From: Escherichia coli
Lineage (GTDB): Bacteria; Pseudomonadota; Gammaproteobacteria; Enterobacterales; Enterobacteriaceae
Strand: one strand, 5' to 3'
Length of the DNA: 64,000 nt
NCBI RefSeq assembly: GCF_030384885.1
Contig: NZ_CP128613.1
Shown: in pieces, positions 1 through 64,000 of the stretch
How the letters are laid out: each line of letters opens with the position of its first letter
Numbering within the stretch: position 1 is the first letter of the stretch
Notes under the pieces: generated by a model
What the model was told of the DNA's origin: nothing
Seen by the model: the letters and a program-made list of their open reading frames with translations, nothing else
Databases searched by the model: none
Program-made: the position numbers and the translations under genes

Positions 1-1979
1 ATATCATCCAGAACAGCGGTGCCGCTCTCCAGACGAGCACGGCTAACGGTATTGAAATCAGCGGTACTCACCAGTACGGCACCTTTTCCATTGCCGGAAA
101 TTTAGCGACCAATGCGTTGCTGGAAAATGGCGGTAATTTATTGGTATTAGCAGGTACCGAAGCTCGCGATTCCACGGTTGGCAACGGTGGGGCAATGCAA
201 AACCTGGGTCAGGACTTCGCCACAAAGGTTAATTCCGGTGGGCAATATACCCTTGGTCGGTCAAAAGATGAGTTTCAGGCTCTGGCCCGGGCAGAAGATC
301 TACAGGTCGCTGGCGGGACGGCAATCGTCTACGCAGGTACGCTGGCGGATGCATCGGTCAGTGGCGCGACAGGAAGCCTGTCGTTAATGACGCCACGGGA
401 TAATGTTACGCCAGTTAAACTTGAAGGGGTGGTCCGGATTACCGATAGCGCGACATTAACTATCGGAAATGGCGTCGATACGACGCTTGCCGACCTGACG
501 GCTGCCAGCCGGGGCAGTGTCTGGCTTAACAGCAATAATTCCTGTGCAGGCACCAGCAACTGCGAATATAGAGTAAACAGTTTGCTCCTCAACGACGGTG
601 ATGTTTATTTATCAGCACAAACAGCAGCGCCTGCCACAACTAACGGTATCTACAATACGCTGACCACCAGTGAACTTTCCGGCAGCGGTAATTTCTACCT
701 GCATACCAACGTTGCAGGCTCCCGGGGCGATCAACTGGTCGTCAACAACAACGCCACTGGCAATTTTAAAATCTTTGTTCAGGATACCGGCGTCAGCCCT
801 CAGTCTGACGACGCGATGACGCTGGTGAAAACAGGGGGAGGGGATGCTTCGTTTACGCTGGGTAATACCGGCGGTTTCGTTGATCTTGGGACCTATGAGT
901 ATGTCCTGAAAAGCGACGGCAACAGCAACTGGAACCTGACCAATGATGTCAAACCCAACCCGGATCCCAACCCAAATCCGAAACCGGATCCAAAACCAGA
1001 CCCAAAACCGGATCCGAAACCAGACCCGACTCCCGATCCAACGCCGACACCCGTCCCGGAGAAACGCATCACGCCTTCTACGGCAGCCGTACTCAATATG
1101 GCAGCAACATTACCGTTGGTCTTTGATGCTGAGCTAAACAGTATTCGCGAGCGGTTGAACATAATGAAAGCGAGTCCACACAACAATAATGTCTGGGGGA
1201 CGACGTATAACACCCGTAATAATGTCACCACCGATGCGGGTGCCGGGTTTGAGCAGACGCTGACCGGAATGACGGTGGGGATCGATAGCCGTAATGATAT
1301 TCCTGAGGGGATTGCGACGCTGGGCGCTTTTATGGGTTATTCCCATTCACATATCGGTTTTGATCGTGGAGGACATGGCAGTGTGGGCAGTTATTCTCTG
1401 GGGGGCTATGTCAGCTGGGAACATGAAAGTGGTTTCTATCTGGACGGTATCGTGAAGCTGAACCGCTTTGAAAGTAACGTAGCCGGTAAAATGAGCAGCG
1501 GTGGAGCCGCCAACGGCAGTTATCGCAGCAACGGGCTGGGTGGTCATCTTGAAACCGGGATGCGATTTACCGATGGTAACTGGAACCTGACGCCGTATGC
1601 ATCGTTAACGGGGTTCACCGCTGATAACCCCGAATATCATTTATCCAATGGTATGGAATCGAAATCAGTCGATACCCGCAGTATATATCGTGAACTGGGC
1701 GCAACGCTGAGTTACAACATGCGTCTGGGGAACGGCATGGAAGTTGAGCCGTGGCTGAAGGCGGCTGTGCGCAAAGAATTTGTCGATGATAACCGGGTGA
1801 AAGTGAATAATGACGGTAATTTTGTCAATGATTTGTCGGGCAGACGTGGAATATACCAGGCAGGTATTAAAGCCTCATTCAGCAGTTCGTTAAGCGGGCA
1901 TCTCGGGGTAGGGTATAGCAATGGTGCTGGTTTGGAATCCCCGTGGAACGCGGTGGCTGGTGTGAACTGGTCGTTCTGA
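1..1979 (+). CDS. AIDA-I/Ag43-type autotransporter adhesin, C-terminal part (5' end lies outside the window)
   Basis: Frame is open from position 3 with no upstream stop; Gly/Thr/Asn-rich passenger repeats, a Pro-rich linker (PNPNPKPDPKPDPKPDPTPDP), and a C-terminal beta-barrel domain ending in NWSF (aromatic terminal residue typical of autotransporters). Confidence 0.8.
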   Translation, partial: IIQNSGAALQTSTANGIEISGTHQYGTFSIAGNLATNALLENGGNLLVLAGTEARDSTVGNGGAMQNLGQDFATKVNSGGQYTLGRSKDEFQALARAEDLQVAGGTAIVYAGTLADASVSGATGSLSLMTPRDNVTPVKLEGVVRITDSATLTIGNGVDTTLADLTAASRGSVWLNSNNSCAGTSNCEYRVNSLLLNDGDVYLSAQTAAPATTNGIYNTLTTSELSGSGNFYLHTNVAGSRGDQLVVNNNATGNFKIFVQDTGVSPQSDDAMTLVKTGGGDASFTLGNTGGFVDLGTYEYVLKSDGNSNWNLTNDVKPNPDPNPNPKPDPKPDPKPDPKPDPTPDPTPTPVPEKRITPSTAAVLNMAATLPLVFDAELNSIRERLNIMKASPHNNNVWGTTYNTRNNVTTDAGAGFEQTLTGMTVGIDSRNDIPEGIATLGAFMGYSHSHIGFDRGGHGSVGSYSLGGYVSWEHESGFYLDGIVKLNRFESNVAGKMSSGGAANGSYRSNGLGGHLETGMRFTDGNWNLTPYASLTGFTADNPEYHLSNGMESKSVDTRSIYRELGATLSYNMRLGNGMEVEPWLKAAVRKEFVDDNRVKVNNDGNFVNDLSGRRGIYQAGIKASFSSSLSGHLGVGYSNGAGLESPWNAVAGVNWSF

Positions 1980-1991
1980 CCATCAACGAAA

Positions 1992-2016
1992 AAGCCCACA
2001 TCTGTGGGCTTTCATA
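1992..2016 (+). terminator. Rho-independent terminator downstream of autotransporter gene
   Basis: Hairpin gcccaca-tct-gtgggc followed by a short T-rich tract. Confidence 0.45.
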
Positions 2017-2139
2017 TCACCAGGAGCCGCGGCTCCTTTGCGTATCCTTTTATGTCTCCTCACCGTCTGGTCGGTGTCTTGCTGAGACTTCTAACTTCCT
2101 GTTTTTGTTGGTGTTGTCCTTACACCGTCCAATCATGAT

Positions 2140-2183
2140 TGGTGGGCTGGCGGGAGTTGAACCCGCGTCCGAAATTCCTACAT
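2140..2183. repeat. Direct repeat of the ssrA 3' end (att site of the ssrA-integrated island)
   Basis: tggtgggctggcgggagttgaacccgcgtccgaaattcctacat matches the terminal 44 nt of ssrA at 16498-16541 with one mismatch. Confidence 0.85.
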
Positions 2184-2310
2184 ACTAATAATATATCTTT
2201 AAAATCAAAATATTCTATTATTTATCAATGTATTATGTTTATGTGGTGTTAAGGGGTTTATATGGGTTTTAGTTCTCTGCCGCCAAAATGCCGCCAAAAA
2301 AATTGAATGG

Positions 2311-2336
2311 TAAAACGCCAGTTCGTTGAACTGGCG
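2311..2336 (-). terminator. Rho-independent terminator of the dcd-like/thyX-like operon
   Basis: Perfect 9-bp stem cgccagttc/gaactggcg with 3-nt loop, followed on the minus strand by a T run; lies just 3' of the thyX-like stop. Confidence 0.6.
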
Positions 2337-2346
2337 AGATCTTGTC

Positions 2347-3114
2347 TTATTGTTTTATTATCTTAACGTGCGCCGTTCCTCCATTGACTTTTTCGAAATC
2401 TTGGAACAAGGCAGGGGCATCTTGAGTTACAATATCGTAAAGTTTTTCTGAAACTGTTCTCATTTCATAGTCACCCTGTATTGCTCCTCTCATTTCGAAG
2501 AAGTGTCGAATTGCGCGAGCATTTGCTGTGACGATTATTTTTGTCTCGGTTGCATTAGGCAATATAGAGCGAGAAGCGCTTCTTAAGGCCCGCATTTTTT
2601 CTTTTTTGTTCTCATACGATTGGTTTTCACGGATTTTTTTCAAGGATTGCTTATAAAAATCCAGACTACTTTCAATATGTTGGCACCATGACTTAAACAA
2701 TTCTGGGTCATTTTTTACTTCTATAGGGGCTACGAATTCAGCATCGGATTCATCATGATACTGTTGGGATAACTGGCTATATGAAAAACCAGCTCTATGC
2801 CGAACTAGCTGGTGTGTAAATGCACGAGATACCCCAGTAATTAAAAAGGTCCAGTTCAAATGTTCTAAGACACTTTCATGCCCTTGAATAATTAAATTGT
2901 TGATATATTGACTTGTAGTCCGTGGAGACTGCTTATCCTCTCCAAAAGACATATAACATAGCCTGCCAGCGGCCTCTACCAGAAGCTCAGCTTCGGTCGC
3001 CTGCCCTTTGCGAACCCATTGCAATGATGATGTGTTTAAAAAATCATCAAAAACATTACTTTCAAATGAAGGGTGTGATATGCATTTTACTGATAAATCA
3101 GAGATTTTTATCAT
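2347..3114 (-). CDS. ThyX-like flavin-dependent thymidylate synthase homolog (divergent)
   Basis: 255 aa. Contains EHLNWTF...HQLVRHRAGFSYSQLSQQY, matching the ThyX signature (RHR followed by a conserved Ser) as recalled from Thermotoga ThyX, plus an N-terminal AAGRLCYMSF block. It has a one-residue insertion after RHR and Gln where the SxRY Arg is expected. Start codon lies 2 nt after the upstream gene's stop; SD gggag. Confidence 0.7.
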   Translation of the reverse strand: MIKISDLSVKCISHPSFESNVFDDFLNTSSLQWVRKGQATEAELLVEAAGRLCYMSFGEDKQSPRTTSQYINNLIIQGHESVLEHLNWTFLITGVSRAFTHQLVRHRAGFSYSQLSQQYHDESDAEFVAPIEVKNDPELFKSWCQHIESSLDFYKQSLKKIRENQSYENKKEKMRALRSASRSILPNATETKIIVTANARAIRHFFEMRGAIQGDYEMRTVSEKLYDIVTQDAPALFQDFEKVNGGTAHVKIIKQ

Positions 3115-3116
3115 TT

Positions 3117-3902
3117 TTACTCCCGTATAGCTTTTGGGGTGCTTACTTTAGCATCAACCTTTGGTTCGTTTGATTTAGCATTTTTTAGTAATTCAACGGT
3201 GCTTTTTAGGCTATTTATTTCATTTTGTTGAACTTTTATTGTTAATTCAAGATCTTTTGTACTACTGACATTACTGGATACTATTTGAAATAAGAAAGGA
3301 ATTGCTAGGGTTATCAACGTTAGCATTAAGGCTGCTATCGCAATTATAAAGCCAGTTTTTTTCGCAATGATTTTATTGATTTCTTTCGGAAGTCGTTTAT
3401 CAAGTCCTGCAAAATCCTTTCCCATTCTAGAAAGTTGATCATCATCCAATTTATTTACGATTTTTCCTTGGTAACCTTTAGTCGGTATTATTGTTTTAAA
3501 TAATAACATTCGGGCTACTGCTGAATTTTGTGTCAATGAGAATGGTTCTTTTGACATATTTACAAGATATATTGAAATTATGCCATTATATCCAGGGTCA
3601 ATATGCCCTGGATTCGTCATGATAATTCCATTTTTTGATAGTGTGTTTCTTGGAAATATTACACCAGCTAAATTTTTTGCAAGTTGGAATTTTTCATTTA
3701 ACTCTAATATTACAGTTTCCCCTGGCATCAGGATATGGTTGTTACGTGTTTTTTTATTGTCTTGACAGTCTGGTATATGTATTGTTTTTACAGAGAGATC
3801 AATGCTTGCAGATTGAACTTTAAATGTTCCATTTAATACCGTTAATGGATCAAAAATGTTGCCTCGCTGAATTTCATCATTGATTTCTATTTCAGACAGC
3901 AT
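3117..3902 (-). CDS. dCTP deaminase/dUTPase-fold protein with C-terminal transmembrane helix and coiled-coil tail
   Basis: 261 aa. N-terminal ~140 aa carry Dcd-family motifs (SIDLSV; LMPGETVILE; GHIDPGYNGIISIYLVN; LTQNSAVARMLLF), comparable to the E. coli Dcd IDPGW-G region. The C-terminal ~110 aa contain a 22-residue hydrophobic segment (GFIIAIAALMLTLITLAIPFLF) followed by a heptad-like polar stretch. Confidence 0.7.
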   Translation of the reverse strand: MLSEIEINDEIQRGNIFDPLTVLNGTFKVQSASIDLSVKTIHIPDCQDNKKTRNNHILMPGETVILELNEKFQLAKNLAGVIFPRNTLSKNGIIMTNPGHIDPGYNGIISIYLVNMSKEPFSLTQNSAVARMLLFKTIIPTKGYQGKIVNKLDDDQLSRMGKDFAGLDKRLPKEINKIIAKKTGFIIAIAALMLTLITLAIPFLFQIVSSNVSSTKDLELTIKVQQNEINSLKSTVELLKNAKSNEPKVDAKVSTPKAIRE

Positions 3903-3928
3903 ATCAAAATCCTATATTTGTAAAGTTA

Positions 3929-4942
3929 TTATAAATTAGCCAGAGGGTTTTTTATTACTGCATCTTCAAGATGCTCTGGGGAAAAATGTGCATAAATCAT
4001 AGTCATTTTTATATCAGAGTGGCCTAAAATATCTCGTAAAACCAAAATATTACCACCATTCATCATAAAATGGCTGGCGAATGTATGGCGCAGAACGTGA
4101 GTGCATTGGCCCTCTGGTAACTCAATGTCAGCTCGCTTTACTGCTCGTTCAAAGGCTTTTCTGCAAGGAGTGAATAACTTCCCTCTGTTCTTAGGGAGTT
4201 CGTCATACAGATCCTGAGATATCGGCACGGTACGGTTTTTCTTGCCCTTAGTCTTGGTATAGGTGATCCGGTATTTCGATAACTGATGGCCCTGCAGATT
4301 TTCGGCTTCACTCCAGCGCGCGCCGGTGGCCAGGCATATTTTTGTAATTAAAAGTAGACTGGGGCTTTGAGAATCAGCACAGGCATCCAGCAGACGTTTA
4401 ATTTCTTCCGGGGTCAGGAACGACAGTTCACCCTCAGCAATTTTAAATGTTGGCAGCCCGGCAAGCGGATTGGGGGCTGACCAGTGGCCCAACTTTTTCA
4501 GTGTGCCAAAAACAGATGATAGGTTGCGCTGTTCAAGGTTTACAGTGCGGGGCTTAACGGGCGACATAAGCGTGCCCTCTTCATTTCGCACTTCACCTTT
4601 TAGCCGCGCTTCTCGGTATTTAGTAAAATCACCGGCTGTCAGCTCTGAGGCGATGGGATCGCCTAGACCATTACAGATAATTCTAAGTTTCGCCATGAGG
4701 CGCTTGGGGTCTGCGAGTGTTTGACCATACAGGGAATACCACTGCTCAATTAATTCTGATAGGTGTCGCCGATCTTCCTTTTCCCCCAGCCATGGCTTTT
4801 TGTTCACTTCTTCCATTGTGAAGCTTTCAAAAGCAATGGCTTCGCCTTTCGTAGCAAATTGCTTACGCACGCGCTTGCCATTGCGTCCATGGGGATAGCA
4901 CTCGCACAACCATTTACCGTTTGGCTGTTTTCTGACAGTCAT
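3929..4942 (-). CDS. int: Phage integrase, tyrosine recombinase (P2/186-type)
   Basis: 337 aa. Catalytic residues in conserved context: ATGARWSE (Arg), HVLRHTF (His-x-x-Arg), MIYAHF (Tyr). Directly downstream of the cI-like gene as in the coliphage 186 lysogeny operon. Confidence 0.85.
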   Translation of the reverse strand: MTVRKQPNGKWLCECYPHGRNGKRVRKQFATKGEAIAFESFTMEEVNKKPWLGEKEDRRHLSELIEQWYSLYGQTLADPKRLMAKLRIICNGLGDPIASELTAGDFTKYREARLKGEVRNEEGTLMSPVKPRTVNLEQRNLSSVFGTLKKLGHWSAPNPLAGLPTFKIAEGELSFLTPEEIKRLLDACADSQSPSLLLITKICLATGARWSEAENLQGHQLSKYRITYTKTKGKKNRTVPISQDLYDELPKNRGKLFTPCRKAFERAVKRADIELPEGQCTHVLRHTFASHFMMNGGNILVLRDILGHSDIKMTMIYAHFSPEHLEDAVIKNPLANL

Positions 4943-4944
4943 GT

Positions 4945-5577
4945 TTAGATACTCTTTATTACTTTGACTGCACGCCCAATAACTTCCACATCATCAGTAG
5001 AGCACTCGAAAGACGCTTCATCTTGATTTACTACAATCTTATTGCCGGGAATCCGCATGATTTTTGCAACAATAATCATTCCATCAATATTGATAAGCCA
5101 GAATCCATTGCTGACCTGTTTAATTGATTTATCGATGAGATAACAATTAGTAGGGGTTTCTAAGAACATCAATTCTTCATAATCTGCAGGTAATATGCTG
5201 TGGTCTAGGAAAATCTCTTCATCAATACTGAGTTGTCCATTCTCCAGGGTTCCTTTAGGAATAGCTGGAGTTATGAGTTTGGATAACGGTTTAATTGCTT
5301 GTTTGTTCTCATTATGAGAACTTTTCTCAGGCTCAGCTCCTCCTTTCATGCTTCCCTGTCCTGTAGCTAACCAAAGCAACGAAACACCGGTTTCTAGTGC
5401 GCACTGAATTATCCAGTCAGCAGGAAAGCTGTCACGTAACACTCTGTTTGCCATAGTGCTTTTTGAGACATTCAGGTGCTCGCTTAATGCCTGCTTAGTT
5501 GTGAATCCATAAGCCTCAAGCAGCCTTTCAATAGCTGCCTTACCTCCCGTATCGGAACCCATTCTGATGTTTAACAT
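4945..5577 (-). CDS. cI: Phage CI-type repressor (186 cI-like)
   Basis: N-terminal HTH region (LEAYGF...CALETGVSLLWLATGQG) resembles the coliphage 186 CI N-terminal domain; divergent from the apl-like gene. Confidence 0.65.
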   Translation of the reverse strand: MLNIRMGSDTGGKAAIERLLEAYGFTTKQALSEHLNVSKSTMANRVLRDSFPADWIIQCALETGVSLLWLATGQGSMKGGAEPEKSSHNENKQAIKPLSKLITPAIPKGTLENGQLSIDEEIFLDHSILPADYEELMFLETPTNCYLIDKSIKQVSNGFWLINIDGMIIVAKIMRIPGNKIVVNQDEASFECSTDDVEVIGRAVKVIKSI

Positions 5578-5698
5578 TGGTGATCTCCATTTGACAATCT
5601 TGAATCAAGATCGTAATGTCTTCATGTCTCTTGATGTGAGAGTTTAAGAGACGGGCTAAAACGAACTAACACGCACACAAAGTAAGAGATACTGCACT

Positions 5699-5941
5699 AT
5701 GAGTACTGATATTTCAATTCGTGTACCAAAAGAGATGGCTACGCCTGCAGAGTTCGCAGAGTGGGAGGGTATTTCCCGCGGCTCTGTTTACCAAAAAATT
5801 CACCATGGTCAACTTGCTAAGTACATGGTCAAGAAAGAAAAAAACAAAGGCCGCGTAAGCCTGCGTTATCTGATGTACAAAACCGATCAGGTCCGTGAAT
5901 CCCTCGGTCATTCCAACTTCCGCGTCATTGTTGGTAAGTAA
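5699..5941 (+). CDS. Apl/Cox-like small DNA-binding protein (excisionase/early repressor)
   Basis: 80-aa basic protein, first gene of the rightward early operon divergent from cI, by synteny with 186 apl / P2 cox. Confidence 0.5.
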   Translation: MSTDISIRVPKEMATPAEFAEWEGISRGSVYQKIHHGQLAKYMVKKEKNKGRVSLRYLMYKTDQVRESLGHSNFRVIVGK

Positions 5942-5973
5942 GTTCAATTATGGGAACTTTCTAAGGGGGCACC

Positions 5974-6483
5974 ATGTTTGATTACAAGATTTCCAAACAT
6001 CCGCATTTCGATGAAGCCTGTAGGGCTTTTGCACTGCGCCACAACCTGGTGCAACTGGCAGAACGTGCAGGCATGAATGTGCAGATTCTGCGGAACAAGC
6101 TGAACCCAGCTCAACCTCATTTATTAACTGCACCAGAAATCTGGTTGCTTACCGATCTGACTGAAGATTCAACGCTGGTAGATGGTTTTCTGGCTCAGAT
6201 TCACTGCCTGCCATGTGTACCGATTAATGAGGTGGCAAAAGAGAAACTGCCACATTACGTCATGAGTGCAACCGCAGAGATCGGGCGTGTCGCGGCAGGT
6301 GCGGTTTCTGGCGATGTAAAAACCAGTGCAGGCCGTCGTGATGCGATCAGCAGCATTAACTCTGTTACACGACTGATGGCGCTGGCTGCTGTTTCATTGC
6401 AGGCCCGTTTACAGGCTAATCCTGCGATGGCGAGTGCGGTTGATACCGTGACTGGCCTCGGTGCTTCATTCGGTTTGCTGTGA
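5974..6483 (+). CDS. cII: CII-like lysogeny establishment regulator (186-type)
   Basis: 169 aa, positioned after the apl-like gene; size and position match 186 CII as recalled. Confidence 0.5.
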
Positions 6484-6490
6484 GGTGCTT

Positions 6491-6787
6491 ATGCTGATGA
6501 AAGAACCATCATTTGCATCGCTCCTGGTAAAACAAAGTCCGGCAATGCACTACGGTCACGGCTGGATCATGGGTGAGGATGGTAAACGCTGGCATCCGTA
6601 CCGTTCACAAGATGAATTGCTGTCTGAATTGACCACGAGGAAACGGAGAAAGTCCAAATGTATGCGGCAGAAAATAAAGTGGTTTATCACTTTCGTTACA
6701 GAGGGGAGAATTATTCAGTACCTGAAGATGATTTGCTCTGTTGCTATCCGTCGTTGTCGGGCGATGGTAGCTACTTTTTCACGCTAA
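6491..6787 (+). CDS. Hypothetical prophage early protein
   Basis: ORF with SD gaggtg 4 nt upstream of ATG at 6491; overlaps the next ORF out of frame, so one of the two may be spurious. Confidence 0.3.
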   Translation: MLMKEPSFASLLVKQSPAMHYGHGWIMGEDGKRWHPYRSQDELLSELTTRKRRKSKCMRQKIKWFITFVTEGRIIQYLKMICSVAIRRCRAMVATFSR

Positions 6788-6882
6788 AGGATGGAACCTT
6801 TATACGTGGTGAAAAAGTACAAGAAGTGATGCGTATAAAGACATCACCTCTTGAACGTTATCGGCGAAATATTTATCGGTAA
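6658..6882 (+). CDS. Hypothetical prophage early protein
   Basis: 74-aa ORF with SD ggag upstream. Confidence 0.35.
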   Translation: MYAAENKVVYHFRYRGENYSVPEDDLLCCYPSLSGDGSYFFTLKDGTFIRGEKVQEVMRIKTSPLERYRRNIYR

Positions 6883-7121
6883 CGATCTATCAGTGTCTGT
6901 ATCAGATGAGTGAATTCTTGTTGTTTAACCGAACCTAAAGGAAGTTTGTTTAATTCTTCGCGGAGGAGCTCAAAAAATGCTGATTGATTTGCTGAGTCAG
7001 TTCGAAATAAGGAGTGGATCAGACCTGAAACAAGAATTCGTTGAACAGCAACCTCATCGCGAAGACTGGAGATCTCGTTTTCAAGTTGCTCTATACGCTC
7101 TCTTTCAACCGGGTTCAACAT
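6873..7121 (-). CDS. Hypothetical small coiled-coil protein, antisense to the early operon
   Basis: 82-aa ORF with heptad-like ERIEQLENEISSLRDEVAVQR; its orientation is opposite to the surrounding early genes. Confidence 0.3.
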   Translation of the reverse strand: MLNPVERERIEQLENEISSLRDEVAVQRILVSGLIHSLFRTDSANQSAFFELLREELNKLPLGSVKQQEFTHLIQTLIDRYR

Positions 7122-7202
7122 TGATGATTCCTTCTAGCTATCAATATGTTGGTAATGGATCATATCAAAAATTTTTTAGTAGATGTGTTGTGGGATGCAT
7201 AA

Positions 7203-7544
7203 ATGGCTATTGAAGGCACTGCGGCGACTGTTCCATTAAGCCCCGGTGAACGCCTGAATGGACTTAATCACATTGCGGAGTTAAGGGCGAAAGTTTTTGG
7301 CCTGAATATTGAGTCAGAGCTTGAGCGGTTTATTAAAGATATGCGTGATTCACGGGATATTAATAGCGAACAAAATAAACGGGCACTGGCTGCCATATTC
7401 TTTATGGCAAAAATTCCAGCTGAACGTCATAGCATCAGCATTAATGAGCTGACCACTGACGAAAAGCGGGAGTTGATTAAAGCAATGAATCATTTTCGTG
7501 CAGTGGTGAGCTTATTTCCCAGACGGCTAACCATGCCGAATTAA
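7203..7544 (+). CDS. Hypothetical prophage early protein
   Basis: 113-aa ORF in the early operon. Confidence 0.4.
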   Translation: MAIEGTAATVPLSPGERLNGLNHIAELRAKVFGLNIESELERFIKDMRDSRDINSEQNKRALAAIFFMAKIPAERHSISINELTTDEKRELIKAMNHFRAVVSLFPRRLTMPN

Positions 7545-7611
7545 CCAACTAATGAAATTAATGGCGTAAACCCGCCGGGCATCCCTTTATCTAAATTCAG
7601 GAGAATTGATT

Positions 7612-7845
7612 ATGCGTAATATTGAAACCCTCTCGACCAAAACCGGACCGGATGACGCAGGGCTTAATATTTTACTGACAGAGGCTCGTCTGGAAGAACG
7701 CCGGGCAAGGGCTGAAGCAATGGCAGCTCGCCTTGATAGCCTGGCGTGTCATATCACATCCCGCCAGCTAACCCACGTCGAAGCGGCAGAACTGCTTCGT
7801 GTGACTGCTGAAGCAATCCAGAACGAAGCGCAGGAGATCCACTGA
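7612..7845 (+). CDS. Hypothetical prophage early protein
   Basis: ATG at 7612 preceded by SD aggaga; 77 aa. Confidence 0.4.
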   Translation: MRNIETLSTKTGPDDAGLNILLTEARLEERRARAEAMAARLDSLACHITSRQLTHVEAAELLRVTAEAIQNEAQEIH

Positions 7846-8072
7846 TGGCTGATGCAATGGATCTCGTACAGCAGCGCGTTGAAGAAGAACGCCAACGCCA
7901 TATCCGTGCTGCCCGTGCCAAAACGCCGGGCGTGTCCCGCGTGCTTTGCATTGAGTGTGAAGCGCCAATTCCGCCAGCACGCCGCCGTGCCATTCCGGGT
8001 GTGCAGCTTTGCATTACCTGTCAGGAAATCGCAGAGCTGAAAGGCAAACATTACAACGGAGGTGCTGTATGA
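7845..8072 (+). CDS. TraR/DksA-family C4 zinc-finger protein (phage)
   Basis: CIECEAPIPPARRRAIPGVQLCITC: two CxxC pairs with the spacing typical of TraR/DksA zinc fingers, common in P2/186-like early regions. Confidence 0.65.
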   Translation: MADAMDLVQQRVEEERQRHIRAARAKTPGVSRVLCIECEAPIPPARRRAIPGVQLCITCQEIAELKGKHYNGGAV

Positions 8073-8926
8073 GCACCATCCTGAAATGGGCGGGAAATAA
8101 AACTGCCATAATGTCCGAACTGAAAAAACATCTTCCTGCTGGCCCGCGACTGGTTGAACCTTTCGCGGGTTCCTGTGCTGTGATGATGGAGACGGATTAT
8201 CCCAGCTATCTGGTTGCGGATATTAATCCTGATTTAATCAACCTCTATAAAAAGGTTGCCGCTGATTGTGAATCGTTTATATCTCGCGCCAGAGTTTTAT
8301 TTGAGATCGCAAACAGGGAGGTGGCTTATTACAACATAAGGCAGGAGTTTAATTACTCAACTGAAATTACTGATTTCATGAAAGCGGTATATTTCCTGTA
8401 TCTCAATCGTCACGGTTACCGTGGTTTATGTCGCTATAACAAGAGCGGGCATTTCAACATTCCCTACGGTAATTATAAAAATCCGTATTTCCCTGAAAAA
8501 GAAATTCGCGCATTTGCAGAAAAGGCCCAGCGAGCAACGTTTATCTGCGCCAGCTTTGATGAAACGCTGGCGATGTTGAAGGCGGGGGATGTGGTGTATT
8601 GCGATCCGCCGTATGACGGTACGTTTTCCGGCTATCACACTGACGGCTTCACTGAAGATGACCAGTATCACCTGGCATCTGTTCTTGAACATCGGTCATC
8701 AGAAGGACATCCGGTCATTGTTTCTAACAGTGACACATCCCTGATCCGTTCGCTGTATCGCAATTTTACTCACCACTACATCAAGGCAAAACGCAGCATC
8801 GGTGTGGCAGCTGGCGAGGGTAAATCAGCAACAGAAATCATTGCTGTTTCCGGGCCGCGCTGCTGGGTGGGATTTGATTATTCGCGTGGCGTGGATAGTT
8901 CTGCCGTGTACGGAGTACGTGCATGA
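8069..8926 (+). CDS. dam: DNA adenine methyltransferase (Dam-like, phage-encoded)
   Basis: N-terminal [11 protein letters not shown]...EPFAGS (AdoMet-binding motif) and the catalytic DPPY motif (VYCDPPYDG); start overlaps the stop of the upstream ORF. Confidence 0.8.
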
Positions 8927-11337
8927 GTCATGCCGATATGAACAACTGCTGCGGCTTTAACGAAGCTGCCGCATCGTTCTCATGGAACAGCCCGAAAAAG
9001 GCCATTAACCCTTATCTGGACCCGGCGGAAGTTGCGCCGGTTTCTGCGCTTTCAAACCTGATCACTCTGTACGCTACTGATAACGAGCAGGAACAACTGC
9101 GCCGCGAGGCACTGAGTGATCAGGTCTGGGAGCGTTATTTCTTTAATGAATCCCGTGATCCTGTCCAACGCGAAATGGAGCAGGATAAGCTCATTAGCCG
9201 GGCAAAGATGGCGCATGAGCAGCAGCGTTTTAATCCAGACATGGTCATTCTGACTGACGTCAACGCCCAGCCTTCCCATATCAGCAAGCCGCTGATGCAA
9301 CGTATTGAATATTTCAGCAGCCTGGGCAGGCCAAAGGCTTATTCCCGCTATTTGCGTGAGACGATTAAGCCATGTCTGGAACGACTGGAGCATGTACGCG
9401 ACAGCCAGCTATCTGCATCTTTTCGTTTTATGGCAAGCCATGAAGGGCTGGACGGTCTGCTGATCCTGCCTGAAATGAGTCAGGATCAGGTGAAACGCCT
9501 GTCTACCCTTGTCGCTGCGCATATGAGCATGTGTCTTGATGCCGCTTGTGGTGATTTGTACGCCTCCGATGATGTTAAGCCAGAAGAAATCCGCAAGACA
9601 TGGGAAAAGGTGGCTGCAGAAACCCTGCGACTGGATGTCATACCGCCTGCGTTTGAGCAACTCCGCCGGAAAAGAAACCGCCGCAAACCTGTGCCTTATG
9701 AACTCATTCCGGGTTCGCTGGCGCGTATGCTGTGCGCCGACTGGTGGTATCGGAAATTATGGAAGATACGTTGCGAATGGCGGGAAGAGCAGTTGCGTGC
9801 TGTCTGCCTGGTCAGCAAAAAAGCATCTCCCTATGTCAGCTATGAAGCCGTGATGCATAAACGTGAGCAGCGCCGTAAGTCGCTGGAGTTTTTCCGTTCT
9901 CATGAACTGGTGAACGAAGACGGCGACACGCTGAACATGGAGGATGTGGTAAACACCAGCAGCAGCAACCCGGCGCATCGCCGCAACGAGATGATGGCCT
10001 GTGTTAAAGGCCTAGAGCTTATCGCGGAAATGCGTGGTGACTGCGCCGTTTTCTACACCATCACCTGTCCGTCACGTTTCCATTCCACGCTAAATAACGG
10101 CAGGCCAAACCCGACCTGGACCAACGCGACAGTAAGACAAAGCAGCGATTATCTGGTCGGCATGTTTGCTGCATTTCGTAAGGCTATGCACAAAGCCGGG
10201 TTGCGCTGGTATGGCGTGCGGGTGGCTGAGCCGCATCATGACGGCACAGTTCACTGGCACCTGTTGTGTTTCATGCGCAAAAAAGACCGCCGCGCCATTA
10301 CTGCATTGTTGCGTAAGTTTGCCATCCGTGAAGACCGCGAGGAGCTGGGCAATAACACGGGGCCACGCTTTAAGTCTGAGCTGATAAACCCGCGCAAAGG
10401 AACGCCGACAAGCTACATTGCGAAATATATCAGTAAGAATATTGACGGGCGTGGTCTGGCTGGCGAGATCAGTAAGGAAACGGGTAAATCCCTGCGTGAT
10501 AACGCTGAATACGTTAATGCCTGGGCGTCTCTGCATCGTGTTCAGCAATTCCGCTTCTTTGGCATTCCGGGGCGTCAGGCTTACCGTGAACTGCGATTGC
10601 TGGCTGGTCAGGCGGCAAGGCAACAGGGTGACAAAAAAGCAGGTGCGCCGGTACTGGATAACCCGCGCCTTGATGCCATCCTGGCTGCTGCTGATGCTGG
10701 TTGTTTTGCCTCCTACATCATGAAGCAGGGCGGCGTACTGGTTCCCCGCAAATATCACCTCATCAGAACCGCTTATGAAATCAACGAAGAGCCGACCGCC
10801 TATGGCGATCACGGTATTCGTATTTATGGCATCTGGTCACCCATTGCAGAGGGCAAGATCTGCACTCATGCAGTGAAGTGGAAAATGGTTCGTAAGGCCG
10901 TTGACGTTCAGGAGGCGGCAGCCGACCAGGGCGCTTGCGCCCCTTGGACTCGTGGCAATAACTGTCCCCTTGCTGAAAATTTGAACCAACAGGAGAAAGA
11001 TAAATCAGCTGATGGGGACACCAGAACGGACATTACCCGCATGGATGACAAGGAGTTGCACGATTACCTGCACAGTATGAGCAAAAAAGAGCGCCGGGAA
11101 CTGGCTGCAAGGTTACGCCAGGTGAAACCGAAACGGCGTAAAGACTACAAACAGCGAATTACAGACCATCAGCGACAGCAGCTCGTCTATGAACTGAAGT
11201 CCAGGGGATTTGATGGCAGTGAGAAAGAAGTCGATTTGCTCCTTCGCGGTGGCAGTATTCCGTCAGGAGCAGGCCTGCGTATTTTCTATCGGAACCAGCG
11301 TCTGAAGGAAGATGATAAGTGGCGGAACCTGTATTAA
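8923..11337 (+). CDS. Phage replication initiation protein (P2 gpA-like rolling-circle endonuclease)
   Basis: 804 aa. HUH-type motif VHWHLLCF and active-site Tyr block [12 protein letters not shown], as in P2/186 gene A. Confidence 0.8.
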
Positions 11338-11429
11338 TTACGCGGGTTAACAATTCGTGCCCTTAATAATACCAGGCATATCAGGCTGATGAATGTAAAA
11401 AAACGTTTTACATCAGTAAGATTATTATA

Positions 11430-11449
11430 TACTGTAAATATAAACAGTG
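11430..11449 (+). promoter_or_regulatory. LexA (SOS) box upstream of small ORF plus dinI-like gene
   Basis: tactgtaaatataaacagtg: CTGT-N8-ACAG with an AT-rich spacer, ~40 nt upstream of the ATG at 11490. Confidence 0.65.
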
Positions 11450-11489
11450 GTTATCTATACAGTATTGCTTTGGTGTCATAGGAGGAAAG

Positions 11490-11678
11490 ATGCAGGACTA
11501 TTTTTTGGAGTCTTTGAAGCTCCAGCGCATTGATTTTTTTCTTAAGCTTGTAGCGGCTAGTGAGTGTAGTGATGAAGAGAAGGGGCTGGCTCTGCAGTGG
11601 GTTTCTGAACTGACAGATGAACTCATGGCAAAAATCAGAACCCACGAATACAACCGCTCAATGGATGTCATCAGCTGA
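11490..11678 (+). CDS. Hypothetical SOS-regulated small protein (possible Tum-like antirepressor position)
   Basis: 62-aa ORF with SD aggagg, immediately downstream of the LexA box; position analogous to 186 tum, but no recognised sequence similarity. Confidence 0.4.
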   Translation: MQDYFLESLKLQRIDFFLKLVAASECSDEEKGLALQWVSELTDELMAKIRTHEYNRSMDVIS

Positions 11679-11688
11679 GGTGACTTTT

Positions 11689-11922
11689 ATGCGCATTGAA
11701 ATAATGATCGATAAAGAGCAGAAGATTAGCCAGTCTACCCTGGACGCCCTTGAATCCGAGCTTTACCGCAATCTGCGCCCCCTGTATCCCAAAACGGTAA
11801 TCCGTATCCGTAAAGGTAGCTCTAACGGTGTGGAACTGACCGGACTGCAACTGGACGAAGAAAGAAAACAAGTGATGAAAATTATGCAGAAGGTGTGGGA
11901 AGACGACAGCTGGCTGCATTGA
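11689..11922 (+). CDS. DinI-family protein
   Basis: 77 aa, MRIEIMIDK...LDALESEL...KVWEDDSWL parallels E. coli DinI (MRIEVTIAK...IDALAGEL...ETWESADDWF). Confidence 0.7.
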   Translation: MRIEIMIDKEQKISQSTLDALESELYRNLRPLYPKTVIRIRKGSSNGVELTGLQLDEERKQVMKIMQKVWEDDSWLH

Positions 11923-12035
11923 TTTTGTCAATAGACGCTTGTTTTTACTAATCAAAAAGGGTTACATATGAGTGAGAGGCGATGTCAATCAGATATCGCC
12001 TTGTTTTTTGTCAAGAAAAGAATAATAGGCTAAAA

Positions 12036-12713
12036 ATGAAAATTAATAATGTAGCGTTACCAATATCTCTTGCTGTAATCCTAACTGGTTGCGTGCCACA
12101 TGCTTCTAACCGAAATATCACTGCTATTGAAGTGGTGAAGCCTGCTATTGGGCAAAGTGCTACCGCCTACATGGGCGATCCCATTATCACATCTGCTACT
12201 GGATTTAAAACGGACGTACTAGAACTTGGTGCGGCTAATGGTGCATTGTCTTCTATCGCTGCTGGTACATATTGCAGTGAGGGGAATGGAATTTACCGCA
12301 ATTATCATAACCCTCAAGCTGTTGCGTTAAAAAATCTCTATGGGCAAATCGGTAACTATGTTGATTATGTTAGTTACGATGCTGCAAAAAATGAGATATC
12401 ACCGCCAAATGGTACTTCTTATACTGCATCAGAAATTTCTATCAAACGTGTTCCTGATGGGCTGTGTCGAGTTAGTAACTCATTGGTTAAGACTATCGAA
12501 TACAATGGAAATGCAGGCGGTGTAATGAAGTTCACCTATCGTGAATTTGCAAACGATATGGCTCGTGCAGCATTTACAACAGATTTTTCTGTAGATTCTA
12601 AGGGAAGTGACGTTATCGCTTACAAAGGTGCCAAGTTCAAAGTGAACAAGGCTGATAACTCGTCTATTTCTTATACAATTATTTCTGGCTTTGACAAGGC
12701 TGTCACGTTCTAG
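12036..12713 (+). CDS. Prophage-encoded lipoprotein (moron)
   Basis: Signal peptide MKINNVALPISLAVILTGC with lipobox LTGC; the remainder is Ser/Thr/Asn-rich with no recognised domain. Confidence 0.6.
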   Translation: MKINNVALPISLAVILTGCVPHASNRNITAIEVVKPAIGQSATAYMGDPIITSATGFKTDVLELGAANGALSSIAAGTYCSEGNGIYRNYHNPQAVALKNLYGQIGNYVDYVSYDAAKNEISPPNGTSYTASEISIKRVPDGLCRVSNSLVKTIEYNGNAGGVMKFTYREFANDMARAAFTTDFSVDSKGSDVIAYKGAKFKVNKADNSSISYTIISGFDKAVTF

Positions 12714-12805
12714 GTTTCACGCTTACTGAGTATGTTACGATTTTGCACATTCTGCATAAACGCGCATGTCTATGCTGCATGAGATCGCATGATCGTTTGA
12801 GGATC

Positions 12806-12833
12806 TTTTGTGTTAAGGCCCGCCAGTTCTGGC
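12806..12833 (+). terminator. Rho-independent terminator after lipoprotein gene
   Basis: GC-rich stem gcccgcc/ggcgggc followed by tttt. Confidence 0.6.
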
Positions 12834-13038
12834 GGGCTTTTGCGTAGATCATGCAGGTGCATGAAAACCACTACATAAAGCGGGCAGGCGTGGCGGGGAT
12901 ACGAGCGCGCGTTATGACAAATAGATGATTAGCCTGATTTATTCACAGCTGTATAAATGATCACCTTGTAATTAGGTAAGTAATGTCTTCTATTATCATT
13001 GATTTGATAGGATTAATCTGTTTTTTGAGGATTAGAGG

Positions 13039-15375
13039 ATGATTGAAGAGGTAGTTATTGACAAAGTAGGCTCATATAATGGCCCTACTCAGCTTTTACA
13101 TGGGCTTTCTAAATTTAACTATTTATATGGAGCTAATGGTGCAGGTAAAACAACTATAAGTAAAATTATTAATGACCCTGAACAATATCCAACATGTCCG
13201 ATTAAATGGAAAAATAATATATCTTTAATAAGCTACGTATATAATAAAGATTTTGTTGAAAGAAATTTTAGTCAAGATAAAATTAAAGGTGTATTTACCC
13301 TTGGTAGCGATCTTAAGGAGGATGAAGAGAAATTAATATCTCTTGAAGAAGAAAAAAATAAGCTAATAGAATCTATTATAGCAAAGGAAAAGCTAATAGA
13401 TGGTGGTGATAATATATTAGGCGTTGTTAAACAAATCGAAGACCATGAAAAATCTTTTAAAGATTCATGTTGGAAGCAAAAAGTAAAACATGATAATGTG
13501 TTCTCAAAGGCTTTTGAGGGATTAAGGAATAGTAGTGAAAAATTTAAAGCTAGAGTGTTGGCTGAGTATGAAAATAACACATCAGAAGTTTGCTCAATAG
13601 CAGAGCTAATTGAGAAAGCAAAAATTGTTTTTTCTACTGAATTGACATCACATGTATCAATTACAATTCCATCCTTCAATGGGATAGATGATATTTTGAG
13701 TAGGGAGATTTGGAGTGAGCGTATTCTAGGGAAAAAAGACGTTAGTGTTTCAGACTTAATTACAATGCTCAATAACAGTGATTGGGTTAAGGAAGGTTTA
13801 ACATATTTCAGTAAATCTAATCCCAAGTGCCCATTCTGCCAGCAGGATGTAAATGATAATATATTTGATAATCTATCATCATATTTTGATAAAACATATG
13901 AGTTAAAAAAAAGAGAAATCGATGCATTGGTTTTACAATATGAACATCAACTTAATAATATCTTGCAGGCGATAGATGATATAAGGGCGATTAAATCTCC
14001 ATTCATAAATTATGAAGTGTTTGAGGATAAGGCTAAGATAGTATTATCTGAATTAAACAAGAATTTTGAATTGGCAAAAAATAAACGCAATTTTTTAAGT
14101 GAATCAGTTCATTTTAGTGACTTAAGTGAAGTTGTTGATGATTTTATTTCTTTTTTGAATGATTCAAATCTATTGATAGATAATAATAACAAAATACACA
14201 GTAATAGAAAGGTAGAGGCTAGTAATCTTTCTAATCAGATATGGGCATATATCGTAAAGGTGGAGTTAAAGTCTGAAATAACTTCTTACCGTAGCGAATC
14301 TGATAAATTTAATAGGAAGTTACAAGGGCTTAAATCTGGGTTAGAGGAAGACAAAAAGAAGTTAATGTTAAATGCTTCGGCTATTGAGGCAATTGAGTCT
14401 AATAAAACCAGTACTCTTCCAACTATTACAAAAATTAACAAGATTCTGGATTCTTATGGCTTCAAAAATTTTTACTTAAAACCCTCCGAAGATAAAAAGC
14501 ATTATATGATAGTGAGAGATAGTGGAGATAATGCTCGTACAACCCTTAGCGAGGGAGAAAAGACATTTATCACTTTTTTGTATTTTTATAGCCTTGTTAG
14601 AGGGAGTGATAATGCATCAGGTGTTTTAGATGATCGTGTTGTAGTATTTGATGATCCAATTTCAAGTTTAGATAGTGATATTCTGTTTATTGTAAGTTCG
14701 TTGATTAAAGATTTAATGGAGGATGTTCGTAAGGATGAAGGAAATATTAAGCAAATTATATTCCTTACACATAATATTTATTTTCATAAAGAGTTGACTT
14801 TTAATACTAAAAGATCCGGTAATCAAGCAATGAAAGAGGAGACTTTTTGGATTGTAAGGAAAAAAGGGAAGGTCTCATATCTTGAAAAGTGCGAATCAAA
14901 CCCAATAAAAACGTCTTATGATTTGCTCTGGTGCGAATTGAGAAGAACAGATATTAATAATAATACTATACAAAATACAATGCGAAGGATTTTGGAGAAT
15001 TACTTTAAGATATTAGGTGGGATGGATATTAGGAAGCTTGAATGTCATTTTTATGGTGATGAAAAAATCATATTTAAATCTTTAGTGTCATGGATTAATG
15101 ATGGTTCTCATTTTGCAGGTGATGATCTTTATATGAATTTAGATACGGAGTCTGTGCAAAAATATTTAATTGTTTTTCAGAAGATATTTGAGTGTAGTGA
15201 GCATACTGCCCATTACAAAATGATGATGGGTGAGTTTTATAGACCGTTAAATGAGTCACTTCATCTACAAGATGAGTTTGATATTGATGATAGTGCGAAT
15301 GATGAGTATGCTTCGTCAAAAATTGAGATAGAAGATGGAATAAACACATCTCTACATAGTAATACATATTTGTAA
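13039..15375 (+). CDS. RloC/PrrC-like ATPase with CxxC zinc hook (putative anticodon nuclease / abortive-infection protein)
   Basis: 778 aa, very AT-rich. N-terminal Walker A GANGAGKTT; long coiled-coil region containing CPFC; D-loop/Walker B-like VVVFDDPISSLDSD; C-terminal region with RRILENYF and downstream His residues, reminiscent of the PrrC/RloC Arg-Glu-His nuclease motif as recalled. Confidence 0.55.
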   Translation: MIEEVVIDKVGSYNGPTQLLHGLSKFNYLYGANGAGKTTISKIINDPEQYPTCPIKWKNNISLISYVYNKDFVERNFSQDKIKGVFTLGSDLKEDEEKLISLEEEKNKLIESIIAKEKLIDGGDNILGVVKQIEDHEKSFKDSCWKQKVKHDNVFSKAFEGLRNSSEKFKARVLAEYENNTSEVCSIAELIEKAKIVFSTELTSHVSITIPSFNGIDDILSREIWSERILGKKDVSVSDLITMLNNSDWVKEGLTYFSKSNPKCPFCQQDVNDNIFDNLSSYFDKTYELKKREIDALVLQYEHQLNNILQAIDDIRAIKSPFINYEVFEDKAKIVLSELNKNFELAKNKRNFLSESVHFSDLSEVVDDFISFLNDSNLLIDNNNKIHSNRKVEASNLSNQIWAYIVKVELKSEITSYRSESDKFNRKLQGLKSGLEEDKKKLMLNASAIEAIESNKTSTLPTITKINKILDSYGFKNFYLKPSEDKKHYMIVRDSGDNARTTLSEGEKTFITFLYFYSLVRGSDNASGVLDDRVVVFDDPISSLDSDILFIVSSLIKDLMEDVRKDEGNIKQIIFLTHNIYFHKELTFNTKRSGNQAMKEETFWIVRKKGKVSYLEKCESNPIKTSYDLLWCELRRTDINNNTIQNTMRRILENYFKILGGMDIRKLECHFYGDEKIIFKSLVSWINDGSHFAGDDLYMNLDTESVQKYLIVFQKIFECSEHTAHYKMMMGEFYRPLNESLHLQDEFDIDDSANDEYASSKIEIEDGINTSLHSNTYL

Positions 15376-15382
15376 TTTTATT

Positions 15383-15413
15383 GCAATTGCCAGTAGCAAC
15401 AATACGGTACTGG
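15383..15413. terminator. Bidirectional hairpin between convergent ATPase and portal-fragment genes
   Basis: 9-bp perfect inverted repeat ttgccagta...tactggcaa. Confidence 0.4.
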
Positions 15414-15424
15414 CAACTAATATT

Positions 15425-15964
15425 TTAGTTAAGCTCATATGGAGAAAATTCTATAAGTTTCTCCCCGAGCCATGCGTTTATTTCCATAAATCGTTTTTGC
15501 AAAGGAATTAATTCATTTATCACAAAAACCTTACTAGCCTTCTCCACATCCCCAAACCCCCCAACATTATTAGGCATTATCCCCATCATTTGCGGCGGCA
15601 CACGGTGTGCCGCCATCATGTCGTCCCGGCTCACGTTCTTGATATTCAGAAACTCATCCTTCGCCGCGACTTCTGACAACGGGATAATCTGAAGCCCGTC
15701 CTTTTTGCCGTTAGGAGAGTACATAAACAGGTTGCGGAAGTTGCCTGGCCCTTTGGCACTTTTCATTGCGTTGCGGAGGTTGTTCACATCTTCTTGGTTC
15801 TGTGCGGCATCGGTCATGTACATGATGAAACCTGCATGGCTGCCGTTGATGTAATACTTACGGCGGAACAGTGTGGCGGACTCGTTGAGCAGGGCTGACG
15901 GGATGGCAGAGAGATAACCTGGCAGGCCGTAGATCTCCTGGTTGATGTCCGGTTCCGCCCTTAA
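15425..15964 (-). pseudogene. Phage portal-like (P2 gpQ-like) gene fragment, 5'-truncated
   Basis: The reading frame stays open upstream of the first Met to ~15964 and then hits a stop with no start. Orientation and position (leftward, after the replication/cargo region) match P2 Q; the family assignment is from synteny and is tentative. Confidence 0.4.
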
Positions 15965-16153
15965 TCATCTCAACCATGCGTTACAGCTCGATCCCCGCTG
16001 TGGCGTGAAAAAAGACAAACAGCAGCTGGAGCGCAGACTGCGCAATGACAGCCGCTGACAGAACGTGCCCCCGCGCACGGGCGGCACGGGGTGGCGAAAG
16101 GCACAGCCACATCAAAACCCCGTCCACCGCCCTTTATTTCAGGAGAAAGCAGC

Positions 16154-16354
16154 ATGAAGTTTGTTGCGCCAGAACAGGCACCGGAACAGGCGGAAATCAT
16201 CAGAAACACGCCGTTCTGGCCTGATGTGGACCTGTCGGAGTTTCGCAGTGTCATGCGCACTGACGGCACGGTGACGCAGCCGCGTTTAAAGCAGGTTGCG
16301 CTGTCGGCAATTTCGGAGGTCAACGCACCGATACGACCATTTGCATTGATGTAA
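16154..16354 (+). pseudogene. Phage head-completion-like (P2 gpL-like) N-terminal fragment
   Basis: 66-aa ORF with SD aggaga; IIRNTPFWPDVD...PRLKQ...ISEVNA resembles my recollection of the P2 gpL N-terminus; truncated relative to ~170 aa. Confidence 0.3.
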
Positions 16355-16497
16355 ACAAAGTGAAGTTCTTCCATGTGAAACCTCTTTGCATGATTTCAAG
16401 ATGGCGACAGGCAAGATGGACGCAAAAGTCTGTCGCCATTTTGCCGCCACTACCAAAGAAAAAGGGGCTACGCTTTCACGTAACCCCTTGATTTATT

Positions 16498-16860
16498 TGG
16501 TGGAGCTGGCGGGAGTTGAACCCGCGTCCGAAATTCCTACATCCTCGGTACTACATGCTTAGTCAGTCTTTACATTCGCTTGCCAGCTGCGGACGGACAC
16601 GCCACTAACAAACTAGCCTGATTAAGTTTTAACGCTTCAACCCCAGGCAGGGCTTCCACGCGATCTCTTTTGGGTTTGACCTCTCTTGATCCCCGTCCTA
16701 AGAGCGGAGGCTAGGGAGAGAGGGCTCTAAGCAGGTTATTAAGCTGCTAAAGCGTAGTTTTCGTCGTTTGCGACTATTTTTTGCGGCTTTTTACGAGGCC
16801 AACCGCCCCTCGGCATGCACCTTGGGTTTCGCAAATCCCGTCGAATCCAGAATCAGCCCC
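16498..16860 (-). ncRNA. ssrA: tmRNA (SsrA)
   Basis: The reverse complement reads ggggctgattctggattcgacggg...gttcaactcccgccagctccacca, the E. coli tmRNA sequence, 363 nt. Confidence 0.95.
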
Positions 16861-17074
16861 AATGTGTAACGGTAAGTATACCAGATTCATGAGTGCCATG
16901 ACCAGCCTCAATGGCGTTATCGTTAAAGATTTAGCACCCGTGTAGCCTGATATTTATTCGATTAAGCAATGGGATGGCAACATTTGGGTCGGATGTGATA
17001 GCCAATAAGATGTTCATTCGCGCCGCCGGAGAGGGTGGCGCGGTGAGGAACTGGTCAATAATTGGAGTGCAGAT

Positions 17075-17557
17075 TTAACGGTGGGCGTTTTTCATGATAC
17101 GCGCTTTATCCACCTGCCATTCGCGTTCTTTGATGTCTGAACGTTTATCGTGCTGTTTCTTACCTTTAGCGACGCCGATTTTCACTTTGCACCAGGCATT
17201 TTTCCAGTACAGGGAGAGCGCCACTACGGTATAGCCTTCTCGATTGACGCGACCGTACAATGAGTCCAGTTCGCGCTGGTTGAGAAGTAACTTGCGGGTA
17301 CGGGTAGGATCGCACACCACATGCGTGGATGCCACAGCCATTGGCGTGATGTTAGCGCCAAACAGAAATGCTTCTCCATCACGTAGAAGGACGTAGCTGT
17401 CGCTGATATTGGCTTTTCCTGCGCGCAGGGATTTAACCTCCCAGCCTTGCAGGGCAAGTCCCGCTTCGAACTCTTCTTCGATAAAGTATTCGTGACGGGC
17501 GCGCTTGTTAAGCGCGATGGTCGCTGAACCAGGTTTATGTGCTTTTTTCTTCGTCAT
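17075..17557 (-). CDS. smpB: SsrA-binding protein SmpB
   Basis: 160 aa, [28 protein letters not shown]... Confidence 0.95.
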
Positions 17558-17688
17558 AAGCGTCGTGAATCATCGGTAATCTGAAATCGAAAACACCCCA
17601 TATCAATCCTGCGGGGGACAAGGCTCTATCTTAGCATGAACCCGATGTTACCCAGCGCCGGGATAGCGTTTTTTTTACAGCAGGATAA

Positions 17689-18165
17689 ATGATATTATTT
17701 GTTGGATTTTTGTTGATGGAAATTGTTATGCCTCAGATTAGCCGGACCGCACTGGTACCCTACAGCGCGGAGCAAATGTATCAGTTAGTGAATGACGTTC
17801 AGTCTTATCCTCAGTTTTTGCCGGGTTGTACCGGAAGTCGGATTCTGGAGTCCACTCCTGGGCAGATGACCGCGGCGGTAGATGTCTCTAAGGCTGGGAT
17901 CAGCAAAACGTTTACTACCCGCAACCAGTTGACCAGTAACCAAAGTATTCTTATGAATCTGGTGGATGGGCCGTTCAAGAAATTGATCGGTGGATGGAAG
18001 TTTACGCCGCTGAGCCAGGAGGCGTGTCGTATCGAGTTTCATCTCGACTTTGAGTTTACCAATAAGTTGATTGAACTCGCCTTTGGCCGCGTGTTTAAAG
18101 AGCTGGCGGCTAATATGGTCCAGGCTTTTACGGTTCGTGCGAAAGAGGTTTACAGTGCCAGGTAA
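17689..18165 (+). CDS. ratA: Ribosome association toxin RatA (SRPBCC family)
   Basis: 158 aa matching E. coli RatA/YfjG; divergent from smpB. Confidence 0.85.
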
Positions 18166-18445
18166 AATTGCCGTTGAGGTGGCTTATGCTCTACCTGAGA
18201 AGCAGTACCTGCAGCGCGTGACGCTGCAGGAGGGCGCGACGGTTGAAGAAGCTATTCGCACCAGTGGCTTGCTGGAATTGCGTACCGATATCGATTTAAC
18301 TAAAAACAAAGTCGGCATTTACAGCCGTCCGGCAAAACTGAGCGATACCGTGCATGATGGCGATCGGGTGGAGATTTATCGTCCTCTCATTGCCGATCCG
18401 AAAGAGCTTCGCAGGCAACGAGCAGAAAAATCAGCGAATAAATAA
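18155..18445 (+). CDS. ratB: RatB (YfjF)
   Basis: 96 aa from GTG at 18155 with SD gaaagagg; the ORF-track extension upstream overlaps ratA. Confidence 0.7.
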
Positions 18446-18453
18446 CAGACAGA

Positions 18454-18482
18454 AAAAAGGTGCTCATTGAGCACCTTTTTTA
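18454..18482. terminator. Bidirectional terminator between ratB and bamE
   Basis: aaaaaaggtgctc-attg-agcaccttttt hairpin flanked by A and T runs. Confidence 0.7.
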
Positions 18483-18506
18483 ACGTCTTTGAGAGCAACT
18501 TTATTA

Positions 18507-18848
18507 TTAGTTACCACTCAGCGCAGGTTTGTTATCAATGTTGGTCAACACCCCGCTACTGTTAAAGGTCAGCGTCAGCGTTTGCTGCGTTACACCTTCA
18601 TGACCTGGTTGCTGGCGGAAGACATAGAACCAGGTATTCGTACCAAATGGATCGGACATCAGCGGTGTACCCAATGCGTACGCAACTTGTTGTTGCGTCA
18701 TGCCAACACGTATTTTGGATACGTCGTTAGCGGTCAGATAGTTCCCCTGGTTGATGTCAGGACGGTAAACCACTCGCTCCAGAGTGGAACAGCCTGCGGT
18801 CAACATCAATAGTACTGCTGCTGCAGCAGTCAGCGTTTTACAGCGCAT
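18507..18848 (-). CDS. bamE: Outer membrane protein assembly factor BamE (SmpA)
   Basis: 113 aa, lipobox LTAGC, matches E. coli BamE. Confidence 0.9.
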
Positions 18849-18996
18849 AGTGATTTGATTCCTTTTCGGGCCCGAGCAGTACGTGGCTCATCTGTAATAT
18901 GCCGATGATAATAGACCTTTCATCACTTTAAAACCTTTTGCTTTCCGGTCTTACGGCGTTTTGCTGTTTACTCTGACCGTGAAGCAGGAAAAAAGT

Positions 18997-20658
18997 TTAC
19001 GCCGCAAGCAGTTCTTTCGCATTCGCCAGTGTGTTACGTGTGACTTCACTGCCACCAAGCAGGCGCGCCAGCTCTTGTAACCGCGCTTTTTTGTCCAGCG
19101 ACTCCATATGCGTTTCTGTCATCGCACCATCGGTTTCTTTGCTGACAAAATAGTGTTGATGACCACATCCCGCGACTTGTGGCAGGTGGGTAACACACAT
19201 CACCTGAGTTGATTCGCCGAGTTGACGCAGCAGTTTGCCGACAACTGCCGCTGTTGGACCGCTAATCCCTACATCCACTTCATCAAAAATCAGTGCCGGG
19301 GTTTCCATTTTACGCGCTGTGATGACCTGAATTGCCAATGCGATGCGGGACAATTCACCACCAGATGCGACTTTGGCAATAGGCTGCATTGGCTGACCTG
19401 GGTTGGTGGTTACCCGAAACTCAATACGATCAGCGCCGTCAGCGCCCAGGTGATGCTCGTCAAATTTAACATCAATCGTAAACTGCCCATGCGGCATAGA
19501 GAGTGCATGCATACTGTCGGTGATCAGCTGTGCCAACTCATTTGCATAATGCTGGCGTTGCTGGTGTAACGCGCGCGCCGTTTCCAGTGCCTGCTGATGA
19601 TGTTTCGTTACCGCCAGCGCGAGCGTTTCTTGTGAGTCGGCCTGATCGTCCAGTTGCTGCTGTTCTTCCAGTAGCGACTGGTAATACTGTGGCAATACCT
19701 CAGGGCTGACGTGATGTTTACGTGCCAGCGAAATCTGTTTTGAGATGCGCTGTTCAAGTTCAAACAGTCGGTTGGGATCAAGATCCAGACGATCGCAGTA
19801 GTGGCGCAGTTCGTCGCTGGCTTCAGCAATCTGGATGGTAGCCTCTTCCAGCATATCAAGTACGCCGGACAGTTTGCTGTCCATGCCAATCAATTCGCTC
19901 ACCAGTTGTTTAGCCGTGTAAAGCTGGCTTTGCAGGTTTGCGTCTTCGCCGTCGGCCATTAATGCCAATGCATTCTGGCTGGTGGTCAGCAATTGACCGC
20001 TGTTCGCCAGACGTTTGTACTCTTCGTCGATTTGCTCAAACTCTCCGGGCTGCGGATTAAATTCGTTCAGTTCTTTTAATTGGTATTGCAGCAGCTCCGC
20101 ACGAGCGGCGCGTTCCTGACTTAACTGTTGATGATGCGCGAGGTCGCGGCAGCTTTGATGCCACAACTGATAACGTGCGGTCATTTCCTGAAGCAGAGAG
20201 GTTTCATTGGCATAGCCATCAAGCAGGAATTTTTGGTGCTCGGGTTTGGTGAGTAATTGATGGGCGTGCTGACCATGGATCTGAATGAGCAACTGGCCCA
20301 GTTCGCGCAGTTGTGACAGTGGAACAGCTGTACCGTTGATAAAACCACGAGAGCGACCATCGCTACTGATTACGCGACGAAGCAGGCATTCACGGCCATC
20401 TTCCAGTTGGTTTTCTTCCAGCCAGCGCAGTGCTGCGGGTGTATCTTTCAGAGAAAAACGGGCGCACAGATCTGCGCGAGCAGCGCCGGTACGCACCATG
20501 TCGGCTTCAGCGCGACCGCCGAGACAAAGGCCCAGGGCATCTATTGCAATAGATTTACCCGCGCCGGTCTCGCCGGTGATTACGGTCATGCCGCTGTGAA
20601 AATCAATCTCAAGCTCACGAACGATAGCAAAGTTGCTGATGGTCAGTTGTGCCAACAT
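18997..20658 (-). CDS. recN: DNA repair protein RecN
   Basis: 553 aa, SMC-like with Walker A GETGAGKS. Confidence 0.95.
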
Positions 20659-20684
20659 AGTTGTTTTCCTGTATGAAAAACCAT

Positions 20685-20726
20685 TACTGTTATTGTGTAC
20701 AGTATAAACTGGTTTTATATACAGTA
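20685..20726. promoter_or_regulatory. LexA boxes in recN promoter
   Basis: tactgttattgtgtacagta (perfect CTGT-N8-ACAG) and an adjacent imperfect box ctggttttatatacag. Confidence 0.7.
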
Positions 20727-20743
20727 AAGAGGCTGGCGTAAAA

Positions 20744-22336
<1,593 letters not shown>

Positions 22337-22345
22337 ATGTCTGAT

Positions 22346-22372
22346 GGCCGACGTGAAGTCGGCCATTTTTTT
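22346..22372 (+). terminator. grpE terminator
   Basis: ggccgac-gtgaa-gtcggcc hairpin followed by attttttt. Confidence 0.7.
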
Positions 22373-23012
22373 AGCTTAAAAAATCCTGTACTTCCAGCCA
22401 CGGCGTGTTGAAATCATCTATTTTTTTATAGTCGTTCATTGGCAGAACGACCACGTTATAGGTGTCAGAACCTTCATTCAGATCAAAAATCTGAAAGCCT
22501 CTCTTATTGAGTTCGGTCTGGATGCGTTCAAAGATCTCGTCAAGGTAGCGGTCTCCGGCTTCACAGACATCGGAGATTTCATCCTCTTGGGTTATTTCGA
22601 CAAGAAGATTCCTTAATTCCTCAGAAGCTGTCAGGTTTTTTGTGAGTTCATAAAAGCGATCTGCAGCAAAATTAGCCAGCTCACCTTCTTCATCTTCACC
22701 TTTCCAGTCAACGAGTTGAATTAATCCTTCACTGCGTAGAACCTGTAAAAATGCCTGCGCCAGGTCATGATTTCCGAGATCGCCTCCACTGCAATCGAGA
22801 ACGTCTTGCAATCCATATTCGTCTTCATCTTCGTCTTCAAAGATTTCAGGTTGCGTCGAAAGTTGAGAGAAAATAGTGGGCCATAAGGTTGGGGTGTGCT
22901 GTAAAAAAACGCTGGCGACGACGTTGAGGTCGTCGGAAAAATCCTTATCCCATTCAATTACATAATCTTCTGACATAACATCAATATCCTTTCCGAATGC
23001 TTGAAAAGACAT
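22371..23012 (-). CDS. Hypothetical acidic protein (possible accessory insertion between grpE and corE)
   Basis: 213-aa ORF, strongly acidic ([15 protein letters not shown]), AT-rich relative to its neighbours; I do not recognise it as a K-12 gene at this position. Confidence 0.5.
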
Positions 23013-23063
23013 TATTACATTGCTAAGTAAATGACAGGAATTGATGGAATCCTAAAAGATGGC

Positions 23064-23090
23064 GATAAAAAAGGCGAACCGGAGTTCGCC
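23064..23090 (-). terminator. corE (yfjD) terminator
   Basis: ggcgaac-cgga-gttcgcc hairpin with a T run on the minus strand. Confidence 0.6.
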
Positions 23091-23096
23091 ATTGTG

Positions 23097-24359
23097 TTAC
23101 TCCGCCACACTCTCGCGCAGCGGTTTCACAGGAAAAACTTTTACCTGCTTAATCATATTGTCCTGTACATCGAGAATATCGATATCGTACTCGCCAATAC
23201 GCACGCGAGTTCCTGCGACAGGAATCTCTTCCAGTGCCTCAAGAATGACGCCATTAACCGTTCGTGCATCATCTTCCGGTAGATGCCAGTTAAAGGCTTT
23301 GTTGATTTCCCGCACGTTGGCAGTGCCATCGATAATCACCGAACCGTCGTTTTGCGGCGTGACCTCTTCGGCGAGCGTTGGCGACATCGACGTGGTGAAA
23401 TCACCAACAATCTCTTCGAGAATATCTTCGACCGTCACCAGACCCTGAATATCTCCATACTCGTTGACGACCAGGCCGACTTTCTTTTTGTTGCGCTGAA
23501 ACTTCACCAGCTGCGTGCTGAGCGGCGTACCTTCCGGGACAAAATAGATTTCGTCCGCGGCGCGTAGCATGGTTTCTTTGGTGAACTCTTTTTTCTCCGA
23601 CATCAACCGCCAGGCTTCACGCACACGCAGCATACTGATGGCGTCGTCCAGCGAGTCACGGTAGAGCACGATGCGTCCGTGAGGTGAGTGGGAGAGTTGG
23701 CGGAGAATCGATTTCCAGTCATCGTTGATATCAATACCGATAATTTCACTGCGCGGCACCATGATGTCATCGACAGTCATTTTTTCCAGATCGAGTACCG
23801 ACAACAGCATATCCTGATTGCGACGGGAAATTTGTGACCTCGATTCGTGCACAATGGTGCGTAATTCTTCTTTGCTTAAAGAGCCACTGACCACAATATC
23901 GGTTTTGATGCCCATCATGCGCATTAACATGCGGGTAATAGCGTTCAGCAACCAGACCAGCGGCATCATCAAAATTTGCAGCGGCGCCAGCAGAAAACTA
24001 CTTGGATAGGCGACTTTTTCCGGGTACAGCGCGGCAATGGTTTTCGGCAATACTTCAGCAAAAACCAGTACGACAAAAGTAAGCACACCAGTCGCAATTG
24101 CCACGCCCGCATCCCCGTACAAACGCATCCCCACAATAGTGCCGAGCGCGGAGGCAAGAATATTGACCAGGTTATTGCCGATTAACACCAGGCTTATCAG
24201 GCGGTCTGGCTTACGCAGCAATTTTTCGACACGTTTGGCCGAGCGATTACCCTGTTTCGCCATATGCCGCAGACGATAGCGGTTGAGGGTCATCATTCCG
24301 GTTTCGGACCCGGAAAAATAGGCTGAAATGACCACCATGATGATCAGAATAATGATCAA
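23097..24359 (-). CDS. corE: HlyC/CorC-family transporter (YfjD/CorE), CNNM + CBS + CorC domains
   Basis: 420 aa, N-terminal membrane domain and CBS pair. Confidence 0.85.
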   Translation of the reverse strand: MIIILIIMVVISAYFSGSETGMMTLNRYRLRHMAKQGNRSAKRVEKLLRKPDRLISLVLIGNNLVNILASALGTIVGMRLYGDAGVAIATGVLTFVVLVFAEVLPKTIAALYPEKVAYPSSFLLAPLQILMMPLVWLLNAITRMLMRMMGIKTDIVVSGSLSKEELRTIVHESRSQISRRNQDMLLSVLDLEKMTVDDIMVPRSEIIGIDINDDWKSILRQLSHSPHGRIVLYRDSLDDAISMLRVREAWRLMSEKKEFTKETMLRAADEIYFVPEGTPLSTQLVKFQRNKKKVGLVVNEYGDIQGLVTVEDILEEIVGDFTTSMSPTLAEEVTPQNDGSVIIDGTANVREINKAFNWHLPEDDARTVNGVILEALEEIPVAGTRVRIGEYDIDILDVQDNMIKQVKVFPVKPLRESVAE

Positions 24360-24403
24360 CGTGGTAGTAGATATGTGTTCCAGGGGAAACTCCTTTTCTG
24401 GGG

Positions 24404-25270
24404 TTAGCTGATTAACTGCTGGACAATTCGGCTACCGAAGTAGGCCAGTGTCAGAATGACCGCACCCGCAACGTTAAACCAGACGACGCGGCGTCCACGC
24501 CATCCTTCATGATAATGTCCCCACAGCAGCACAATATAGACAAACCACGCCACGATAGAGAGCACGGCCTTGTCGATATTTTCCATGCTAAATAAGTTGT
24601 GCATGTAGAAGAGACCAGTGCAAAGAGTGAGCGTTAACAGCACCACGCCAATCTGCGTGATGTGGAACATTTTACGCTCGATACTCATCAACGGCGGCAT
24701 TTCCTGGTTAAACGCCAGCTTCTTGTTCTTCAGTTGGTAATCAATCCACGCCAGTTGTAATGCATACAGAGCGGCGATAATCAGCGTGGCATAGGAAAAG
24801 AGCGATAAGCCAATGTGAACCAGCATCCCAGGCGTTGCTTCCAGATGGGTGATGTATTCATTGGGCATAAAGGTGGCCAGCGCCAGGTTGATAAGCGCAA
24901 AGGCATAGACAATGGGTAGCAGCAACCAGCCACGATTGCGAGAAGCCACGATGGTCATTACCGTACAGATCATCAAACTGACCAGCGAACCAACGTTCAG
25001 CAGGCTGAGGTTTTGTCCGCTATCACCGTCGGGCAAGATACGGGCTTCCAGAGCGATTGCGTGGCAGACCAGCGCGATGACCGCAGAAATAATAGCCATG
25101 CGCCGCCAGCCGCCGTTTTTTTGCAGCAGACCGGGAACAATCAGCGCAAGACTGACGGAGTAGGCGACAAGCGCGAGCAGAGCAAAAACGGGCATAGTAA
25201 TGTCGACAGTTTGAGCAATAAGAAAGAGAAGCAGTATAGCGTCAGGTGAACGCTGCTCCAACCGTTGCAT
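24404..25270 (-). CDS. ypjD: Inner membrane protein YpjD (cytochrome c assembly-like)
   Basis: Polytopic membrane protein; the true start is probably an internal Met. Confidence 0.75.
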   Translation of the reverse strand: MQRLEQRSPDAILLLFLIAQTVDITMPVFALLALVAYSVSLALIVPGLLQKNGGWRRMAIISAVIALVCHAIALEARILPDGDSGQNLSLLNVGSLVSLMICTVMTIVASRNRGWLLLPIVYAFALINLALATFMPNEYITHLEATPGMLVHIGLSLFSYATLIIAALYALQLAWIDYQLKNKKLAFNQEMPPLMSIERKMFHITQIGVVLLTLTLCTGLFYMHNLFSMENIDKAVLSIVAWFVYIVLLWGHYHEGWRGRRVVWFNVAGAVILTLAYFGSRIVQQLIS

Positions 25271-25361
25271 AACAACAAAGACGCCTTCATGTTATACTGC
25301 GGCAAAATACTGATGATGTGTCGCGATTGCGGCCAACCGTTTCCACCCCAGGCGAGAGACA

Positions 25362-26723
25362 ATGTTTGATAATTTAACCGATCGTTTGTCGCGCACGCTG
25401 CGCAATATCAGTGGCCGTGGACGCCTCACTGAAGACAACGTAAAAGATACGCTGCGCGAAGTGCGCATGGCGCTGCTGGAGGCGGACGTCGCCCTGCCGG
25501 TAGTGCGTGAGTTTATCAATCGCGTAAAAGAGAAAGCGGTTGGTCATGAAGTTAATAAGAGCCTGACGCCGGGGCAGGAGTTCGTCAAAATCGTCCGTAA
25601 CGAACTGGTTGCGGCGATGGGCGAAGAGAACCAGACCCTGAATCTGGCTGCGCAACCGCCAGCGGTGGTACTGATGGCGGGCCTGCAAGGTGCCGGTAAA
25701 ACAACCAGCGTGGGCAAGCTCGGTAAGTTCCTGCGTGAGAAGCACAAGAAAAAAGTGCTGGTGGTTTCTGCCGACGTTTATCGTCCGGCGGCAATCAAAC
25801 AGCTGGAGACGCTGGCAGAGCAGGTGGGTGTCGACTTCTTCCCTTCAGATGTTGGTCAGAAGCCGGTTGATATCGTTAACGCGGCGCTGAAAGAAGCCAA
25901 ACTGAAATTCTACGACGTGTTGCTGGTGGATACCGCCGGTCGTTTGCACGTTGACGAAGCGATGATGGACGAGATCAAACAGGTCCATGCATCGATTAAT
26001 CCGGTTGAAACCCTGTTTGTGGTTGATGCCATGACTGGTCAGGATGCGGCCAATACGGCAAAAGCATTCAATGAAGCGTTACCGCTGACCGGTGTGGTAC
26101 TGACTAAAGTCGACGGCGATGCTCGTGGCGGTGCGGCGCTCTCGATTCGTCACATCACTGGCAAACCGATCAAATTCCTCGGCGTTGGCGAGAAAACCGA
26201 GGCGCTGGAGCCGTTCCATCCGGACCGTATCGCTTCCCGTATTCTCGGCATGGGCGACGTACTGTCGCTGATCGAAGATATCGAAAGCAAAGTTGACCGC
26301 GCGCAGGCAGAGAAATTAGCCAGCAAGCTGAAAAAAGGCGACGGCTTCGATCTCAACGACTTCCTTGAGCAACTGCGCCAGATGAAAAATATGGGCGGCA
26401 TGGCTAGCCTGATGGGCAAACTGCCGGGTATGGGGCAGATCCCGGATAACGTCAAGTCGCAGATGGACGATAAAGTGCTGGTGCGTATGGAAGCCATCAT
26501 CAACTCGATGACGATGAAAGAGCGCGCTAAGCCAGAAATCATCAAAGGTTCGCGTAAACGCCGTATCGCTGCCGGTTGCGGTATGCAGGTGCAGGACGTT
26601 AACCGTCTTCTGAAACAGTTCGACGACATGCAGCGCATGATGAAGAAAATGAAGAAGGGCGGAATGGCGAAGATGATGAGAAGCATGAAAGGGATGATGC
26701 CGCCGGGATTTCCTGGTCGCTAA
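25362..26723 (+). CDS. ffh: Signal recognition particle protein Ffh
   Basis: 453 aa, GTPase motifs GLQGAGKTT and DTAGR, Met-rich C-terminal domain. Confidence 0.95.
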   Translation: MFDNLTDRLSRTLRNISGRGRLTEDNVKDTLREVRMALLEADVALPVVREFINRVKEKAVGHEVNKSLTPGQEFVKIVRNELVAAMGEENQTLNLAAQPPAVVLMAGLQGAGKTTSVGKLGKFLREKHKKKVLVVSADVYRPAAIKQLETLAEQVGVDFFPSDVGQKPVDIVNAALKEAKLKFYDVLLVDTAGRLHVDEAMMDEIKQVHASINPVETLFVVDAMTGQDAANTAKAFNEALPLTGVVLTKVDGDARGGAALSIRHITGKPIKFLGVGEKTEALEPFHPDRIASRILGMGDVLSLIEDIESKVDRAQAEKLASKLKKGDGFDLNDFLEQLRQMKNMGGMASLMGKLPGMGQIPDNVKSQMDDKVLVRMEAIINSMTMKERAKPEIIKGSRKRRIAAGCGMQVQDVNRLLKQFDDMQRMMKKMKKGGMAKMMRSMKGMMPPGFPGR

Positions 26724-26781
26724 ATGACCTTATGCGACAGAGTTATTAACTGCTGATTGCATTTTCTCCAGAAATCAGTAA

Positions 26782-27108
<327 letters not shown>

Positions 27109-27126
27109 TCTGTCACGGTGGTCATG

Positions 27127-27675
27127 ATGAGCAAACAACTCACCGCGCAAGCACCTGTTGATCCCATCGTTTTGGGAAAAATGGGTTCGTCTTACGGTAT
27201 TCGTGGGTGGCTCAGAGTGTTTTCTTCCACCGAAGACGCCGAAAGCATTTTTGACTATCAGCCCTGGTTTATCCAGAAGGCGGGTCAGTGGCAGCAAGTC
27301 CAGCTGGAAAGCTGGAAGCACCACAATCAGGACATGATCATCAAGCTGAAAGGCGTTGACGATCGTGATGCGGCGAACCTGCTGACGAATTGTGAAATTG
27401 TCGTGGATTCATCGCAGTTGCCTCAGCTTGAAGAGGGTGACTACTACTGGAAAGACCTGATGGGCTGCCAGGTAGTAACCACTGAAGGCTACGATCTCGG
27501 TAAAGTCGTCGATATGATGGAAACCGGATCTAATGACGTTCTCGTCATTAAGGCAAACCTGAAAGATGCGTTTGGTATCAAGGAACGTCTCGTACCGTTC
27601 CTCGATGGGCAGGTTATCAAGAAAGTCGATCTCACTACTCGTTCAATCGAAGTAGATTGGGATCCTGGTTTTTAA
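27127..27675 (+). CDS. rimM: Ribosome maturation factor RimM
   Basis: 182 aa from [19 protein letters not shown]. Confidence 0.9.
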
Positions 27676-27705
27676 ACCACCGGATAAACGGTAAAAGACG
27701 GCGCT

Positions 27706-28473
27706 ATGTGGATTGGCATAATTAGCCTGTTTCCTGAAATGTTCCGCGCAATTACCGATTACGGGGTAACTGGCCGGGCAGTTAAAAATGGCCTGCTGAG
27801 CATCCAGAGCTGGAGTCCTCGTGACTTCACGCATGACCGGCACCGTACCGTGGACGATCGTCCTTACGGCGGCGGACCGGGGATGTTAATGATGGTGCAA
27901 CCTTTACGGGACGCCATTCATGCAGCAAAAGCCGCGGCGGGTGAAGGCGCAAAGGTGATTTATCTGTCACCGCAGGGGCGCAAGCTTGATCAAGCAGGCG
28001 TCAGCGAACTGGCAACGAATCAAAAATTGATTCTGGTGTGCGGTCGCTACGAAGGTATAGATGAGCGCGTGATCCAAACCGAAATTGACGAAGAATGGTC
28101 AATCGGCGATTACGTTCTCAGTGGTGGTGAGTTACCAGCAATGACGCTGATTGACTCCGTTTCCCGGTTTATTCCGGGAGTACTGGGACATGAAGCTTCG
28201 GCAACGGAAGATTCCTTTGCTGAAGGATTGCTGGATTGCCCGCACTATACGCGGCCTGAGGTGTTAGAAGGGATGGAAGTTCCGTCAGTGTTACTGTCGG
28301 GCAACCATGCTGAGATACGTCGCTGGCGTTTGAAACAGTCGCTGGGCCGTACCTGGCTTAGAAGACCTGAACTTCTGGAAAACCTGGCTCTGACTGAAGA
28401 GCAAGCAAGGTTGCTGGCGGAGTTCAAAACGGAACACGCACAACAGCAACATAAACATGATGGGATGGCGTAA
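27706..28473 (+). CDS. trmD: tRNA (guanine37-N1)-methyltransferase TrmD
   Basis: 255 aa, [13 protein letters not shown]... Confidence 0.95.
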
Positions 28474-28511
28474 GCCCCCGAGATATCAGTTTACCCAGGA
28501 TAAGAGATTAA

Positions 28512-28862
<351 letters not shown>

Positions 28863-28938
28863 GATTTCGCTTAAGCGACATCCTGTTAAGAAGGGCTGGC
28901 CAATTGGCTGGCCCTTTTTTTATCTGTTTGATCGTGTT

Positions 28939-29421
28939 TTAAGGTGTAGTAATCACCACTGCGACGCGGCGGTTCTCGGCTCTGCCCTGAGCGGTCTTGT
29001 TACTGGCGATGGGATATTTTTTTCCTAAACCCTGTGTGGTGAGGTTGCTGCGCGGAATTTGTCCACCTATAGCCCATGCATCGGCCACAACATTCGCCCG
29101 TTTCAATGATAAGGCTTCGTTGTAACTGTCTTCACCATAGTTGTCGGTGTGTCCATCCATACGGGCATGCGTTAGCCCTGTCGAGGCCAATTTGGCTGCC
29201 ATGGTTTGGATCTGTTGCTGGCTTTCCGGGAGCAATTTGTAGTCATTTTTTGCGAACAGAATGGCATCTGATAATCCCAGCGACCAGTCGCCGGCGGATT
29301 CAGTAAATCCATAAGATTGCATAGCGGCAACTTGCTCAGGAGTAAACTTTCCCTGAGGGGACTGGCAGCCAGTCAGTACTAGCGAGGTGAAAATCAGGGG
29401 TGCTACCAAGTGCTTTATCAT
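28939..29421 (-). CDS. yfiB: OmpA-family lipoprotein YfiB
   Basis: 160 aa, lipobox LTGC, OmpA-like C-terminal domain. Confidence 0.85.
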   Translation of the reverse strand: MIKHLVAPLIFTSLVLTGCQSPQGKFTPEQVAAMQSYGFTESAGDWSLGLSDAILFAKNDYKLLPESQQQIQTMAAKLASTGLTHARMDGHTDNYGEDSYNEALSLKRANVVADAWAIGGQIPRSNLTTQGLGKKYPIASNKTAQGRAENRRVAVVITTP

Positions 29422-29436
29422 ATCGATATATCCTTG

Positions 29437-30663
29437 TTATCTCACCAGCTTTTCGGCACGCTGGTGTTTGGCCTGATACATATTGTGATCGGCCAGCTCT
29501 TGTAATTTTTCCGCAGAGGCATGCTCAATGGTCATCGCGTAACCAATGCTTAATGTCATGGTGGTCTGATGACCATTATGAAGATCAAACGGGCGATTAA
29601 AGATTTGTGTCAGTGCTGAGCAAATCCGATGTACTTCGGATTCCGACTGTACACCAAAGAGGACCATCGCAAATTCATCGCCGCCTATGCGGTATGCTTT
29701 ATGTTGCAGCCCGCCAAATTCAGCTAACCGTTTTGCTACCTCAATCAAGACACGATCGCCCGTCGCATGACCCCAGGTATCATTGATATATTTGAAATTA
29801 TCGCCATCAAGAAATAGTAACGCCGACGTTTTTCGGGCGTCGGAACTGCTCATCAACGTGTTGATGCCGCTACGAAACGCAGCCCGGTTCGCCAGCCCGG
29901 TTAATGGGTCATGTAGCGCGGTACGTAGAAGCTGCGCATTTTTGGCCTGTAAACGAAGCTGCCACTCTTCCATTTCATCCAGCAGACTGTTGAAGTCGAG
30001 AGCGAAGCGGTGAAACTCAGCGATACGTTCTTCCGAAACTCGTCGGGAAAAATTGCGGTTGGAACGCACATCATGTACGACATCGGTGATATTTTTCAGC
30101 GCTTCCACCAGGCCATTGTGCAAATGGCGGGTGAGGGTAATTGCGATGCCTGATGCCAGCAGAATACAACCGGTCAGGACAGCGAGCGAAAACCAGATAA
30201 AATGGCTGATTGAACTGTCGCGAGCGGTTAAGCGTACTTCGCCAATGGTTTCACCATTGTGACGAATCGGCTGAGTGATGGGGGCAGGGAAGAGCCAGTG
30301 GCTTATGAAATTGCTGAAAGTATCGCCTGGATCCTTACGGGTGTAATGCCAGGATGCCAGAATATTTTGCTGCTTATCACGCACTTCTGCAGTTGAAAAT
30401 TGCCCTTGCTTCCCCAGCGCTGCCAGTGTTTGAGTTGCTGCAGGGCCATCGGCAAAAACGACCGCTGCTTCCAGACTGTAAGTCATTGTTGCTGCTGTCA
30501 GTGCCAGGTTTTTTTGCGCGTACTGTTTCAGGGTCAGCACCGAGGTCACGGAAAGCAGCAACCAGATCAGCATCATAGTGATAAATATGCTGGTCATACT
30601 GATGTTGCGTAATGCTCTTTTAAACGTGGGGCGCTTATTAAGAGAATTATCGTTATCCATCAT
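29437..30663 (-). CDS. dgcN: Diguanylate cyclase DgcN (YfiN)
   Basis: 408 aa, two TM helices plus HAMP-like region, GGDEF domain (RIGGDEF). Confidence 0.9.
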
Positions 30664-31171
30664 TTTTCTTCCGTGCGAGCATTAAGACATCTGGGTTCAC
30701 CTTTACACCGCTACGCGATAAGGCATCCAGGTTTACGGCAAATCTGACGTCATTATTGTGGATGATCAGACAAAAGGCGCTGCCAATAATGCACTCGGCA
30801 TTTTGTTCGGCAATTAATAATAACGCCTTTGACGGATATTGTTCGGTTAATTCCATCTGGAATGTTGGTGACTCGTTGCCAAAATAAAAACCATTGCAGC
30901 CTGATATCATCGCCTCTTGTTGAGAGTGAATGATGACAGGCAGATAAGGCAAAGATGTCGCGCCATTCTCTTGTAGGGCGGTACTAAAACGTGAAGATGA
31001 AAAGATACATAACTTTGGTAGGCCTGATAGCGCAGGCCAGCGAGTGTAACTGACAATACCGGAAACCATCGTACGCACGTTTTTCGCAACGTCTGAAGGT
31101 TCCTGAGCGAGTATTGGTGCTCCCGTCAGGAGGAGAATCAGCAGTAAGAACAGACGATGAGAAAAACGCAT
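30653..31171 (-). CDS. yfiR: Periplasmic DgcN inhibitor YfiR
   Basis: 172 aa with signal peptide; the first gene of the yfiR-dgcN-yfiB operon. Confidence 0.85.
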
Positions 31172-31320
31172 TCAGGGATCCTCACCATCTTCGCTTGCAA
31201 TGCATCGATAATTTTTCAGAATGCTCATTAAAATATCATTCTTTCATGCGGTCGTCATCAATGTGAGAAATAAAACACAATGAGTAGAATCTCATGTTTA
31301 ATTTATTTGTGGGGGGGTAA

Positions 31321-31686
31321 TTAATTTAATCGTATTGTGCTGGCATTTTCATCAGCCCCTTTTTGCCATACTTCATGCAGTTGGCTGGCATTTTCAACAT
31401 TGTTGCAGCTGGCAGGAAAGCTTTTACCGGAAAGTCCTCGGGCATAAGTAAAATCGGTCTGGCAAGTTTTCTTTTGTCCTTCGGCATATCCTTTAAGGTA
31501 TAGACCGCGATCCGCCTGTGAATCGCTAAATGCATCGTCATCTTTTATGGCGTTGCCCGATATCGCATCTTCCATACCAACATCATACCAGTCGGTGCTG
31601 GTCAAGGTTGGCGCGTGAGTATAAGGATCAATCTGACATCCGCTAACCAGTAAAGCCAACAAGGGGGCGATAAACTTTTTCATCAT
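31321..31686 (-). CDS. yfiL: Lipoprotein YfiL
   Basis: Start taken at MMKKFIAPLLALLVSGCQ (lipobox). Confidence 0.75.
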   Translation of the reverse strand: MMKKFIAPLLALLVSGCQIDPYTHAPTLTSTDWYDVGMEDAISGNAIKDDDAFSDSQADRGLYLKGYAEGQKKTCQTDFTYARGLSGKSFPASCNNVENASQLHEVWQKGADENASTIRLN

Positions 31687-31731
31687 TTCTTTCTCCTTTT
31701 TCAAAGCATAGCGGATTGTTTTCAAAGGAGG

Positions 31732-31801
31732 TGTAAATTTATTTATACATAAACAAGGGTTAAAAGCGCGAATAAATTGCCTGTGTAAAGAAAAATGTAC
31801 G
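31732..31801 (+). promoter_or_regulatory. aroF promoter region with TyrR boxes
   Basis: tgtaaatttatttataca fits TGTAAA-N6-TTTACA with one mismatch; a second partial box tgtaaagaaaaatgtacg lies downstream. Confidence 0.5.
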
Positions 31802-31895
31802 AAATATGGATTGAAAACTTTACTTTATGTGTTATCGTTACGTCATCCTCGCTGAGGATCAACTATCGCAAACGAGCATAAACAGGATCGCCATC

Positions 31896-32966
31896 ATGCA
31901 AAAAGACGCGCTGAATAACGTACATATTACCGACGAACAAGTTTTAATGACTCCGGAACAACTGAAGGCCGCTTTTCCATTAAGCCTGCAACAGGAAGCC
32001 CAGATTGCTGACTCGCGTAAAACCATTTCAGATATTATCGCCGGGCGCGATCCTCGTCTGTTGGTAGTATGTGGTCCTTGTTCCATTCATGATCCGGAAA
32101 CTGCTCTGGAATATGCTCGTCGATTTAAAGCCCTTGCCGCAGAGGTCAGCGATAGCCTCTATCTGGTAATGCGCGTCTATTTTGAAAAACCCCGTACCAC
32201 TGTCGGCTGGAAAGGGTTAATTAACGATCCCCATATGGATGGCTCTTTTGATGTAGAAGCCGGGCTGCAGATCGCGCGTAAATTGCTGCTTGAGCTGGTG
32301 AATATGGGACTGCCACTGGCGACGGAAGCGTTAGATCCTAATAGCCCGCAATACCTGGGCGATCTGTTTAGCTGGTCAGCAATTGGTGCTCGTACAACGG
32401 AATCGCAAACACACCGTGAAATGGCCTCCGGGCTTTCCATGCCGGTTGGTTTTAAAAACGGCACCGATGGCAGTCTGGCAACGGCAATTAACGCTATGCG
32501 CGCCGCCGCCCAGCCGCACCGTTTTGTTGGCATTAACCAGGCAGGGCAGGTTGCGTTGCTACAAACTCAGGGGAATCCGGACGGGCATGTGATCCTGCGC
32601 GGTGGTAAAGCGCCAAACTATAGCCCTGCGGATGTTGCGCAATGTGAAAAAGAGATGGAACAGGCGGGACTGCGCCCGTCTCTGATGGTAGATTGCAGCC
32701 ACGGTAATTCCAATAAAGATTATCGCCGTCAGCCTGCGGTGGCAGAATCCGTGGTTGCTCAAATCAAAGATGGAAATCGCTCAATTATTGGTCTGATGAT
32801 CGAAAGTAATATCCACGAGGGCAATCAGTCTTCCGAGCAACCGCGCAGTGAAATGAAATACGGTGTATCCGTAACCGATGCCTGCATTAGCTGGGAAATG
32901 ACCGATGCCTTGCTGCGTGAAATTCATCAGGATCTGAACGGGCAGCTGACGGCTCGCGTGGCTTAA
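31896..32966 (+). CDS. aroF: DAHP synthase, Tyr-sensitive
   Basis: 356 aa from [24 protein letters not shown]. Confidence 0.95.
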
Positions 32967-32976
32967 GAGGTTTATT

Positions 32977-34098
32977 ATGGTTGCTGAGTTGACCGCATTA
33001 CGCGATCAAATTGATGAAGTCGATAAAGCGCTGCTGAATTTATTAGCGAAGCGTCTGGAACTGGTTGCTGAAGTTGGCGAGGTGAAAAGCCGCTTTGGAC
33101 TGCCTATTTATGTTCCGGAGCGCGAGGCATCTATGTTGGCCTCGCGTCGTGCAGAGGCGGAAGCTCTGGGTGTACCGCCAGATCTGATTGAGGATGTTTT
33201 GCGTCGGGTGATGCGTGAATCTTACTCCAGTGAAAACGACAAAGGATTTAAAACACTTTGTCCGTCACTGCGTCCGGTGGTTATCGTCGGCGGTGGCGGT
33301 CAGATGGGACGCCTGTTCGAGAAGATGCTGACGCTCTCGGGTTATCAGGTGCGGATTCTGGAGCAACATGACTGGGATCGAGCGGCTGATATTGTTGCCG
33401 ATGCCGGAATGGTGATTGTTAGTGTGCCCATCCACGTTACTGAGCAAGTTATCGGCAAATTACCGCCTTTACCGAAAGATTGTATTCTGGTTGATCTGGC
33501 ATCAGTGAAAAATGGACCATTACAGGCCATGCTGGCGGCGCACGATGGCCCGGTGCTGGGGTTACACCCGATGTTCGGCCCGGACGGCGGTAGCCTGGCA
33601 AAGCAAGTTGTGGTCTGGTGTGATGGACGTAAGCCCGAAGCATACCAATGGTTTCTGGAGCAAATTCAGGTCTGGGGCGCTCGGTTGCATCGTATTAGCG
33701 CTGTCGAGCACGATCAGAATATGGCGTTTATTCAGGCACTGCGCCACTTTGCTACTTTTGCTTATGGGCTGCACCTGGCAGAAGAAAATGTTCAGCTTGA
33801 GCAACTTCTGGCGCTTTCTTCGCCGATTTACCGCCTTGAGCTGGCGATGGTTGGGCGACTGTTTGCCCAGGATCCGCAACTGTATGCCGACATTATTATG
33901 TCGTCAGAGCGTAATCTGGCGTTAATCAAACGTTACTATAAGCGTTTCGGCGAGGCGATTGAGTTGCTGGAGCAGGGCGATAAGCAGGCGTTTATTGATA
34001 GTTTCCGCAAGGTGGAGCACTGGTTCGGCGATTACGCACAGCGTTTTCAGCATGAAAGCCGTGTGTTATTGCGTCAGGCGAATGACAGTCGCCAGTAA
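32977..34098 (+). CDS. tyrA: Chorismate mutase / prephenate dehydrogenase (T-protein)
   Basis: 373 aa. Confidence 0.95.
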
Positions 34099-34140
34099 TC
34101 ATCTTGTGCCGGGTGGAATATTTCACCCGGCTCGATTTCA

Positions 34141-35301
34141 TTATGCCGGATCGACAGGCACTACATTCTCACTTGGGTAACAACCTAATACCTTCATCGA
34201 ACGGGTGATTTCCCCTAACTCTTTCAATGCTTTTTGCATTTCCGCTGATTCAAGATTGGCCTGAATATCCAGATAAAACATCTCTTCCCACGGATTACCG
34301 TGAATCGGGCGTGATTCCAGACGGGTCATAATCAGATTGTGGTTGCGCAGTACCAACAACGCTTCAACCAGTGCACCAGCTTGTTGTCCGGTCGCCATTA
34401 ACAACGTCGTTTTCGCCGGAACCTGGTCAGACACGTTAATGGCTTTACGTGCCAGCACCACAAATCGGGTGAAGTTTTGGCGCTGATTCGCTTCAATACG
34501 CTCGAGCACCTGCAAACCGTACAATGTGCCGCCTGCTTCGCTTCCCAGCGCAGCAACATGCGGTGATTTTGCCTGTGCAACCTTTTCCATTGCCGCAGAC
34601 GTACTTTCGGTATATTCAATCTTCCAGTGCGGATAACGATTAAGGAATTTACTGCATTGCTGGAATGGCTGCGGATGGCTGTAGACCGTGTTGATGTTGG
34701 ATAAATCAGTAGTGCCGGAAACCAGCAGGCAGTGGTCGATGGTCAGCGTCATTTCGCCAACAATCGACAAACTGGTATGTTGCAGTAAATCGTAAACGTC
34801 GTTTATGGCCCCGGAGCTGGTGTTTTCGATCGGTACTACTGCATAGTCGGCCTGGCCGGTTTCCACTTGATTAAAAATATCCGCAAATTTCGCACAACCA
34901 CTTTCAATAAATTGTTCGAAGTGGCGAGCCGCGTACTGACGAGCGGCAAGATGTGAATAGGAGCCTTTGGGGCCGAGAAAAGCAATGCGAGCAGAGTGAG
35001 GATTAATTTTATTGAGATGTTGCTGGAGCAGTGCCTGCTGAGTTAATACGGAATCTTCAATGATGAGCTGGAACAGGCGAGTAATGTAATGGGCGTCCAG
35101 ATGGTGCGCTTTACCGAGCGTAATTAATCTTTCCAGCAAATCGCGTTCACGATCAATATCACGTACCGGGCGATGCGAGAGCAGTTTGGCTTTTCCCACC
35201 TCGACGGCCAGTTCGCGTCGCTCTGCCAGTAATGCTAATAATTTTTCATCCAGCGCGCTGATTTTCTCTCGCAGCGCCAGTAACGGGTTTTCCGATGTCA
35301 T
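34141..35301 (-). CDS. pheA: Chorismate mutase / prephenate dehydratase (P-protein)
   Basis: 386 aa, [22 protein letters not shown]. Confidence 0.95.
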
Positions 35302-35319
35302 AGTGTTGCCTTTTTGTTA

Positions 35320-35399
35320 TCAATAAAAAAGGCCCCCCGATTTGGGAGGCCTTATTGTTCGTCTTCGCATTCTGTTTCACACGACGAAACGCCTCCCAT
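35320..35399 (-). promoter_or_regulatory. pheA attenuator (leader terminator/antiterminator)
   Basis: On the minus strand: ggcctcccaaatcggggggcc hairpin followed by a T run, between pheL and pheA. Confidence 0.8.
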
Positions 35400-35447
35400 T
35401 CAGGGGAAGGTAAAAAAGAATGCGAAGAAAAACGGTGTGTGTTTCAT
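35400..35447 (-). CDS. pheL: pheA leader peptide
   Basis: Translates to MKHTPFFFAFFFTFP followed by a stop; Phe-rich leader. Confidence 0.85.
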   Translation of the reverse strand: MKHTPFFFAFFFTFP

Positions 35448-35550
35448 GTTTGTTTCCTTAAGTGACTTTAGTACAGTACCCGTACTGTTTTCACGCTGTC
35501 AACAAAAAACGCGCCCGAAGGCGCGTTGGCGATACACTCAATATAAAGGA

Positions 35551-35946
<396 letters not shown>

Positions 35947-36138
35947 TCAAAATGTGTGATGGAAATCTCATAATTTTGTCACTTTTTGTCAACGAATCTT
36001 TTTTGTGAGAAATCGCAGGAAGAGGTGTTTTTTTACTTGAGGAATATCTCAAAGCGAGCCATATTTGATGAGATCGATAGTGACTAAATCGCTTCAGTTT
36101 CACAACTAACAGAATAAAAAAACGGCAGCTCAAGGCTG

Positions 36139-36947
36139 TAATGCCAGTCAGTTAAGCAACTGACTGGCTCTTTTTCGGGGCTGTGGGGTATTTCCAGGGC
36201 CTCTCCTTTACCACTCTCGGGAAGGCCCTTTCCCTTCTTGTCGGTAATTTCACTGGTTGTCCCATACTTGCAAGATCGCGCATCAGCTCCGGTATACGTC
36301 CCGGTGAAGCGCATGGCGTCCGTCATCGACGTCAGCAGATGGCTGGTCAGTTCCATCTGGCAGACCATTTTGACCTGCGGGTAGAGCGCCGGGTTCTCGG
36401 CATGTGTCTGGCGGGGGAAGGCTGCATCGTTCTCTGGTGTATCCGGTGTGCGCCAGAACACACCATCGATGGCCAGCAGGGTCAGGCCGCACCAGTGCGG
36501 ATGCAGCGTGGCGTTATGCCAGAGCTGCGCTGTTTTCGTGAACACGCGTCGGACAGCCTCACTTCCCAGGCGCTGGCGGGCCTGAATAACGGCACTGGGG
36601 GCAACGAAGGGGCGATTGCCCGGCAGCATGATGTCCAGGCGATTCACAATCTGGTGAAGAGGTTCTTTACGCTCAAGCGCCATGCCAACAATACACCAGA
36701 CCATCATTTCGAGGGGAAGACGGCGCTTGCGTAGCGTTACAGTACCTGATTCGGCAAGGCAACGAGAGATGAGTTCGGGGTCGAGGTAATCCCCCAGAGA
36801 AGTCAGTGGGTTACGCAGAGAATCGTAACGGGATACCAAATCAAGGGCCTGTCCAATGAGCATAAAAAAATCCGGAAACGAGTGAGCGTTTCCGGATTCT
36901 TACACAGGCACTGGATCGGTCAACTGATCCTTAACTGATCGGCATTA
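36139..36947 (-). mobile_element. IS4 copy with internal deletion (non-autonomous), inserted in the bamD terminator
   Basis: Imperfect terminal inverted repeats taatgcc(a/g)(g/a)tcagttaag at both ends; flanked by identical 13-bp direct repeats cagctcaaggctg (36126-36138 and 36948-36960). The internal ORF (from 36863, minus strand) starts MLIGQALDLVSRYDSLRNPLTSLGDYLD..., which I recall as the IS4 transposase N-terminus, but the element is ~0.8 kb and the ORF loses frame after ~200 aa. Confidence 0.75.
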
Positions 36948-36983
36948 CAGCTCAAGGCTGCCGTTTTGTGTTTCAGGTTTCTG

Positions 36984-37721
36984 TTATGTATTGCTGCTGT
37001 TTGCGGCGATGATTTTCGCTACTTTTTCAGCTTGCGCATTCATCTGCATCTGACGGTATGCATTTTCCATCAGCGGCAGCGCATCACGCGTAGCCTGGGT
37101 ATCCGGGTAGTCGCGCAACATGCCTTCTACGCGGTTAACGACGGCAACCCATGCGCCACGTTCTGTATAGTACTCGGCAACGGAGTATTCATATTTCGCC
37201 AGACGATCTTTCAGGAATACCAGACGTTTGGTGGCATCGGTGGTGTACTGACTGTTCGGATAGCCGCGCACCAGTTTGGAAAAGTCACTAAACGCAGCTC
37301 GTGCATGTTGAGGATCGCGATCGCTACGATCGACGCCAAAGAACCCTTGCAGTGCACTGTCATCGAGCGCCATATTGGTCAGGCCACGCATGTACATGAC
37401 ATAATCGATATTCGGATGGGTCGGGTTAAGGCGAATAAAACGATCGATGGCAGCCTGTGCTAACGGCAAATCGGCGTTTTTATAGTAGGCGTAGATGAGA
37501 TCCAGCTGCACCTGCTGCGAATACGGACCAAACGGATAGCGATTATCTAACGCTTCCAGTTGCGTTATTGCCTGTCTCCAGTTACCGTCCTGCAGCTTTT
37601 GTTGTGCAGTCGCGTAAATTTCATTTGGCGGATTATCAGGTACTTCTTCCTTTGACCCCGAGCAACCCGCCAAAAACAGGCTTAGTGTGGCGGCTGCCAC
37701 CAGATATTTCATGCGCGTCAT
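36984..37721 (-). CDS. bamD: Outer membrane protein assembly factor BamD (YfiO)
   Basis: 245 aa, lipobox LAGCS, TPR-like. Confidence 0.95.
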
Positions 37722-37855
37722 GACGTTTTGACTTTCCTCAAAATGTAATACGGGAGATTCTCTGTTCCTGCTCCCGGTTAAGACCAGCTACAATAGCACA
37801 CTATATTAAACGGCAAAGCCGTAAAACCCCAACGATAAACGAAGAAGCAGTATAT

Positions 37856-38836
37856 ATGGCACAACGAGTACAGCTCACTGCAACGGTGTCCGAAAACCAA
37901 CTCGGTCAACGCTTAGATCAGGCTTTGGCCGAAATGTTCCCGGATTATTCACGTTCGCGAATAAAAGAATGGATCCTCGACCAGCGCGTGCTGGTTAACG
38001 GCAAAGTTTGCGATAAGCCGAAAGAAAAAGTATTGGGTGGCGAGCAGGTGGCCATCAACGCTGAGATTGAAGAAGAAGCGCGTTTTGAACCGCAGGATAT
38101 CCCGCTGGATATCGTCTATGAAGATGAAGATATCATCGTCATTAATAAACCACGCGACCTGGTGGTACATCCTGGCGCGGGTAACCCGGATGGCACGGTA
38201 CTGAATGCGTTGCTTCATTATTATCCGCCCATTGCCGATGTACCGCGTGCGGGCATCGTCCATCGTCTGGATAAAGACACCACCGGCCTGATGGTTGTGG
38301 CAAAAACCGTTCCGGCTCAGACGCGTTTAGTCGAATCTTTGCAACGGCGTGAAATTACTCGTGAGTATGAAGCGGTGGCAATTGGTCATATGACCGCTGG
38401 CGGTACAGTAGATGAACCAATCAGCCGCCACCCGACCAAACGTACTCACATGGCGGTGCATCCGATGGGTAAACCGGCGGTCACTCACTATCGCATCATG
38501 GAACACTTCCGTGTGCACACGCGTCTGCGGTTGCGTCTGGAAACCGGACGTACGCACCAGATCCGCGTGCATATGGCCCATATCACTCATCCGCTGGTGG
38601 GCGATCCGGTTTATGGCGGCCGTCCGCGTCCGCCAAAAGGTGCTTCGGAAGCGTTTATCTCCACGCTGCGTAAGTTTGACCGCCAGGCGCTTCATGCAAC
38701 CATGCTGCGTCTTTATCACCCGATCTCCGGCATCGAAATGGAATGGCATGCGCCTATTCCACAAGATATGGTGGAGCTGATTGAGGTGATGCGCGCCGAT
38801 TTCGAAGAGCATAAGGATGAAGTGGACTGGTTATGA
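37856..38836 (+). CDS. rluD: 23S rRNA pseudouridine synthase RluD
   Basis: 326 aa, S4 domain plus RluA-family catalytic motif HRLDKDTTG. Confidence 0.95.
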   Translation: MAQRVQLTATVSENQLGQRLDQALAEMFPDYSRSRIKEWILDQRVLVNGKVCDKPKEKVLGGEQVAINAEIEEEARFEPQDIPLDIVYEDEDIIVINKPRDLVVHPGAGNPDGTVLNALLHYYPPIADVPRAGIVHRLDKDTTGLMVVAKTVPAQTRLVESLQRREITREYEAVAIGHMTAGGTVDEPISRHPTKRTHMAVHPMGKPAVTHYRIMEHFRVHTRLRLRLETGRTHQIRVHMAHITHPLVGDPVYGGRPRPPKGASEAFISTLRKFDRQALHATMLRLYHPISGIEMEWHAPIPQDMVELIEVMRADFEEHKDEVDWL

Positions 38837-39564
38837 GTAAGCTGATTGTCCCGCAGTGGCCGCTGCCAAAAGGTGTTGCGGCCTGTAGCTCTACCCGTAT
38901 CGGCGGCGTGAGCTTGCCGCCGTATGACTCGCTCAACCTCGGTGCCCATTGTGGCGATAACCCGGATCACGTCGAGGAAAATCGTAAGCGACTTTTTGCT
39001 GCGGGCAATTTGCCTTCAAAACCGGTCTGGCTTGAGCAGGTACACGGCAAAGATGTGCTTAAGCTTACTGGCGAACCTTATGCCTCAAAACGAGCGGATG
39101 CCTCTTATAGCAATACGCCCGGCACGGTTTGCGCCGTGATGACGGCTGACTGCCTCCCTGTGCTGTTTTGCAATCGAGCGGGAACGGAAGTCGCCGCCGC
39201 TCATGCTGGCTGGCGTGGACTGTGCGCAGGCGTGCTGGAAGAGACGGTTTCCTGTTTTGCTGATAATCCCGAAAACATTCTCGCCTGGTTAGGGCCGGCA
39301 ATTGGTCCACGCGCGTTTGAAGTGGGAGCGGAGGTTCGCGAGGCGTTTATGGCAGTAGACGCCAAAGCGAGTGCAGCTTTCATTCAGCATGGAGATAAAT
39401 ATCTGGCGGATATTTATCAGCTTGCCCGGCAGCGTCTGGCGAACGTTGGTGTTGAGCAAATTTTCGGCGGCGACCGTTGTACATATACGGAAAATGAGAC
39501 ATTCTTCTCTTATCGTCGCGACAAGACCACCGGTCGTATGGCAAGTTTCATTTGGCTGATATAA
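38833..39564 (+). CDS. yfiH: Purine nucleoside phosphorylase/laccase-like YfiH (PgeF)
   Basis: 243 aa; overlaps the rluD stop. Confidence 0.9.
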   Translation: MSKLIVPQWPLPKGVAACSSTRIGGVSLPPYDSLNLGAHCGDNPDHVEENRKRLFAAGNLPSKPVWLEQVHGKDVLKLTGEPYASKRADASYSNTPGTVCAVMTADCLPVLFCNRAGTEVAAAHAGWRGLCAGVLEETVSCFADNPENILAWLGPAIGPRAFEVGAEVREAFMAVDAKASAAFIQHGDKYLADIYQLARQRLANVGVEQIFGGDRCTYTENETFFSYRRDKTTGRMASFIWLI

Positions 39565-39693
39565 CCTAAAGAATCAAGACGATCCGGTACGCGTGATTTT
39601 CTTTTCACATTAATCTGGTCAATAACCTTGAATAATTGAGGGATGACCTCATTTAATCTCCAGTAGCAACTTTGATCCGTTATGGGAGGAGTT

Positions 39694-42267
39694 ATGCGTC
39701 TGGATCGTCTTACTAATAAATTCCAGCTTGCTCTTGCCGATGCCCAATCACTTGCACTCGGGCACGACAACCAATTCATCGAACCACTTCATTTAATGAG
39801 CGCCCTGCTGAATCAGGAAGGGGGTTCGGTTAGTCCTTTATTAACATCCGCCGGCATCAATGCTGGTCAGTTGCGCACAGATATCAATCAGGCATTAAAT
39901 CGTTTACCGCAGGTTGAAGGCACTGGTGGCGATGTCCAGCCCTCACAGGATCTGGTGCGCGTTCTTAATCTTTGCGACAAGCTGGCGCAAAAACGTGGTG
40001 ATAATTTTATCTCGTCAGAACTGTTCGTTCTGGCGGCACTTGAGTCTCGCGGCACGCTGGCCGACATCCTGAAAGCAGCAGGGGCGACCACCGCCAACAT
40101 TACTCAAGCGATTGAACAAATGCGTGGAGGTGAAAGCGTGAACGATCAAGGAGCTGAAGACCAACGTCAGGCTTTGAAAAAATACACTATCGACCTCACC
40201 GAACGAGCCGAACAAGGCAAACTCGATCCGGTGATTGGCCGTGATGAAGAAATTCGCCGTACCATTCAGGTACTGCAACGTCGTACTAAAAATAACCCGG
40301 TGCTGATTGGTGAACCAGGCGTTGGTAAAACAGCCATCGTTGAAGGTCTGGCTCAGCGTATTATCAATGGCGAAGTGCCGGAAGGGTTGAAAGGCCGCCG
40401 CGTACTGGCGCTGGATATGGGCGCGCTGGTGGCTGGGGCGAAATATCGCGGTGAGTTTGAAGAGCGTTTAAAAGGCGTACTTAACGATCTTGCCAAACAG
40501 GAAGGCAACGTCATCCTGTTTATCGACGAATTACATACCATGGTCGGCGCGGGTAAAGCCGATGGCGCAATGGATGCCGGCAACATGCTGAAACCGGCGC
40601 TGGCGCGTGGTGAATTGCACTGCGTAGGTGCCACGACACTGGACGAATATCGCCAGTACATCGAAAAAGATGCTGCGCTGGAACGTCGTTTCCAGAAAGT
40701 GTTTGTTGCCGAGCCAACCGTGGAAGACACCATTGCTATTCTGCGTGGCCTGAAAGAACGTTATGAACTGCACCACCATGTGCAAATTACTGACCCGGCA
40801 ATTGTTGCAGCGGCGACGTTGTCTCATCGCTACATTGCTGACCGTCAGCTGCCGGATAAAGCCATCGACCTAATCGATGAAGCAGCATCCAGCATTCGTA
40901 TGCAGATTGACTCAAAACCAGAGGAACTCGACCGACTCGATCGTCGTATCATCCAGCTCAAACTGGAACAACAGGCGCTAATGAAAGAGTCTGATGAAGC
41001 CAGTAAAAAACGCCTGGATATGCTCAACGAAGAACTGAGCGACAAAGAACGTCAGTATTCCGAGTTAGAAGAAGAGTGGAAAGCTGAGAAAGCATCGCTC
41101 TCTGGTACGCAGACCATTAAAGCGGAACTGGAGCAGGCGAAAATCGCCATTGAACAGGCTCGCCGTGTTGGGGATCTGGCGCGGATGTCTGAACTGCAAT
41201 ACGGCAAAATTCCAGAACTGGAAAAGCAACTGGAAGCCGCTACGCAGCTCGAAGGCAAAACTATGCGTCTCTTGCGTAATAAAGTGACCGACGCCGAAAT
41301 TGCTGAAGTGCTGGCGCGTTGGACGGGGATTCCGGTTTCTCGCATGATGGAAAGCGAGCGCGAAAAACTGCTGCGTATGGAGCAAGAACTGCACCATCGC
41401 GTTATTGGTCAGAACGAAGCGGTTGATGCGGTATCTAACGCTATTCGTCGTAGCCGTGCGGGGCTTGCGGATCCAAATCGCCCGATTGGTTCATTTCTGT
41501 TCCTTGGGCCAACTGGTGTGGGTAAAACTGAACTTTGTAAGGCGCTGGCGAACTTTATGTTCGATAGCGACGAGGCGATGGTTCGTATCGATATGTCCGA
41601 ATTTATGGAGAAACACTCGGTGTCTCGTCTGGTTGGTGCGCCTCCGGGATATGTCGGTTATGAAGAAGGTGGCTACCTGACCGAAGCGGTGCGTCGTCGT
41701 CCGTATTCCGTCATCCTGCTGGATGAAGTGGAAAAAGCGCATCCGGATGTCTTCAACATTCTGTTGCAGGTACTGGATGATGGGCGTCTGACTGACGGGC
41801 AGGGGAGAACGGTCGACTTCCGTAATACGGTTGTCATTATGACCTCTAACCTCGGTTCCGATTTGATTCAGGAACGCTTCGGTGAACTGGATTATGCGCA
41901 CATGAAAGAGCTGGTACTCGGTGTGGTAAGCCATAACTTCCGTCCGGAATTCATTAACCGTATCGATGAAGTGGTGGTCTTCCATCCGCTGGGTGAACAG
42001 CACATTGCGTCGATTGCGCAGATTCAGTTGAAACGTCTGTACAAACGTCTGGAAGAACGTGGTTATGAAATCCACATTTCTGACGAGGCGCTGAAACTGC
42101 TGAGCGAGAACGGTTACGATCCGGTCTATGGTGCACGTCCTCTGAAACGTGCTATCCAGCAGCAGATCGAAAACCCGCTGGCACAGCAAATACTGTCTGG
42201 TGAATTGGTTCCGGGTAAAGTTATTCGCCTGGAAGTTAATGAAGACAGGATTGTCGCCGTCCAGTAA
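39694..42267 (+). CDS. clpB: Chaperone ClpB
   Basis: 857 aa from [11 protein letters not shown]; two AAA+ modules ([16 protein letters not shown]). Confidence 0.95.
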
Positions 42268-42272
42268 TGATA

Positions 42273-42299
42273 AAACGAGCCCTTTGGGGCTCGTTTTTG
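42273..42299 (+). terminator. clpB terminator
   Basis: aaacgagccctttggggctcgttttt. Confidence 0.75.
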
Positions 42300-42381
42300 T
42301 CTATAAATTAGACGGAAAAGACTATATTCAAGATGTTTTGCCTGAAAAATGAGCGAACGATAAAGTTTTTATATTTTTCGC

Positions 42382-42409
42382 TTGTCAGGCCGGAATAACT
42401 CCCTATAAT
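42382..42409 (+). promoter_or_regulatory. rrn P1 promoter
   Basis: -35 ttgtca, 16-bp spacer, -10 tataat. Confidence 0.7.
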
Positions 42410-42500
42410 GCGCCACCACTGACACGGAACAACGGCAAACACGCCGCCGGGTCAGCGGGGTTCTCCTGAGAATCTCAACAGAGAAAAGCAAAAAAAACGC

Positions 42501-42528
42501 TTGACTCTGTAGCGGGAAAGCGTATTAT
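42501..42528 (+). promoter_or_regulatory. rrn P2 promoter
   Basis: -35 ttgact, 16-bp spacer, -10 tattat. Confidence 0.7.
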
Positions 42529-42565
42529 GCACACCCCGCGCCGCTGAGAAAAAGCGAAGCGGCAC

Positions 42566-42578
42566 TGCTCTTTAACAA
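42566..42578 (+). promoter_or_regulatory. rrn leader boxA antitermination element
   Basis: tgctctttaacaa. Confidence 0.7.
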
Positions 42579-42709
42579 TTTATCAGACAATCTGTGTGGG
42601 CACTCGAAGATACGGATTCTTAACGTCGCAAGACGAAAAATGAATACCAAGTCTCAAGAGTGAACACGTAATTCATTACGAAGTTTAATTCTTTGAGCAT
42701 CAAACTTTT

Positions 42710-44251
<1,542 letters not shown>

Positions 44252-44336
44252 CCTTAAAGAACTGTGCTTTGCAGTGCTCACACAGATTGTCTGATGAAAA
44301 GTGAAAAGCAAGGCGTCTTGCGAAGCAGACTGATAC

Positions 44337-44412
44337 GTCCCCTTCGTCTAGAGGCCCAGGACACCGCCCTTTCACGGCGGTAACAGGGGTTCGAATCCCC
44401 TAGGGGACGCCA
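44337..44412 (+). tRNA. gltW: tRNA-Glu (spacer tRNA)
   Basis: gtccccttcgtctagaggcccaggacaccgccctttcacggcggtaacaggggttcgaatcccctaggggacgcca. Confidence 0.9.
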
Positions 44413-44606
44413 CTTGCTGGTTTGTGAGTGAAAGTCGCCGACCTTGATATCGTTAAAGATGACTTACGAGTCATGTTTAAGATATTTGCTCTTTAAAAAT
44501 CTGGATCAAGCTGAAAATTGAAACACTGAACAACGAAAGTTGTTCGTGAGTCTCTCAAATTTTCGCAACACGATGATGAATCGCAAGAAACATCTTCGGG
44601 TTGTGA

Positions 44607-47511
<2,905 letters not shown>

Positions 47512-47606
47512 ACAACGCCGAAGGTGTTTTGGCGGAAGAGACATCGATAAGTAAGCTTGATAACAGATTAAATCAGAACGCAGAAGCGGTCTGATGAAAC
47601 AGAATT

Positions 47607-47726
47607 TGCCTGGCGGCCTTAGCGCGGTGGTCCCACCTGACCCCATGCCGAACTCAGAAGTGAAACGCCGTAGCGCCGATGGTAGTGTGGGGTCTCCCCA
47701 TGCGAGAGTAGGGAACTGCCAGGCAT
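47607..47726 (+). rRNA. rrf: 5S ribosomal RNA
   Basis: tgcctggcggc...gggaactgccaggcat, 120 nt. Confidence 0.95.
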
Positions 47727-47738
47727 CAAATTAAGCAG

Positions 47739-47766
47739 AAGGCCATCCGTCAGGATGGCCTTTTTG
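47739..47766 (+). terminator. rrn operon terminator
   Basis: aaggccatcc-gtca-ggatggcctt hairpin followed by ttttt. Confidence 0.8.
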
Positions 47767-48050
47767 CGCTGGTGCGGAAAAAATGCCGGATGCGACGCTG
47801 GCTGCATCTTATCCGTCCTACGCTCCCACATAAGCCAGATTTAACAGCGAATACGGCTTCCCCAACTTGCCCACTTCTATACGTCCTTCATACCTGAATT
47901 CTATACTGAAGATCCTCAATAACTATTCCCCTGCTAACTAAATTCATGGTTAAGGTTGCATAATTGCATGAAACAAATGTATAACATTTTCTTTGCTAAA
48001 AAATAACGATAACCGATAAAGCATCGGATTACGGCAGGAGACATAATGGC

Positions 48051-49349
48051 ATGACTGAAAGTACTGTAACGGCAGACAGCAAACTGACAAGTAGTGATAC
48101 TCGTCGCCGCATCTGGGCAATTGTGGGGGCCTCTTCAGGTAATTTGGTCGAGTGGTTCGATTTCTATGTCTACTCGTTCTGTTCACTCTACTTCGCCCAC
48201 ATCTTCTTCCCTTCCGGGAACACGACGACTCAACTACTGCAAACAGCAGGTGTTTTTGCTGCGGGATTTCTGATGCGCCCAATAGGCGGTTGGCTATTTG
48301 GCCGGATAGCCGATAAACATGGTCGCAAAAAATCGATGCTGTTATCGGTGTGTATGATGTGTTTCGGCTCACTGGTTATCGCCTGTTTGCCAGGCTACGA
48401 AACAATCGGTACCTGGGCTCCGGCATTATTGCTTCTTGCTCGTTTATTCCAGGGATTATCCGTTGGCGGAGAATATGGCACCAGCGCCACCTATATGAGT
48501 GAAGTTGCCGTTGAAGGGCGCAAAGGTTTTTACGCATCATTTCAGTATGTGACGTTGATCGGCGGGCAACTGCTAGCTCTACTGGTTGTCGTGGTTTTAC
48601 AACACACCATGGAAGACGCTGCACTCAGAGAGTGGGGATGGCGTATTCCTTTCGCGTTAGGAGCTGTGTTAGCTGTTGTGGCGTTGTGGTTACGTCGTCA
48701 GTTAGATGAAACTTCACAACAAGAAACACGCGCTTTAAAAGAAGCTGGATCTCTAAAAGGATTATGGCGCAATCGCCGTGCATTCATCATGGTTCTCGGT
48801 TTTACCGCTGCGGGCTCCCTTTGTTTCTATACCTTCACCACTTATATGCAGAAGTATCTGGTAAATACTGCGGGAATGCATGCCAACGTGGCGAGTGGCA
48901 TTATGACTGCCGCATTGTTTGTATTCATGCTTATTCAACCACTTATTGGCGCGCTGTCGGATAAGATTGGTCGTCGTACCTCAATGTTATGTTTCGGTTC
49001 TCTGGCAACCATTTTTACCGTTCCTATTCTCTCAGCATTGCAGAACGTTTCTTCGCCTTATGCCGCTTTTGGTCTAGTGATGTGCGCCCTGCTGATAGTG
49101 AGTTTTTATACTTCAATCAGTGGAATACTGAAGGCTGAAATGTTCCCGGCCCAGGTTCGCGCATTAGGTGTTGGTCTGTCGTATGCCGTCGCTAATGCGA
49201 TATTTGGTGGCTCAGCAGAGTACGTAGCGTTGTCGCTGAAATCAATAGGAATGGAAACAGCCTTCTTCTGGTATGTGACCTTGATGGCCGTGGTGGCGTT
49301 TCTGGTTTCTTTGATGCTACATCGCAAAGGGAAGGGGATGCGCCTTTAA
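48051..49349 (+). CDS. kgtP: Alpha-ketoglutarate permease (MFS)
   Basis: 432 aa, [26 protein letters not shown]. Confidence 0.9.
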
Positions 49350-49669
49350 TTATGCGCCAACTGCCAGACGGTATAGCCAGTAGTTGCACCGGCGACATCC
49401 CAGGTAAAATCTTTCCAGCTCCAGCCGCTCCCCTCGGGGCGGCTATCCCAAAGTTCTTTTGACGCGCCCAGCCCAACAGAGAACATCAGCCCGAAAGTGG
49501 CACTGCGATCGCGACTCATTCCCTGATGCTGTGAATATTCATTTCCGGCAGCGGAAAGCATCGCCGAGGCGATAAAGTGTTGAGCTTTATCCTGCCCGCT
49601 CCAGCTATCGTTAGCCATATGGCTGCATCCAGAAAGTAACAATAGCGAACAGACAAAAAGAATACGCAA
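49346..49669 (-). CDS. yfiM: Lipoprotein YfiM
   Basis: 107 aa, lipobox LLSGCS. Confidence 0.8.
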
Positions 49670-49713
49670 AACGTGGCCTCCAAAAACAAACCCCGTACAG
49701 GACGGGGTTGTGA

Positions 49714-51072
49714 TTACAGGATGCGGCTAATTAATCGGTCGATGCGGATACGGCGCAAACGGCGAATGAGTTTACGAACCTTCACCGGATAATCGGCAAT
49801 ACTTTGCAGATCGCGATAGTGCTTAACGATGGTGGTATGCTCGCGGATCAGCTCCAGTTCTTTCTCTCGCTGTGGCGCAAGCTCCAGTTGCGGATCGTGA
49901 ATCAAAATAGCGTTTTCCAGATCCAGACGCCAGGCGCGCGGGTTCAGGTTATTGCCGGTGATCAGCATCCACTTATCATCAACCCACATCCCTTTCAGGT
50001 GATAGGTGTTGTCGTCGTCTTTCCATAACCGAACCACTAACTGGTCAGTATTGACGTAATACTGCAAACGGCTCAGGAAACGACGCAGATTGATCTCATA
50101 GAGATAAGGCAATGCGCCAATTATCTTGAAAGGTTCATCTTCCGGAATAAAGAAGTCATTCGCAGTTTTATCGCCAACAATAATTTCGACCTTTTTCCCT
50201 TCGCGCAGTAACTGGATGATATTACGCACAAGGATTGCTGGCAGGTTGAAATATGGTGTACAAATGGTTAGTTTCTGCTCGGCACAAGGCATAAGATGGA
50301 AAATGGTCTTGTTCAACAGACTCGATTTCCCCAGACCTACCAACGGCGTTACGGAAAGCTGATCGTTGTCAGCATCGCCCTGGAAATGATAAGCGGCATC
50401 ACGCAGCTCCTGGCGGAACAGACGAATATCGTTCTTGATTTCCGGGCTTTTTGGCCGATTAACATCATCCAGACGATTAACTCCGCGGCCATTCATAATA
50501 TTCTGTGTAACCCATTCAAACATAATGTCTGACATCTTACGGTTACGGATCAGATGATAACGGTCGTAGCGATATTTATCGTGCTGATGCAGGTAAACAT
50601 CGTTCAGGCTGGCACCGCTATAAAGTACGCTATCGTCGATGATAAAGCCTTTAAAGTGCAGAACACCAAGGGCCTCACGGGTATTGATTGGAACGCCATA
50701 AACTGGAACATCTACGCCCGGATTTTCCTGTGCCATGCGGCAGTACCAGTCAGCGTTAGTGTTAGATGCCGCAGCGCCAATGCGTCCACGTTGTGCACGA
50801 TGCCAGTCGACCAGCACCCGTACATCCAGTTCCGGACGCTGCCTTTTAGCCTCATACAACGCGTTCAGAATGCCTTTGCCACCGTCATCCTGTTCGAGAT
50901 ACAGGGCGACAATGCAAATGCGCTGCTTCGCGCTGGCTATTTTTTCCAGCAGCGTCTCCCGGAAGTCGGCGGGAGCGTAAAAGAAATCGACATCATCAAC
51001 TGATTGAGAAATCTTGGGTAGTTGGGCAAGGTGTTGTTGATGTTTATTACGCTTAAATTTTGACAACATCAC
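49714..51072 (-). CDS. pssA: CDP-diacylglycerol-serine O-phosphatidyltransferase
   Basis: PLD-family HKD motifs ([19 protein letters not shown]); the start may be the second Met. Confidence 0.9.
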
Positions 51073-51182
51073 AGTGCATTTCTTCTCTGTTCATTGAAGG
51101 GTCCTCTGTGCAATGCAGACGACATAAGCGGGCAATAATAACACCAGTCCCGATTAAGTGGTCAACATTTCCAGTACCTTAC

Positions 51183-53843
51183 TCATGATTCCTCGCGCTG
51201 GGCAAGATTTAGCGTAAGCCCAACGATCCCCTCTTCGAGCTGGATATCAACGTTAAACCCGAGCTTGCGGGCCAGCGCCACCATGCCACGATTGTTTGGC
51301 ATCGTAATACCATTCAGACGTTGCAGTCCGTGATCTCGCGTATAGGTAATCAACTTTTCCATTAAGCGTCGACCTAAGCCTAACCCTTTGAGATCCGAGC
51401 GAACCAGCACGGCAAATTCGGCATCGATGTTATCAGGATCGGAGATCGCACGCGTGACGCCGAGGATCTCTTCCGTTTGATCAATACGTCGTACCGCTAC
51501 AAACGCCATTTCCCGATCGTAGTCGATCTGCGTCATGTTGGCTAAATCTTCATGGGTAAATTCGTTGATCTCGCTAAAGTAGCGGTAATAAAGATCTTCT
51601 TTGGTGACTCGCGAAATGAATTGCTGAAGCTGTGGCTCATCTTCCGGCAAAATCGGGCGGAACAAGCAACGTTCGCCGTTTTTCAATTCTACCCATTCTT
51701 CCAGCTGATGAGGATAAGGGCGGACAGCCAGGCGACTCTCGTTATCGCCTTCAAACGGCGTGATATCCAGCGTGACATCAAGCGCGGTAAATTCATTGCC
51801 AGAAGCCAGCAAAGGATGAATATCCAGCCTCTGAATCTCCGGACAATCGACAATCAAGTTAGAAACCTGCACCAGTAACTGGCTTAATCCCGCCACATCC
51901 AGCGGGCGTAGCGCACTACGCGCACGAATCTTTTTACTTTTGATCCCCTGAATGACCAGATAACGTGCCAGGTTCATGTTCAGCGGCGGTAGTGCGACGA
52001 CGGCTTGATCTTCAGGACGCCACTTCACACCGCCTTCGCCCAGCATGATCAACGGTCCGAAAACCGGATCGTGCTCAACCACTACTCGCAACTCCTGAGC
52101 GCCAGCACGGTTAGCCATACTTTGTACCAGCAGGCCGTGGATACGCGCCTGCGGCCAGGCCATTTTTACGCGATCGAAAATAGCATTTGCGGCTTGCTGG
52201 ACTTCATTGGCTGTACGCAAGTAGAGCATGACGCCCTGAACTTCTGATTTATGTGGAATATCCGGCGAGCGTAATTTTAGTGCCACCGGATAACCAATCT
52301 GTTCGGCAATATGCACAGCCTCGGTGCTGTCAGTGGCAATCCAGGTGGGAAGTGTGTTCATGCCGTACGCTTGCAGGATAGGCTGAACTTCATGGGTATC
52401 GAGCGACGTTGCCCCTTCGACAATGGCCTGTTGCAACAGAAGATGCGCTTCTGCGGTATTAGAGGTCAGATTGCTGGGCAACGCCGGCGTTTCGCGTAGT
52501 TGCTTCTGATTACGCCGGTACTCCACCATATGCATAAAAGCGGTGATGGTTCCTTCCGGGGTGCGGTAGGTCGGCAGCCCGGCTTCGCTGAATAAACGTC
52601 GTGCCTCTTGCGAGGAGTGCTCGCCGCACCAGTTCGTCAGCAGAGAAACATACTTGCTGCGGGGATGATGCTTTACCGCTTCAATTAATGCATGTGCGCT
52701 TTCTGTTGCGGGAGCAGCGGCGCTGGGCGAATGAATAACCATCAGCGCATCAAAATCCTGACTGTGGAGCAGAATATCCAGCGTTTTAATATAATGCTCA
52801 CTACTGGCGTCATCACGAAGATCGAGCGGGTTAGAGATTGCCACATGTTCTGGCAGTGCATCGCGCAATTTCTGGCAGGTTTCTTCACTGAGCGTAGCCA
52901 GCTTGCCATTGCGTGACCATAAGGCATCCAGCGCCAGTGCGGCAGGTGCTGCACCGTTGCTGATAATCATCAGCCGCTCTCCACGTAGCGGGCGCATATG
53001 GCTAAGGGTTTCGACTGCCGAAAACAGCTCGTGGGTATCCTGTACTCGCAACAAACCGGCGCGCTGAATAGCTGCATCCCAGGCAGGATCCATTCCTGCA
53101 GTGGTGTTCAGTAGTCGTTGCGCAGCCGGGCTGCGTCCACTTTTAATCACCAGAATAGGTTTATTACGTGAGGCGCTACGTGCAGCCGAAACAAAACGTC
53201 GCGCATCACTTAATTGTTCGAGGTAGAGCAGGATTGCACTGGTTTTGCTGTCGCGCGCCAGATAATCGAGCAATTCATCAACGTCGATATCCAGGCTGTC
53301 GCCGAGAGCAATAAAGTAGGAAAAGCCCATTTCCCGCTGTTGTGCCCAGTCGAGGATGGTATTGGAGACGGCGGCAGACTGCGAAATAAACGCCAGTTTG
53401 CCGCGTTTAATCGGTACAGGCGAAAAGCTGGCATTCAGGCCTTGCCAGGGGGCCAGTAATCCCAGACTGTTTGGCCCCAGCAGACGCATGTTATGGCGCA
53501 GGGCACAGGCACGGAGATCTTCGTGCTGCGATGCCGGGGCGGAAAGAATAATGCAGGTTTTACAGCCTTTCTCGCCGAGCTCTTCCAGAAGAGCAAGATT
53601 GCGGCTGGCATTGGTACATAAAACCGCAAGATCGGGTGTAAAGGGCAGGCTGGCAATATCCGGCCAGGCCAACACACCCAACACCGCTTTCCAGGCAGGC
53701 GTCACCGGGAGTACCGGCCCGTTAAATCCCCCCGCCAGCAGGTTACGCATCATCAGATAACCTGCGCGATTGGGTTTCATCGATGCGCCAATTACCGCAA
53801 TCGATTTTGGTCGCAGTAATGCTTCCAGTCCTCGCTGACTCAT
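51183..53843 (-). CDS. patZ: Protein lysine acetyltransferase PatZ/Pka (YfiQ)
   Basis: 886 aa, NDP-forming acyl-CoA synthetase-like N-terminal region plus C-terminal GNAT domain. Confidence 0.9.
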   Translation of the reverse strand: MSQRGLEALLRPKSIAVIGASMKPNRAGYLMMRNLLAGGFNGPVLPVTPAWKAVLGVLAWPDIASLPFTPDLAVLCTNASRNLALLEELGEKGCKTCIILSAPASQHEDLRACALRHNMRLLGPNSLGLLAPWQGLNASFSPVPIKRGKLAFISQSAAVSNTILDWAQQREMGFSYFIALGDSLDIDVDELLDYLARDSKTSAILLYLEQLSDARRFVSAARSASRNKPILVIKSGRSPAAQRLLNTTAGMDPAWDAAIQRAGLLRVQDTHELFSAVETLSHMRPLRGERLMIISNGAAPAALALDALWSRNGKLATLSEETCQKLRDALPEHVAISNPLDLRDDASSEHYIKTLDILLHSQDFDALMVIHSPSAAAPATESAHALIEAVKHHPRSKYVSLLTNWCGEHSSQEARRLFSEAGLPTYRTPEGTITAFMHMVEYRRNQKQLRETPALPSNLTSNTAEAHLLLQQAIVEGATSLDTHEVQPILQAYGMNTLPTWIATDSTEAVHIAEQIGYPVALKLRSPDIPHKSEVQGVMLYLRTANEVQQAANAIFDRVKMAWPQARIHGLLVQSMANRAGAQELRVVVEHDPVFGPLIMLGEGGVKWRPEDQAVVALPPLNMNLARYLVIQGIKSKKIRARSALRPLDVAGLSQLLVQVSNLIVDCPEIQRLDIHPLLASGNEFTALDVTLDITPFEGDNESRLAVRPYPHQLEEWVELKNGERCLFRPILPEDEPQLQQFISRVTKEDLYYRYFSEINEFTHEDLANMTQIDYDREMAFVAVRRIDQTEEILGVTRAISDPDNIDAEFAVLVRSDLKGLGLGRRLMEKLITYTRDHGLQRLNGITMPNNRGMVALARKLGFNVDIQLEEGIVGLTLNLAQREES

Positions 53844-53874
53844 ATCGGTCTCCCGCAGAAGTGACCGAATGATT

Positions 53875-54573
53875 TTAAACGCTTTCTAACTGTTCTGCTG
53901 TGATGCTACCCAGATGTTGCGTTTTTCCTGCCAGATAGCGTGTTTTAAAGCGGGTGAAATGCTCGCCTAGACCTGCCGCCGCTCCGGTATCGCCGGCCAT
54001 ATCTAACAGTGCGATGGCAACTTCGGCAGTGCAGTATTGGCCTTCAGCCTGGGCTTCACGCAGGCGATAGGCAGATAGCCGGGAAAGATCGACGGAAATG
54101 ACGGGAAGATTATCCAGATACGGACTTTTACGAAACATCTTGCGAGCTTCCGGCCAGGTACCATCGAGCATGATAAATAGCGGAGGCTTACCGGCAGGTG
54201 GTGTGAAGATCACTTCCCGTTGCTCATCAGCATACGAGGCGGGAAAGACCACCATTGGCTGATAGTCCGGGTTTTGTACCAGAGCTAGCAAATCCTGCGA
54301 GGGTTCGGTACGGGACCATTGAAACGCGACGGTATTTGGCAAGATATCGGCAATCAGACGCCCGGTGTTACTGGGCTTCATTGGCTCGGTGTCGAACATC
54401 AGCAAACAAAAGCGACTTTTAGCTTCCGCTGGAGTAATTGTCGAACAGAGACATAATTTCTCTGGCAAAAGACAGCGTTGGCAGCGACGAACGCGATTAC
54501 CGCGGGCAAGAAAAGGACGTGTTGCGCGCGCAATACGCTCGGCGCGTAACTGGAGAACAGCGTTTTCGGTCAT
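53875..54573 (-). CDS. yfiP: DTW-domain tRNA-modifying protein YfiP (TapT)
   Basis: Cys cluster CQRCLLPEKLCLC and DGTW motif; start set at MTENAVLQL. Confidence 0.8.
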   Translation of the reverse strand: MTENAVLQLRAERIARATRPFLARGNRVRRCQRCLLPEKLCLCSTITPAEAKSRFCLLMFDTEPMKPSNTGRLIADILPNTVAFQWSRTEPSQDLLALVQNPDYQPMVVFPASYADEQREVIFTPPAGKPPLFIMLDGTWPEARKMFRKSPYLDNLPVISVDLSRLSAYRLREAQAEGQYCTAEVAIALLDMAGDTGAAAGLGEHFTRFKTRYLAGKTQHLGSITAEQLESV

Positions 54574-54641
54574 AAGAGAGCGTCGAAAAAACGCCATTGT
54601 CGCAGAGGAGAAAACGGGGCACAAGATGCACCCCGACAAGA

Positions 54642-55061
54642 TTAAAGCGATTCGTTCAGCCAGCTATCGAAAGGTGCTTTTGGTACTGCGCCATTAAGCA
54701 TGTCGACAACCTGACCGTTTTTGAAAATCATGATTGTCGGAATGCTACGAATACCAAAGCGGCTGCTTAATTCACGTTCAGCTTCGGTATTCACTTTCAC
54801 AAAGCGCACTTTACCGCTACGCTCTTGCGCAACATCTTCAAAAATTGGTGCGAAATTACGGCAGGGGCCGCACCACGGCGCCCAGAAGTCGATCACCACA
54901 GGCAGATCATCTTTCAGCAATTTGTCGAGCGTTTCACCGGTCGCATTAATCACCTCTCCGTCAAACAAGTCGTGACCGCAGCGTCCGCATTTTGCCGCAT
55001 CTTCGATCCGATCGTCGGGAATGCGATTGATGGCCTGACAATGGGTACAAACGGTATTCAT
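54642..55061 (-). CDS. trxC: Thioredoxin 2
   Basis: 139 aa, N-terminal zinc-finger CxxC pairs plus WCGPC active site. Confidence 0.95.
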
Positions 55062-55267
55062 AACTAACCTCGGGATGAGTAAGGAGACTTATCGGCAACG
55101 ACGCCGGTATGTTTCTAATATGTTACATATTATCGGGGACATTGTTCCAGACAACAATCTGTTTTATTCAATAGGTATGATAGTCGCAGGCTTTGGTACG
55201 AAATCATGGCGAACCGCGCGCACTTCGGGTAATCTGCGCGCTTCGCGCAGCGCTGGTGGAGAAAAGC

Positions 55268-56305
55268 ATGAACGATGAGATGAAAGGTAAAAGCGGCAAG
55301 GTCAAAGTGATGTATGTCCGCAGTGATGATGATTCTGATAAACGTACCCATAACCCGCGTACCGGGAAAGGGGGCGGGCGTCCAGGAAAATCTCGTGCCG
55401 ACGGTGGCCGTCGCCCCGCCCGCGATGACAAACAAAGTCAGCCCCGTGACCGCAAGTGGGAAGAGTCTCCGTGGCGCACGGTTTCCCGCGCGCCGGGTGA
55501 TGAGACGCCGGAAAAGGCCGATCACGGTGGCATCAGTGGTAAAAGTTTTATTGATCCGGAAGTGTTGCGTCGTCAGCGTGCGGAAGAAACCCGCGTCTAC
55601 GGCGAAAACGCCTGTCAGGCACTGTTCCAGAGCCGCCCCGAAGCGATTGTTCGCGCCTGGTTTATTCAGAGCGTAACGCCACGTTTTAAAGAAGCATTGC
55701 GCTGGATGGCGGCAAACCGCAAAGCGTATCATGTGGTGGATGAAGCGGAACTGACCAAAGCGTCAGGCACGGAACATCACGGCGGCGTTTGCTTCCTGAT
55801 CAAAAAGCGTAACGGTACAACCGTGCAGCAGTGGGTAAGTCAGGCAGGTGCGCAGGATTGTGTACTGGCACTGGAAAACGAATCTAACCCGCATAACCTG
55901 GGTGGCATGATGCGCAGTTGCGCGCACTTCGGCGTGAAAGGCGTTGTGGTGCAGGATGCGGCGTTGCTGGAATCCGGTGCGGCTATCCGTACCGCAGAAG
56001 GCGGTGCAGAGCATGTTCAGCCGATTACTGGCGACAACATTGTTAACGTGCTGGATGACTTCCGCCAGGCGGGTTACACCGTAGTGACCACCTCCAGCGA
56101 GCAGGGTAAACCGCTGTTCAAAACCAGTCTGCCAGAGAAAATGGTGCTAGTGCTGGGTCAGGAATATGAAGGGTTACCGGATGCCGCACGCGATCCGAAC
56201 GATTTGCGCGTGAAGATTGACGGAACTGGCAATGTTGCCGGGCTGAATATCTCTGTTGCAACCGGCGTTTTGCTTGGCGAATGGTGGCGTCAGAACAAAG
56301 CCTGA
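55268..56305 (+). CDS. yfiF: SpoU-family rRNA methyltransferase YfiF
   Basis: Start at [10 protein letters not shown]; basic N-terminal region, SpoU MTase C-terminal domain. Confidence 0.85.
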
Positions 56306-56352
56306 TAAATCAGCCGGGTGGCAATTCTGCCATCCGGCGTTTTCCCTCAAAT

Positions 56353-57042
56353 TTACTCACTCTCTGCCGGTAATACTGGCATCCAGTCAATCGGTTTCTC
56401 GCCACGTTGTTCCAGCCACTGATTTGCCAGCACAAAATGATTGCAGCCAAAGAATCCACGATGTGCAGAAAGCGGCGATGGATGCGGCGCTTTCAGTACG
56501 TGGTGGCGTTGCTTATCTATAATCGCCCCTTTCTTTTGCGCATGTGATCCCCACAACAAAAACACCACGCCTTCGCGGTGCTGGTTAATCAGGCTGATGA
56601 CTTTGTCGGTGAAGGTCTCCCAACCGAGGCTGGCGTGGGAATGCGCCTGACCTGCGCGAACCGTCAAGACGGTATTGAGCAGCAGAACGCCCTGACGCGC
56701 CCAGCTTTCAAGATAACCATGATTAGGGCGGGTGAAGCCGGGAATAGTATTTTCGAGCTCTTTATACATATTCAGCAGTGACGGCGGTGTCGCAATGCCG
56801 GGGCGAACGGAAAATGCCAGACCATGCGCCTGTCCCGGTCCGTGATAAGGATCCTGACCGAGGATCACCACTTTAACGTCACCCAACTCTGTAAAGCGGA
56901 AGGCGTTAAAGACATCTTTTTGTGGTGGATAGATAGTGACGCCGGACTGCCGCTCGCTGGCGAGGGTCTGAAGGGTATTAAGAAAATAGGGTTGCTGCTT
57001 TTCTTCAGCCAGCACATCATGCCAGGTTAATTCGTTAGCCAT
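56353..57042 (-). CDS. ung: Uracil-DNA glycosylase
   Basis: 229 aa, [33 protein letters not shown]. Confidence 0.95.
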
Positions 57043-57346
57043 CTCGCTCTCCTGCGAATCTTCAATCCGCCTAGCTTAACTGCTTCTTTCTACAGAACAA
57101 AATCATGCTCATTTTATAGACAAAAAGACATGCAAAAAAATGTAAATTGGTAAAATTTCACACCTGCATAAGTTGATGTAAAACAATAAAATCCATTTGT
57201 GACCACATTCGATATGTGGTTTTTATTGATTTAAATCAAGGAATCAAGGGTGTTTGAGGAGTATATATACACTCAAGCAACAATGGTTTTACCAATTGGC
57301 CGCGACAGGCTGAACAAATCAAATAATTTTGCCGGGGAGGCATCAC

Positions 57347-57730
57347 ATGATTACAGGTATCCAGATTACTAAAGCCGCTAATGACGATCTGCTGAACTCT
57401 TTCTGGCTGCTGGACAGCGAAAAAGGCGAAGCGCGTTGCATCGTTGCGAAAGCAGGTTTTGCAGAAGACGAAGTGGTTGCAGTAAGCAAACTGGGTGACA
57501 TTGAATACCGTGAAGTTCCAGTAGAAGTTAAACCAGAAGTTCGCGTTGAAGGTGGTCAGCACCTGAACGTAAACGTTCTGCGTCGTGAAACTCTGGAAGA
57601 TGCAGTTAAGCATCCGGAAAAATATCCGCAGCTGACCATCCGTGTATCCGGTTATGCAGTTCGCTTTAACTCTCTGACTCCGGAACAGCAGCGCGATGTT
57701 ATCGCTCGTACCTTTACTGAAAGCCTGTAA
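57347..57730 (+). CDS. grcA: Autonomous glycyl radical cofactor GrcA (YfiD)
   Basis: 127 aa from [20 protein letters not shown]; glycyl radical motif RVSGYAV. Confidence 0.95.
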
Positions 57731-57785
57731 GGTTTAAGTAGCAAGTTACTAAGCGGAAGAGGGCGACCTCTTCCGCTTTTTTTCA

Positions 57786-58373
57786 TTAACAGAAAATGCG
57801 CACCGCGCAATAGACCAGCAACAACGCCAGCACGATATTTAACTGGCGACCATACTGGCGAAACAATCGCTGAAACAGATGCCCCGCCAGCGCCCAGCAC
57901 ACATTGCCAAAGGTCCCAATCATTGCCAGCAAAACGCTGACGCCAATCACCCAGCTTAACGCCTGCGTTTGTGGCAGGACAAATGTCGACAGTGCTGTAA
58001 TGCCGTACAAAATAATTTTGACGTTCACAAACTGCAAAGCAAAGCTGGCCCAGAAGCTGATCGGTTTGGCCTGAAGTCCGTCTTCCTTGGTTGGACTGGT
58101 AGCGATTTTCCACGCCAGCCAGACAATATATGCCGCTCCTGCCCAACTCAAAAGGTGCACCGCTGCCGGGTCAATAACAGCCAGTGAAAATGAAATTCCT
58201 GCACACAGTAACATCACAATCAAAAATCCCAGACTCATCCCTGCCAGTACGCGGGTACTCTGGCGAAAGCCGTGCGTTGTGGCTGAGCTAAGGGCGAGAA
58301 TGTTGTTCGGTCCGGGCGTCAGAGCGGTAATCAGGGTGTAAGTCCAAAAAGCACTTAAAAGGGTCGGTGTCAC
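57786..58373 (-). CDS. eamB: Cysteine/O-acetylserine exporter EamB (YfiK), LysE family
   Basis: 195 aa, MTPTLLSAFWTYTLITALTPGPNN. Confidence 0.9.
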   Translation of the reverse strand: MTPTLLSAFWTYTLITALTPGPNNILALSSATTHGFRQSTRVLAGMSLGFLIVMLLCAGISFSLAVIDPAAVHLLSWAGAAYIVWLAWKIATSPTKEDGLQAKPISFWASFALQFVNVKIILYGITALSTFVLPQTQALSWVIGVSVLLAMIGTFGNVCWALAGHLFQRLFRQYGRQLNIVLALLLVYCAVRIFC

Positions 58374-58475
58374 TTGTTATCTCCTCTGTTTTGATAGACA
58401 GTACCCGACACGGAACATTTAAAAAAATGAATGTTTTTACATTCTAAATTCGATATTTTCGATAGGTTTGGGGTT

Positions 58476-59357
58476 ATGGATCTGCGCCGTTTTATTACGC
58501 TTAAAACCGTGGTGGAAGAGGGTTCCTTTTTGCGAGCTTCGCAAAAGTTATGCTGTACACAATCGACGGTGACTTTTCATATTCAGCAGCTTGAACAGGA
58601 GTTCTCAGTACAATTGTTTGAGAAAATTGGCCGACGGATGTGCCTCACTCGCGAAGGCAAAAAGTTGCTGCCGCACATCTATGAACTCACCAGAGTGATG
58701 GATACGCTTCGTGAGGCTGCCAAAAAAGAGTCGGAACCGGACGGGGAACTACGCGTTGTTTCGGGCGAAACGTTGCTCTCTTACCGAATGCCGCAGGTGT
58801 TGCAGCGTTTTCGGCAACGTGCACCAAAAGTGCGTTTATCGCTGCAGTCGCTGAACTGTTACGTGATCCGTGATGCTCTACTGAATGATGAGGCCGATGT
58901 CGGTGTTTTTTATCGCGTAGGAAATGATGATGCTCTGAATCGACGAGAATTGGGTGAACAATCGCTGGTGCTGGTGGCTTCACCGCAAATTGCAGATATC
59001 GATTTTACCCAGCCGGGAAGACATAACGCCTGTAGTTTTATTATCAACGAACCGCAATGTGTCTTCCGGCAGATATTTGAGAGCACGCTGCGCCAGCGGC
59101 GGATCACGGTGGAAAATACCATTGAGCTTATAAGTATCGAAAGCATAAAGCGTTGTGTCGCGGCGAATATCGGAGTTAGCTATCTGCCGCGTTTTGCGGT
59201 GGCAAAAGAGTTGGAGTGCGGAGAATTAATCGAATTGCCTTTTGGCGAACAGTCGCAGACCATTACGGCAATGTGCGCTCACCATGCCGGGAAAGCGGTT
59301 AGCCCGGCGATGCACACTTTTATTCAGTGTGTTGAAGAGTGTTTTTTGCCGGGATAA
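58476..59357 (+). CDS. yfiE: LysR-family transcriptional regulator YfiE
   Basis: Start at MDLRRFITLKTVVEEGSFLRASQKL (HTH). Confidence 0.85.
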   Translation: MDLRRFITLKTVVEEGSFLRASQKLCCTQSTVTFHIQQLEQEFSVQLFEKIGRRMCLTREGKKLLPHIYELTRVMDTLREAAKKESEPDGELRVVSGETLLSYRMPQVLQRFRQRAPKVRLSLQSLNCYVIRDALLNDEADVGVFYRVGNDDALNRRELGEQSLVLVASPQIADIDFTQPGRHNACSFIINEPQCVFRQIFESTLRQRRITVENTIELISIESIKRCVAANIGVSYLPRFAVAKELECGELIELPFGEQSQTITAMCAHHAGKAVSPAMHTFIQCVEECFLPG

Positions 59358-59359
59358 AA

Positions 59360-59570
59360 ATAATGCCGGGCTTAAACCCGGCACCCAACTTGTCGACGAA
59401 GTGCGTTTTGTTCATGCCGGATGCGGCGTGAACGCCTTATCCGGCCTATAAGATCGTGCAAATTCAATATATTGCATGAGCCATGTAGGCCTGATAAGCG
59501 TAGCGCATCAGGCAGTTTTGCGTTTGCCAGCACTTTTAATTCCGGGCTTAAACCCGGAATTAAGATCACT
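59360..59570. repeat. REP/BIME-type palindromic repeat cluster between yfiE and srmB
   Basis: gccggatgcggcgtgaacgccttatccggcctat and aggcctgataagcgtagcgcatcaggc units, flanked by two ccgggcttaaacccgg hairpins. Confidence 0.7.
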
Positions 59571-60900
59571 CTTCTGTCGTTTGCGGTGGCACGCCCGTTC
59601 CGCTTGGTTTACGGCGCTTACCAATATTTTTGGTGTCGCGATGGCGTTTTTTCACCCGCGGCTTCTCTTTCTCTTTAGCTTTTTTCTTCTCGGCACGTTT
59701 AGCCAGTACTTTCTTCGATGGCTTGCCGGTCTGCTTTTCGCTTGGCGCACGCGTTTTCGGGCGTAACTCATCAATAACGCGAGCTTTAATTGGCTCTTCA
59801 ATATAGCGGCCTACTTTGCCCAGCAGCAGATGGTCATGAGCTTCAACCAGCGAAATCGCGGTTCCCTTACGACCGGCGCGCGCGGTACGTCCGATACGGT
59901 GTAAATAAGTATCGCCACTGCGTGGCATATCGAAGTTAAAGACATGGCTGACATCCGGAATGTCGATACCGCGCGCGGCAACATCGGTGGCAACCAGTAC
60001 GTTAACGCGACCTTCGGTCAGACGCTTGATCGCTTCGTTACGCTTGCCTTGTACCATCTCACCTTCGAGATAGCAGTTGTTGATGCCCGCTTCGCGCAGC
60101 CAGTTTGCCAACTCATGCACACGCTCACGCTTACGCACAAATACAATTGAGCGGGTCGCTTCCGGTTGTTTTAACAGATGCACCAGTAATGCGGTTTTAT
60201 GCTCAAGATCATCAGCGCGGTAATACCACTGATGAATCTTTTTGCGCTCACGGGTGGATGGATTCGCAGAAACTTCCACCGGATCTTCAAGCAGACGCTC
60301 GGCAAAATCCTGAATGGCATCGCCTTCAAGCGTTGCCGAGAAGAGCAGGGTCTGTTTACGCCAGCGCGTTTCGCCTGCAATATGTTCGATATCCTGAGCA
60401 AAACCCATATCCAGCATACGGTCTGCTTCGTCGAGGATCAGCGTTTCAACCGCGCGGCAATCGAAGTTCTCTTCTTTTATGTATTGCAGCAGACGTCCGG
60501 TCGTGGCAACCACGATATCCTGGTTTTCGCTGAATACTTCCGCGTGGTTCATATAGGCTACGCCGCCGGTGATGGTGGCGATATCCAGATGCGTATGTTT
60601 CGCCAGTTCGCGGGCATGATCGGCCACCTGCATCGCCAGTTCGCGAGTCGGGGTGAGGATCAAAATACGCGGCGGACCGGATTTCTTACGGGGGAAATCG
60701 AGCAGGTGCTGCAACGCTGGCAGCAGATACGCCGCCGTTTTACCGGTGCCTGTCGGCGCAGAACCGAGTACATCACGGCCATCGAGCGCAGGCGGAATGG
60801 CGGCAGCCTGAATGGCGGTCGGGCGAGTGAAACCTTTATCCTGGAGGGCTTCCAGCAGGCTTTCGTCGAGTTCAAGTTCGGAAAAAGTCGTTACAGTCAT
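59566..60900 (-). CDS. srmB: ATP-dependent DEAD-box RNA helicase SrmB
   Basis: 444 aa, motifs [17 protein letters not shown]. Confidence 0.95.
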
Positions 60901-61031
60901 GTTCTACCTCTGTGTGGGGCGCTGATTATAGACGTTACGGCTGCAATCTTCATCTGTTTGTATGGATATCGCTTCTCGGGTATTGTTCACACCCGGTGCT
61001 ATCGCCGTTTTTCCTGCAAGGTTTTATTTTC

Positions 61032-61769
61032 ATGTCACAGTCTACATCCGTGCTTCGTCGTAATGGATTTACTTTTAAACAGTTTTTTGTTGCTCACGAT
61101 CGCTGTGCGATGAAAGTGGGAACGGATGGCATTTTGCTGGGCGCATGGGCACCGGTGGCTGGGGTAAAACGTTGCCTTGATATCGGCGCGGGTAGCGGGT
61201 TGCTGGCATTAATGCTGGCGCAGCGAACCGATGACAGCGTGATGATTGATGCCGTTGAACTGGAAAGTGAAGCTGCGACTCAGGCGCAGGAAAATATCAA
61301 CCAGTCCCCGTGGGCAGAGCGGATTAATATCTATCCGGCGGATATTCAGCAGTGGATCACACAGCAGACAGCACGCTTTGATTTAATCATCAGTAACCCG
61401 CCTTATTATCAGCAGGGCGTTGAGTGCGCTACGCCGCAGAGGGAACAGGCACGCTATACCACTACGCTTGATCATCAATCGTTGCTAACCTGCGCGGCGG
61501 AGTGCATTACTGAAGAGGGATTTTTTTGCGTGGTGTTGCCAGAGCAGATTGGTAATGGTTTTACTGAACTGGCATTAAGAATGGGCTGGCATTTACGTTT
61601 ACGGACGGATGTGGCGGAAAACGAAACGCGACAGCCGCATCGGGTGCTGCTGGCATTCTCCCCACAGGCGGGAGAATGCTATAGCGATCGCTTAGTGATT
61701 CGTGGGCCAGACCAGAGCTATTCCGAAGCGTACACTGCGCTGACCCAGGCTTTTTATTTGTTTATGTAA
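61032..61769 (+). CDS. yfiC: tRNA (adenine37-N6)-methyltransferase YfiC (TrmN6)
   Basis: Start at [13 protein letters not shown]; MTase motifs DIGAGSG and NPPY. Confidence 0.85.
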
Positions 61770-63376
61770 AGGTTGTCGGGGGAAAGGATCGATGGGCCAG
61801 AGTGAGTGAGCAACTCCGGGTAATCCAGCGTGAAATGCAGCCCCCGGCTCTCCTTGCGCACCATCGCACAGCGAACAATCAACTCGGCAACCTGTACCAG
61901 ATTACGCAGCTCCAGCAAATTATTTGATACGCGGAAATGGGCGTAATATTCGTCTATTTCCTGCTGAAGCATATTGATCCGCCGCAGGGCGCGTTCCAGA
62001 CGTTTCGTTGTGCGCACAATGCCGACGTAATCCCACATAAACAGACGTAGCTCGTGCCAGTTATGTTGAATCACCACCAGTTCGTCAGGGTTCTCAACAC
62101 GGCTTTCATCCCACGGCGGTAACGTACTGACGTCGTGGGCATAAGGCATACGCCTGGTAATATCCTCCGCCGCCGACCAGCCGTAAACCAGACACTCCAG
62201 TAATGAATTTGAGGCCATGCGGTTAGCGCCGTGTAAGCCGGTATAACTCACTTCGCCAATGGCGTACAAACCTTCGACGTCCGTACGCCCATGATCATCA
62301 ACCATTACACCACCGCAGGTATAGTGTGCAGCAGGCACAATCGGCACAGGGCCTTTCGTGAGATCAATCCCCAGTCCCAATAACTTTTCATAAATCATCG
62401 GGAAATGCTGACGAATAAAATCGGCAGGCTTATGGCTGATGTCGAGATACATACAATCCGCACCGAGGCGTTTCATTTCATGATCAATAGCGCGGGCGAC
62501 AATATCGCGCGGGGCCAGTTCGCCGCGCTCATCGAAATCGGGCATAAAACGCGTGCCATCCGGGCGCTTGAGATAAGCACCTTCGCCGCGCAGTGCTTCC
62601 GTTAACAGGAAATTTCGTGCCTGTGGGTGATAGAGCGCGGTAGGGTGAAACTGATTAAATTCGAGATTGGCGACCCGGCAGCCCGCGCGCCACGCCATAG
62701 CAATGCCATCGCCAGAAGAAATATCCGGATTGGTGGTGTACTGATAAACCTTCGACGCACCGCCGGTTGCCAGCACAACCGCTTTTGCGTGGCAGGTTTC
62801 AACCGTTTCTTTATTTCGGTTCCATACCCACGCGCCTACAACTCGTCGCGTGCCCGGCAGGCCAATTTTGTCAGAGACAATCAGATCAACCGCGTTGCTG
62901 CGCTCCAGCACGCGAATATTCGGATGGTTCTGCGCCTTGCTCACTAGTGTGGTTTCTACTTCTTTACCGGTGGCGTCCGCAGCATGAAGAATTCGTCGGT
63001 GACTATGTCCACCTTCACGGGTCAAATGGTAGCTTTCTTCGCCATTCGATTGAACGTGGGTATCAAACAACACCCCCTGGTCGATTAACCATTGCACACA
63101 AGAACGCGCATTGCTGGCGACAAATTCAACTGCATGGCGATCACAAATACCAGCACCGGCAATCATTGTGTCTTCCACATGCGAATCAATGCTGTCAGTT
63201 TCATCAAACACGGCGGCAATTCCGCCCTGGGCATAAAATGTTGAACCTTCCGTTACTGGGCCTTTACTTAGAACGATGACATGATGCCGGTCAGCCAGAC
63301 GTAGCGCCAGTGAAAGCCCGGCTGCGCCGCTACCGATAATCAACACGTCACATGAATGTTCAGGGAGAGTATTCAT
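61754..63376 (-). CDS. nadB: L-aspartate oxidase
   Basis: 540 aa, FAD-binding [24 protein letters not shown]. Confidence 0.95.
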
Positions 63377-63783
63377 TTTCTTTGTTTAATTTACTAAACA
63401 CGGTTTGGTCAGCATAGCATCATGTTGTGCGATTAAACACCTGCTATTTTGATTTTTGTTACAGGGGCTAAACAGACCGAATCACGGCGACGAGAAAACG
63501 AGAAGTTACTGGCTGGCGAAGGATTAGGTGGTGAAATAAAAAGGCCGTTGGGTTACTCTTCAGGCAGTTAAATGGGCATTTCTACACAGATAATGCGATG
63601 TTCAGATTCTGTAGACTTATAATGATAGATAATGATCCGTCTACAGCATGACAAACAAAAACAGATGCGTTACGGAACTTTACAAAAACGAGACACTCTA
63701 ACCCTTTGCTTGCTCAAATTGCAGCTAATGGAGTGGCGTTTCGATAGCGCGTGGAAATTTGGTTTGGGGAGACTTTACCTCGG

Positions 63784-64000
63784 ATGAGCGAGCAGTTAAC
63801 GGACCAGGTCCTGGTTGAACGGGTCCAGAAGGGAGATCAGAAAGCCTTTAACTTACTGGTAGTGCGCTATCAGCATAAAGTGGCGAGTCTGGTTTCCCGC
63901 TATGTGCCGTCGGGTGATGTTCCCGATGTGGTACAAGAAGCTTTTATTAAAGCCTATCGTGCGCTGGATTCGTTCCGGGGAGATAGCGCTTTTTATACAT
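63784..64000 (+). CDS. rpoE: RNA polymerase sigma-E factor, N-terminal part (3' end outside the window)
   Basis: MSEQLTDQVLVERVQKGDQKAFNLLVVRYQHKVASLVSRY... Confidence 0.9.
   Translation, partial: MSEQLTDQVLVERVQKGDQKAFNLLVVRYQHKVASLVSRYVPSGDVPDVVQEAFIKAYRALDSFRGDSAFYT

What the first reader, a model, noticed from the sequence alone, without database searches (positions are those of the whole stretch)
12714..13038. Structured intergenic region upstream of the ATPase gene with nested inverted repeats around a terminator
The 325-bp gap between the lipoprotein and ATPase genes is relatively GC-rich compared with both flanking genes. It contains a strong terminator hairpin (gcccgcc...ggcgggc) nested inside a second inverted repeat (gcatgatc ... 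gatcatgc), plus several GCATG motifs. This could encode a small RNA, a regulated attenuator, or protein-binding sites controlling the downstream ATPase.
Basis: seen in the sequence. Interest (0 to 1): 0.25.

Follow-up and report, generated by a model that had tools for sequence, protein, structure and literature searches.

The report
Phage DNA-packaging (cos) site with terminator
The structured gap is the DNA-packaging (cos) site of a decayed P2-family prophage, with a terminator hairpin inside it, and it sits beside a known slot for swappable anti-phage genes; it is a known kind of element, not a regulator of the ATPase gene.

Summary
They do not form a small RNA or a control region for the ATPase.

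Window 12764-12911 (148 bp) is the cos site of a Fels-2/186-type P2-family prophage.
- It is 100% identical to phage Fels-2.
- Its 19-mer GGCGTGGCGGGGATACGAG (12887-12905) is identical to bases 1-19 of Salmonella phage SEN8, annotated "putative cos site".
- It aligns across the joined ends of phages 186 and P2.

In 45 related contexts this block is conserved (mean 87.5% identity) while both flanks vary (31 left and 41 right variants).

The GCATG motifs lie at fixed distances from the cut site in P2, 186, Fels-2-type phages and the satellite P4, so they are probably terminase recognition repeats. The hairpin (12815-12840, -21.8 kcal/mol, followed by a T run) lies at a position that shows compensatory changes across the family. 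It probably ends the LexA-controlled operon upstream.

The last 127 bp belong to the ATPase cargo, an AAA_13 / PADLOC PDC-S06 defence candidate in the published cos-to-portal hotspot. The prophage is a 14.4-kb remnant at ssrA. Already known; low interest.

The parts
11432..11447 (+). Perfect LexA box CTGTAAATATAAACAG, overlapping a promoter-like AT-rich stretch upstream of the 62-aa ORF. It corresponds by position to the SOS promoter p95 of phage 186.
   Evidence: 0 mismatches; sequence. The 186 record annotates p95 and a LexA site at the equivalent place after gene A.
11490..11678 (+). 62-aa ORF, the first gene of the SOS-controlled accessory operon (PHROG 698, function unknown). It is not similar to 186 Tum.
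   Evidence: The same gene is annotated in Fels-2, SEN8 and E. coli prophages.
11689..11922 (+). DinI-like gene (TumB-like).
   Evidence: Pfam DinI, 1.3e-22. A 234-bp DinI gene is annotated at this place in Fels-2 and E. coli.
11982..12713 (+). The "lipoprotein" gene. It is a homologue of Fels-2 STM2726 (PHROG 1353, function unknown) and has an LTGC lipobox-like signal. It is optional cargo on the left side of cos and is NOT homologous to 186 orf97, despite the equal length.
   Evidence: 4.1e-105; no similarity to 186 Orf97. It is absent from E. coli TUM12355 and MINF_1D, which carry the same cos and ATPase.
12764..12911 (+). cos site (DNA-packaging and cleavage site) of a Fels-2-type P2-family phage. 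This is the sharply bounded conserved block.
   Evidence: 100% identical to Fels-2. Conservation boundaries in 45 contexts. Alignment across the joined ends of 186, P2, SEN8 and Cartapus. Family profile.
12763..12791 (+). Three phased (T/C)GCATG repeats at 12763-68, 12776-81 and 12786-91, which are offsets -124, -111 and -101 from the cut. Inferred terminase recognition repeats.
   Evidence: GCAT at offsets -123, -110 and -100 in all cohesive-end types, in the 80-sequence profile and in satellite P4.
12815..12841 (+). GC-rich stem-loop with an 11-bp stem and GTTC loop, followed by TTTT. It is the family's central cos dyad, and here it has the form of an intrinsic terminator for the upstream + strand operon.
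   Evidence: -21.8 kcal/mol, z -4.6. In the family, the inner 6 pairs are paired in 77% of cells, against 29-42% when slid. Compensatory C-G/G-C changes occur at two outer pairs.
12849..12869 (+). TCATGCA-GG-TGCATG-AAAACC: an inverted pair of GCAT motifs plus the AAAACC box, at the start of the highly conserved cos core.
   Evidence: (information content near maximum).
12887..12905 (+). Predicted 19-nt cohesive end GGCGTGGCGGGGATACGAG. The top-strand cut is predicted between 12886 and 12887 and the bottom-strand cut between 12905 and 12906.
   Evidence: Identical to SEN8 bases 1-19, annotated "putative cos site". 13 of 19 match the 186 cohesive end (GGCGTGGCGGGGAAAGCAT), whose annotation states the cut positions. 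The P2 record annotates cosL and cosR.
12912..13038 (+). AT-rich leader that travels with the ATPase gene. It is cargo-specific and probably holds the gene's promoter (possible TTAGCC-17-TATAAA at 12929-12957) and ribosome-binding site.
   Evidence: Conserved only in genomes with the same ATPase and unrelated in other cos contexts. The promoter is my reading of the sequence; the scan tool did not flag it.
13039..15375 (+). 778-aa AAA_13 ATPase, a candidate anti-phage defence gene (PADLOC PDC-S06), sitting in the hotspot between cos and the portal gene.
   Evidence: Pfam AAA_13 5.8e-164. PADLOC PDC-S06 1.5e-266, with weaker PrrC and LmuB matches.
15425..15823 (-). C-terminal fragment (132 aa) of the portal gene (P2 Q homologue). 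It marks the right edge of the hotspot and shows that the prophage is degraded.
   Evidence: PHROG 68 portal, profile positions 209-339 of 344. A full portal is present in MINF_1D.

Best explanation
Window 12764-12911 is the cos site of a Fels-2/186-type P2-family (Peduoviridae) prophage.

In a productive infection the phage terminase would recognise this block. It would cut the two strands 19 nt apart, between 12886 and 12887 on the top strand and between 12905 and 12906 on the bottom strand. This leaves the cohesive end GGCGTGGCGGGGATACGAG, and packaging starts from there.

The GCATG motifs are conserved cos elements at fixed distances from the cut: three phased copies upstream and an inverted pair next to the core. 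I infer that they are the terminase recognition repeats, analogous to lambda cosB.

The GC hairpin is the family's central dyad. In this lineage it has the form of an intrinsic terminator (stem plus T run). I infer that it ends the LexA-controlled accessory operon (62-aa ORF, DinI, STM2726-like lipoprotein) before transcription reaches the cut site and the cargo.

Everything to the right of 12911 is exchangeable cargo in the known hotspot between cos and the portal gene. Here that cargo is an AAA_13 / PDC-S06 ATPase with its own AT-rich leader. This explains why the gap looks GC-rich: conserved phage backbone lies between two AT-rich acquired genes.

Shown here: sequence identity and homology to cos, the block boundaries, the conserved motif positions and the paired dyad. 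Inferred: cleavage here, which protein binds which motif, and termination.
For: Identity as cos
- The 148-bp core is 100% identical to Fels-2 and 98-99% identical to Salmonella and Klebsiella P2-like phages.
- The SEN8 record ends at the base equivalent to 12886. It starts with the identical 19-mer, annotated "putative cos site".
- Cartapus annotates the same sequence as "putative cos site, homologous to the cos of P2".
- Window 12821-12899 aligns with 79% identity across the joined right and left ends of phage 186. The match runs into the annotated cohesive end. P2 aligns with 82% identity.

Position
- The block lies after gpA and DinI and before the portal gene, as in Fels-2, SEN8, Cartapus, 186 and intact E. 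coli prophages.

Selection on the block itself
- In 45 distinct Fels-2-type contexts from IMG/VR, conservation starts abruptly at 12764 and stops at 12911.
- There are 31 left-flank and 41 right-flank variants, and core identity averages 87.5%.

Motifs
- GCAT lies at offsets -123, -110, -100 and -28, and ATGC at -36, in every cohesive-end type.
- The same holds in satellite P4, which the literature says shares only the cos region with P2 (PMC9122126; PMC9594776).
- The profile of 80 non-redundant sites recovers a ~56-bp core, matching the published 55-bp P2-family core (PMC5694545).

Hairpin
- It folds at -21.8 kcal/mol, z -4.6, and a TTTT run follows the stem.
- Family-wide pairing is 77%, against 29-42% when the partner is slid. 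Compensatory swaps occur (C-G 24 vs G-C 17; G-C 24 vs C-G 20), and the loop is variable.

Upstream operon
- A perfect LexA box lies at 11432-11447, as at 186 p95.

Hotspot
- The literature places a foreign-gene and defence hotspot next to cos, between cos and gpQ (PMC9122126; PMC5694545, citing Dodd & Egan 1996 and Nakayama 1999).
Against: - No experiment on this sequence or on Fels-2 was available. The SEN8 and Cartapus cos annotations are themselves marked "putative".
- Positions 14-19 of the 19-mer (TACGAG) differ from P2 and 186 (AAGCAC / AAGCAT), so the exact bottom-strand cut is extrapolated.
- The prophage here lacks terminase, capsid and tail genes. Only fragments of portal and gpL remain. 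The site therefore cannot be used by its own phage.
- The terminator role is not proven. A terminator-like hairpin is no more common when the upstream ORF points toward cos (46%) than when it points away (43%, p = 0.83; ORF calling was crude).
- The 186 and P4 versions of the dyad lack a T run, and P2 itself has no dyad there. The hairpin may therefore serve packaging rather than, or as well as, termination.
- The consensus terminator scan did not flag it, probably because of its loop and tail rules.
- That terminase binds the GCAT repeats is inference only. I found no paper in the held library describing them.
Confidence: 0.9

Rival explanations
1. The region encodes a small RNA, or is a regulated leader or attenuator, that controls the downstream ATPase.
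For: - The 148-nt block folds somewhat better than shuffles (z -2.4).
- The hairpin with a U run could be the 3' end of a short transcript.
- A weak promoter-like site and a weak terminator-like site lie on the minus strand inside the block.
Against: - The block is independent of the ATPase. It has 41 different right flanks in 45 contexts and is 100% identical in Fels-2, which has a different downstream gene.
- No Rfam match at E <= 1.
- The outer stem shows no covariation, and its outer three pairs are at background.
- The hairpin is 200 nt upstream of the ATG, with the phage genome end between them.
- Promoter-like hits in the neighbourhood are no more frequent than in shuffles (20 vs 18.2).
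Confidence: 0.03
2. The block is cos by descent only. In this genome it is an inert relic, and the only part still working is the hairpin as a terminator and insulator between the SOS operon and the defence gene.
For: - The prophage is a 14.4-kb remnant bounded by the ssrA repeat (2146-2186 and 16505-16545).
- It has no terminase, capsid or tail genes. The portal is reduced to 132 aa and gpL to a fragment.
- Other E. coli strains show different decay patterns of the same prophage type.
Against: - The cos block has no decay: it is 100% identical to functional-type Fels-2 over 148 bp.
- A resident or incoming Fels-2-type helper could still cut and package it, as P2 does with P4.
- Recent deletion could equally explain the intact sequence, so this argument is weak in both directions.
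Confidence: 0.55
3. The conserved block is kept mainly as a recombination site for swapping defence cassettes, either as a shared homology arm or as a target of a site-specific recombinase, rather than for packaging.
For: - Homology breaks sharply on both sides, with highly diverse flanks.
- The window's combination of STM2726-like gene, cos and this ATPase was not found in any of 5,426 complete E. coli genomes. The best match covers 82% in two pieces, which points to recombination at or near the block.
- Rousset et al. speculate that the cohesive ends promote exchange (PMC9122126).
Against: - The block coincides with the ends of mature phage genomes and with the published cos core. Packaging alone explains its conservation, including in P4.
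- No dedicated recombinase is linked to it.
- Acting as a homology arm is a consequence of being conserved, not a separate function.
Confidence: 0.07

Closest known systems
cos site of Felsduovirus phages (Fels-2; SEN8 "putative cos site", NC_047753 bases 1-19)
   Same: - The 148-bp block is 100% identical to Fels-2.
- The 19-mer cohesive end is identical to the SEN8 annotation.
- The position is the same: after gpA and DinI, before the cargo and the portal gene.
   Different: - Here the prophage has lost almost all morphogenesis genes.
- The cargo on the right side is different: an AAA_13 ATPase here, against STM2723.1 in Fels-2 and a hypothetical protein plus an HNH endonuclease in SEN8.
cos sites of phages 186 and P2 and satellite P4 (55-bp core; Ziermann & Calendar 1990, as cited in PMC5694545 and PMC9594776)
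   Same: - The first 13 nt of the cohesive end are identical to 186 and 12 of 13 match P2 and P4.
- The blocks CTGCAT-AAAACC...GCGGGC and GCGCGC are shared.
- GCAT repeats lie at the same offsets.
- A central dyad is present in 186 and P4.
   Different: - Positions 14-19 of the cohesive end differ (TACGAG vs AAGCAT / AAGCAC).
- The dyad here is longer and is followed by a T run. In 186 and P4 it has no T run, and P2 has no dyad.
- In P2 the accessory genes (old, tin) lie on the other side of cos.
- The 186 terminator t95b lies upstream of the GCAT repeats and is not the homologue of this hairpin.
Hotspot for foreign and defence genes next to cos in P2-like phages (Dodd & Egan 1996; Nakayama 1999; Rousset et al. 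2022, PMC9122126)
   Same: Variable, AT-rich cargo with a candidate defence gene lies between cos and the portal gene, directly next to the conserved cos block.
   Different: Nothing essential differs. This window adds one more combination. Cargo also varies on the left side of cos, between DinI and cos.
Lambda cos (cosN plus cosB with R sites)
   Same: By analogy only: a cut site flanked on one side by repeated short motifs and a central element, about 150 bp in all.
   Different: There is no sequence similarity and the terminase is different. The role of the GCAT repeats as binding sites is untested.

Membership tests
P2-family (Peduoviridae) cos site | A 19-nt cohesive-end sequence of the GGCG(A/T)GGCGGGGA... 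type | tested here: met
   12887-12905 is GGCGTGGCGGGGATACGAG. It matches SEN8 bases 1-19 at 19 of 19 positions, and 186 at 13 of 19 positions, the first 13 in a row. It was the commonest type (45 of 116) among the IMG/VR contexts.
P2-family (Peduoviridae) cos site | The conserved ~55-bp core around the cohesive end (Ziermann & Calendar 1990) | tested here: met
   Window 12857-12912 matches the family profile block from -30 to +26. It aligns 37/45 with P2 and 63/80 with 186. The published core was taken from citing papers only; the original paper is not held.
P2-family (Peduoviridae) cos site | Position between the right-end accessory genes (after gpA) and the portal gene, coinciding with the ends of mature genomes | tested here: met
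   The gene order gpA, DinI, (cargo), cos, (cargo), portal is seen in the window, Fels-2, SEN8, Cartapus, 186 and MINF_1D. The deposited 186, P2 and P4 records, and the SEN8 record, begin at the homologous base.
P2-family (Peduoviridae) cos site | Staggered cleavage by gpM/gpP terminase, and the ability to direct packaging | not testable with these tools
   This needs terminus mapping of virion DNA or a cosmid transduction assay.
Intrinsic (rho-independent) terminator | A GC-rich stem-loop immediately followed by a U run, downstream of a co-oriented operon | tested here: met
   The stem has 11 bp and folds at -21.8 kcal/mol, followed by TTTT at 12838-12841. It lies 102 nt after the stop of the + strand operon. 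The consensus scan did not list it.
Intrinsic (rho-independent) terminator | Actual termination of transcripts at this site | not testable with these tools
   The indirect test was negative: a terminator-like hairpin does not correlate with the orientation of the upstream ORF (46% vs 43%, p = 0.83).
Known structured RNA, small RNA or riboswitch (Rfam) | A match to a curated covariance model | tested here: not met
   No hit in 12714-13038 at E <= 1. The only real hit in 8000-20000 is tmRNA at 16498-16860.
   Pairs 1-4 are invariant sequence motifs with no informative variation. Pairs 6-8 are paired in only 41-63% of 80 sequences, close to the slid-control level of 23-40%.

The most novel reading that the evidence does not exclude
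Two readings remain open.

(a) The extended cos architecture may be the real terminase-recognition module. It consists of three phased TGCAT repeats at -124, -111 and -101, a covarying central stem-loop at -70 to -49, and an inverted GCAT pair at -38 and -28. Helper phages and P4-type satellites share it at identical offsets. On this reading the stem-loop acts in the DNA, as a cruciform or bend, rather than as an RNA terminator. I could not find this architecture described in the held literature.

(b) The 14.4-kb ssrA island keeps a perfect cos, integrase, repressor, gpA and origin but no virion genes. It may therefore behave like a satellite that a Fels-2-type helper can package, spreading its defence cargo.
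Probability: 0.15. Interest if true: 0.4.

Novelty: already known. Interest (0 to 1): 0.12.

Why it matters
- For annotation, it turns an apparently mysterious structured intergenic region into a named element. It also marks the exact left edge (12911/12912) of a defence-gene hotspot, which helps to delimit cargo such as the AAA_13 / PDC-S06 ATPase.
- It shows that a GC-rich, repeat-rich gap between AT-rich genes in a prophage should be checked against cos sites before a regulatory RNA is proposed.
- The family-wide profile made here (fixed-offset TGCAT repeats and a covarying central dyad, also present in P4) gives specific positions to mutate when designing P2/P4-type cosmids or studying terminase recognition. 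That is an incremental gain, not a conceptual one.

Tried and rejected
1. I first assumed the 243-aa gene was the homologue of 186 orf97, which has the same length and place. BLASTP shows no similarity (E 4.5). It is Fels-2 STM2726-like (PHROG 1353). The 62-aa ORF is likewise not similar to 186 Tum.
2. I assumed the hairpin was the homologue of the 186 terminator t95b. The alignment shows that t95b lies upstream of the GCAT repeats. The window hairpin aligns instead with the 186 palindrome CGCCAGAGCTGGCG inside cos.
3. I tested whether a terminator-like hairpin goes with an upstream gene that reads toward cos. It does not (35/76 vs 13/30, p = 0.83). ORF calling was crude, so this is weak evidence.
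4. Rfam search of 8000-20000 at E <= 1 found nothing in the region.
5. The 49-aa minus-strand ORF (12703-12852) is annotated "hypothetical protein" in a few genomes. I rejected it because the conservation boundaries (12764-12911) cut across it and conservation is uniform.
6. The direct repeat TTTGAGGAT (12796 and 13024) has its second copy in cargo-specific sequence at the ATPase ribosome-binding site. I treat it as chance.
7. A second small dyad next to the cut (CCCG...CGGG in P2, CCCA...TGGG in 186) is not kept in the Fels-2 type, read by eye.
8. Literature: Ziermann & Calendar 1990 and the Christie & Calendar review are not held. A full-text search for TGCAT with cos and terminase found nothing relevant.

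Full report
**Observation**

The 325-bp gap (12714-13038) lies between a 243-aa ORF (11982-12713) and a 778-aa ATPase gene (13039-15375).

- GC content is 0.495 in 12700-12899. The upstream gene has about 0.39 and the ATPase gene 0.25-0.35. The last ~125 nt of the gap are AT-rich.
- The hairpin is AAGGCCCGCCA-GTTC-TGGCGGGCTTT (12815-12840). It folds at -21.8 kcal/mol with z = -4.6.
- The outer inverted repeat is GCATGATC (12787-12794) and GATCATGC (12847-12854).
- Five GCATG lie within 12764-12863. The whole window has about one per 500 bp on both strands.

**Genomic setting**

- A tmRNA gene lies at 16498-16860 on the minus strand.
- A 41-nt repeat of its 3' end lies at 2146-2186 and 16505-16545. 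This delimits a 14.4-kb island at ssrA.
- The island carries an integrase (3929-4942), a repressor-side early region, the P2-type replication gene A (8923-11337), a DinI-like gene (Pfam 1.3e-22) and the ATPase.
- Of the virion genes, only a 132-aa C-terminal portal fragment (15425-15823) and a fragment of head-completion gene L remain.
- It is therefore a decayed P2-family prophage of the Fels-2 type. Related E. coli strains carry the intact version with the same ATPase (MINF_1D) or differently decayed versions (TUM12355).

**What the gap is made of**

BLAST shows that the gap is a mosaic.

- Bases 1-198 (12714-12911) are 99% identical in Fels-2 and in many Salmonella and Klebsiella P2-like phages.
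- Bases 51-325 occur in E. coli prophages that carry the same ATPase but lack the 243-aa gene.
- The shared part, 12764-12911, is 100% identical to Fels-2.

I collected 116 distinct contexts from IMG/VR with a cos-derived pattern. Among the 45 with the same 19-mer, conservation starts abruptly at 12764 and ends abruptly at 12911. There are 31 different left flanks and 41 different right flanks, and the core averages 87.5% identity. Selection therefore acts on the 148-bp block itself, independently of either neighbouring gene.

**Identity of the block**

- Window 12821-12899 aligns with 79% identity to the junction of the right and left ends of phage 186. The match runs into its annotated cohesive end. 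It aligns with 82% identity to the P2 junction.
- The Felsduovirus SEN8 record ends at the base equivalent to 12886. It begins with GGCGTGGCGGGGATACGAG, annotated "putative cos site", which is identical to window 12887-12905.
- Phage Cartapus annotates the same sequence as a putative cos homologous to P2 cos.
- The position, after gpA and DinI and before the portal gene, is the same in all of these phages.
- A profile of 80 non-redundant sites recovers a ~56-bp highly conserved core (-30 to +26). This agrees with the 55-bp P2-family core attributed to Ziermann & Calendar 1990 (PMC5694545; PMC9594776).

I conclude that the block is the phage cos site.

*GCATG motifs.* GCAT sits at offsets -123, -110, -100 and -28 from the cut, and ATGC at -36, in every cohesive-end type (P2, 186, Fels-2). 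The same holds in satellite P4, which the literature says shares only the cos region with P2. That points to a packaging function. I infer that these are terminase recognition repeats, but this is untested, and I found no description of them in the held literature.

*Nested outer inverted repeat.* This is simply two of these motifs in opposite orientation. Its first four or five pairs never vary, and its outer three pairs are at background level across the family. Nothing supports a selected stem.

*Hairpin.* It occupies a fixed central position (-72 to -47).
- Across the family the inner six pairs are complementary in 77% of cases, against 29-42% when the partner is slid.
- Two outer pairs show C-G/G-C swaps (24:17 and 24:20).
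- The loop varies.

It is therefore a genuinely maintained dyad. In the Fels-2 type it is long, GC-rich and followed by TTTT, which is the form of an intrinsic terminator. It lies 102 nt after the stop of a + strand operon that begins with a perfect LexA box (11432-11447), at the place of the 186 SOS promoter p95. I infer that it ends that operon.

Caveats on the hairpin:
- The 186 and P4 versions lack a T run, and P2 has no dyad.
- Terminator-like form does not correlate with the orientation of the upstream gene (46% vs 43%, p = 0.83, crude ORF calls).
- A DNA-level role in packaging therefore cannot be excluded.

**Right of the block**

From 12912 onward the sequence is cargo. The 127-bp AT-rich leader travels only with this ATPase. 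The ATPase is a full-length AAA_13 protein (5.8e-164) and matches PADLOC defence candidate PDC-S06 (1.5e-266).

The slot between cos and the portal gene is a published hotspot for foreign and anti-phage genes (Dodd & Egan 1996 and Nakayama 1999, as cited in PMC5694545; Rousset et al. 2022, PMC9122126). The slot to the left, between DinI and cos, also varies. It holds an STM2726-like gene here and in Fels-2, other genes in SEN8, Cartapus and 186, and nothing in MINF_1D.

The exact combination seen in the window was not found in 5,426 complete E. coli genomes. This fits frequent exchange around cos.

**Corrections to my own first guesses**

- The 243-aa gene is not a homologue of 186 orf97.
- The hairpin is not the homologue of the 186 terminator t95b.

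**Verdict**

The interpretation as a small RNA, attenuator or regulator of the ATPase is not supported; only the terminator reading survives, and only as an inference. The element is a known kind and essentially a known sequence. Because the prophage has lost its own terminase, the site is probably idle here unless a related helper phage is present. Interest is low.

Noticed in passing
window 2146-2186 and 16505-16545: A 41-nt direct repeat of the tmRNA (ssrA) 3' end, with one mismatch. It delimits a 14.4-kb island. The island keeps the integrase, repressor, early and replication genes and cos, but has lost almost all virion genes. It is close in size to satellite P4.
   Followed up: partly
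window 2347-3902 (- strand): Two adjacent genes lie between the left att repeat and the integrase. One is thymidylate-synthase-like (255 aa, PHROG 85, 2.4e-51) and the other dCTP-deaminase-like (261 aa, PHROG 1663, 4.7e-28). They may be a nucleotide-depletion or modification type defence or cargo pair at a second variable slot of the prophage.
   Followed up: no
window 13039-15375: The ATPase (AAA_13, PADLOC PDC-S06) has a CPFCQQ motif in its middle and weak matches to PrrC (2.5e-11) and LmuB (9e-14). This resembles RloC/PrrC-type ABC-ATPase defence proteins. Its mechanism was not examined.
   Followed up: partly
window 15381-15419: A 9-bp inverted repeat, TTGCCAGTA...TACTGGCAA with a 12-nt loop, lies in the 49-bp gap between the ATPase stop and the portal stop. 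It may be a shared terminator at the right edge of the cargo, comparable in place to tQ/tW of P2 and 186.
   Followed up: no
window 11432-11447: A perfect LexA box, CTGTAAATATAAACAG, lies upstream of the 62-aa ORF and DinI operon. The accessory genes left of cos are therefore probably SOS-induced, as in phage 186.
   Followed up: partly
window 15425-16354: A portal C-terminal fragment (132 aa) is followed directly by an N-terminal fragment of head-completion gene L (16091-16354). Terminase, scaffold and capsid genes between them have been deleted, and everything after L is missing up to ssrA.
   Followed up: partly
IMG/VR loci L012-L131; P4 locus L134: Family-wide cos architecture: TGCAT repeats and a central covarying dyad (core GCCAGnnCTGGC) lie at fixed offsets from the cut in most P2-family phages and in P4, but the dyad is absent from P2 itself. 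I found no description of this in the held literature.
   Followed up: partly
window 117-1979: A 620-aa ORF just outside the island matches PHROG 21473 (score 1098) and, weakly, a tail-fibre family. It may belong to another prophage or to an adhesin-like gene next to the att site.
   Followed up: no

What the first reader, a model, noticed from the sequence alone, without database searches (positions are those of the whole stretch)
13039..15375. Stand-alone 778-aa RloC/PrrC-like ATPase with a CxxC zinc hook, in the position of the P2 tin/old hotspot
A very AT-rich single gene sits between the replication gene A and the remnant of the portal gene, the position where P2 carries tin and old. It has an ABC-type Walker A (GANGAGKTT), a long coiled-coil insert containing CPFC (a Rad50-like zinc hook), a D-loop-like DDPISSLD, and a C-terminal region with an R-x-x-x-E...H arrangement like the PrrC/RloC anticodon nuclease active site as I remember it. 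It is therefore a candidate tRNA-cleaving abortive-infection or restriction-backup protein, with no adjacent R-M genes.
Basis: partly seen in the sequence, partly recalled or inferred. Interest (0 to 1): 0.65.

Follow-up and report, generated by a model that had tools for sequence, protein, structure and literature searches.

The report
RloC-like tRNA nuclease in prophage hotspot
This gene is an intact, stand-alone member of the known RloC family, a Rad50-like ATPase fused to a tRNA-cutting domain. It is carried as cargo in the defence-gene hotspot of a decayed P2-like prophage, and this kind of gene at this site is already catalogued, so it is a solid but fairly ordinary finding.

Summary
A 778-aa ORF lies at 13039-15375 (+). 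It is 30.6% GC against about 52% in the flanks, and it sits between the P2-type replication gene A/dinI and a truncated portal gene.

The protein matches Pfam AAA_13 (the RloC/PrrC family) end to end (E 7e-164) and PADLOC's candidate defence family PDC-S06 (E 1e-266). Homologs at 35-45% identity are named "wobble nucleotide-excising tRNase".

Every sequence feature that defines RloC is present:
- The ABC ATPase motifs are present (K37, LSEGE 503-507, DD 538-539, H578).
- A coiled-coil insert carries CPFC 264-267. Its profile finds the Rad50 zinc-hook crystal structures as its best PDB match.
- The triad is R649-x3-E653-x37-S690-H691.

The landmark residues are invariant, or nearly so for E653, in 50 diverse homologs.

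The HEPN fold of the C-terminal domain could not be confirmed by structure search. No activity was tested.

Close relatives occupy the same P2 hotspot in Enterobacter and the P4 satellite hotspot in E. coli. Rousset et al. 2022 already list a 98%-identical gene in the P2 hotspot and flag the AAA_13 class there as "RloC-like".

Verdict: a new member of a known kind, of modest interest. Its main value is as an E. coli-native model for testing RloC-mediated phage defence.

The parts
13039..15375 (+). [quoted passage not shown] The protein is identical to RefSeq WP_040072399.1.
   Evidence: ORF. Pfam AAA_13 E 6.7e-164. PADLOC PDC-S06 E 1.5e-266. Two synonymous differences from the MINF_1D copy.
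13039..13320 (+). N-terminal half of the ABC ATPase head (aa 1-~92), with Walker A GANGAGKTT at aa 31-39 and K37.
   Evidence: K37 is invariant in 50 homologs. The AF2 model shows a beta/alpha head at pLDDT about 90. Best Foldseek matches are Rad50, LmuB, PtuA and AriA heads.
13315..14403 (+). Coiled-coil insert (aa ~93-455) with the CPFC zinc hook (aa 264-267, nt 13828-13839) near its midpoint.
   Evidence: Long helices in the AF2 model. C264, P265, C267 and Q268 are invariant. The profile of aa 225-325 matches the Rad50 zinc hooks 6zff_A (E 0.0065) and 1l8d_A (E 0.01), with CxxC aligned.
14404..14820 (+). C-terminal half of the ABC ATPase head (aa ~456-594): ABC signature LSEGE 503-507, Walker B/D-loop VVVFDDPISSLD 534-545, and switch His H578.
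   Evidence: S504, G506, E507, D538, D539, D545, Q572 and H578 are invariant. The PADLOC PrrC and LmuB models align here.
14824..15237 (+). C-terminal putative anticodon-nuclease domain (aa ~596-733): a beta-hairpin plus a helical bundle, with N646, R649, E653, S690-H691 and H725.
15235..15372 (+). Acidic, predicted-disordered C-terminal tail (aa 733-778; 11 D/E against 2 K/R). It is shared, with a SAND[DE] motif, only with close enterobacterial relatives.
   Evidence: Composition. pLDDT below 50 for aa 744-778. Sequences of P0007 and P0016. Most homologs end at about aa 731 of the query.
12764..13038 (+). Upstream non-coding stretch that travels with the gene and presumably holds its promoter. 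A GAGG/AGAGG ribosome-binding site lies just before the ATG.
   Evidence: Window 12764-15956 is 96.8-99.7% identical to three other prophages, whereas 11921-12763 is unique to this window. Sequence. No strong sigma-70 match was found in this stretch.
15425..15823 (-). Remnant of the portal gene Q (C-terminal 132 aa), which marks the right edge of the hotspot.
   Evidence: PHROG 68 portal, E 1.7e-65, profile positions 209-339 of 344. TIGR01540. The deletion junction lies at about 15948-15956.
8923..11337 (+). P2-type replication endonuclease gene A, on the left side of the hotspot.
   Evidence: PHROG 91, E 7e-290. Annotated as 'replication endonuclease' in related prophages.
11617..11922 (+). 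DinI-like gene, the conserved left-hand neighbour of the hotspot cargo.
   Evidence: PHROG 189 DinI, E 1.2e-30. The same gene precedes the cargo in other prophages and in the Rousset Table S5 entries.

Best explanation
The gene encodes a stand-alone RloC-family anticodon nuclease carried as a lysogenic-conversion (anti-phage) cargo gene in the A/dinI-portal hotspot of a P2-like prophage. The prophage has since decayed next to ssrA.

Proposed mechanism, by homology with Geobacillus kaustophilus and Acinetobacter baylyi RloC:
1. The protein dimerises through its Rad50-like ABC-ATPase heads.
2. Each head carries an antiparallel coiled coil capped by a CPFC zinc hook, and this arrangement keeps the C-terminal nuclease silent.
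3. DNA ends appear during infection, from linear phage DNA, replication intermediates or host DNA breakdown, and bind the heads.
4. ATP hydrolysis then switches on the C-terminal domain (R649/E653/H691).
5. The nuclease cuts tRNA anticodon loops and possibly excises the wobble nucleotide.
6. Translation stops and the infection aborts.

Shown here: family membership by sequence, conservation of all motifs, the Rad50-like hook and head, and the mobile-element hotspot context. Inferred: the tRNA substrate, the DNA-end trigger and phage protection.
For: - Pfam AAA_13 matches full length, E 6.7e-164.
- PADLOC PDC-S06 matches at E 1.5e-266, and the PrrC model at 2.5e-11.
- Homologs at 35-45% identity are named 'wobble nucleotide-excising tRNase' by JGI and UniProt.
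- The residues K37, C264/C267, S504/G506/E507, D538/D539, H578, R649 and S690/H691 are invariant in 50 diverse homologs. E653 is kept in 48 of 50, with D in the other two.
- 238 of 269 retrieved homologs carry all six landmarks.
- The landmarks come in the same order, at similar spacing, as the mutationally validated GkaRloC residues K44, C291, D572, R692, E696 and H737.
- The hook-region profile finds the Rad50 zinc-hook structures as its best PDB matches, with CxxC aligned.
- The full model (pLDDT 83) matches Rad50, LmuB, PtuA and AriA heads.
- The gene lies in the P2 hotspot in intact prophages. A 62% homolog lies at the same site in Enterobacter, and a 51% homolog lies in the P4 psu-int hotspot.
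- Rousset 2022 lists WP_106509408 (98% nt identity) in the P2 hotspot and flags the AAA_13 class as 'RloC-like' with 420 occurrences.
- The ORF is intact, and comparisons with other copies show 28:12 and 10:6 synonymous:non-synonymous differences that avoid the motifs.
- The gene is retained in two independently decayed ssrA-linked prophages.
Against: - No activity data exist for this protein or any close relative.
- Direct phage protection by any RloC still seems undemonstrated. A 2025 paper calls RloC's function unknown and reports a correlation with phage susceptibility, and a 2025 S. thermophilus study lists RloC as not tested.
- The C-terminal domain alone does not hit the PADLOC PrrC model.
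- I could not align the protein directly to GkaRloC or EcoPrrC sequences. The Glu-to-His spacing is 37 here and 40 in GkaRloC, so this is a different branch.
- There is no canonical HEPN Rx4-6H motif; the sequence reads W-I-N-D-G-S-H.
- NCBIfam has no model for it.
Confidence: 0.72

Rival explanations
1. The protein is a PrrC-style second-line device. It would be held silent by a type I or type III R-M enzyme encoded elsewhere in the chromosome and released when a phage anti-restriction protein inactivates that enzyme. DNA ends would not be the trigger.
For: The PADLOC PrrC model matches aa 459-703. The RloC authors leave trans interaction with R-M enzymes open. Some RloC-like genes sit in R-M operons (PMC3710099).
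Against: There is no R-M gene in the hotspot here or in any of the related P2, P4 or Comamonas contexts examined. A gene that moves between hosts as a single-gene cassette (shared block 12764-15956) cannot rely on a specific resident partner. The coiled-coil/zinc-hook switch that makes RloC autonomous is present and invariant. AbaRloC activation did not need the host hsd genes.
Confidence: 0.1
2. The protein is a Rad50/SMC-like DNA-sensing ATPase whose C-terminal helical domain is not a tRNA nuclease. The domain could instead be a general RNase acting on mRNA or rRNA, a DNA-binding or regulatory module, or an effector of some other kind.
Against: The R-x3-E-x37-SH pattern exactly fits the triad whose three residues are each essential for GkaRloC anticodon-nuclease activity. 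It is invariant across the family, which argues for catalysis rather than scaffolding. The family is annotated as a wobble-excising tRNase (COG-derived names).
Confidence: 0.13
3. The gene is an inert passenger with no current function: a leftover of a dead prophage, possibly silenced because of its 30% GC content.
For: The prophage is heavily deleted: the portal is truncated and the late genes are gone. No strong sigma-70 promoter match lies in the 275-bp upstream stretch. Only 25 of 5426 complete E. coli genomes carry the gene.
Against: The ORF is full length, and the protein is identical to the copy in an intact prophage. Differences among copies are biased towards synonymous changes and avoid the motifs. 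The gene survived two independent prophage decays at ssrA.
Confidence: 0.05

Closest known systems
RloC (Geobacillus kaustophilus GkaRloC; Acinetobacter baylyi AbaRloC, ACIAD0152): wobble-nucleotide-excising anticodon nuclease, COG4694, DefenseFinder 'RloC'
   Same: Same Pfam family (AAA_13) over the full length. Same single-polypeptide architecture: a split ABC-ATPase head, a coiled-coil insert with an apical CxxC, and a C-terminal domain with R-x3-E-x36-52-(S)H. The landmarks come in the same order as GkaRloC K44/C291/D572/R692/E696/H737. It is stand-alone, with no linked R-M system.
   Different: The protein has a different length and a Glu-to-His spacing of 37 rather than 40. It adds a 46-aa acidic tail. 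It is carried by a P2-like prophage in E. coli. No biochemical data exist for it.
PrrC (E. coli anticodon nuclease of the prr/EcoprrI type Ic R-M locus)
   Same: ABC-ATPase N-domain plus a C-terminal anticodon-nuclease domain with an Arg-Glu-His triad. The PADLOC PrrC model matches aa 459-703 (E 2.5e-11).
   Different: PrrC is about 400 aa, has no coiled-coil/zinc-hook insert, and is always embedded in a type Ic hsd locus that silences it. None of these holds here. The C-domain alone did not reach the PrrC model.
P2 hotspot 'AAA_13 / RloC-like' system no. 5 of Rousset et al. 2022 (also present in Enterobacter phage ENT4)
   Same: Same hotspot (between A/dinI and portal Q), same Pfam family, same CPFC hook, an R-x3-E ... 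GSH triad, and an acidic C-terminal tail. Table S5A of that paper lists WP_106509408, which is 98% identical at nucleotide level to this gene.
   Different: The representative sequence of system no. 5 is only 25% identical to this protein, so this is a second, rarer lineage in the same hotspot. I found no sign that either lineage was tested in that paper.
PADLOC PDC-S06 (single-gene phage defence candidate)
   Same: The best model matches positions 1-725 of 732 at E 1.5e-266, so this protein is a member of that candidate family.
   Different: PDC-S06 is a computational candidate with no assigned mechanism. I infer that it overlaps with RloC from the sequence features.
P2 Old, PARIS AriA/AriB, Lamassu LmuB, Septu/retron PtuA (ABC-ATPase sensor plus nuclease effector defences)
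   Same: Each has a Rad50/SMC-type ABC ATPase head as sensor (Foldseek matches), coupled to a nuclease that in Old and PARIS also targets tRNA. Old occupies the same P2 hotspot.
   Different: Their effectors are TOPRIM, HNH or Cap4-type nucleases, often on a separate protein. Here the effector is a fused PrrC/RloC-type helical domain, and a zinc hook is present.

Membership tests
RloC (wobble nucleotide-excising anticodon nuclease) | [quoted passage not shown] | tested here: met
   GANGAGKTT 31-39, LSEGE 503-507, VVVFDDPISSLD 534-545, H578. All key residues are invariant in 50 homologs. The head matches Rad50/SMC-type heads by Foldseek.
RloC (wobble nucleotide-excising anticodon nuclease) | Coiled-coil insert in the ATPase domain with a central CxxC zinc hook (Rad50-like) | tested here: met
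   The insert (aa ~93-455) is mostly long helices in the AF2 model. CPFC 264-267 lies near its midpoint and is invariant. The profile of aa 225-325 has the Rad50 zinc hooks 6zff_A and 1l8d_A as its best PDB hits (E 0.0065 and 0.01), with CPFC aligned to CPVC. Zinc binding itself is not testable here.
RloC (wobble nucleotide-excising anticodon nuclease) | C-terminal triad Arg-x3-Glu-x36-52-His, often with Ser before His (PMC2610378) | tested here: met
   R649-x3-E653-x37-S690-H691. R649, S690 and H691 are kept in 50 of 50 homologs and E653 in 48 of 50. The spacing is 37 in 211 of 238 homologs.
RloC (wobble nucleotide-excising anticodon nuclease) | Whole-length homology to recognised RloC proteins | tested here: met
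   Pfam AAA_13 positions 2-713 of 713, E 6.7e-164. Full-length homologs are named 'wobble nucleotide-excising tRNase' by JGI and UniProt. No direct alignment to GkaRloC was made, because that sequence was not held.
RloC (wobble nucleotide-excising anticodon nuclease) | Anticodon-nuclease activity with excision of the wobble nucleotide; activation by ATP hydrolysis plus linear DNA | not testable with these tools
   This needs biochemistry. It has been shown only for GkaRloC and AbaRloC.
HEPN superfamily (the RNase fold assigned to PrrC/RloC C-domains by Anantharaman et al. 2013) | Four-helix up-down bundle with an Rx4-6H active-site motif | tested here: inconclusive
PrrC | About 400-aa ABC-ATPase plus anticodon nuclease, with no coiled-coil insert | tested here: not met
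PrrC | Gene embedded in a type Ic R-M (hsd) locus | tested here: not met
   The neighbours are dinI, a lipoprotein-like ORF and a portal remnant. The same R-M-free context is seen in other genomes.
P2 tin/old hotspot cargo (Rousset et al. 2022) | Variable gene(s) between replication gene A (plus dinI) and portal gene Q of a P2-like prophage | tested here: met
   Gene order in the window and in intact prophages carrying the same gene. Other genomes hold different cargo at the same site, such as dCTP deaminase, KAP NTPase or S8 peptidase. WP_106509408 is listed in Table S5A.
PADLOC PDC-S06 | Match to the PDC-S06 profile HMMs | tested here: met
   PDLC04890, E 1.5e-266, aa 1-733 against profile positions 1-725 of 732.

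The most novel reading that the evidence does not exclude
This enterobacterial P2/P4-hotspot lineage of RloC may be a fully autonomous sensor of phage DNA ends. Its lineage-specific acidic, disordered C-terminal tail (aa 733-778, SAND[DE] motif) would act as an intramolecular DNA mimic that occupies the ATPase head until real DNA ends displace it. If so, this E. coli gene would give the first direct demonstration that an RloC protects against phage, and it would add a new layer of autoinhibition to the zinc-hook switch.
Probability: 0.12. Interest if true: 0.55.

Novelty: new member of a known kind. Interest (0 to 1): 0.3.

Why it matters
RloC is counted as a defence system by DefenseFinder. 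Yet the literature I searched shows its tRNase activity only for two non-model orthologs, and I found no direct phage-protection data.

An intact RloC-family gene native to E. coli would be a convenient system for three tests: whether RloC really defends, what triggers it, and which tRNAs it cuts. It travels as a compact cassette of about 2.6 kb with its own upstream region, in the same prophage hotspot that yielded Old, Tin and other validated defences.

Beyond that, the finding adds little. The family, its motifs and its presence in P2 and P4 hotspots are already documented.

Tried and rejected
1. NCBIfam search of the protein found no family at E<=0.01.
2. PDB sequence searches with the single protein, the full-length profile and the C-domain profile found no solved relative. 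They returned only coiled-coil noise and P-loop fragments.
4. The C-domain alone against PADLOC at E<=10 hit only PDC-S06 models and not PrrC.
5. I looked for GkaRloC itself among the 269 retrieved homologs by its published landmark numbering and found none. I ran no further search on this, because the verdict would not change.
6. Streptococcus phage Javan105 'translation-disabling ACNase RloC' is 26% identical. It keeps R-x3-D but lacks the GSH motif, so it is not useful as a reference.
7. The literature search for 'AAA_13' plus 'phage' was swamped by unrelated matches.
8. The promoter scan of the upstream stretch found no convincing sigma-70 site between 12764 and 13038.
9. I dismissed the antisense ORFs inside the gene (for example 13272-13826, 184 aa). 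They are nested in a gene whose plus-strand frame is conserved across more than 1000 clusters and shows synonymous-biased variation.
Full report
**Observation.** The ORF list reports an ATG-initiated 778-aa frame at exactly 13039..15375 on the + strand. Its GC content is 0.306 (GC3 0.248), against 0.528 for the neighbouring replication gene and 0.489 for the window. The GC dip covers about 12750-15250, so this is a horizontally acquired block. A GAGG/AGAGG ribosome-binding site precedes the ATG, and an inverted repeat follows the stop codon.

**Surroundings.**
- Upstream lie the P2-type replication endonuclease A (8923-11337, PHROG 91, E 7e-290) and a DinI-like gene (11617-11922).
It matches PHROG 1353 (unknown function). 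It has no Pfam, PADLOC or meaningful NCBIfam match. An internal start at M19 is followed by a lipobox, ILTGC.
- Downstream, on the minus strand, are the last 132 aa of a portal protein (15425-15823), then a fragment of the head-completion gene L (16091-16354), then ssrA/tmRNA (16498-16860) and smpB.
- BLAST against related prophages shows that window 12764-15956 is a block shared at 96.8-99.7% identity. The stretch 11921-12763 is unique to this window.
- A deletion of about 5.6 kb joins the 3' part of the portal gene to gene L. Everything beyond about 16327 of the prophage is gone.
- The element is therefore a decayed P2-like prophage at ssrA that has kept its early region and its hotspot cargo.

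**What the protein is.**
- Pfam AAA_13 (PF13166), the family that includes RloC and PrrC, matches positions 2-713 of 713 at E 6.7e-164.
- PADLOC gives PDC-S06, a single-gene 'phage defence candidate', at E 1.5e-266. It gives weaker matches to LmuB (9e-14), PrrC (2.5e-11 over aa 459-703), a MADS ATPase and AriA.
- NCBIfam has nothing. PHROG 2801 has unknown function.
- A search of 1.8 billion cluster representatives finds 1121 clusters at E<=1e-30. Nearly all align from residue 1 to about 731.
- In the 5.8-billion-protein collection, several homologs at 42-45% identity are named 'wobble nucleotide-excising tRNase' by JGI. The same name appears among AlphaFold DB matches.

**Membership test for RloC.** Davidov and Kaufmann (PMC2610378) define RloC by three features: PrrC-like ABC-ATPase motifs, a coiled-coil insert with a CxxC zinc hook, and a C-terminal Arg-x3-Glu-x36-52-His motif in which Ser often precedes His. 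R692, E696 and H737 of GkaRloC are each essential. K44, D572 and C291 are the validated Walker A, Walker B and hook residues (PMC3458546).
- In an alignment of 50 homologs (33-63% identical to the query), K37, C264, P265, C267, Q268, S504, G506, E507, D538, D539, D545, Q572, H578, N646, R649, G689, S690 and H691 are kept in 50 of 50. E653 is kept in 48 of 50, with D in the other two.
- The triad here is R649-x3-E653-x37-S690-H691, which falls within the published definition.
- The six landmarks come in the same order and at proportionate spacing to those of GkaRloC. By strict pattern matching, 238 of 269 retrieved homologs carry all of them.
- A profile of aa 225-325 searched against all PDB sequences returns the two Pyrococcus furiosus Rad50 zinc-hook structures as its best hits (6zff_A E 0.0065; 1l8d_A E 0.01). 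The alignment places G-K-C-P-F-C on Rad50's G-K-C-P-V-C.
- The AlphaFold2 model (mean pLDDT 83) shows a split alpha/beta head, long helices from about aa 93 to 455 with the hook near the midpoint, and a C-terminal helical domain.
- Foldseek against the PDB ranks Rad50-Mre11 first, followed by Lamassu LmuB, retron/Septu PtuA, AriA and SMC heads.

**Where the evidence is weaker.**
- No solved structure of a sequence relative exists.
- The HEPN assignment made for PrrC/RloC by Anantharaman et al. (PMC3710099) is therefore neither confirmed nor contradicted here.
- The C-domain alone does not reach the PADLOC PrrC model.
- The canonical HEPN Rx4-6H motif is absent; the sequence reads WINDGSH.
- I could not obtain the GkaRloC or EcoPrrC sequences for a direct alignment.
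- The protein fails both structural criteria for PrrC itself, which is about 400 aa without an insert and is embedded in a type Ic hsd locus.

**Genomic distribution and context.**
- The gene occurs in 25 of 5426 complete E. coli genomes, always on the chromosome. In 22 of them it is at 98-99.9% identity.
- The window's protein is identical to WP_040072399.1 of strain MINF_1D, with two synonymous differences. Comparisons with two other copies give 28:12 and 10:6 synonymous:non-synonymous changes. None touches a motif.
- Other genomes carry different cargo at the same site: anti-phage dCTP deaminase, KAP NTPase or S8 peptidase.
- In strain TUM12355 another ssrA-linked P2-like prophage has decayed through different deletions (A truncated, portal fused to the tape-measure gene), yet it keeps the gene intact.
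- A 62%-identical homolog in Enterobacter hormaechei sits at the same P2 site.
- A 51%-identical E. coli homolog sits between psu and int of a P4-like satellite, which is the P4 hotspot.
- A 43%-identical Comamonas homolog sits at the edge of a prophage next to umuDC-like genes.
- The isolated P2-like Enterobacter phage ENT4 carries a 25%-identical RloC-like gene between portal and A. That gene has CPFC, R-x3-E, GSH and an acidic tail.

**Prior knowledge.**
Its representative is only 25% identical to this protein, so this is a second, rarer lineage.
- No AAA_13 entry appears in their table of tested systems.
- Anantharaman et al. 2013 had already noted prophage-borne RloC-family and related ABC-HEPN proteins, and proposed that they exclude other phages independently of R-M systems.
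- A 2025 preprint notes an E. coli AAA-ATPase called PDC-S06 by PADLOC as a likely true defence protein.
- Direct phage protection by RloC appears untested or unclear.

**Mechanism proposed.** By homology with GkaRloC and AbaRloC, dimeric heads with zinc-hook-capped coiled coils keep the nuclease silent. DNA ends generated during infection stimulate ATP hydrolysis. The C-domain (R649/E653/H691) then cleaves tRNA anticodon loops, possibly excising the wobble base so that phage RNA-repair enzymes cannot reverse the damage. Translation stops and the infection aborts.

Only the sequence-level and model-level anatomy and the context are shown here. The substrate, the trigger and the protective effect are inferred. 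A lineage-specific acidic, disordered tail (aa 733-778; 11 acidic against 2 basic residues; SAND[DE] shared with P0007 and P0016) is unexplained. It might be autoinhibitory.

**Verdict.** The gene is a new, uncharacterised member of the known RloC family at a site where such genes are already catalogued. Interest is modest (0.3). Its main value is as an E. coli-native model in which to test RloC-mediated defence.

Noticed in passing
window 11982-12713 (+), probable true start at 12036: This is a second cargo gene in the hotspot. It encodes a 243-aa protein (about 225 aa from M19) with a lipoprotein signal (…LAVILTGC). It matches PHROG 1353 (unknown function, E 4e-105) but has no Pfam, PADLOC or meaningful NCBIfam match. 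The 843-bp block 11921-12763 that carries it is absent from the three other prophages with the same rloC-like gene. It could be a surface or superinfection-exclusion lipoprotein.
   Followed up: partly
window 15425-16497: The prophage has decayed. Only the last 132 codons of the portal gene remain. A deletion of about 5.6 kb joins them to a fragment of the head-completion gene L (16091-16354). The prophage sequence then stops at about 16327, about 170 bp from the 3' end of ssrA.
   Followed up: yes
window 16498-16860 (-) and 17075-17557 (-): The tmRNA gene ssrA (tag peptide ANDENYALAA) and smpB lie here. The P2-like remnant abuts the 3' end of ssrA, a classic integration site.
   Followed up: partly
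locus L003 (E. coli TUM12355, NZ_CP134376.1 1228438-1248527): A related ssrA-linked P2-like prophage has decayed through different deletions: gene A has lost its N-terminus and the portal gene is fused to the tape-measure gene. It still keeps the rloC-like gene intact. This suggests that the cargo gene is retained by selection while the phage dies.
   Followed up: partly
window 2347-3114 (-) and 3117-3902 (-): A thyX-like thymidylate synthase gene and a dCTP-deaminase-domain gene sit directly beside the prophage integrase (3929-4942). They match PHROG thymidylate synthase and dCTP deaminase families but give no PADLOC hit. This pair could be a nucleotide-pool-manipulating cargo module at the int-proximal end of the prophage.
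   Followed up: partly
window 117-1979 (+): A 620-aa ORF matches the C-terminal two-thirds of PHROG 21473 (E 0) and, weakly, a tail-fibre family. It is probably part of another phage-derived element to the left of the P2-like remnant.
   Followed up: no
window 15235-15372 (aa 733-778 of the protein): The protein ends in an acidic, predicted-disordered tail with a SAND[DE] motif. The tail is shared with the Enterobacter (P0007) and P4-borne E. coli (P0016) relatives. The distantly related ENT4 protein also ends in an acidic run. Most family members lack this tail.
   Followed up: partly
locus L004 (E. coli GCA_012710875.1 contig, 1284-3569): A 51%-identical paralogue (cluster of 114 sequences) sits between psu and the integrase of a P4-like satellite. 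The same RloC lineage is therefore exchanged between the P2 and P4 defence hotspots.
   Followed up: partly

Follow-up and report, generated by a model that had tools for sequence, protein, structure and literature searches.

What is the acidic protein encoded between yfjD and grpE in this Escherichia coli chromosome, and why do some strains carry its gene while most do without it? The window (the whole stretch of 64,000 nucleotides that was analysed) is 99.99% identical to E. coli 2013C-4282 (NZ_CP027579.1), in which the identical CDS is annotated as WP_001287921.1, a 'DUF6630 family protein'. This is a real gene and more than a chance ORF, because it matches Pfam PF20335 (DUF6630), shows dN/dS values of 0.06-0.17 between alleles and corresponds to an identical RefSeq CDS. 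Against PF20335 the protein scores 43.9 bits in its 213-aa form and 45.5 bits in its 201-aa form (gathering threshold 27 bits), and 18 of the 18 relatives that were aligned also score above the threshold. The alignments thus place the protein as a bona fide member of Pfam DUF6630, which is already catalogued as an uncharacterised family. It shares with the other members the above-threshold score, the DW-GE...F / G-D-Y signature and the RefSeq name, and nothing sets it apart in kind. The enterobacterial proteins make up a divergent branch of the family, with ~45 bits to the model and 20-30% identity to the non-enterobacterial ones. For no member is the function known or the structure solved, and the source names of the relatives do not go beyond 'cytoplasmic protein', 'hypothetical protein' and 'DUF6630 family protein'.

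The family is small, and present in several phyla. HMMER over 1.84 billion representative proteins returned 37 matches at E<=1e-3, and a profile search for DUF6630 relatives returned 68. No significant match to the protein was found in NCBIfam or PHROGs, and the PADLOC-DB defence models gave 0 families at E<=1. Searches of the PDB sequences, with the single protein and with a profile, returned coiled-coil noise only. There were no phage matches, IMG/VR also being blank with two profiles, and Pfam detected no HTH, RHH or AbrB domain in the protein. A search of the full-text literature found no paper on DUF6630 or under the locus tag STM2680.

The intact ORF was found on the minus strand (22371-23012), both in the ORF listing and in the raw sequence, with 213 codons counted from the first ATG. 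It is convergent with grpE (21746-22336, plus strand), as an earlier reading made from the sequence alone (the sequence-only reading) had described. The length of 213 aa given there is probably too long. Translation most likely begins at the second ATG (22976), giving 201 aa, because all homologue N-termini read M-[SY]-[ED]-D-Y-V-I-E-W-D, because the alleles of Escherichia, Salmonella and Superficieibacter all keep a Shine-Dalgarno-like GGAAAGGA (22987-22994) 10 nt 5' of this ATG, and because a stop codon breaks the 12-codon upstream extension in E. whittamii; the PGAP start agrees. The stop codon lies within the T-tract of the grpE terminator, as had been noticed, the complement of its TAA occupying 22371-22373. 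The other neighbour, which had been called corE, is annotated as yfjD and encodes an HlyC/CorC family transporter. The gene is monocistronic, flanked by the terminators of yfjD and grpE (Table 1), and no second ORF was found within the cassette in the ORF listing or in the raw sequence. A scan with the sigma-70 consensus detected no promoter for the gene; an extended -10-like TGTAATAAT upstream of it, picked out by eye, is only an inference. Rfam gave nothing significant in 22200-23300. On the gene's own strand, the 3' side (22337-22370) has the grpE hairpin and no U-tract, and transcripts may therefore read antisense into grpE. A mechanically listed ORF of 540 aa (20744-22366, minus strand) consists of nadK, whose true start is at 21622, and of an upstream antisense frame that crosses all of grpE; it is not a gene.

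Table 1. Coordinates of the features at the yfjD-grpE locus, in window positions.
Feature	Position	Strand	Description and evidence
DUF6630 family protein CDS	22371..22976	-	201 aa + stop; RefSeq WP_001287921.1; PGAP, PF20335, dN/dS, AlphaFold2 model
12-codon in-frame upstream extension (213-aa version)	22977..23012	-	probably 5' UTR; holds GGAAAGGA
grpE intrinsic terminator	22343..22373	+	hairpin with 10-bp stem (22343-22367) and T-tract (T's 22366-22372) overlapping the DUF6630 stop codon
yfjD intrinsic terminator	23063..23090	-	hairpin 23090-23073, then TTTTTT; separates yfjD from the DUF6630 gene
Polymorphic segment versus K-12	22330..23095	.	766 bp; last two grpE codons, both terminators and the gene; alignment with K-12
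Divergent central part of the CDS, class A versus class B	22450..22950	-	62-97% identity per 40-bp window, most 62-87%
Tract exchanged between Escherichia and Salmonella	22337..23150	.	S. Senftenberg NCTC10384 91-100% identical to the window; 50-bp sliding identity

The composition of the gene and of its product is unusual, as the sequence-only reading had pointed out. The 201-aa form has 49 Asp+Glu against 12 Lys+Arg, a pI of 4.05 and a net charge of about -37 at pH 7, and contains acidic runs such as FEDEDEDEY. The greater AT content also proved right: the gene has 43.1% GC (GC3 42.6%), against 50-54% GC in recN, nadK, grpE, yfjD, ypjD and ffh.

Within E. coli the gene is a minority trait. 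It was found in 303 of 5426 complete genomes (5.6%), megablast and blastn being in agreement, and blastn at 11-mer sensitivity detected the same 303 genomes only, with no DUF6630 fragments elsewhere. All 303 copies are single-copy, chromosomal and full length with an intact frame, and none of the 303 is on a plasmid. K-12 has a spacer of 54 bp between the stops of yfjD and grpE, unrelated in sequence to the 760 bp found in the window. The suspicion that K-12 has no gene at this position was therefore right, and the gene is likewise absent from 94% of E. coli. A 254-bp probe spanning the K-12 junction gave a contiguous match in 5122 E. coli genomes; together with the 303 carriers this accounts for 5425 of the 5426, so that the locus exists in just two states in the species. 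The K-12 counterpart of the polymorphic segment is made up of the last grpE codons and the 54-bp spacer, ~63 bp in total. E. coli with the DUF6630 gene has a GrpE of 196 aa (...AKAK, 591 nt), and the two empty sites that were inspected, K-12 and 2020CK-00188, have one of 197 aa (...AKAKA, 594 nt). The length of grpE is thus coupled to the cassette, and the polymorphic segment therefore begins inside the last grpE codons. Strain 2020CK-00188 has the flanks most similar to those of the window (99.0%), yet its site is empty, and the presence of the gene therefore segregates within lineages.

The gene had been thought to be possibly a strain-specific insertion, which does not fit its distribution: at least four other genera have it at the same position between yfjD and grpE, with a fifth, Entomohabitans, in which the yfjD side alone is seen. 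The order yfjD-DUF6630-grpE is present in E. whittamii (90% aa identity to the window protein), Superficieibacter electus (67%), Salmonella enterica (62%; L005/L006) and Klebsiella spallanzanii (45%; L007). In Entomohabitans teleogrylli (40%) the contig ends inside the gene, so that yfjD-DUF6630 only is visible, and a metagenomic homologue (L010), 33% identical, is convergent with the 3' end of grpE. Over 1000 Salmonella database entries carry the gene. The flanking proteins are 84-99% identical in these taxa, and the DUF6630 gene therefore evolves several times faster than its neighbours. Two Salmonella records in PLSDB listed as 'plasmids' (NZ_LN868944.1 and NZ_CP110658.1) also match, with the genes trmD-rimM-rpsP-ffh-ypjD-yfjD-grpE-nadK-recN-bamE; one record has 728 kb and the other is a 272-kb IncHI2A. 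Since this block is chromosomal DNA, the records are mis-assigned replicons or plasmid-chromosome chimeras. Both matches are chromosomal housekeeping blocks, and there is no true plasmid link for DUF6630 in them.

Two allele classes coexist in E. coli. Class A comprises 292 genomes, 96-100% identical to the window, and class B 11 genomes with 80-82% nucleotide identity to it. Between the classes dS is 0.79-0.88, while the flanks are 95-98% identical. The divergence is concentrated in the central part of the CDS (Table 1), and the gene ends and both spacers are 85-100% identical. Across the inter-allele comparisons dN/dS is 0.06-0.17, with dS up to ~3; it reaches 0.40 only for two near-identical class-B alleles (dS 0.075). 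The low values between alleles indicate that the protein is maintained by purifying selection.

The allele classes do not respect the boundary between genera. In S. Senftenberg NCTC10384 and in strain S2122 the cassette is 93-94% identical to that of the window and the flanks are 80-88% identical. The breakpoints in NCTC10384 are sharp and lie at ~23150, in the last ~50 nt of yfjD, and at 22337, at the grpE stop; outside the exchanged tract this strain is Salmonella-like, 92-100% identical to another Salmonella. A database cluster of 1403 sequences at 92% identity covers many serovars, the named members that were read being all Salmonella, and a second Salmonella class lies at ~60% identity. 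In a neighbour-joining tree the Salmonella alleles form two separate clades, one of them nested in Escherichia class A. Cassette identity, breakpoints and tree together show intergenus exchange by homologous recombination in the conserved gene ends, and by these alignments the ~0.8-kb cassette in question is an Escherichia type that moved into Salmonella. Selection of a balancing or frequency-dependent kind would be expected to leave such a pattern of coexisting and exchanged deep alleles; so could repeated import by itself. A record labelled E. coli SCPM-O-B-8794 (NZ_JAATUR010000050.1) has flanks with 90-95% DNA identity to the window, like those of E. whittamii, and a DUF6630 gene 96% identical to that of the window; it may come from a cryptic Escherichia lineage.

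At other chromosomal sites the relatives are again single genes between unrelated operons. Another gammaproteobacterium (L019) has the order recR-[gene]-htpG, with the relative at 6001-6558. In L017 the relative lies between a LysR regulator and a DMSO-reductase-like operon, and in L028 between a peptide/glutathione-type ABC importer operon and moeA; a further one occurs in Enterovibrio (L020). Two small genes beside the L028 homologue were considered as SUKH-type immunity fragments and rejected, having no Pfam support. Some relatives are not confined to the cytoplasm by their sequence: the one on a marine-type contig (L021) has a signal peptide and adjoins a lipoprotein and an ankyrin protein, and those from a soil metagenome, probably of Bacteroidota (L040/L042), have N-terminal transmembrane helices. 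In Fusobacteria (Sebaldella-like; L024 6001-7737, L026 6001-7764) the DUF6630 protein has 282 aa with a C-terminal extension, and its gene is directly followed by that of a paralogue of ~284 aa, which scores 24 bits, just under the Pfam threshold. The fusobacterial genes stand in a conserved same-strand block with genes for pheA, pseudouridine synthase, shikimate dehydrogenase, shikimate kinase and dehydroquinase. Finally, a metagenomic contig (ERZ1714338 contig_1248; L031 1-17174) carries an integrase-bearing island with a fragmented vgrG (Gp5_trimer_C) and a DUF4123 T6SS-adaptor gene. It also has an internally duplicated array of small unannotated genes on the same strand, of which the DUF6630 homologue is the last, followed by an IS3 element. 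Many genes on this contig are apparently frameshifted, through decay or assembly error.

No partner gene is conserved across these ~10-12 contexts, and an all-against-all BLAST of the neighbours recovered only the fusobacterial tandem paralogue. A scan of genome contigs yielded 6 loci and a scan of metagenomes 10, mostly E. coli-like, and the context statistics are therefore thin.

A few positions are kept throughout the family. In the aligned relatives D90, E94 and F103 (window protein numbering) are invariant and W91 and D171 nearly so, and in a second alignment all five equivalent residues are invariant. They fall within the motifs (V/I)DW-GE...F and G-D-Y, are kept at 20-25% overall identity, and span Enterobacteria, Fusobacteria and Bacteroidota-like contigs. 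The AlphaFold2 model built from the 18-sequence alignment is confident (mean pLDDT 91.8, pTM 0.88) and predicts a small mixed beta-sheet (strands near residues 6, 87-90, 161-167, 172-179 and 195-197) against which the N-terminal half, which is helical, is packed. Foldseek found no significant match to this model in the PDB (best E-value 0.56) or among the BFVD viral models (best E-value 0.16). The predicted fold is apparently new, and no immunity, antitoxin, DNA-mimic or enzyme fold was recognised in these two collections.

The descriptive part of our explanation is almost certain: an intact and selectively maintained DUF6630 gene forms, together with an upstream spacer of its own, a ~0.77-kb single-gene cassette at a fixed yfjD-grpE site, with two states and two alleles, and is exchanged. 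For the function, an immunity-type mechanism is the best explanation, which we regard as doubtful and hold with low confidence; the account as a whole, description and mechanism together, is possible but tentative. The protein, which is cytoplasmic, would act alone as a stoichiometric binder, that is, as an orphan immunity-type inhibitor or decoy. Its negative surface and the conserved DW-GE...F / D-Y patch would neutralise a basic protein that enters the cytoplasm and is probably directed at nucleic acids, for instance an interbacterial toxin. The presence/absence polymorphism, the deep alleles and the cross-genus exchange at one locus would then be explained together by frequency-dependent selection on this function. 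A more specific version is unlikely: a stand-alone immunity or decoy protein of new fold, whose presence/absence and two ancient alleles are under balancing (frequency-dependent) selection and shared by Escherichia and Salmonella through exchange of the cassette at its fixed site, with the toxin encoded elsewhere or in competitors. The gene would then be a single-gene 'immunity islet' of the core genome.

Several features are consistent with the immunity-type mechanism. They include the extreme acidity, the patchy presence, the deep alleles and the intergenus exchange, as well as the stand-alone gene, the occurrence of cytoplasmic, signal-peptide and membrane-anchored relatives, and the fusobacterial tandem paralogues. 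The relative that ends a small-gene array downstream of vgrG fragments and DUF4123 points the same way, as does a confidently predicted fold in which no enzyme fold is recognised. Other features argue against it. No toxin, T6SS, CDI, Rhs or colicin gene is found nearby in the window or in the five other genera, and a T6SS flavour appears in only 1 of ~12 contexts, on a degenerate contig. At the whole-gene level a dN/dS of ~0.1 gives no sign of an arms race. The five residues that are invariant or nearly so across phyla are more in keeping with a fixed ligand or catalytic site than with an interface that co-evolves with a toxin. Most E. coli lack the gene, and there is no similarity to a known immunity family in Pfam, PADLOC or the PDB searched with Foldseek.

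Compared with the orphan immunity proteins of T6SS, CDI, Rhs and colicin systems, the DUF6630 protein is likewise small, acidic, cytoplasmic and stand-alone, and likewise patchy among strains; its alleles fall into deep classes and are exchanged horizontally. A vgrG-DUF4123 island contains one of its relatives, and other phyla have tandem paralogues. It differs from them in having no adjacent cognate toxin or toxin remnant, its neighbours in six genera being yfjD and grpE, and in having no sequence or fold match to a described immunity family. Its residues are conserved across phyla and its dN/dS is low, and it sits at a core housekeeping site and not in a toxin/immunity array. Type II antitoxins are also small and acidic, but here there is no adjacent toxin, no bicistronic operon and no DNA-binding domain. 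Neither the cassette nor its surroundings contain the toxin remnants that had been thought worth looking for, and the nearest toxin-like gene is ratA, a core gene ~4 kb away with its own partner. By the hallmarks that could be checked, the DUF6630 protein does not qualify as a type II antitoxin, a member of a known immunity family, a DNA mimic or a PADLOC defence protein. What the sequence-only reading described is confirmed apart from the start codon, and its interpretation is supported in part. Among the roles that it proposed, immunity retains circumstantial support and antitoxin and DNA mimic fail on such hallmarks; any of these roles remains a guess, because no PADLOC, NCBIfam, PHROGs, solved-structure or phage match was obtained.

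The constancy of the five residues may instead reflect the binding of a cation, which seems quite unlikely. The acidic-aromatic patch (D, W, E, F, D, Y) would hold Mg2+, polyamines or another cation, possibly together with the CNNM/CorC-type YfjD. Acidic and aromatic residues are typical of polyamine-binding sites, and YfjD is reportedly a polyamine exporter. Besides the invariant D/E/D and W/F/Y residues, which persist across phyla, the extreme net charge agrees with this role, as does the fact that in six genera the gene immediately follows yfjD and shares its strand. However, an intrinsic terminator lies between yfjD and the DUF6630 gene, no CNNM or polyamine gene adjoins the relatives at L017, L019, L020, L021, L024-28 and L040, and 94% of E. 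coli keep yfjD without the DUF6630 gene.

The other neighbour suggests a part in proteostasis, as a heat-shock accessory factor, e.g. a modulator or client mimic of DnaK-GrpE or HtpG. Chaperone genes are neighbours at two independent sites, grpE in Enterobacteriaceae (including the 33%-identical L010 homologue, 83-679) and htpG in L019, and a rough estimate, made post hoc with the data already seen, gives such adjacency as unlikely at random. It may be a coincidence or a functional hint. At least 5 other contexts have no chaperone gene, and both sites are simply intervals between core operons that are rich in terminators. Being convergent with grpE, the gene is not co-transcribed with it, and no sigma-32-like promoter is visible in the sequence upstream. 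On balance such a factor is improbable.

Equally improbable is a small enzyme of new fold with the invariant Asp/Glu/Asp as catalytic residues. Purifying selection and the strict retention of the same five residues in very distant relatives, at 20-25% overall identity, would be expected of an active site, but no catalytic fold or family is recognisable. There is also no conserved metabolic neighbourhood except the fusobacterial block, whose genes are mixed, and the gene is patchy in its presence and dispensable.

A DNA mimic with an anti-restriction or anti-defence role, whose negative surface imitates DNA, is more improbable still. Phage T7 Ocr and plasmid ArdA are examples of such proteins. 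The DUF6630 protein shares their small size and very high negative charge density, as calculated from its sequence (pI 4.05, about -37, with Asp/Glu runs), and its gene is AT-rich and horizontally exchanged; it differs from them in that no phage or plasmid copy of its gene was found and its predicted fold has no match in the PDB or BFVD.

Least credible of all is a functionless remnant hitch-hiking between two essential, highly conserved genes, for although 94% of E. coli lack the gene without any known consequence and DUF6630 has no literature in full-text searches, its frame is intact and full length in 303 of 303 genomes, dN/dS is ~0.1 over dS up to ~3, the fold is confidently predicted and the family extends over several phyla.

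Databases already name the DUF6630 gene, and what is described here is an uncharacterised accessory gene that changes no established picture. Nevertheless, a confidently predicted fold with no solved or viral relative, together with five invariant or nearly invariant residues, makes this DUF a tractable case for functional assignment. The locus is also an unusually clean natural single-gene cassette, present or absent, with deep alleles, a crossing of the Escherichia-Salmonella boundary and breakpoints at the ends of core genes. If interbacterial antagonism is what drives it, immunity genes can sit alone among housekeeping genes, as islets that escape searches based on islands.

Elsewhere in the window, an integrase-bearing island (1-16315) is inserted at the tmRNA gene ssrA (tmRNA 16498-16860). 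It harbors a BRO-N protein, an inovirus Gp2-family protein and IS66/IS256 remnants, and three overlapping genes on the same strand that encode a SAM-dependent DNA methyltransferase (2852-5641), a DEAD/DEAH helicase (5638-7683) and a GIY-YIG nuclease (7676-8854). These three genes look like a restriction or defence module.

What the first reader, a model, noticed from the sequence alone, without database searches (positions are those of the whole stretch)
36111..36975. Internally deleted IS4 copy inserted in the bamD terminator, with intact 13-bp target-site duplication
Identical 13-bp direct repeats (cagctcaaggctg) flank an ~0.8 kb element with IS4-like ends and a truncated IS4-like transposase ORF. 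Removing the element and one repeat copy rebuilds a hairpin plus T-tract (aaaaaaacggcagc-tcaagg-gctgccgtttt), apparently the rho-independent terminator downstream of bamD, so the insertion splits that terminator. Within the ORF, the sequence HLLTSMTDAMRF follows ELTSHLLT directly; this is consistent with a deletion between two short repeats, but only if full-length IS4 has the sequence I recall, which I could not check. The insertion could alter bamD 3' end formation or read-through toward raiA.
Basis: partly seen in the sequence, partly recalled or inferred. Interest (0 to 1): 0.45.

Follow-up and report, generated by a model that had tools for sequence, protein, structure and literature searches.

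The report
Dead IS4 copy splitting bamD terminator
This is an ordinary, dead remnant of the well-known E. coli insertion sequence IS4, sitting in the transcription terminator after bamD, which is one of IS4's preferred landing sites.

Summary
Window 36139-36947 (809 bp) is a copy of E. coli IS4. Both 18-bp ends are intact, and it is flanked by a perfect 13-bp target duplication, CAGCTCAAGGCTG, at 36126-36138 and 36948-36960.

- **Terminator:** removing the element and one repeat rebuilds the bamD terminator, an 11-bp stem plus U7 at -17.7 kcal/mol. That exact empty sequence occurs in 1003 complete E. coli genomes.
- **Deletions:** One is 336 bp, in frame, between 14-bp repeats. The other is 281 bp, frameshifting, at GCGCTTC[A/C]CCGG. 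Together they remove two of the three catalytic residues, so the copy cannot move by itself.
- **Spread:** I found no second copy of it anywhere, and RefSeq already annotates it as a frameshifted IS4 transposase pseudogene.
- **Why here:** IS4 occupies this same terminator in 330 genomes in this orientation and 70 in the other, out of 5426. IS4 generally lands in sites built as A-tract, hairpin, T-tract.
- **Effect on bamD:** a strong hairpin plus U7 carried by IS4, just inside its bamD-side end, probably replaces the lost terminator. This is inferred, not shown.

Verdict: real, correctly read, ordinary and of low interest. A modest side observation is that the target's geometry sets the duplication length.

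The parts
36139..36947 (-). Defective IS4 copy, 809 bp. The transposase sense is on the - strand, the same direction as bamD and raiA.
   Evidence: Three collinear blocks match IS4 positions 1-618, 941-983 and 1253-1426 in standard orientation, at 97.7-99.0% identity. RefSeq annotates the same stretch in strain 2013C-4282 as 'IS4 family transposase, frameshifted'.
36126..36138 (.). Target-site duplication, raiA-side copy (CAGCTCAAGGCTG)
   Evidence: It abuts the IS4 end exactly.
36948..36960 (.). Target-site duplication, bamD-side copy (CAGCTCAAGGCTG)
   Evidence: Empty alleles carry a single copy.
36930..36947 (-). IS4 left terminal inverted repeat (IRL, transposase-start end), TAATGCCGATCAGTTAAG
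   Evidence: identical to full-length IS4 copies.
36139..36156 (+). IS4 right terminal inverted repeat (IRR), TAATGCCAGTCAGTTAAG
36330..36343 (-). Junction of the 336-bp in-frame deletion (IS4 positions 619-954, codons 179-290). One surviving copy of the 14-bp repeat GCCATCTGCTGACG.
   Evidence: This is the longest exact direct repeat in IS4. The junction occurs in 22 of 5426 genomes, once per genome. The three copies whose context was examined are at the bamD locus.
36301..36312 (-). Junction of the 281-bp frameshifting deletion (IS4 positions 972-1252), at the imperfect repeat GCGCTTC[C/A]CCGG
   Evidence: The junction occurs in 51 genomes. In 18 it lies next to the 336-bp junction. In the other 33 it lies elsewhere, and the tdk-adhE IS4 copy holds it in the two strains examined.
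36084..36863 (-). Remnant ORF of 259 aa: IS4 transposase residues 1-178 and 291-295, then an out-of-frame tail that reads out through the IS end and the duplication into flanking DNA
   Evidence: Pfam finds Nterm_IS4 (aa 18-109, E 1.8e-33) but no longer DDE_Tnp_1; the intact protein has both. The MDKG and WEIE motifs lie in the deleted parts.
36152..36283 (-). Stranded original-frame C-terminus of the transposase (43 codons, ...PWKYPTAPKKSQSVA)
   Evidence: compare the full protein.
36866..36901 (-). IS4-borne hairpin (15-bp stem) followed by U7, just upstream of the transposase ATG at 36863. It is the likely substitute terminator for bamD transcripts.
   Evidence: I2; -22.6 kcal/mol, z -5.1. 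The general role of IS 5' terminators is described in PMC2965389. Its function here is inferred.
36896..36923 (-). Promoter-like site (TTGACC, 16 nt, TG, AAGAAT) that could drive the transposase. A start site about 7 nt downstream would fall inside the 5' arm of the hairpin.
   Evidence: This is a consensus match only: 1 found against 1.8 expected by chance.
36143..36168 (+). Hairpin at the IRR end (11-bp stem) followed by TCTTTTT on the + strand; terminator-like for transcription entering from the raiA side
   Evidence: (I4).
36961..36983 (-). Spacer between the bamD stop codon and the insertion. It holds the outer 5' arm of the split terminator (AAAACGG in the bamD sense).
   Evidence: The bamD-side junction no longer folds (z 0.04).
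36113..36125 (-). raiA-side remainder of the split terminator (CCG plus U7 in the bamD sense)
   Evidence: Only a 4-bp CAGC/GCUG stem is left in front of the U-run.
36984..37721 (-). bamD, whose terminator is interrupted
35551..35892 (-). raiA, the next gene downstream; its start lies 247 bp beyond the IS end

Best explanation
A full-length IS4 transposed into the stem-loop of the rho-independent terminator just after bamD and duplicated the 13 bp at the hairpin apex. IS4 prefers sites built as an A-tract, a GC-rich hairpin and a T-tract, which is why it landed there.

The copy then decayed in place through two deletions between short direct repeats. The 336-bp in-frame deletion most likely came first and the 281-bp frameshifting deletion second. 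These removed the second Asp and the Glu of the DDE catalytic triad, so the copy cannot transpose on its own. Both ends are intact, so it could in principle be moved by another IS4. The closest complete genome has no other IS4, and no second copy of this derivative was found in any genome, so it is an immobile fossil.

The bamD terminator is destroyed on the bamD side. Transcripts running into the element meet an IS4-borne hairpin plus U-run whose 3' end lies about 80 nt inside it, and this probably serves as the replacement terminator. raiA keeps its own upstream region.

Shown: identity, boundaries, deletions, distribution and target preference. Inferred: the order of the deletions, slippage as their mechanism, and all transcriptional consequences.
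For: - **Identity and boundaries:**
- **Two deletions at repeats:**. The 14-bp repeat is the longest exact direct repeat in IS4.
- **Loss of the catalytic domain:**
- **Order of deletions:** the E2348/69 bamD copy has only the 336-bp deletion (L007). It shares variants 89T, 1310C and 1311A with the window copy. 22 genomes carry that junction; 18 of them also carry the 281-bp junction next to it.
- **No spread:** each junction occurs once per genome. The best-matching genome, 2013C-4282, is 100% identical over 1501 bp and holds one IS4-related place.
- **Empty site:** K-12; 4670 genomes are contiguous across the site, 1003 of them identical to the rebuilt 90-mer.
- **Hot spot:** 330 genomes carry IS4 at this site in this orientation, mostly full length, and 70 carry it in the opposite orientation.
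- **Target preference:** 22 site alleles, about 18 genomic sites, mostly A-tract, hairpin, T-tract. PMC2266710 notes 10-13 bp repeats and striking target-arm conservation for the IS4 subgroup.
- **Terminators:**; PMC2965389 on IS 5' terminators.
Against: Nothing contradicts the structural account. The weak points are as follows.
- The same 281-bp junction also occurs in IS4 copies at the tdk-adhE site. It may therefore have reached the bamD copy by gene conversion rather than by a fresh slippage event. The SNPs neither prove nor exclude this.
- The simple terminator scan did not list the IS4 5' hairpin on the - strand, probably because the A/U runs are counted into the stem. Its terminator function is not demonstrated.
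- The promoter-like match is at chance level.
- No transcript data were available.
Confidence: 0.93

Rival explanations
1. The 809-bp element is a MITE-like, non-autonomous IS4 derivative that active IS4 copies mobilise in trans, so it is a spreading element rather than a fossil.
For: Both 18-bp terminal repeats are intact. Some genomes that carry it also hold many IS4 copies, for example RMDEC465 with 31 places.
Against: The 336-bp junction occurs once per genome in just 22 genomes. The three copies whose context was examined are all at the bamD locus. Even RMDEC465 has a single copy of each junction. The closest genome has no other IS4.
Confidence: 0.03
2. There is a single internal deletion between the two HLLT-coding repeats, and the rest of the element is intact.
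For: The 336-bp deletion between GCCATCTGCTGACG repeats is real.
Against: The element is 617 bp short, not 336. A second gap at IS4 positions 972-1252 (281 bp) shifts the frame. The sequence after ...DAMRF is out of frame, and the true C-terminus survives as a separate 43-codon ORF.
Confidence: 0.01
3. The 281-bp deletion in the bamD copy did not arise there. It was copied in by recombination or gene conversion from an IS4 copy at tdk-adhE that already carried it.
For: An identical junction is present at tdk-adhE in both strains examined there, and 33 genomes carry it away from the bamD-copy junction. E2348/69 carries the 336-bp deletion at bamD and the 281-bp deletion at tdk-adhE, which are the two ingredients. 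The exact repeat at this junction is only 7 bp (11 of 12 overall), a weak substrate for recurrent slippage.
Against: Genomes with the doubly deleted copy have no second copy of this junction, and 2013C-4282 has no other IS4. At position 1310, just past the junction, the window copy matches the bamD lineage (C) and not the tdk-adhE copies (T). Any conversion tract would have to be shorter than about 350 bp.
Confidence: 0.3
4. The insertion is functionally important. By breaking the bamD terminator it changes bamD mRNA 3' ends or stability, or drives read-through or IS-derived transcription into raiA, and is kept for that reason.
For: The native terminator no longer folds on the bamD side (z 0.04). 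About 7% of complete E. coli genomes tolerate IS4 at this spot. On the raiA side only a weak 4-bp stem precedes the U-run.
Against: IS4 brings a stronger hairpin plus U7 of its own. Insertions occur in both orientations, which argues against a requirement for any oriented signal. Recurrence is explained by target preference. The raiA upstream 247 bp are untouched. There are no expression data.
Confidence: 0.1

Closest known systems
IS4 of Escherichia coli (ISfinder IS4 family, IS4 subgroup; K-12 insG copy, 1426 bp)
   Same: The retained 809 bp are 97.7-99.0% identical to IS4. The 18-bp ends are the same. The 13-bp duplication falls within the 10-13 bp range given for the subgroup (PMC2266710). 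The Nterm_IS4 domain is the same.
   Different: It lacks 617 bp in two blocks, has no detectable DDE domain, is frameshifted and is not autonomous.
IS4 remnant at bamD-raiA in EPEC E2348/69 (NC_011601.1, pseudogene E2348C_RS15405)
   Same: Same site, orientation and 13-bp duplication, the same 336-bp deletion, and shared variants 89T, 1310C and 1311A.
   Different: The E2348/69 copy is 1089 bp and still has the 281-bp segment, so it looks like the one-deletion intermediate.
Full-length IS4 in the bamD terminator of other E. coli strains (for example ST95-32 and 2016C-3878; opposite orientation in SCU-387 and S43)
   Same: Exactly the same cut positions in the terminator hairpin.
   Different: These are intact 1426-bp copies. 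The duplication is 14 bp where the target allele has GGG, and 70 genomes have the other orientation.
Palindrome-targeting insertion sequences (IS1397/ISKpn1 and IS621 in REP/BIME elements; reviewed in PMC1525189)
   Same: Preference for extragenic palindromic DNA, so insertions rarely disrupt coding sequence.
   Different: The IS4 targets surveyed here are individual hairpins flanked by A- and T-tracts (terminator-like), not one repeated REP family.

Membership tests
IS4 (E. coli IS4, IS4 family / IS4 subgroup) | Nucleotide identity to reference IS4 along the retained sequence | tested here: met
   99.0% (618 bp), 97.7% (43 bp) and 98.3% (174 bp) against a 1426-bp IS4. K-12 IS4 carries the same repeats at both deletion sites.
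IS4 (E. coli IS4, IS4 family / IS4 subgroup) | 18-bp terminal inverted repeats TAATGCC(RR)TCAGTTAAG at both ends | tested here: met
   36139-36156 (+) and 36930-36947 (-), the only two matches in the window.
IS4 (E. coli IS4, IS4 family / IS4 subgroup) | Target-site duplication of about 10-13 bp | tested here: met
   A perfect 13-bp duplication. The range is taken from PMC2266710 Table 1.
IS4 (E. coli IS4, IS4 family / IS4 subgroup) | Single ORF encoding a DDE transposase (Nterm_IS4 plus DDE_Tnp_1, with the YREK motif) | tested here: not met
   Only Nterm_IS4 is detected. DDE_Tnp_1 is lost, and MDKG (D), WEIE (E) and YREIK lie in the deleted segments. It is therefore a degraded IS4 copy, not a functional member.
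IS4 (E. coli IS4, IS4 family / IS4 subgroup) | Full length of about 1426 bp | tested here: not met
   809 bp, with deletions of 336 and 281 bp.
Rho-independent (intrinsic) terminator of bamD | GC-rich hairpin immediately followed by a U-run, just downstream of the stop codon, in the rebuilt empty site | tested here: met
   An 11-bp stem, a 5-nt loop and U7; -17.7 kcal/mol, z -5.2. The hairpin starts about 17 nt after the bamD stop. K-12 has the same structure with a 6-nt loop.
Rho-independent (intrinsic) terminator of bamD | Demonstrated transcript 3' end at the U-run | not testable with these tools
   No transcript data were available.
MITE / non-autonomous mobilisable IS derivative | Multiple dispersed copies, each with its own target duplication | tested here: not met
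   Junction-specific 40-mers occur once per genome. The examined copies of the 336-bp junction are at bamD.

The most novel reading that the evidence does not exclude
The target, not the enzyme, fixes where IS4 cuts. IS4 appears to read the A-tract and T-tract arms of terminator-like hairpins and to cut 3 (occasionally 4) bp inside each arm. The duplication length (11-14 bp) then simply equals the arm spacing minus about 6.

The bamD terminator gives a natural experiment. The GG allele yields 13-bp duplications and the GGG allele 14-bp ones, in both orientations. This would mean each end of the transposition complex is positioned independently by a half-site. Alternatively, the target may be recognised as an extruded hairpin or cruciform, where the two cut points keep a constant geometry. 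It would also make intrinsic terminators a safe-harbour class for IS4.

Part of this is old knowledge: from memory, an AAA-N20-TTT consensus from the 1980s, and the 'spectacular' target-arm conservation noted in PMC2266710.
Probability: 0.5. Interest if true: 0.4.

Novelty: already known. Interest (0 to 1): 0.13.

Why it matters
It matters little. The element is a decayed copy of a textbook insertion sequence, already flagged as a pseudogene in RefSeq and present in 18 public genomes in this exact form.

Its uses are practical:
- It is a lineage marker. The insertion, the two deletions and, in some strains, a nested IS200 form an ordered series of states.
- It is a clean worked example of IS decay by deletion between short repeats.
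- It is a reminder that terminator annotation after bamD differs between strains.

The broader point is that IS4 repeatedly hits the same terminator in both orientations, with a duplication length set by the hairpin. That could interest transposition specialists, but it extends known IS4 target specificity rather than overturning anything.

Tried and rejected
- **Different IS family:** rejected. The element is about 98-99% identical to IS4.
- **Pre-existing repeat:** rejected. Empty alleles have one copy of the 13/14-mer.
- **Single deletion:** rejected.
- **Spreading MITE:** rejected.
- **Literature for the AAA-N20-TTT consensus I recalled:** the string was not found. The Mahillon and Chandler review is not held. 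A search for Mayaux, IS4 and attenuator gave nothing direct. That consensus therefore rests on memory only.
- **Literature for IS4 at bamD/raiA, or IS4 and rho-independent terminators:** nothing relevant.
- **Redundant look-up:** the 442-aa version of the ST95 transposase turned out to be identical to K-12 InsG and returned the same loci.
- **Single-site allele:** the look-up with the tdk-adhE transposase allele returned only that one site.
- **Rfam scan of 34000-38000:** found only the Phe leader.
- **Gene conversion or fresh slippage for the 281-bp deletion:** the SNP table could not decide.
- **Flank comparison:** it did not resolve whether the insertion shared with E2348/69 is vertical or recombinational.

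Full report
**What is there.**
The region lies in the E. coli pheA-raiA-bamD-rluD neighbourhood. pheA, raiA and bamD are on the - strand, so bamD (36984-37721) is transcribed towards raiA (35551-35892). Between them, CAGCTCAAGGCTG occurs twice, at 36126-36138 and 36948-36960. The two copies abut the only two matches in the window to the IS4 terminal repeat, at 36139-36156 (+) and 36930-36947 (-), against 0.01 expected by chance. The element is therefore 36139-36947, 809 bp, with the transposase sense on the - strand. The window is 100% identical over 1501 bp to E. coli 2013C-4282. RefSeq annotates this stretch there as 'IS4 family transposase, frameshifted'.

**Comparison with full-length IS4.**
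I aligned the element to a 1426-bp IS4 (L002:301-1726). It matches in three collinear blocks: IS4 positions 1-618, 941-983 and 1253-1426 in transposase orientation, at 99.0, 97.7 and 98.3% identity. So there are two internal deletions, not one.
- **The 336-bp deletion** (positions 619-954, codons 179-290, in frame) lies between two copies of GCCATCTGCTGACG. This is the longest exact direct repeat in IS4.
- **The 281-bp deletion** (positions 972-1252) lies at the imperfect repeat GCGCTTC[C/A]CCGG and shifts the frame. As a result the ORF continues as ...RFTGTYTGADARS... and reads out through the IS end into the flank, stopping at 36084. The true C-terminus survives as a separate 43-codon ORF at 36152-36283.

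Pfam still finds the Nterm_IS4 domain (E 1.8e-33) but no DDE domain. The MDKG and WEIE/YREIK motifs fall in the deleted parts. The copy cannot encode an active transposase.

**The target.**
Removing the element and one repeat gives, in the bamD sense, AAAACGGCAGC-CUUGA-GCUGCCGUUUUUUU, starting about 17 nt after the bamD stop codon. It folds at -17.7 kcal/mol (z -5.2), and none of 200 shuffles does as well. K-12 has this site uninterrupted, with one extra base in the loop (CAGCTCAAGGGCTG). Among 5426 complete E. coli genomes, 4670 have a contiguous empty site, and 1003 are identical to the rebuilt 90-mer with the 13-mer allele. The 13-mer is therefore a true duplication made on insertion.

**History of the copy.**
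IS4 occupies this site in this orientation in 330 genomes, mostly as intact 1426-bp copies.
- The 336-bp junction occurs in 22 genomes, once each.
- The 281-bp junction occurs in 51 genomes, once each.
- In 18 genomes the two junctions lie 30 bp apart. This is the form seen in the window.
- The four E2348/69 records have only the 336-bp deletion at bamD (1089-bp copy, L007). They carry the 281-bp deletion in a different IS4 copy between tdk and adhE (L008; also L009 in another strain).

The window copy shares three variants with the E2348/69 bamD copy (89T, 1310C, 1311A). The likely order is insertion, then the 336-bp deletion, then the 281-bp deletion. The second deletion could have arisen again by slippage, or it could have been copied from a tdk-adhE copy. 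The SNPs do not decide between these. No second copy of the doubly deleted element was found in any genome, and 2013C-4282 holds no other IS4. It is a fossil, not a spreading MITE.

**Why this site.**
IS4 also sits in the same terminator in the opposite orientation in 70 genomes, with identical cut positions. The site has therefore been hit repeatedly.

I collected 22 site alleles, about 18 genomic sites, from IS4 copies elsewhere.
- Duplications are 11-14 bp.
- The flank is an A-run ending 3 bp (12 of 22) or 4 bp (5 of 22) before the duplication.
- A T-run starts 3 bp after it in 17 of 22.
- About two thirds of the rebuilt sites fold as strong hairpins (z of -2.8 or lower in 11 of the first 16 sites).
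- In the 17 alleles with clear tracts, duplication length follows tract spacing: spacing 18 gives 11-12 bp, 19 gives 12-13, and 20 gives 12-14.
- At the bamD terminator itself, the GG allele gives 13 bp (window, L006, L045) and the GGG allele 14 bp (L005, L046).

This fits the review statement that IS4-subgroup elements make 10-13 bp repeats and show striking conservation in the target arms (PMC2266710). It also fits an AAA-N20-TTT consensus that I recall from 1980s work but could not retrieve.

**Consequences for transcription (inferred).**
On the bamD side the junction no longer forms a stable hairpin (z 0.04), so the native terminator is lost. The IS4 end next to bamD carries a 15-bp-stem hairpin followed by U7 at 36866-36901 on the - strand (-22.6 kcal/mol, z -5.1). 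It spans 47-82 nt from that end and sits just before the transposase ATG. Terminators of this kind upstream of transposase genes are described as shields against outside transcription (PMC2965389). Here it would end bamD transcripts about 80 nt inside the element. A promoter-like site at 36896-36923 would start transcripts inside the 5' arm of the hairpin, but that match is no better than chance. On the raiA side only a 4-bp stem precedes the U-run. The 247 bp upstream of raiA are unchanged. None of this was tested with transcript data.

**Verdict.**
The object is a known kind of thing, already annotated, and of low interest. The target-set duplication length and the recurrent use of the bamD terminator are the only points that go slightly beyond routine.

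Noticed in passing
Window 36113-36138 and 36948-36967; loci L005, L006, L045, L046 (bamD terminator); L002, L025, L035 (tdk-adhE); L017, L019, L022, L029, L030, L033, L034, L037, L038, L040 and others: IS4 insertion sites share a common architecture: an A-run, 3-4 nt, a duplication of 11-14 bp, 3 nt, then a T-run. Most are strong hairpins that resemble bidirectional terminators. Duplication length tracks the spacing of the A- and T-runs. At the bamD terminator the GG allele gives 13 bp and the GGG allele 14 bp, in both orientations.
   Followed up: partly
L003:2501-4021 (strain Z0117EC0005; also E500002, 100248, AST85 and others): In one lineage the same doubly deleted IS4 remnant carries a 712-bp IS200 insertion. 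It sits right after the U-run of the IS4 5' hairpin (IS4 positions 81-84), just before the transposase ATG. This makes IS200 nested in IS4 nested in the bamD terminator. That lineage also has a divergent bamD-side flank (97.5% identity) and a GGG right-hand repeat copy.
   Followed up: partly
L008 and L009 (tdk-adhE intergenic region, E2348/69 and RM14723): A second IS4 hot spot lies in the hairpin between tdk and adhE (12-bp duplication CCCCAGAAGGGG, occupied in both orientations). In both strains examined that copy carries exactly the same 281-bp deletion junction as the bamD remnant, and 33 genomes in all carry the junction away from the bamD copy. This is either recurrent slippage or gene conversion.
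   Followed up: partly
L031 and L032 (GCA_052122925.1, CM125673.1, around 1.88 and 1.90 Mb): Two full-length IS4 copies lack matching duplications, but their flanks pair crosswise (…GCCGTAATGTG / CGCCGTAATGTG… and …GGCACATTGTCG / CGGCACATTGTCG…). This indicates an inversion by recombination between the two copies.
   Followed up: no
Window 36084-36138: The frameshifted remnant ORF does not stop inside the element. It reads through the IS4 end and the target duplication and ends 55 bp into the flank at 36084, so any product would have a chimeric tail.
   Followed up: no
L007, L008, L009: IS4 positions 8-9: In the E2348/69 and RM14723 copies the left terminal repeat reads TAATGCCAGTCAG, the right-end version, instead of TAATGCCGATCAG. 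The two ends are therefore more alike than in standard IS4.
   Followed up: no
Window 35323-35448 (-): The Phe leader (Rfam RF01859, 132 bits) lies upstream of pheA, as expected for this locus. K-12 also annotates the sRNA RaiZ at the raiA 3' end. Both are ordinary context.
   Followed up: no

What the first reader, a model, noticed from the sequence alone, without database searches (positions are those of the whole stretch)
59360..59570. Twin ccgggcttaaacccgg hairpins bracketing a REP pair between yfiE and srmB
Two near-identical short hairpins sit at each end of a REP/BIME cluster. They probably serve as terminators for yfiE (plus strand) and srmB (minus strand); the symmetric arrangement is tidy but likely conventional.
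Basis: seen in the sequence. Interest (0 to 1): 0.15.

Follow-up and report, generated by a model that had tools for sequence, protein, structure and literature searches.

The report
Terminator hairpin duplicated by BIME-1 insertion
The two matching hairpins are two copies of the single terminator that originally sat between yfiE and srmB, duplicated when a known 151-bp repeat element (BIME-1) was inserted, and other BIME-1 copies show the same footprint, which hints at how these elements insert.

Summary
The exact 16-mer CCGGGCTTAAACCCGG occurs only at 59366-59381 and 59542-59557, against 0.07 matches expected by chance. It is the core of a 21-25-nt direct repeat spaced 176 bp apart, and the repeat brackets a REP pair between yfiE and srmB.

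The REP pair is a complete BIME-1/RIP element, 151 bp at 59386-59536, made of a Y REP, an IHF linker and a Z1 REP. About 47% of 5,425 complete E. coli genomes carry this arrangement. The rest are exactly 176 bp shorter, with one hairpin and no BIME.

E. albertii and Citrobacter also have one hairpin. In 69 of 80 Enterobacterales species, srmB is followed by a hairpin plus T-tract. The single hairpin is therefore the ancestral terminator, and the twins behave as a target duplication.

Five of 14 BIME-1 sites, plus two tandem arrays, carry locus-specific 20-28-nt hairpin duplications abutting precise element ends. All four sites checked have single-hairpin empty alleles.

The geometry puts each gene's complete terminator (hairpin plus U-tract) on the far side of the BIME, not the near side.

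The element itself is known. I found no description of the whole-hairpin duplication in the accessible literature, but key 1990s papers could not be read. Interest is moderate.

The parts
58476..59357 (+). yfiE (LysR-family regulator) CDS. The stop codon TAA is at 59355-59357.
   Evidence: The ORF ends at 59357 and gives LysR-family hits. RefSeq annotates an 882-nt yfiE at this position in identical or near-identical records. The start coordinate is taken from the 882-nt RefSeq length; the first ATG of the ORF is at 58431.
59351..59363 (-). U-tract (AUUAUUUUUAUCC on the minus strand) that completes the canonical intrinsic terminator in the srmB direction. It overlaps the yfiE stop codon.
   Evidence: The terminator scan found one site: minus strand, stem 59385-59362, 10 pairs, tail ATTTTTATCC. 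The same tail follows the single hairpin in empty alleles and in E. albertii.
59361..59385 (.). Left (yfiE-side) copy of the duplicated hairpin, TAATGCCGGGCTTAAACCCGGCACC. The last two bases have diverged from the ancestral TT.
   Evidence: Direct repeat D2 and inverted repeat I11, the fold, and alignment with K-12 and empty alleles.
59386..59536 (+). BIME-1 (RIP/RIB) element, 151 bp. This is the inserted segment that is absent from empty alleles.
   Evidence: It is absent, together with one hairpin copy, from ATCC 25922, O157:H7 and STEC1589. A BIME-1 profile matches it over its full length, as it does 13 other genomic sites. The single-stranded DNA folds to -30.9 kcal/mol, z = -4.0.
59386..59401 (+). 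Left terminal motif of the element (CAACTTGTCGACGAAG; family consensus CAGATTGTTGACAAAG). It is an imperfect inverted repeat of the right end.
   Evidence: Consensus of the termini over 10 sites; 12 of 16 positions are complementary to the right end.
59415..59449 (+). Y-type REP (palindromic unit), TGCCGGATGCGGCGTGAACGCCTTATCCGGCCTAT.
   Evidence: Inverted repeat I3 and alignment to other BIME-1 copies. The label Y comes from my own knowledge of the Gilson/Bachellier nomenclature and from the description in PMC3333891.
59450..59484 (+). L linker carrying the IHF-site motif (AATTCAATATATTG).
   Evidence: Rfam ES036 hit at 59450-59492, 48.1 bits against a gathering score of 37.6. The 21-mer is unique in the window. 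PMC3333891 states that the BIME-1 L linker frequently carries an IHF site. IHF binding was not tested here.
59485..59514 (+). Z1-type REP, GTAGGCCTGATAAGCGTAGCGCATCAGGCA, with its 5' GTAG.
   Evidence: Inverted repeats I4 and I9 and the alignment. IS621 is inserted immediately after this GTAG in strain EC20017429.
59521..59536 (+). Right terminal motif of the element (CGTTTGCCAGCACTTT; the family consensus ends in GTCATCAGTCTCA).
59537..59561 (.). Right (srmB-side) copy of the duplicated hairpin, TAATTCCGGGCTTAAACCCGGAATT. One stem pair has changed from G-C to T-A on both sides.
   Evidence: D2 and I2, the fold, the alignment and the pair counts.
59566..60900 (-). srmB (DEAD-box RNA helicase) CDS. 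The stop codon TGA is at 59566-59568.
   Evidence: The ORF, the NCBIfam SrmB equivalog at 817.9 bits and the RefSeq annotation.

Best explanation
The twin hairpins are two copies of one ancestral bidirectional intrinsic terminator shared by the convergent genes yfiE and srmB. The duplication arose when a 151-bp BIME-1 (RIP) element was inserted at that hairpin.

Shown:
- Occupied alleles equal the empty allele plus the BIME-1 plus a second copy of a 22-25-bp segment spanning the whole stem-loop.
- The single-hairpin state is ancestral.
- The same architecture recurs at other BIME-1 sites. There the duplicated hairpins are locus-specific, the element ends are precise, and the duplication length (about 20-28 bp) tracks the size of the hairpin.

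Inferred mechanism: integration used cuts on opposite strands at the two feet of the extruded target hairpin or cruciform. The element was joined in, and gap filling copied the whole hairpin on both sides. The enzyme is unknown. The REP-associated Y1 transposase TnpA-REP is a candidate but was not tested.

Present-day consequences (inferred from geometry and folding):
- Each flank keeps its own outer sequence, so each gene's hairpin-plus-U-tract terminator is now the distal copy.
- Both mRNAs should therefore read through the proximal hairpin and the BIME-1, acquiring a structured 3' UTR of about 200 nt, before terminating.
- Termination is preserved for both genes, which may be why such insertions are tolerated.
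- The two copies also act as direct repeats for recombination. This gives precise loss, which regenerates the empty allele, or tandem amplification.
For: 1. Direct repeat and chance. The 16-mer is found only twice against 0.07 expected. It sits in a 21-nt repeat spaced 176 bp apart.

2. Polymorphism. 2,524 of 5,425 genomes cover at least 80% of the 521-bp query. The others span 345 bp, exactly 176 bp less. The alignment shows one hairpin, TAATGCCGGGCTTAAACCCGGCATT, and no BIME in ATCC 25922, O157:H7 and STEC1589.

3. Polarity. E. albertii and the GTDB E. coli representative have a single hairpin, as does Citrobacter, which also has yfiE. In 69 of 80 Enterobacterales species, srmB is followed by a hairpin plus T-tract.

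4. Generality. Among 14 distinct BIME-1 sites, 5 have 20-27-nt direct repeats abutting the element, with alignment scores of 14-19.5. The control of 182 mismatched-locus flank pairs reached at most 10.5. Empty alleles with exactly one hairpin were found at yccJ/agp (182 bp shorter), rutG/ymdF (174 bp shorter) and ysgA/metE (171 bp shorter). All are between convergent genes.

5. Element ends. Termini are precise and conserved across sites: 5'-CA(G/A)ATTG...TCTCA-3'.

6. Recombination between the copies. There are tandem arrays of hairpin-plus-BIME units with periods of 176 bp (L008, same locus) and 174 bp (L177).

7. Terminator geometry. The only canonical terminator is the left hairpin on the minus strand. 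The srmB-proximal copy lacks a U-tract.
Against: - No transposition event was observed. The insertion is inferred from comparative data only.
- Y1 (IS200/IS605-type) transposases, the only enzymes so far linked to REP/BIME, are described as making no target duplication (PMC3333891 and PMC2817692). The candidate enzyme therefore does not obviously fit.
- Nine of the 14 sampled sites show no clear duplication. At least one of these, uvrB/yvcK, is an old, cross-species insertion where decay is plausible, but insertion without duplication cannot be excluded.
- Evidence that both hairpins are kept by selection is weak. Two stem pairs have changes on both sides, and 38 of 500 shuffles do as well.
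- No 3'-end mapping data could be found for these transcripts.
- Flanking SNP haplotypes are shared between occupied and empty alleles. The history therefore involves recombination and/or repeated loss and is not resolved.
Confidence: 0.8

Rival explanations
1. One reading: two ordinary, independent terminators, one per gene, that happen to be similar and flank a REP cluster.
For: Both copies fold stably on both strands. Each lies within 10 nt of a stop codon. The hairpin family is a conserved srmB terminator.
Against: - The similarity is a direct repeat of 21-25 nt that includes non-stem bases.
- Alleles lacking the BIME have one copy and are exactly one repeat period shorter.
- The proximal copies lack U-tracts, and the only canonical terminator is crossed relative to the genes.
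- The same pattern, with different hairpins, occurs at other BIME-1 sites.
Confidence: 0.03
2. The duplication arose by replication template switching rather than by a transposase-like cut. A nascent strand stalled at the terminator hairpin, copied a BIME-1 elsewhere, then re-annealed upstream of the hairpin and copied it a second time.
For: Hairpins and palindromes are known pause and template-switch sites (general knowledge). There are 1-3 ambiguous bases (TA and T) at the junctions of this locus that could serve as microhomology. The duplication length tracks hairpin size.
Against: Element termini are the same to the nucleotide at many unrelated sites. Copy-choice with microhomology would not be expected to give that. 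No donor-flank sequence is carried along.
Confidence: 0.12
3. The hairpins are part of the repeat element itself, for example the terminator-like 'REPt' units annotated next to some RIPs, and were brought in with the BIME.
For: [quoted passage not shown] Hairpins adjoin most BIME-1 copies sampled.
Against: The flanking hairpins differ completely in sequence between loci. One copy remains in every empty allele examined. At this locus the hairpin is conserved in genera that have no BIME here.
Confidence: 0.02
4. The occupied state is old, and the 'empty' alleles are all secondary precise deletions between the twin hairpins. On this view the polymorphism reflects loss rather than recent insertion.
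For: - The occupied allele occurs in E. coli and in two divergent Escherichia lineages (L007, L008) that share element-specific variants (AACTTGTCGAC and CACTTT). This argues for one old insertion.
- Occupied alleles differ from each other by about 5%.
- Tandem arrays show that the repeats do recombine.
- Flank haplotypes are shared across the two states.
Against: This does not explain where the duplication came from, so it complements the best explanation rather than replacing it. E. albertii and Citrobacter are empty. The K-12 repeat copies are now too diverged (5 of 25 positions) to regenerate the ancestral hairpin seen in empty alleles.
Confidence: 0.4

Closest known systems
BIME-1 / RIP (RIB) elements of E. 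coli: a Y REP, an L linker with an IHF site, and a Z1 REP
   Same: The 151-bp insert aligns over its full length with 13 other BIME-1 copies. It has inverted Y-type and Z1-type REPs with the GTAG/CTAC tags and the conserved linker. It is extragenic, at 3' ends and between convergent genes. It shows presence/absence polymorphism, as reported for BIME-1 (PMC1187871 citing Bachellier 1997).
   Different: Nothing in the element itself differs. What the accessible literature does not describe is that the element is bracketed by a duplicated, locus-specific terminator hairpin.
Bidirectional intrinsic terminators between convergent genes
   Same: The ancestral single hairpin has an A-tract on one side and a U-rich tail on the other. 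It lies 3-8 nt from both stop codons.
   Different: In the window the terminator is split into two copies. Each copy keeps only its outer tract, so each is a complete terminator for only one direction, the far gene's.
Target-site duplications of MITEs, for example Neisseria Correia elements (about 150 bp, inverted ends, an IHF site, a TA duplication)
   Same: The size is similar, there is a central IHF site, the ends are imperfect terminal inverted repeats, direct repeats abut the ends, and there are empty sites with one copy.
   Different: The duplication here is 20-28 bp, varies in length and coincides with a whole stem-loop. It is not a fixed 2-10 bp. No cognate DDE transposase is known.
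REPIN/RAYT (TnpA-REP, a Y1 HUH transposase) mobilisation
   Same: A REP doublet in inverted orientation can fold as a long hairpin. E. coli TnpA-REP cleaves and rejoins BIME single-stranded DNA in vitro (PMC3333891).
   Different: IS200/IS605-type transposition makes no target duplication. The E. coli RAYT gene is flanked by Y and Z2 units, not Z1.
CRISPR repeat duplication during spacer integration (Cas1-Cas2, with IHF in E. coli). This is an analogy from my own knowledge.
   Same: Staggered attacks at the two ends of a roughly 28-bp, often palindromic repeat, followed by gap filling, duplicate the whole repeat on either side of the insert. IHF is involved.
   Different: This is a resemblance in outcome only. 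There are no cas genes, no array and no leader, and nothing was tested. It is not a membership claim.
RecA-independent deletion and amplification between short direct repeats
   Same: The twin hairpins are 21-25-nt direct repeats 176 bp apart. Precise-loss alleles and tandem arrays with the same period both exist.
   Different: This explains the later dynamics of the locus, not how the duplication arose.

Membership tests
BIME-1 / RIP element | Two REPs (palindromic units) of Y and Z1 type in inverted orientation, with GTAG/CTAC tags | tested here: met
   Inverted repeats I3, I4 and I9. The Y arm ends in CCTAT (CTAC in K-12) and the Z1 arm starts with GTAG. The region aligns with other BIME-1 copies. 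The type names are assigned from my own knowledge and from PMC3333891.
BIME-1 / RIP element | A conserved long (L) linker with an IHF-site motif between the REPs | tested here: met
   Rfam ES036 scores 48.1 bits against a gathering score of 37.6. The 21-mer GTGCAAATTCAATATATTGCA is shared exactly with 13 other genomic sites. IHF binding itself cannot be tested here.
BIME-1 / RIP element | A single unit of about 140-150 bp, extragenic, at 3' ends of transcription units | tested here: met
   The insert is 151 bp and lies between the stop codons of convergent genes. PMC1187871 gives about 140 bp for BIME-1.
Intrinsic (Rho-independent) terminator | A G+C-rich stem-loop followed immediately by a U-tract, downstream of a stop codon | tested here: met
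   This is met only for the left copy on the minus strand: 10 pairs, 6 of them G-C, tail AUUUUUAUCC. It is not met for the right copy on the minus strand (tail AAAGUGCUGG) or for the left copy on the plus strand (tail CCCAACUUGU). The right copy on the plus strand has only a weak U-rich tail.
Intrinsic (Rho-independent) terminator | A mapped transcript 3' end at the U-tract | not testable with these tools
   No paper in the library mentions both srmB and yfiE, and no Term-seq supplement is held.
Target-site duplication of a mobile element | Direct repeats that abut the element ends and are specific to the locus | tested here: met
   The repeats end 0-4 nt from the element ends at 5 of 14 sites, with scores of 14-19.5 against a control maximum of 10.5. 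The hairpin sequences differ between loci.
Target-site duplication of a mobile element | Empty sites carrying exactly one copy of the repeat | tested here: met
   Seen at srmB/yfiE, yccJ/agp, rutG/ymdF and ysgA/metE.
Target-site duplication of a mobile element | A fixed duplication length set by the transposase, as for DDE elements | tested here: not met
   The length differences between occupied and empty alleles are 171, 174, 176 and 182 bp for an element of 151-153 bp. The duplication is therefore about 20-28 bp and follows the size of the hairpin.
Target-site duplication of a mobile element | An observed de novo insertion | not testable with these tools
   The evidence here is comparative only.
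REPIN mobilised by a RAYT | An inverted REP doublet able to fold as one long hairpin | tested here: met
   The single-stranded DNA folds to -30.9 kcal/mol, z = -4.0, with the ends paired.
REPIN mobilised by a RAYT | Y1-type single-strand transposition, which leaves no target duplication | tested here: not met
   A 22-25-bp duplication is present. The literature states that this transposase family makes no such duplications.
REPIN mobilised by a RAYT | A cognate RAYT gene (yafM / tnpA-REP) in the genome | not tested
   The window does not cover that locus.
MITE | Terminal inverted repeats matching those of an autonomous IS | tested here: inconclusive
   The 16-nt ends are complementary at 12 of 16 positions. 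No matching IS was searched for or is known.

The most novel reading that the evidence does not exclude
The most novel reading not excluded is that a whole-hairpin target duplication is the general integration signature of BIME-1. On this reading the element is inserted by structure-directed cuts on opposite strands at the two feet of an extruded terminator hairpin, followed by fill-in. The outcome resembles CRISPR repeat duplication, and IHF bound to the L linker may take part. This would be an undescribed integration mode, differing both from DDE transposition and from classical Y1 single-strand transposition. It would also explain why BIME-1 elements sit in 3' UTRs between convergent genes without abolishing termination.
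Probability: 0.35. Interest if true: 0.65.

Novelty: new variant of a known kind. Interest (0 to 1): 0.4.

Why it matters
How REP/BIME elements spread has been an open question since their discovery. Ton-Hoang et al. 2012 call the mechanism unknown, and in vivo transposition has not been shown.

A locus-specific duplication of a whole hairpin, with precise element ends and matching empty alleles at four loci, is a concrete footprint that any integration model must explain. It does not fit the duplication-free Y1 mechanism usually assumed.

It also makes the question testable, because a terminator hairpin on a plasmid could serve as an insertion trap.

For gene expression, it predicts that occupied and empty E. 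coli strains, roughly half each at this locus, differ in the 3' UTRs of srmB and yfiE. Occupied strains should carry about 200 extra structured, mutually antisense nucleotides while still keeping a complete terminator for each gene.

For annotation, hairpins next to RIP elements should be read as resident terminators, not as parts of the repeat.

Tried and rejected
- 3'-end data: no paper in the library mentions both srmB and yfiE, and the one Term-seq paper checked has no held supplement.
- Older primary papers: Bachellier et al. 1997 (Genetics 145:551) and Boccard & Prentki 1993 are not held. I therefore could not check whether flanking repeats of BIME-1 were already described there.
- Literature searches: seven full-text searches and ten papers read found no description of a hairpin or terminator duplication flanking BIME-1. 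They gave only presence/absence of BIME-1, 'no target duplication' for Y1 transposases, tandem REPIN units with flanks in Pseudomonas, and a 'REPt' terminator annotated within a RIP.
- Viral contig scan for more BIME-1 copies: two hits. The one I could read was a chance match in AT-rich DNA; the other locus file (L200) was not available and went unexamined.
- Test for compensatory evolution of the two hairpins: suggestive only. Two pairs changed on both sides, intermediates exist, and 38 of 500 shuffles did as well. I do not rely on it.
- Sub-threshold Rfam hits (naRNA4 at 38 bits against 59.5; SorY at 20 bits against 111): these reflect REP similarity or chance.
- Mechanical ORFs inside the spacer (59372-59569 on the minus strand, 65 aa; 59421-59678 on the plus strand, 85 aa): they run through REPs and are absent from empty alleles. 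They were not pursued.
- Hypothesis that the hairpins belong to the BIME consensus: rejected.
- The katE/chbG and glmS-downstream sites: their non-occupied alleles have different flanks, so they gave no clean empty site.

Full report
**What is in the sequence**

Positions 59357-59566 are the spacer between two convergent genes. The plus-strand ORF ending at 59357 is a LysR-type regulator. The minus-strand ORF 59566-60900 matches the NCBIfam SrmB equivalog at 818 bits. RefSeq annotates a 100%-identical E. coli record as yfiE and srmB.

The 16-mer CCGGGCTTAAACCCGG occurs exactly twice, at 59366-59381 and 59542-59557. Shuffles expect 0.07 matches. The similarity is not just two alike hairpins. 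It is a direct repeat of 21 nt at 95% identity with a 176-bp period. Both copies fold on either strand, at -17.5 to -19.3 kcal/mol and z of -2.6 to -3.7.

Between them lie a Y-type REP (about 59415-59449), a conserved linker, and a Z1-type REP (59485-59514). The linker matches Rfam ES036/CssrF above its gathering score. This is the layout of a BIME-1, also called a RIP or RIB element (PMC3333891).

**The key comparison**

I ran megablast with a 521-bp query around the spacer against 5,426 complete E. coli genomes. There are two length classes. 2,524 genomes cover the whole query. Most of the others match over a span of 345 bp, exactly 176 bp shorter, which is one repeat period.

Alignment of K-12 (occupied) with ATCC 25922, O157:H7 and STEC1589 shows what the short alleles contain. 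They have a 32-bp spacer with one hairpin, TAATGCCGGGCTTAAACCCGGCATT, and no BIME. An occupied allele therefore equals the empty allele plus a 151-bp element (59386-59536) plus a second copy of a 22-25-bp segment covering the whole stem-loop. The 3-nt uncertainty arises because the bases at both junctions are identical.

**Which state is ancestral**

I fetched srmB loci from 80 species.
- E. albertii and the GTDB E. coli representative have the single hairpin.
- Citrobacter species, which also have yfiE, have one hairpin followed by a T-tract.
- Genera that lack yfiE still have a GCCGGG-loop-CCCGGC hairpin plus T-tract just after srmB.
- Overall, 69 of 80 loci have a hairpin followed by at least 5 T in 9 nt.

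The single hairpin is the conserved srmB terminator, bidirectional in Escherichia, and the doubled state is derived.

Two divergent Escherichia lineages are occupied (L007; L008 has two tandem units). They share element-specific variants with the E. coli alleles. The insertion therefore looks old and single, followed by loss, recombination or both. That history is not resolved. A 4-SNP haplotype at the end of yfiE occurs with both states.

**Is this peculiar to this locus? No**

An exact search for the BIME-1 linker 21-mer in metagenome contigs gave 109 loci. A profile search over everything fetched gave 14 distinct full-length BIME-1 sites. I aligned the 60 nt outside the left end against the 60 nt outside the right end at each site.

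| Measure | Result |
|---|---|
| Sites with 20-27-nt direct repeats within 0-4 nt of the element ends | 5 of 14 |
| Alignment scores at those sites | 14-19.5 |
| Control: 182 left/right flank pairs from different loci | mean 6.0, maximum 10.5 |

Each repeat is a different, locus-specific G+C-rich hairpin.

Two further cases are tandem arrays of hairpin-plus-BIME units. One has 3 units with a 174-bp period (L177). The other has 2 units with a 176-bp period at srmB/yfiE itself, in Escherichia sp. E1V33.

I looked for empty alleles at three of these other sites and found them each time, always with exactly one hairpin.

| Site | Genomes occupied | Empty allele shorter by |
|---|---|---|
| yccJ/agp | 89 | 182 bp |
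| rutG/ymdF | 1,734 | 174 bp |
| ysgA/metE | 0 E. coli genomes (the occupied contig is from a relative) | 171 bp |

All four sites, including srmB/yfiE, lie between convergent genes.

The element termini are the same to the nucleotide across sites: 5'-CA(G/A)ATTGTTGACAAAG...GTCATCAGTCTCA-3', imperfect inverted repeats matching at 12 of 16 positions. The duplication length varies from about 20 to 28 bp and follows the size of the resident hairpin.

**Mechanism**

What is shown is a footprint: precise element ends, a duplicated whole hairpin, and a single-copy empty site.

What I infer is that the target hairpin or cruciform was cut on opposite strands at its two feet. The element was joined in, and gap filling copied the hairpin on both sides.

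The precise ends argue against a purely replicative template-switch origin, which I keep as a rival. The variable length, dictated by structure, argues against a DDE-type transposase.

The only enzyme family linked to REP/BIME is the Y1 transposase TnpA-REP. It acts at hairpin feet on single strands, but it is described as leaving no target duplication. The enzyme therefore remains unknown.

The closest analogy in outcome is the duplication of a palindromic CRISPR repeat during spacer integration, which in E. coli also uses IHF. I recalled this from my own knowledge and tested nothing about it.

**Consequences for the two genes**

Each flank keeps its own outer sequence, so the U-tract for srmB (AUUAUUUUUAUCC, overlapping the yfiE stop codon) stays with the left copy.
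- The left copy on the minus strand is the only canonical terminator found by the scan.
- The srmB-proximal copy is followed by AAAGUGCUGG.
- In the yfiE direction, the weak U-rich tail stays with the right copy.

I therefore infer that both transcripts read through the near hairpin and the BIME before terminating. That gives each a structured 3' UTR of about 200 nt; for srmB the fold is -88.2 kcal/mol, z = -5.6. The two 3' UTRs are mutually antisense.

This crossing is a geometric necessity at every such site. It also means the insertion leaves each gene with a complete terminator. I found no 3'-end mapping data to test this.

Evidence that selection keeps both hairpins is only suggestive. 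Two stem pairs have changes on both sides, including an intermediate (CCAGG..CCCGG becoming CCAGG..CCTGG), and 38 of 500 shuffles do as well.

**The twin copies as recombination substrates**

Tandem arrays with the same period exist. Recombination between the copies would regenerate the empty allele precisely. Empty alleles therefore cannot be told apart from revertants by sequence.

In K-12 the two copies now differ at 5 of 25 positions, which should stabilise the insertion. I infer that occupied alleles whose repeats have diverged are the ones that survive.

**Comparison with what is known**

These points are already known:
- the BIME-1 element and its presence/absence polymorphism (PMC1187871 citing Bachellier 1997);
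- the bias of REPs toward convergent gene pairs and bidirectional terminators (bioRxiv 10.64898/2026.03.23.713779);
- IS targeting of REPs.

K-12 annotation even lists a terminator ('REPt') as part of a RIP (PMC2892488).

In seven full-text searches and ten papers I found no statement that BIME-1 is flanked by a duplication of the resident terminator hairpin. The 1990s primary papers are not held, so prior description cannot be excluded.

**Verdict**

The hairpins are terminator-derived, but they are one terminator duplicated by an insertion, with the complete terminators crossed relative to the genes.
- The object is a known element.
- The whole-hairpin, variable-length duplication is, as far as I could check, a new variant of a target duplication, and a useful mechanistic clue.
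- Interest is 0.4.

Noticed in passing
L196 about 2790-4067 (E. coli EC20017429); corresponds to window 59488/59489: An IS621 (IS110-family) transposase element is inserted inside the Z1 REP of this same BIME-1, immediately after the GTAG (..GAGCCACGTAG | IS | ..GGCCTGATAAGCG). This fits the known REP targeting of that IS family.
   Followed up: partly
L197 1117-2449 (E. coli Yu5), in the yfiE-srmB spacer: A frameshifted IS3-family transposase occupies the same spacer in another strain. The junctions were not examined.
   Followed up: no
L008 3833-4200 (Escherichia sp. E1V33) and L177 2634-3138: There are tandem arrays of hairpin-plus-BIME-1 units: two units with a 176-bp period at srmB/yfiE, and three units with a 174-bp period at another site. 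This is the expected reciprocal product of recombination between the duplicated hairpins.
   Followed up: partly
window 59450-59492: The Rfam 'sRNA' family ES036 (CssrF) matches the BIME-1 L linker over its full length (48.1 bits). The family appears to model a repeat-element linker, so hits elsewhere probably mark BIME-1 copies rather than a dedicated sRNA gene.
   Followed up: partly
window 59200-59720: The window's allele is rare in E. coli. Only 9 records are at least 99% identical, and K-12 is 94.8% identical. Its BIME is closer to that of Escherichia sp. MOD1-EC7003 (148 of 151 positions) than to K-12 (145 of 150). This may reflect introgression or an old lineage.
   Followed up: partly
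window 59335-59357 (last codons of yfiE): A cluster of 4 SNPs in about 12 bp (GAGTGTTTTTTGCCGGGATAA against GAGAGTTTTGTGGCTGGATAA) defines two haplotypes. Each occurs with both occupied and empty alleles, which implies recombination or repeated loss next to the insertion site.
   Followed up: partly
window 59566-59568: The srmB stop codon is TGA in the window but TAA in K-12 and the other alleles aligned (ATCA against ATTA on the plus strand).
   Followed up: no
L150 1217-1372 (downstream of glmS): A BIME-1 lies next to the glmS terminator region, near the Tn7 attachment site. It has a full hairpin on one side and only the 3' half (AGGGCAT) on the other. Non-occupied E. coli alleles have different flanks, so no clean empty site was obtained.
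   Followed up: partly
L110 1343-1496 (uvrB/yvcK spacer): This BIME-1 is shared between E. coli (3,643 genomes) and a contig only about 87% identical to them. It has a hairpin on one side only, which is consistent with decay of one copy at old insertions.
   Followed up: partly
window 16498-16860, 35323-35448, 39575-39713, 42710-47724: Other Rfam features in the window are tmRNA, the Phe leader, RyfD and a complete rrn operon with a spacer tRNA. They are ordinary and unrelated to the finding.
   Followed up: no
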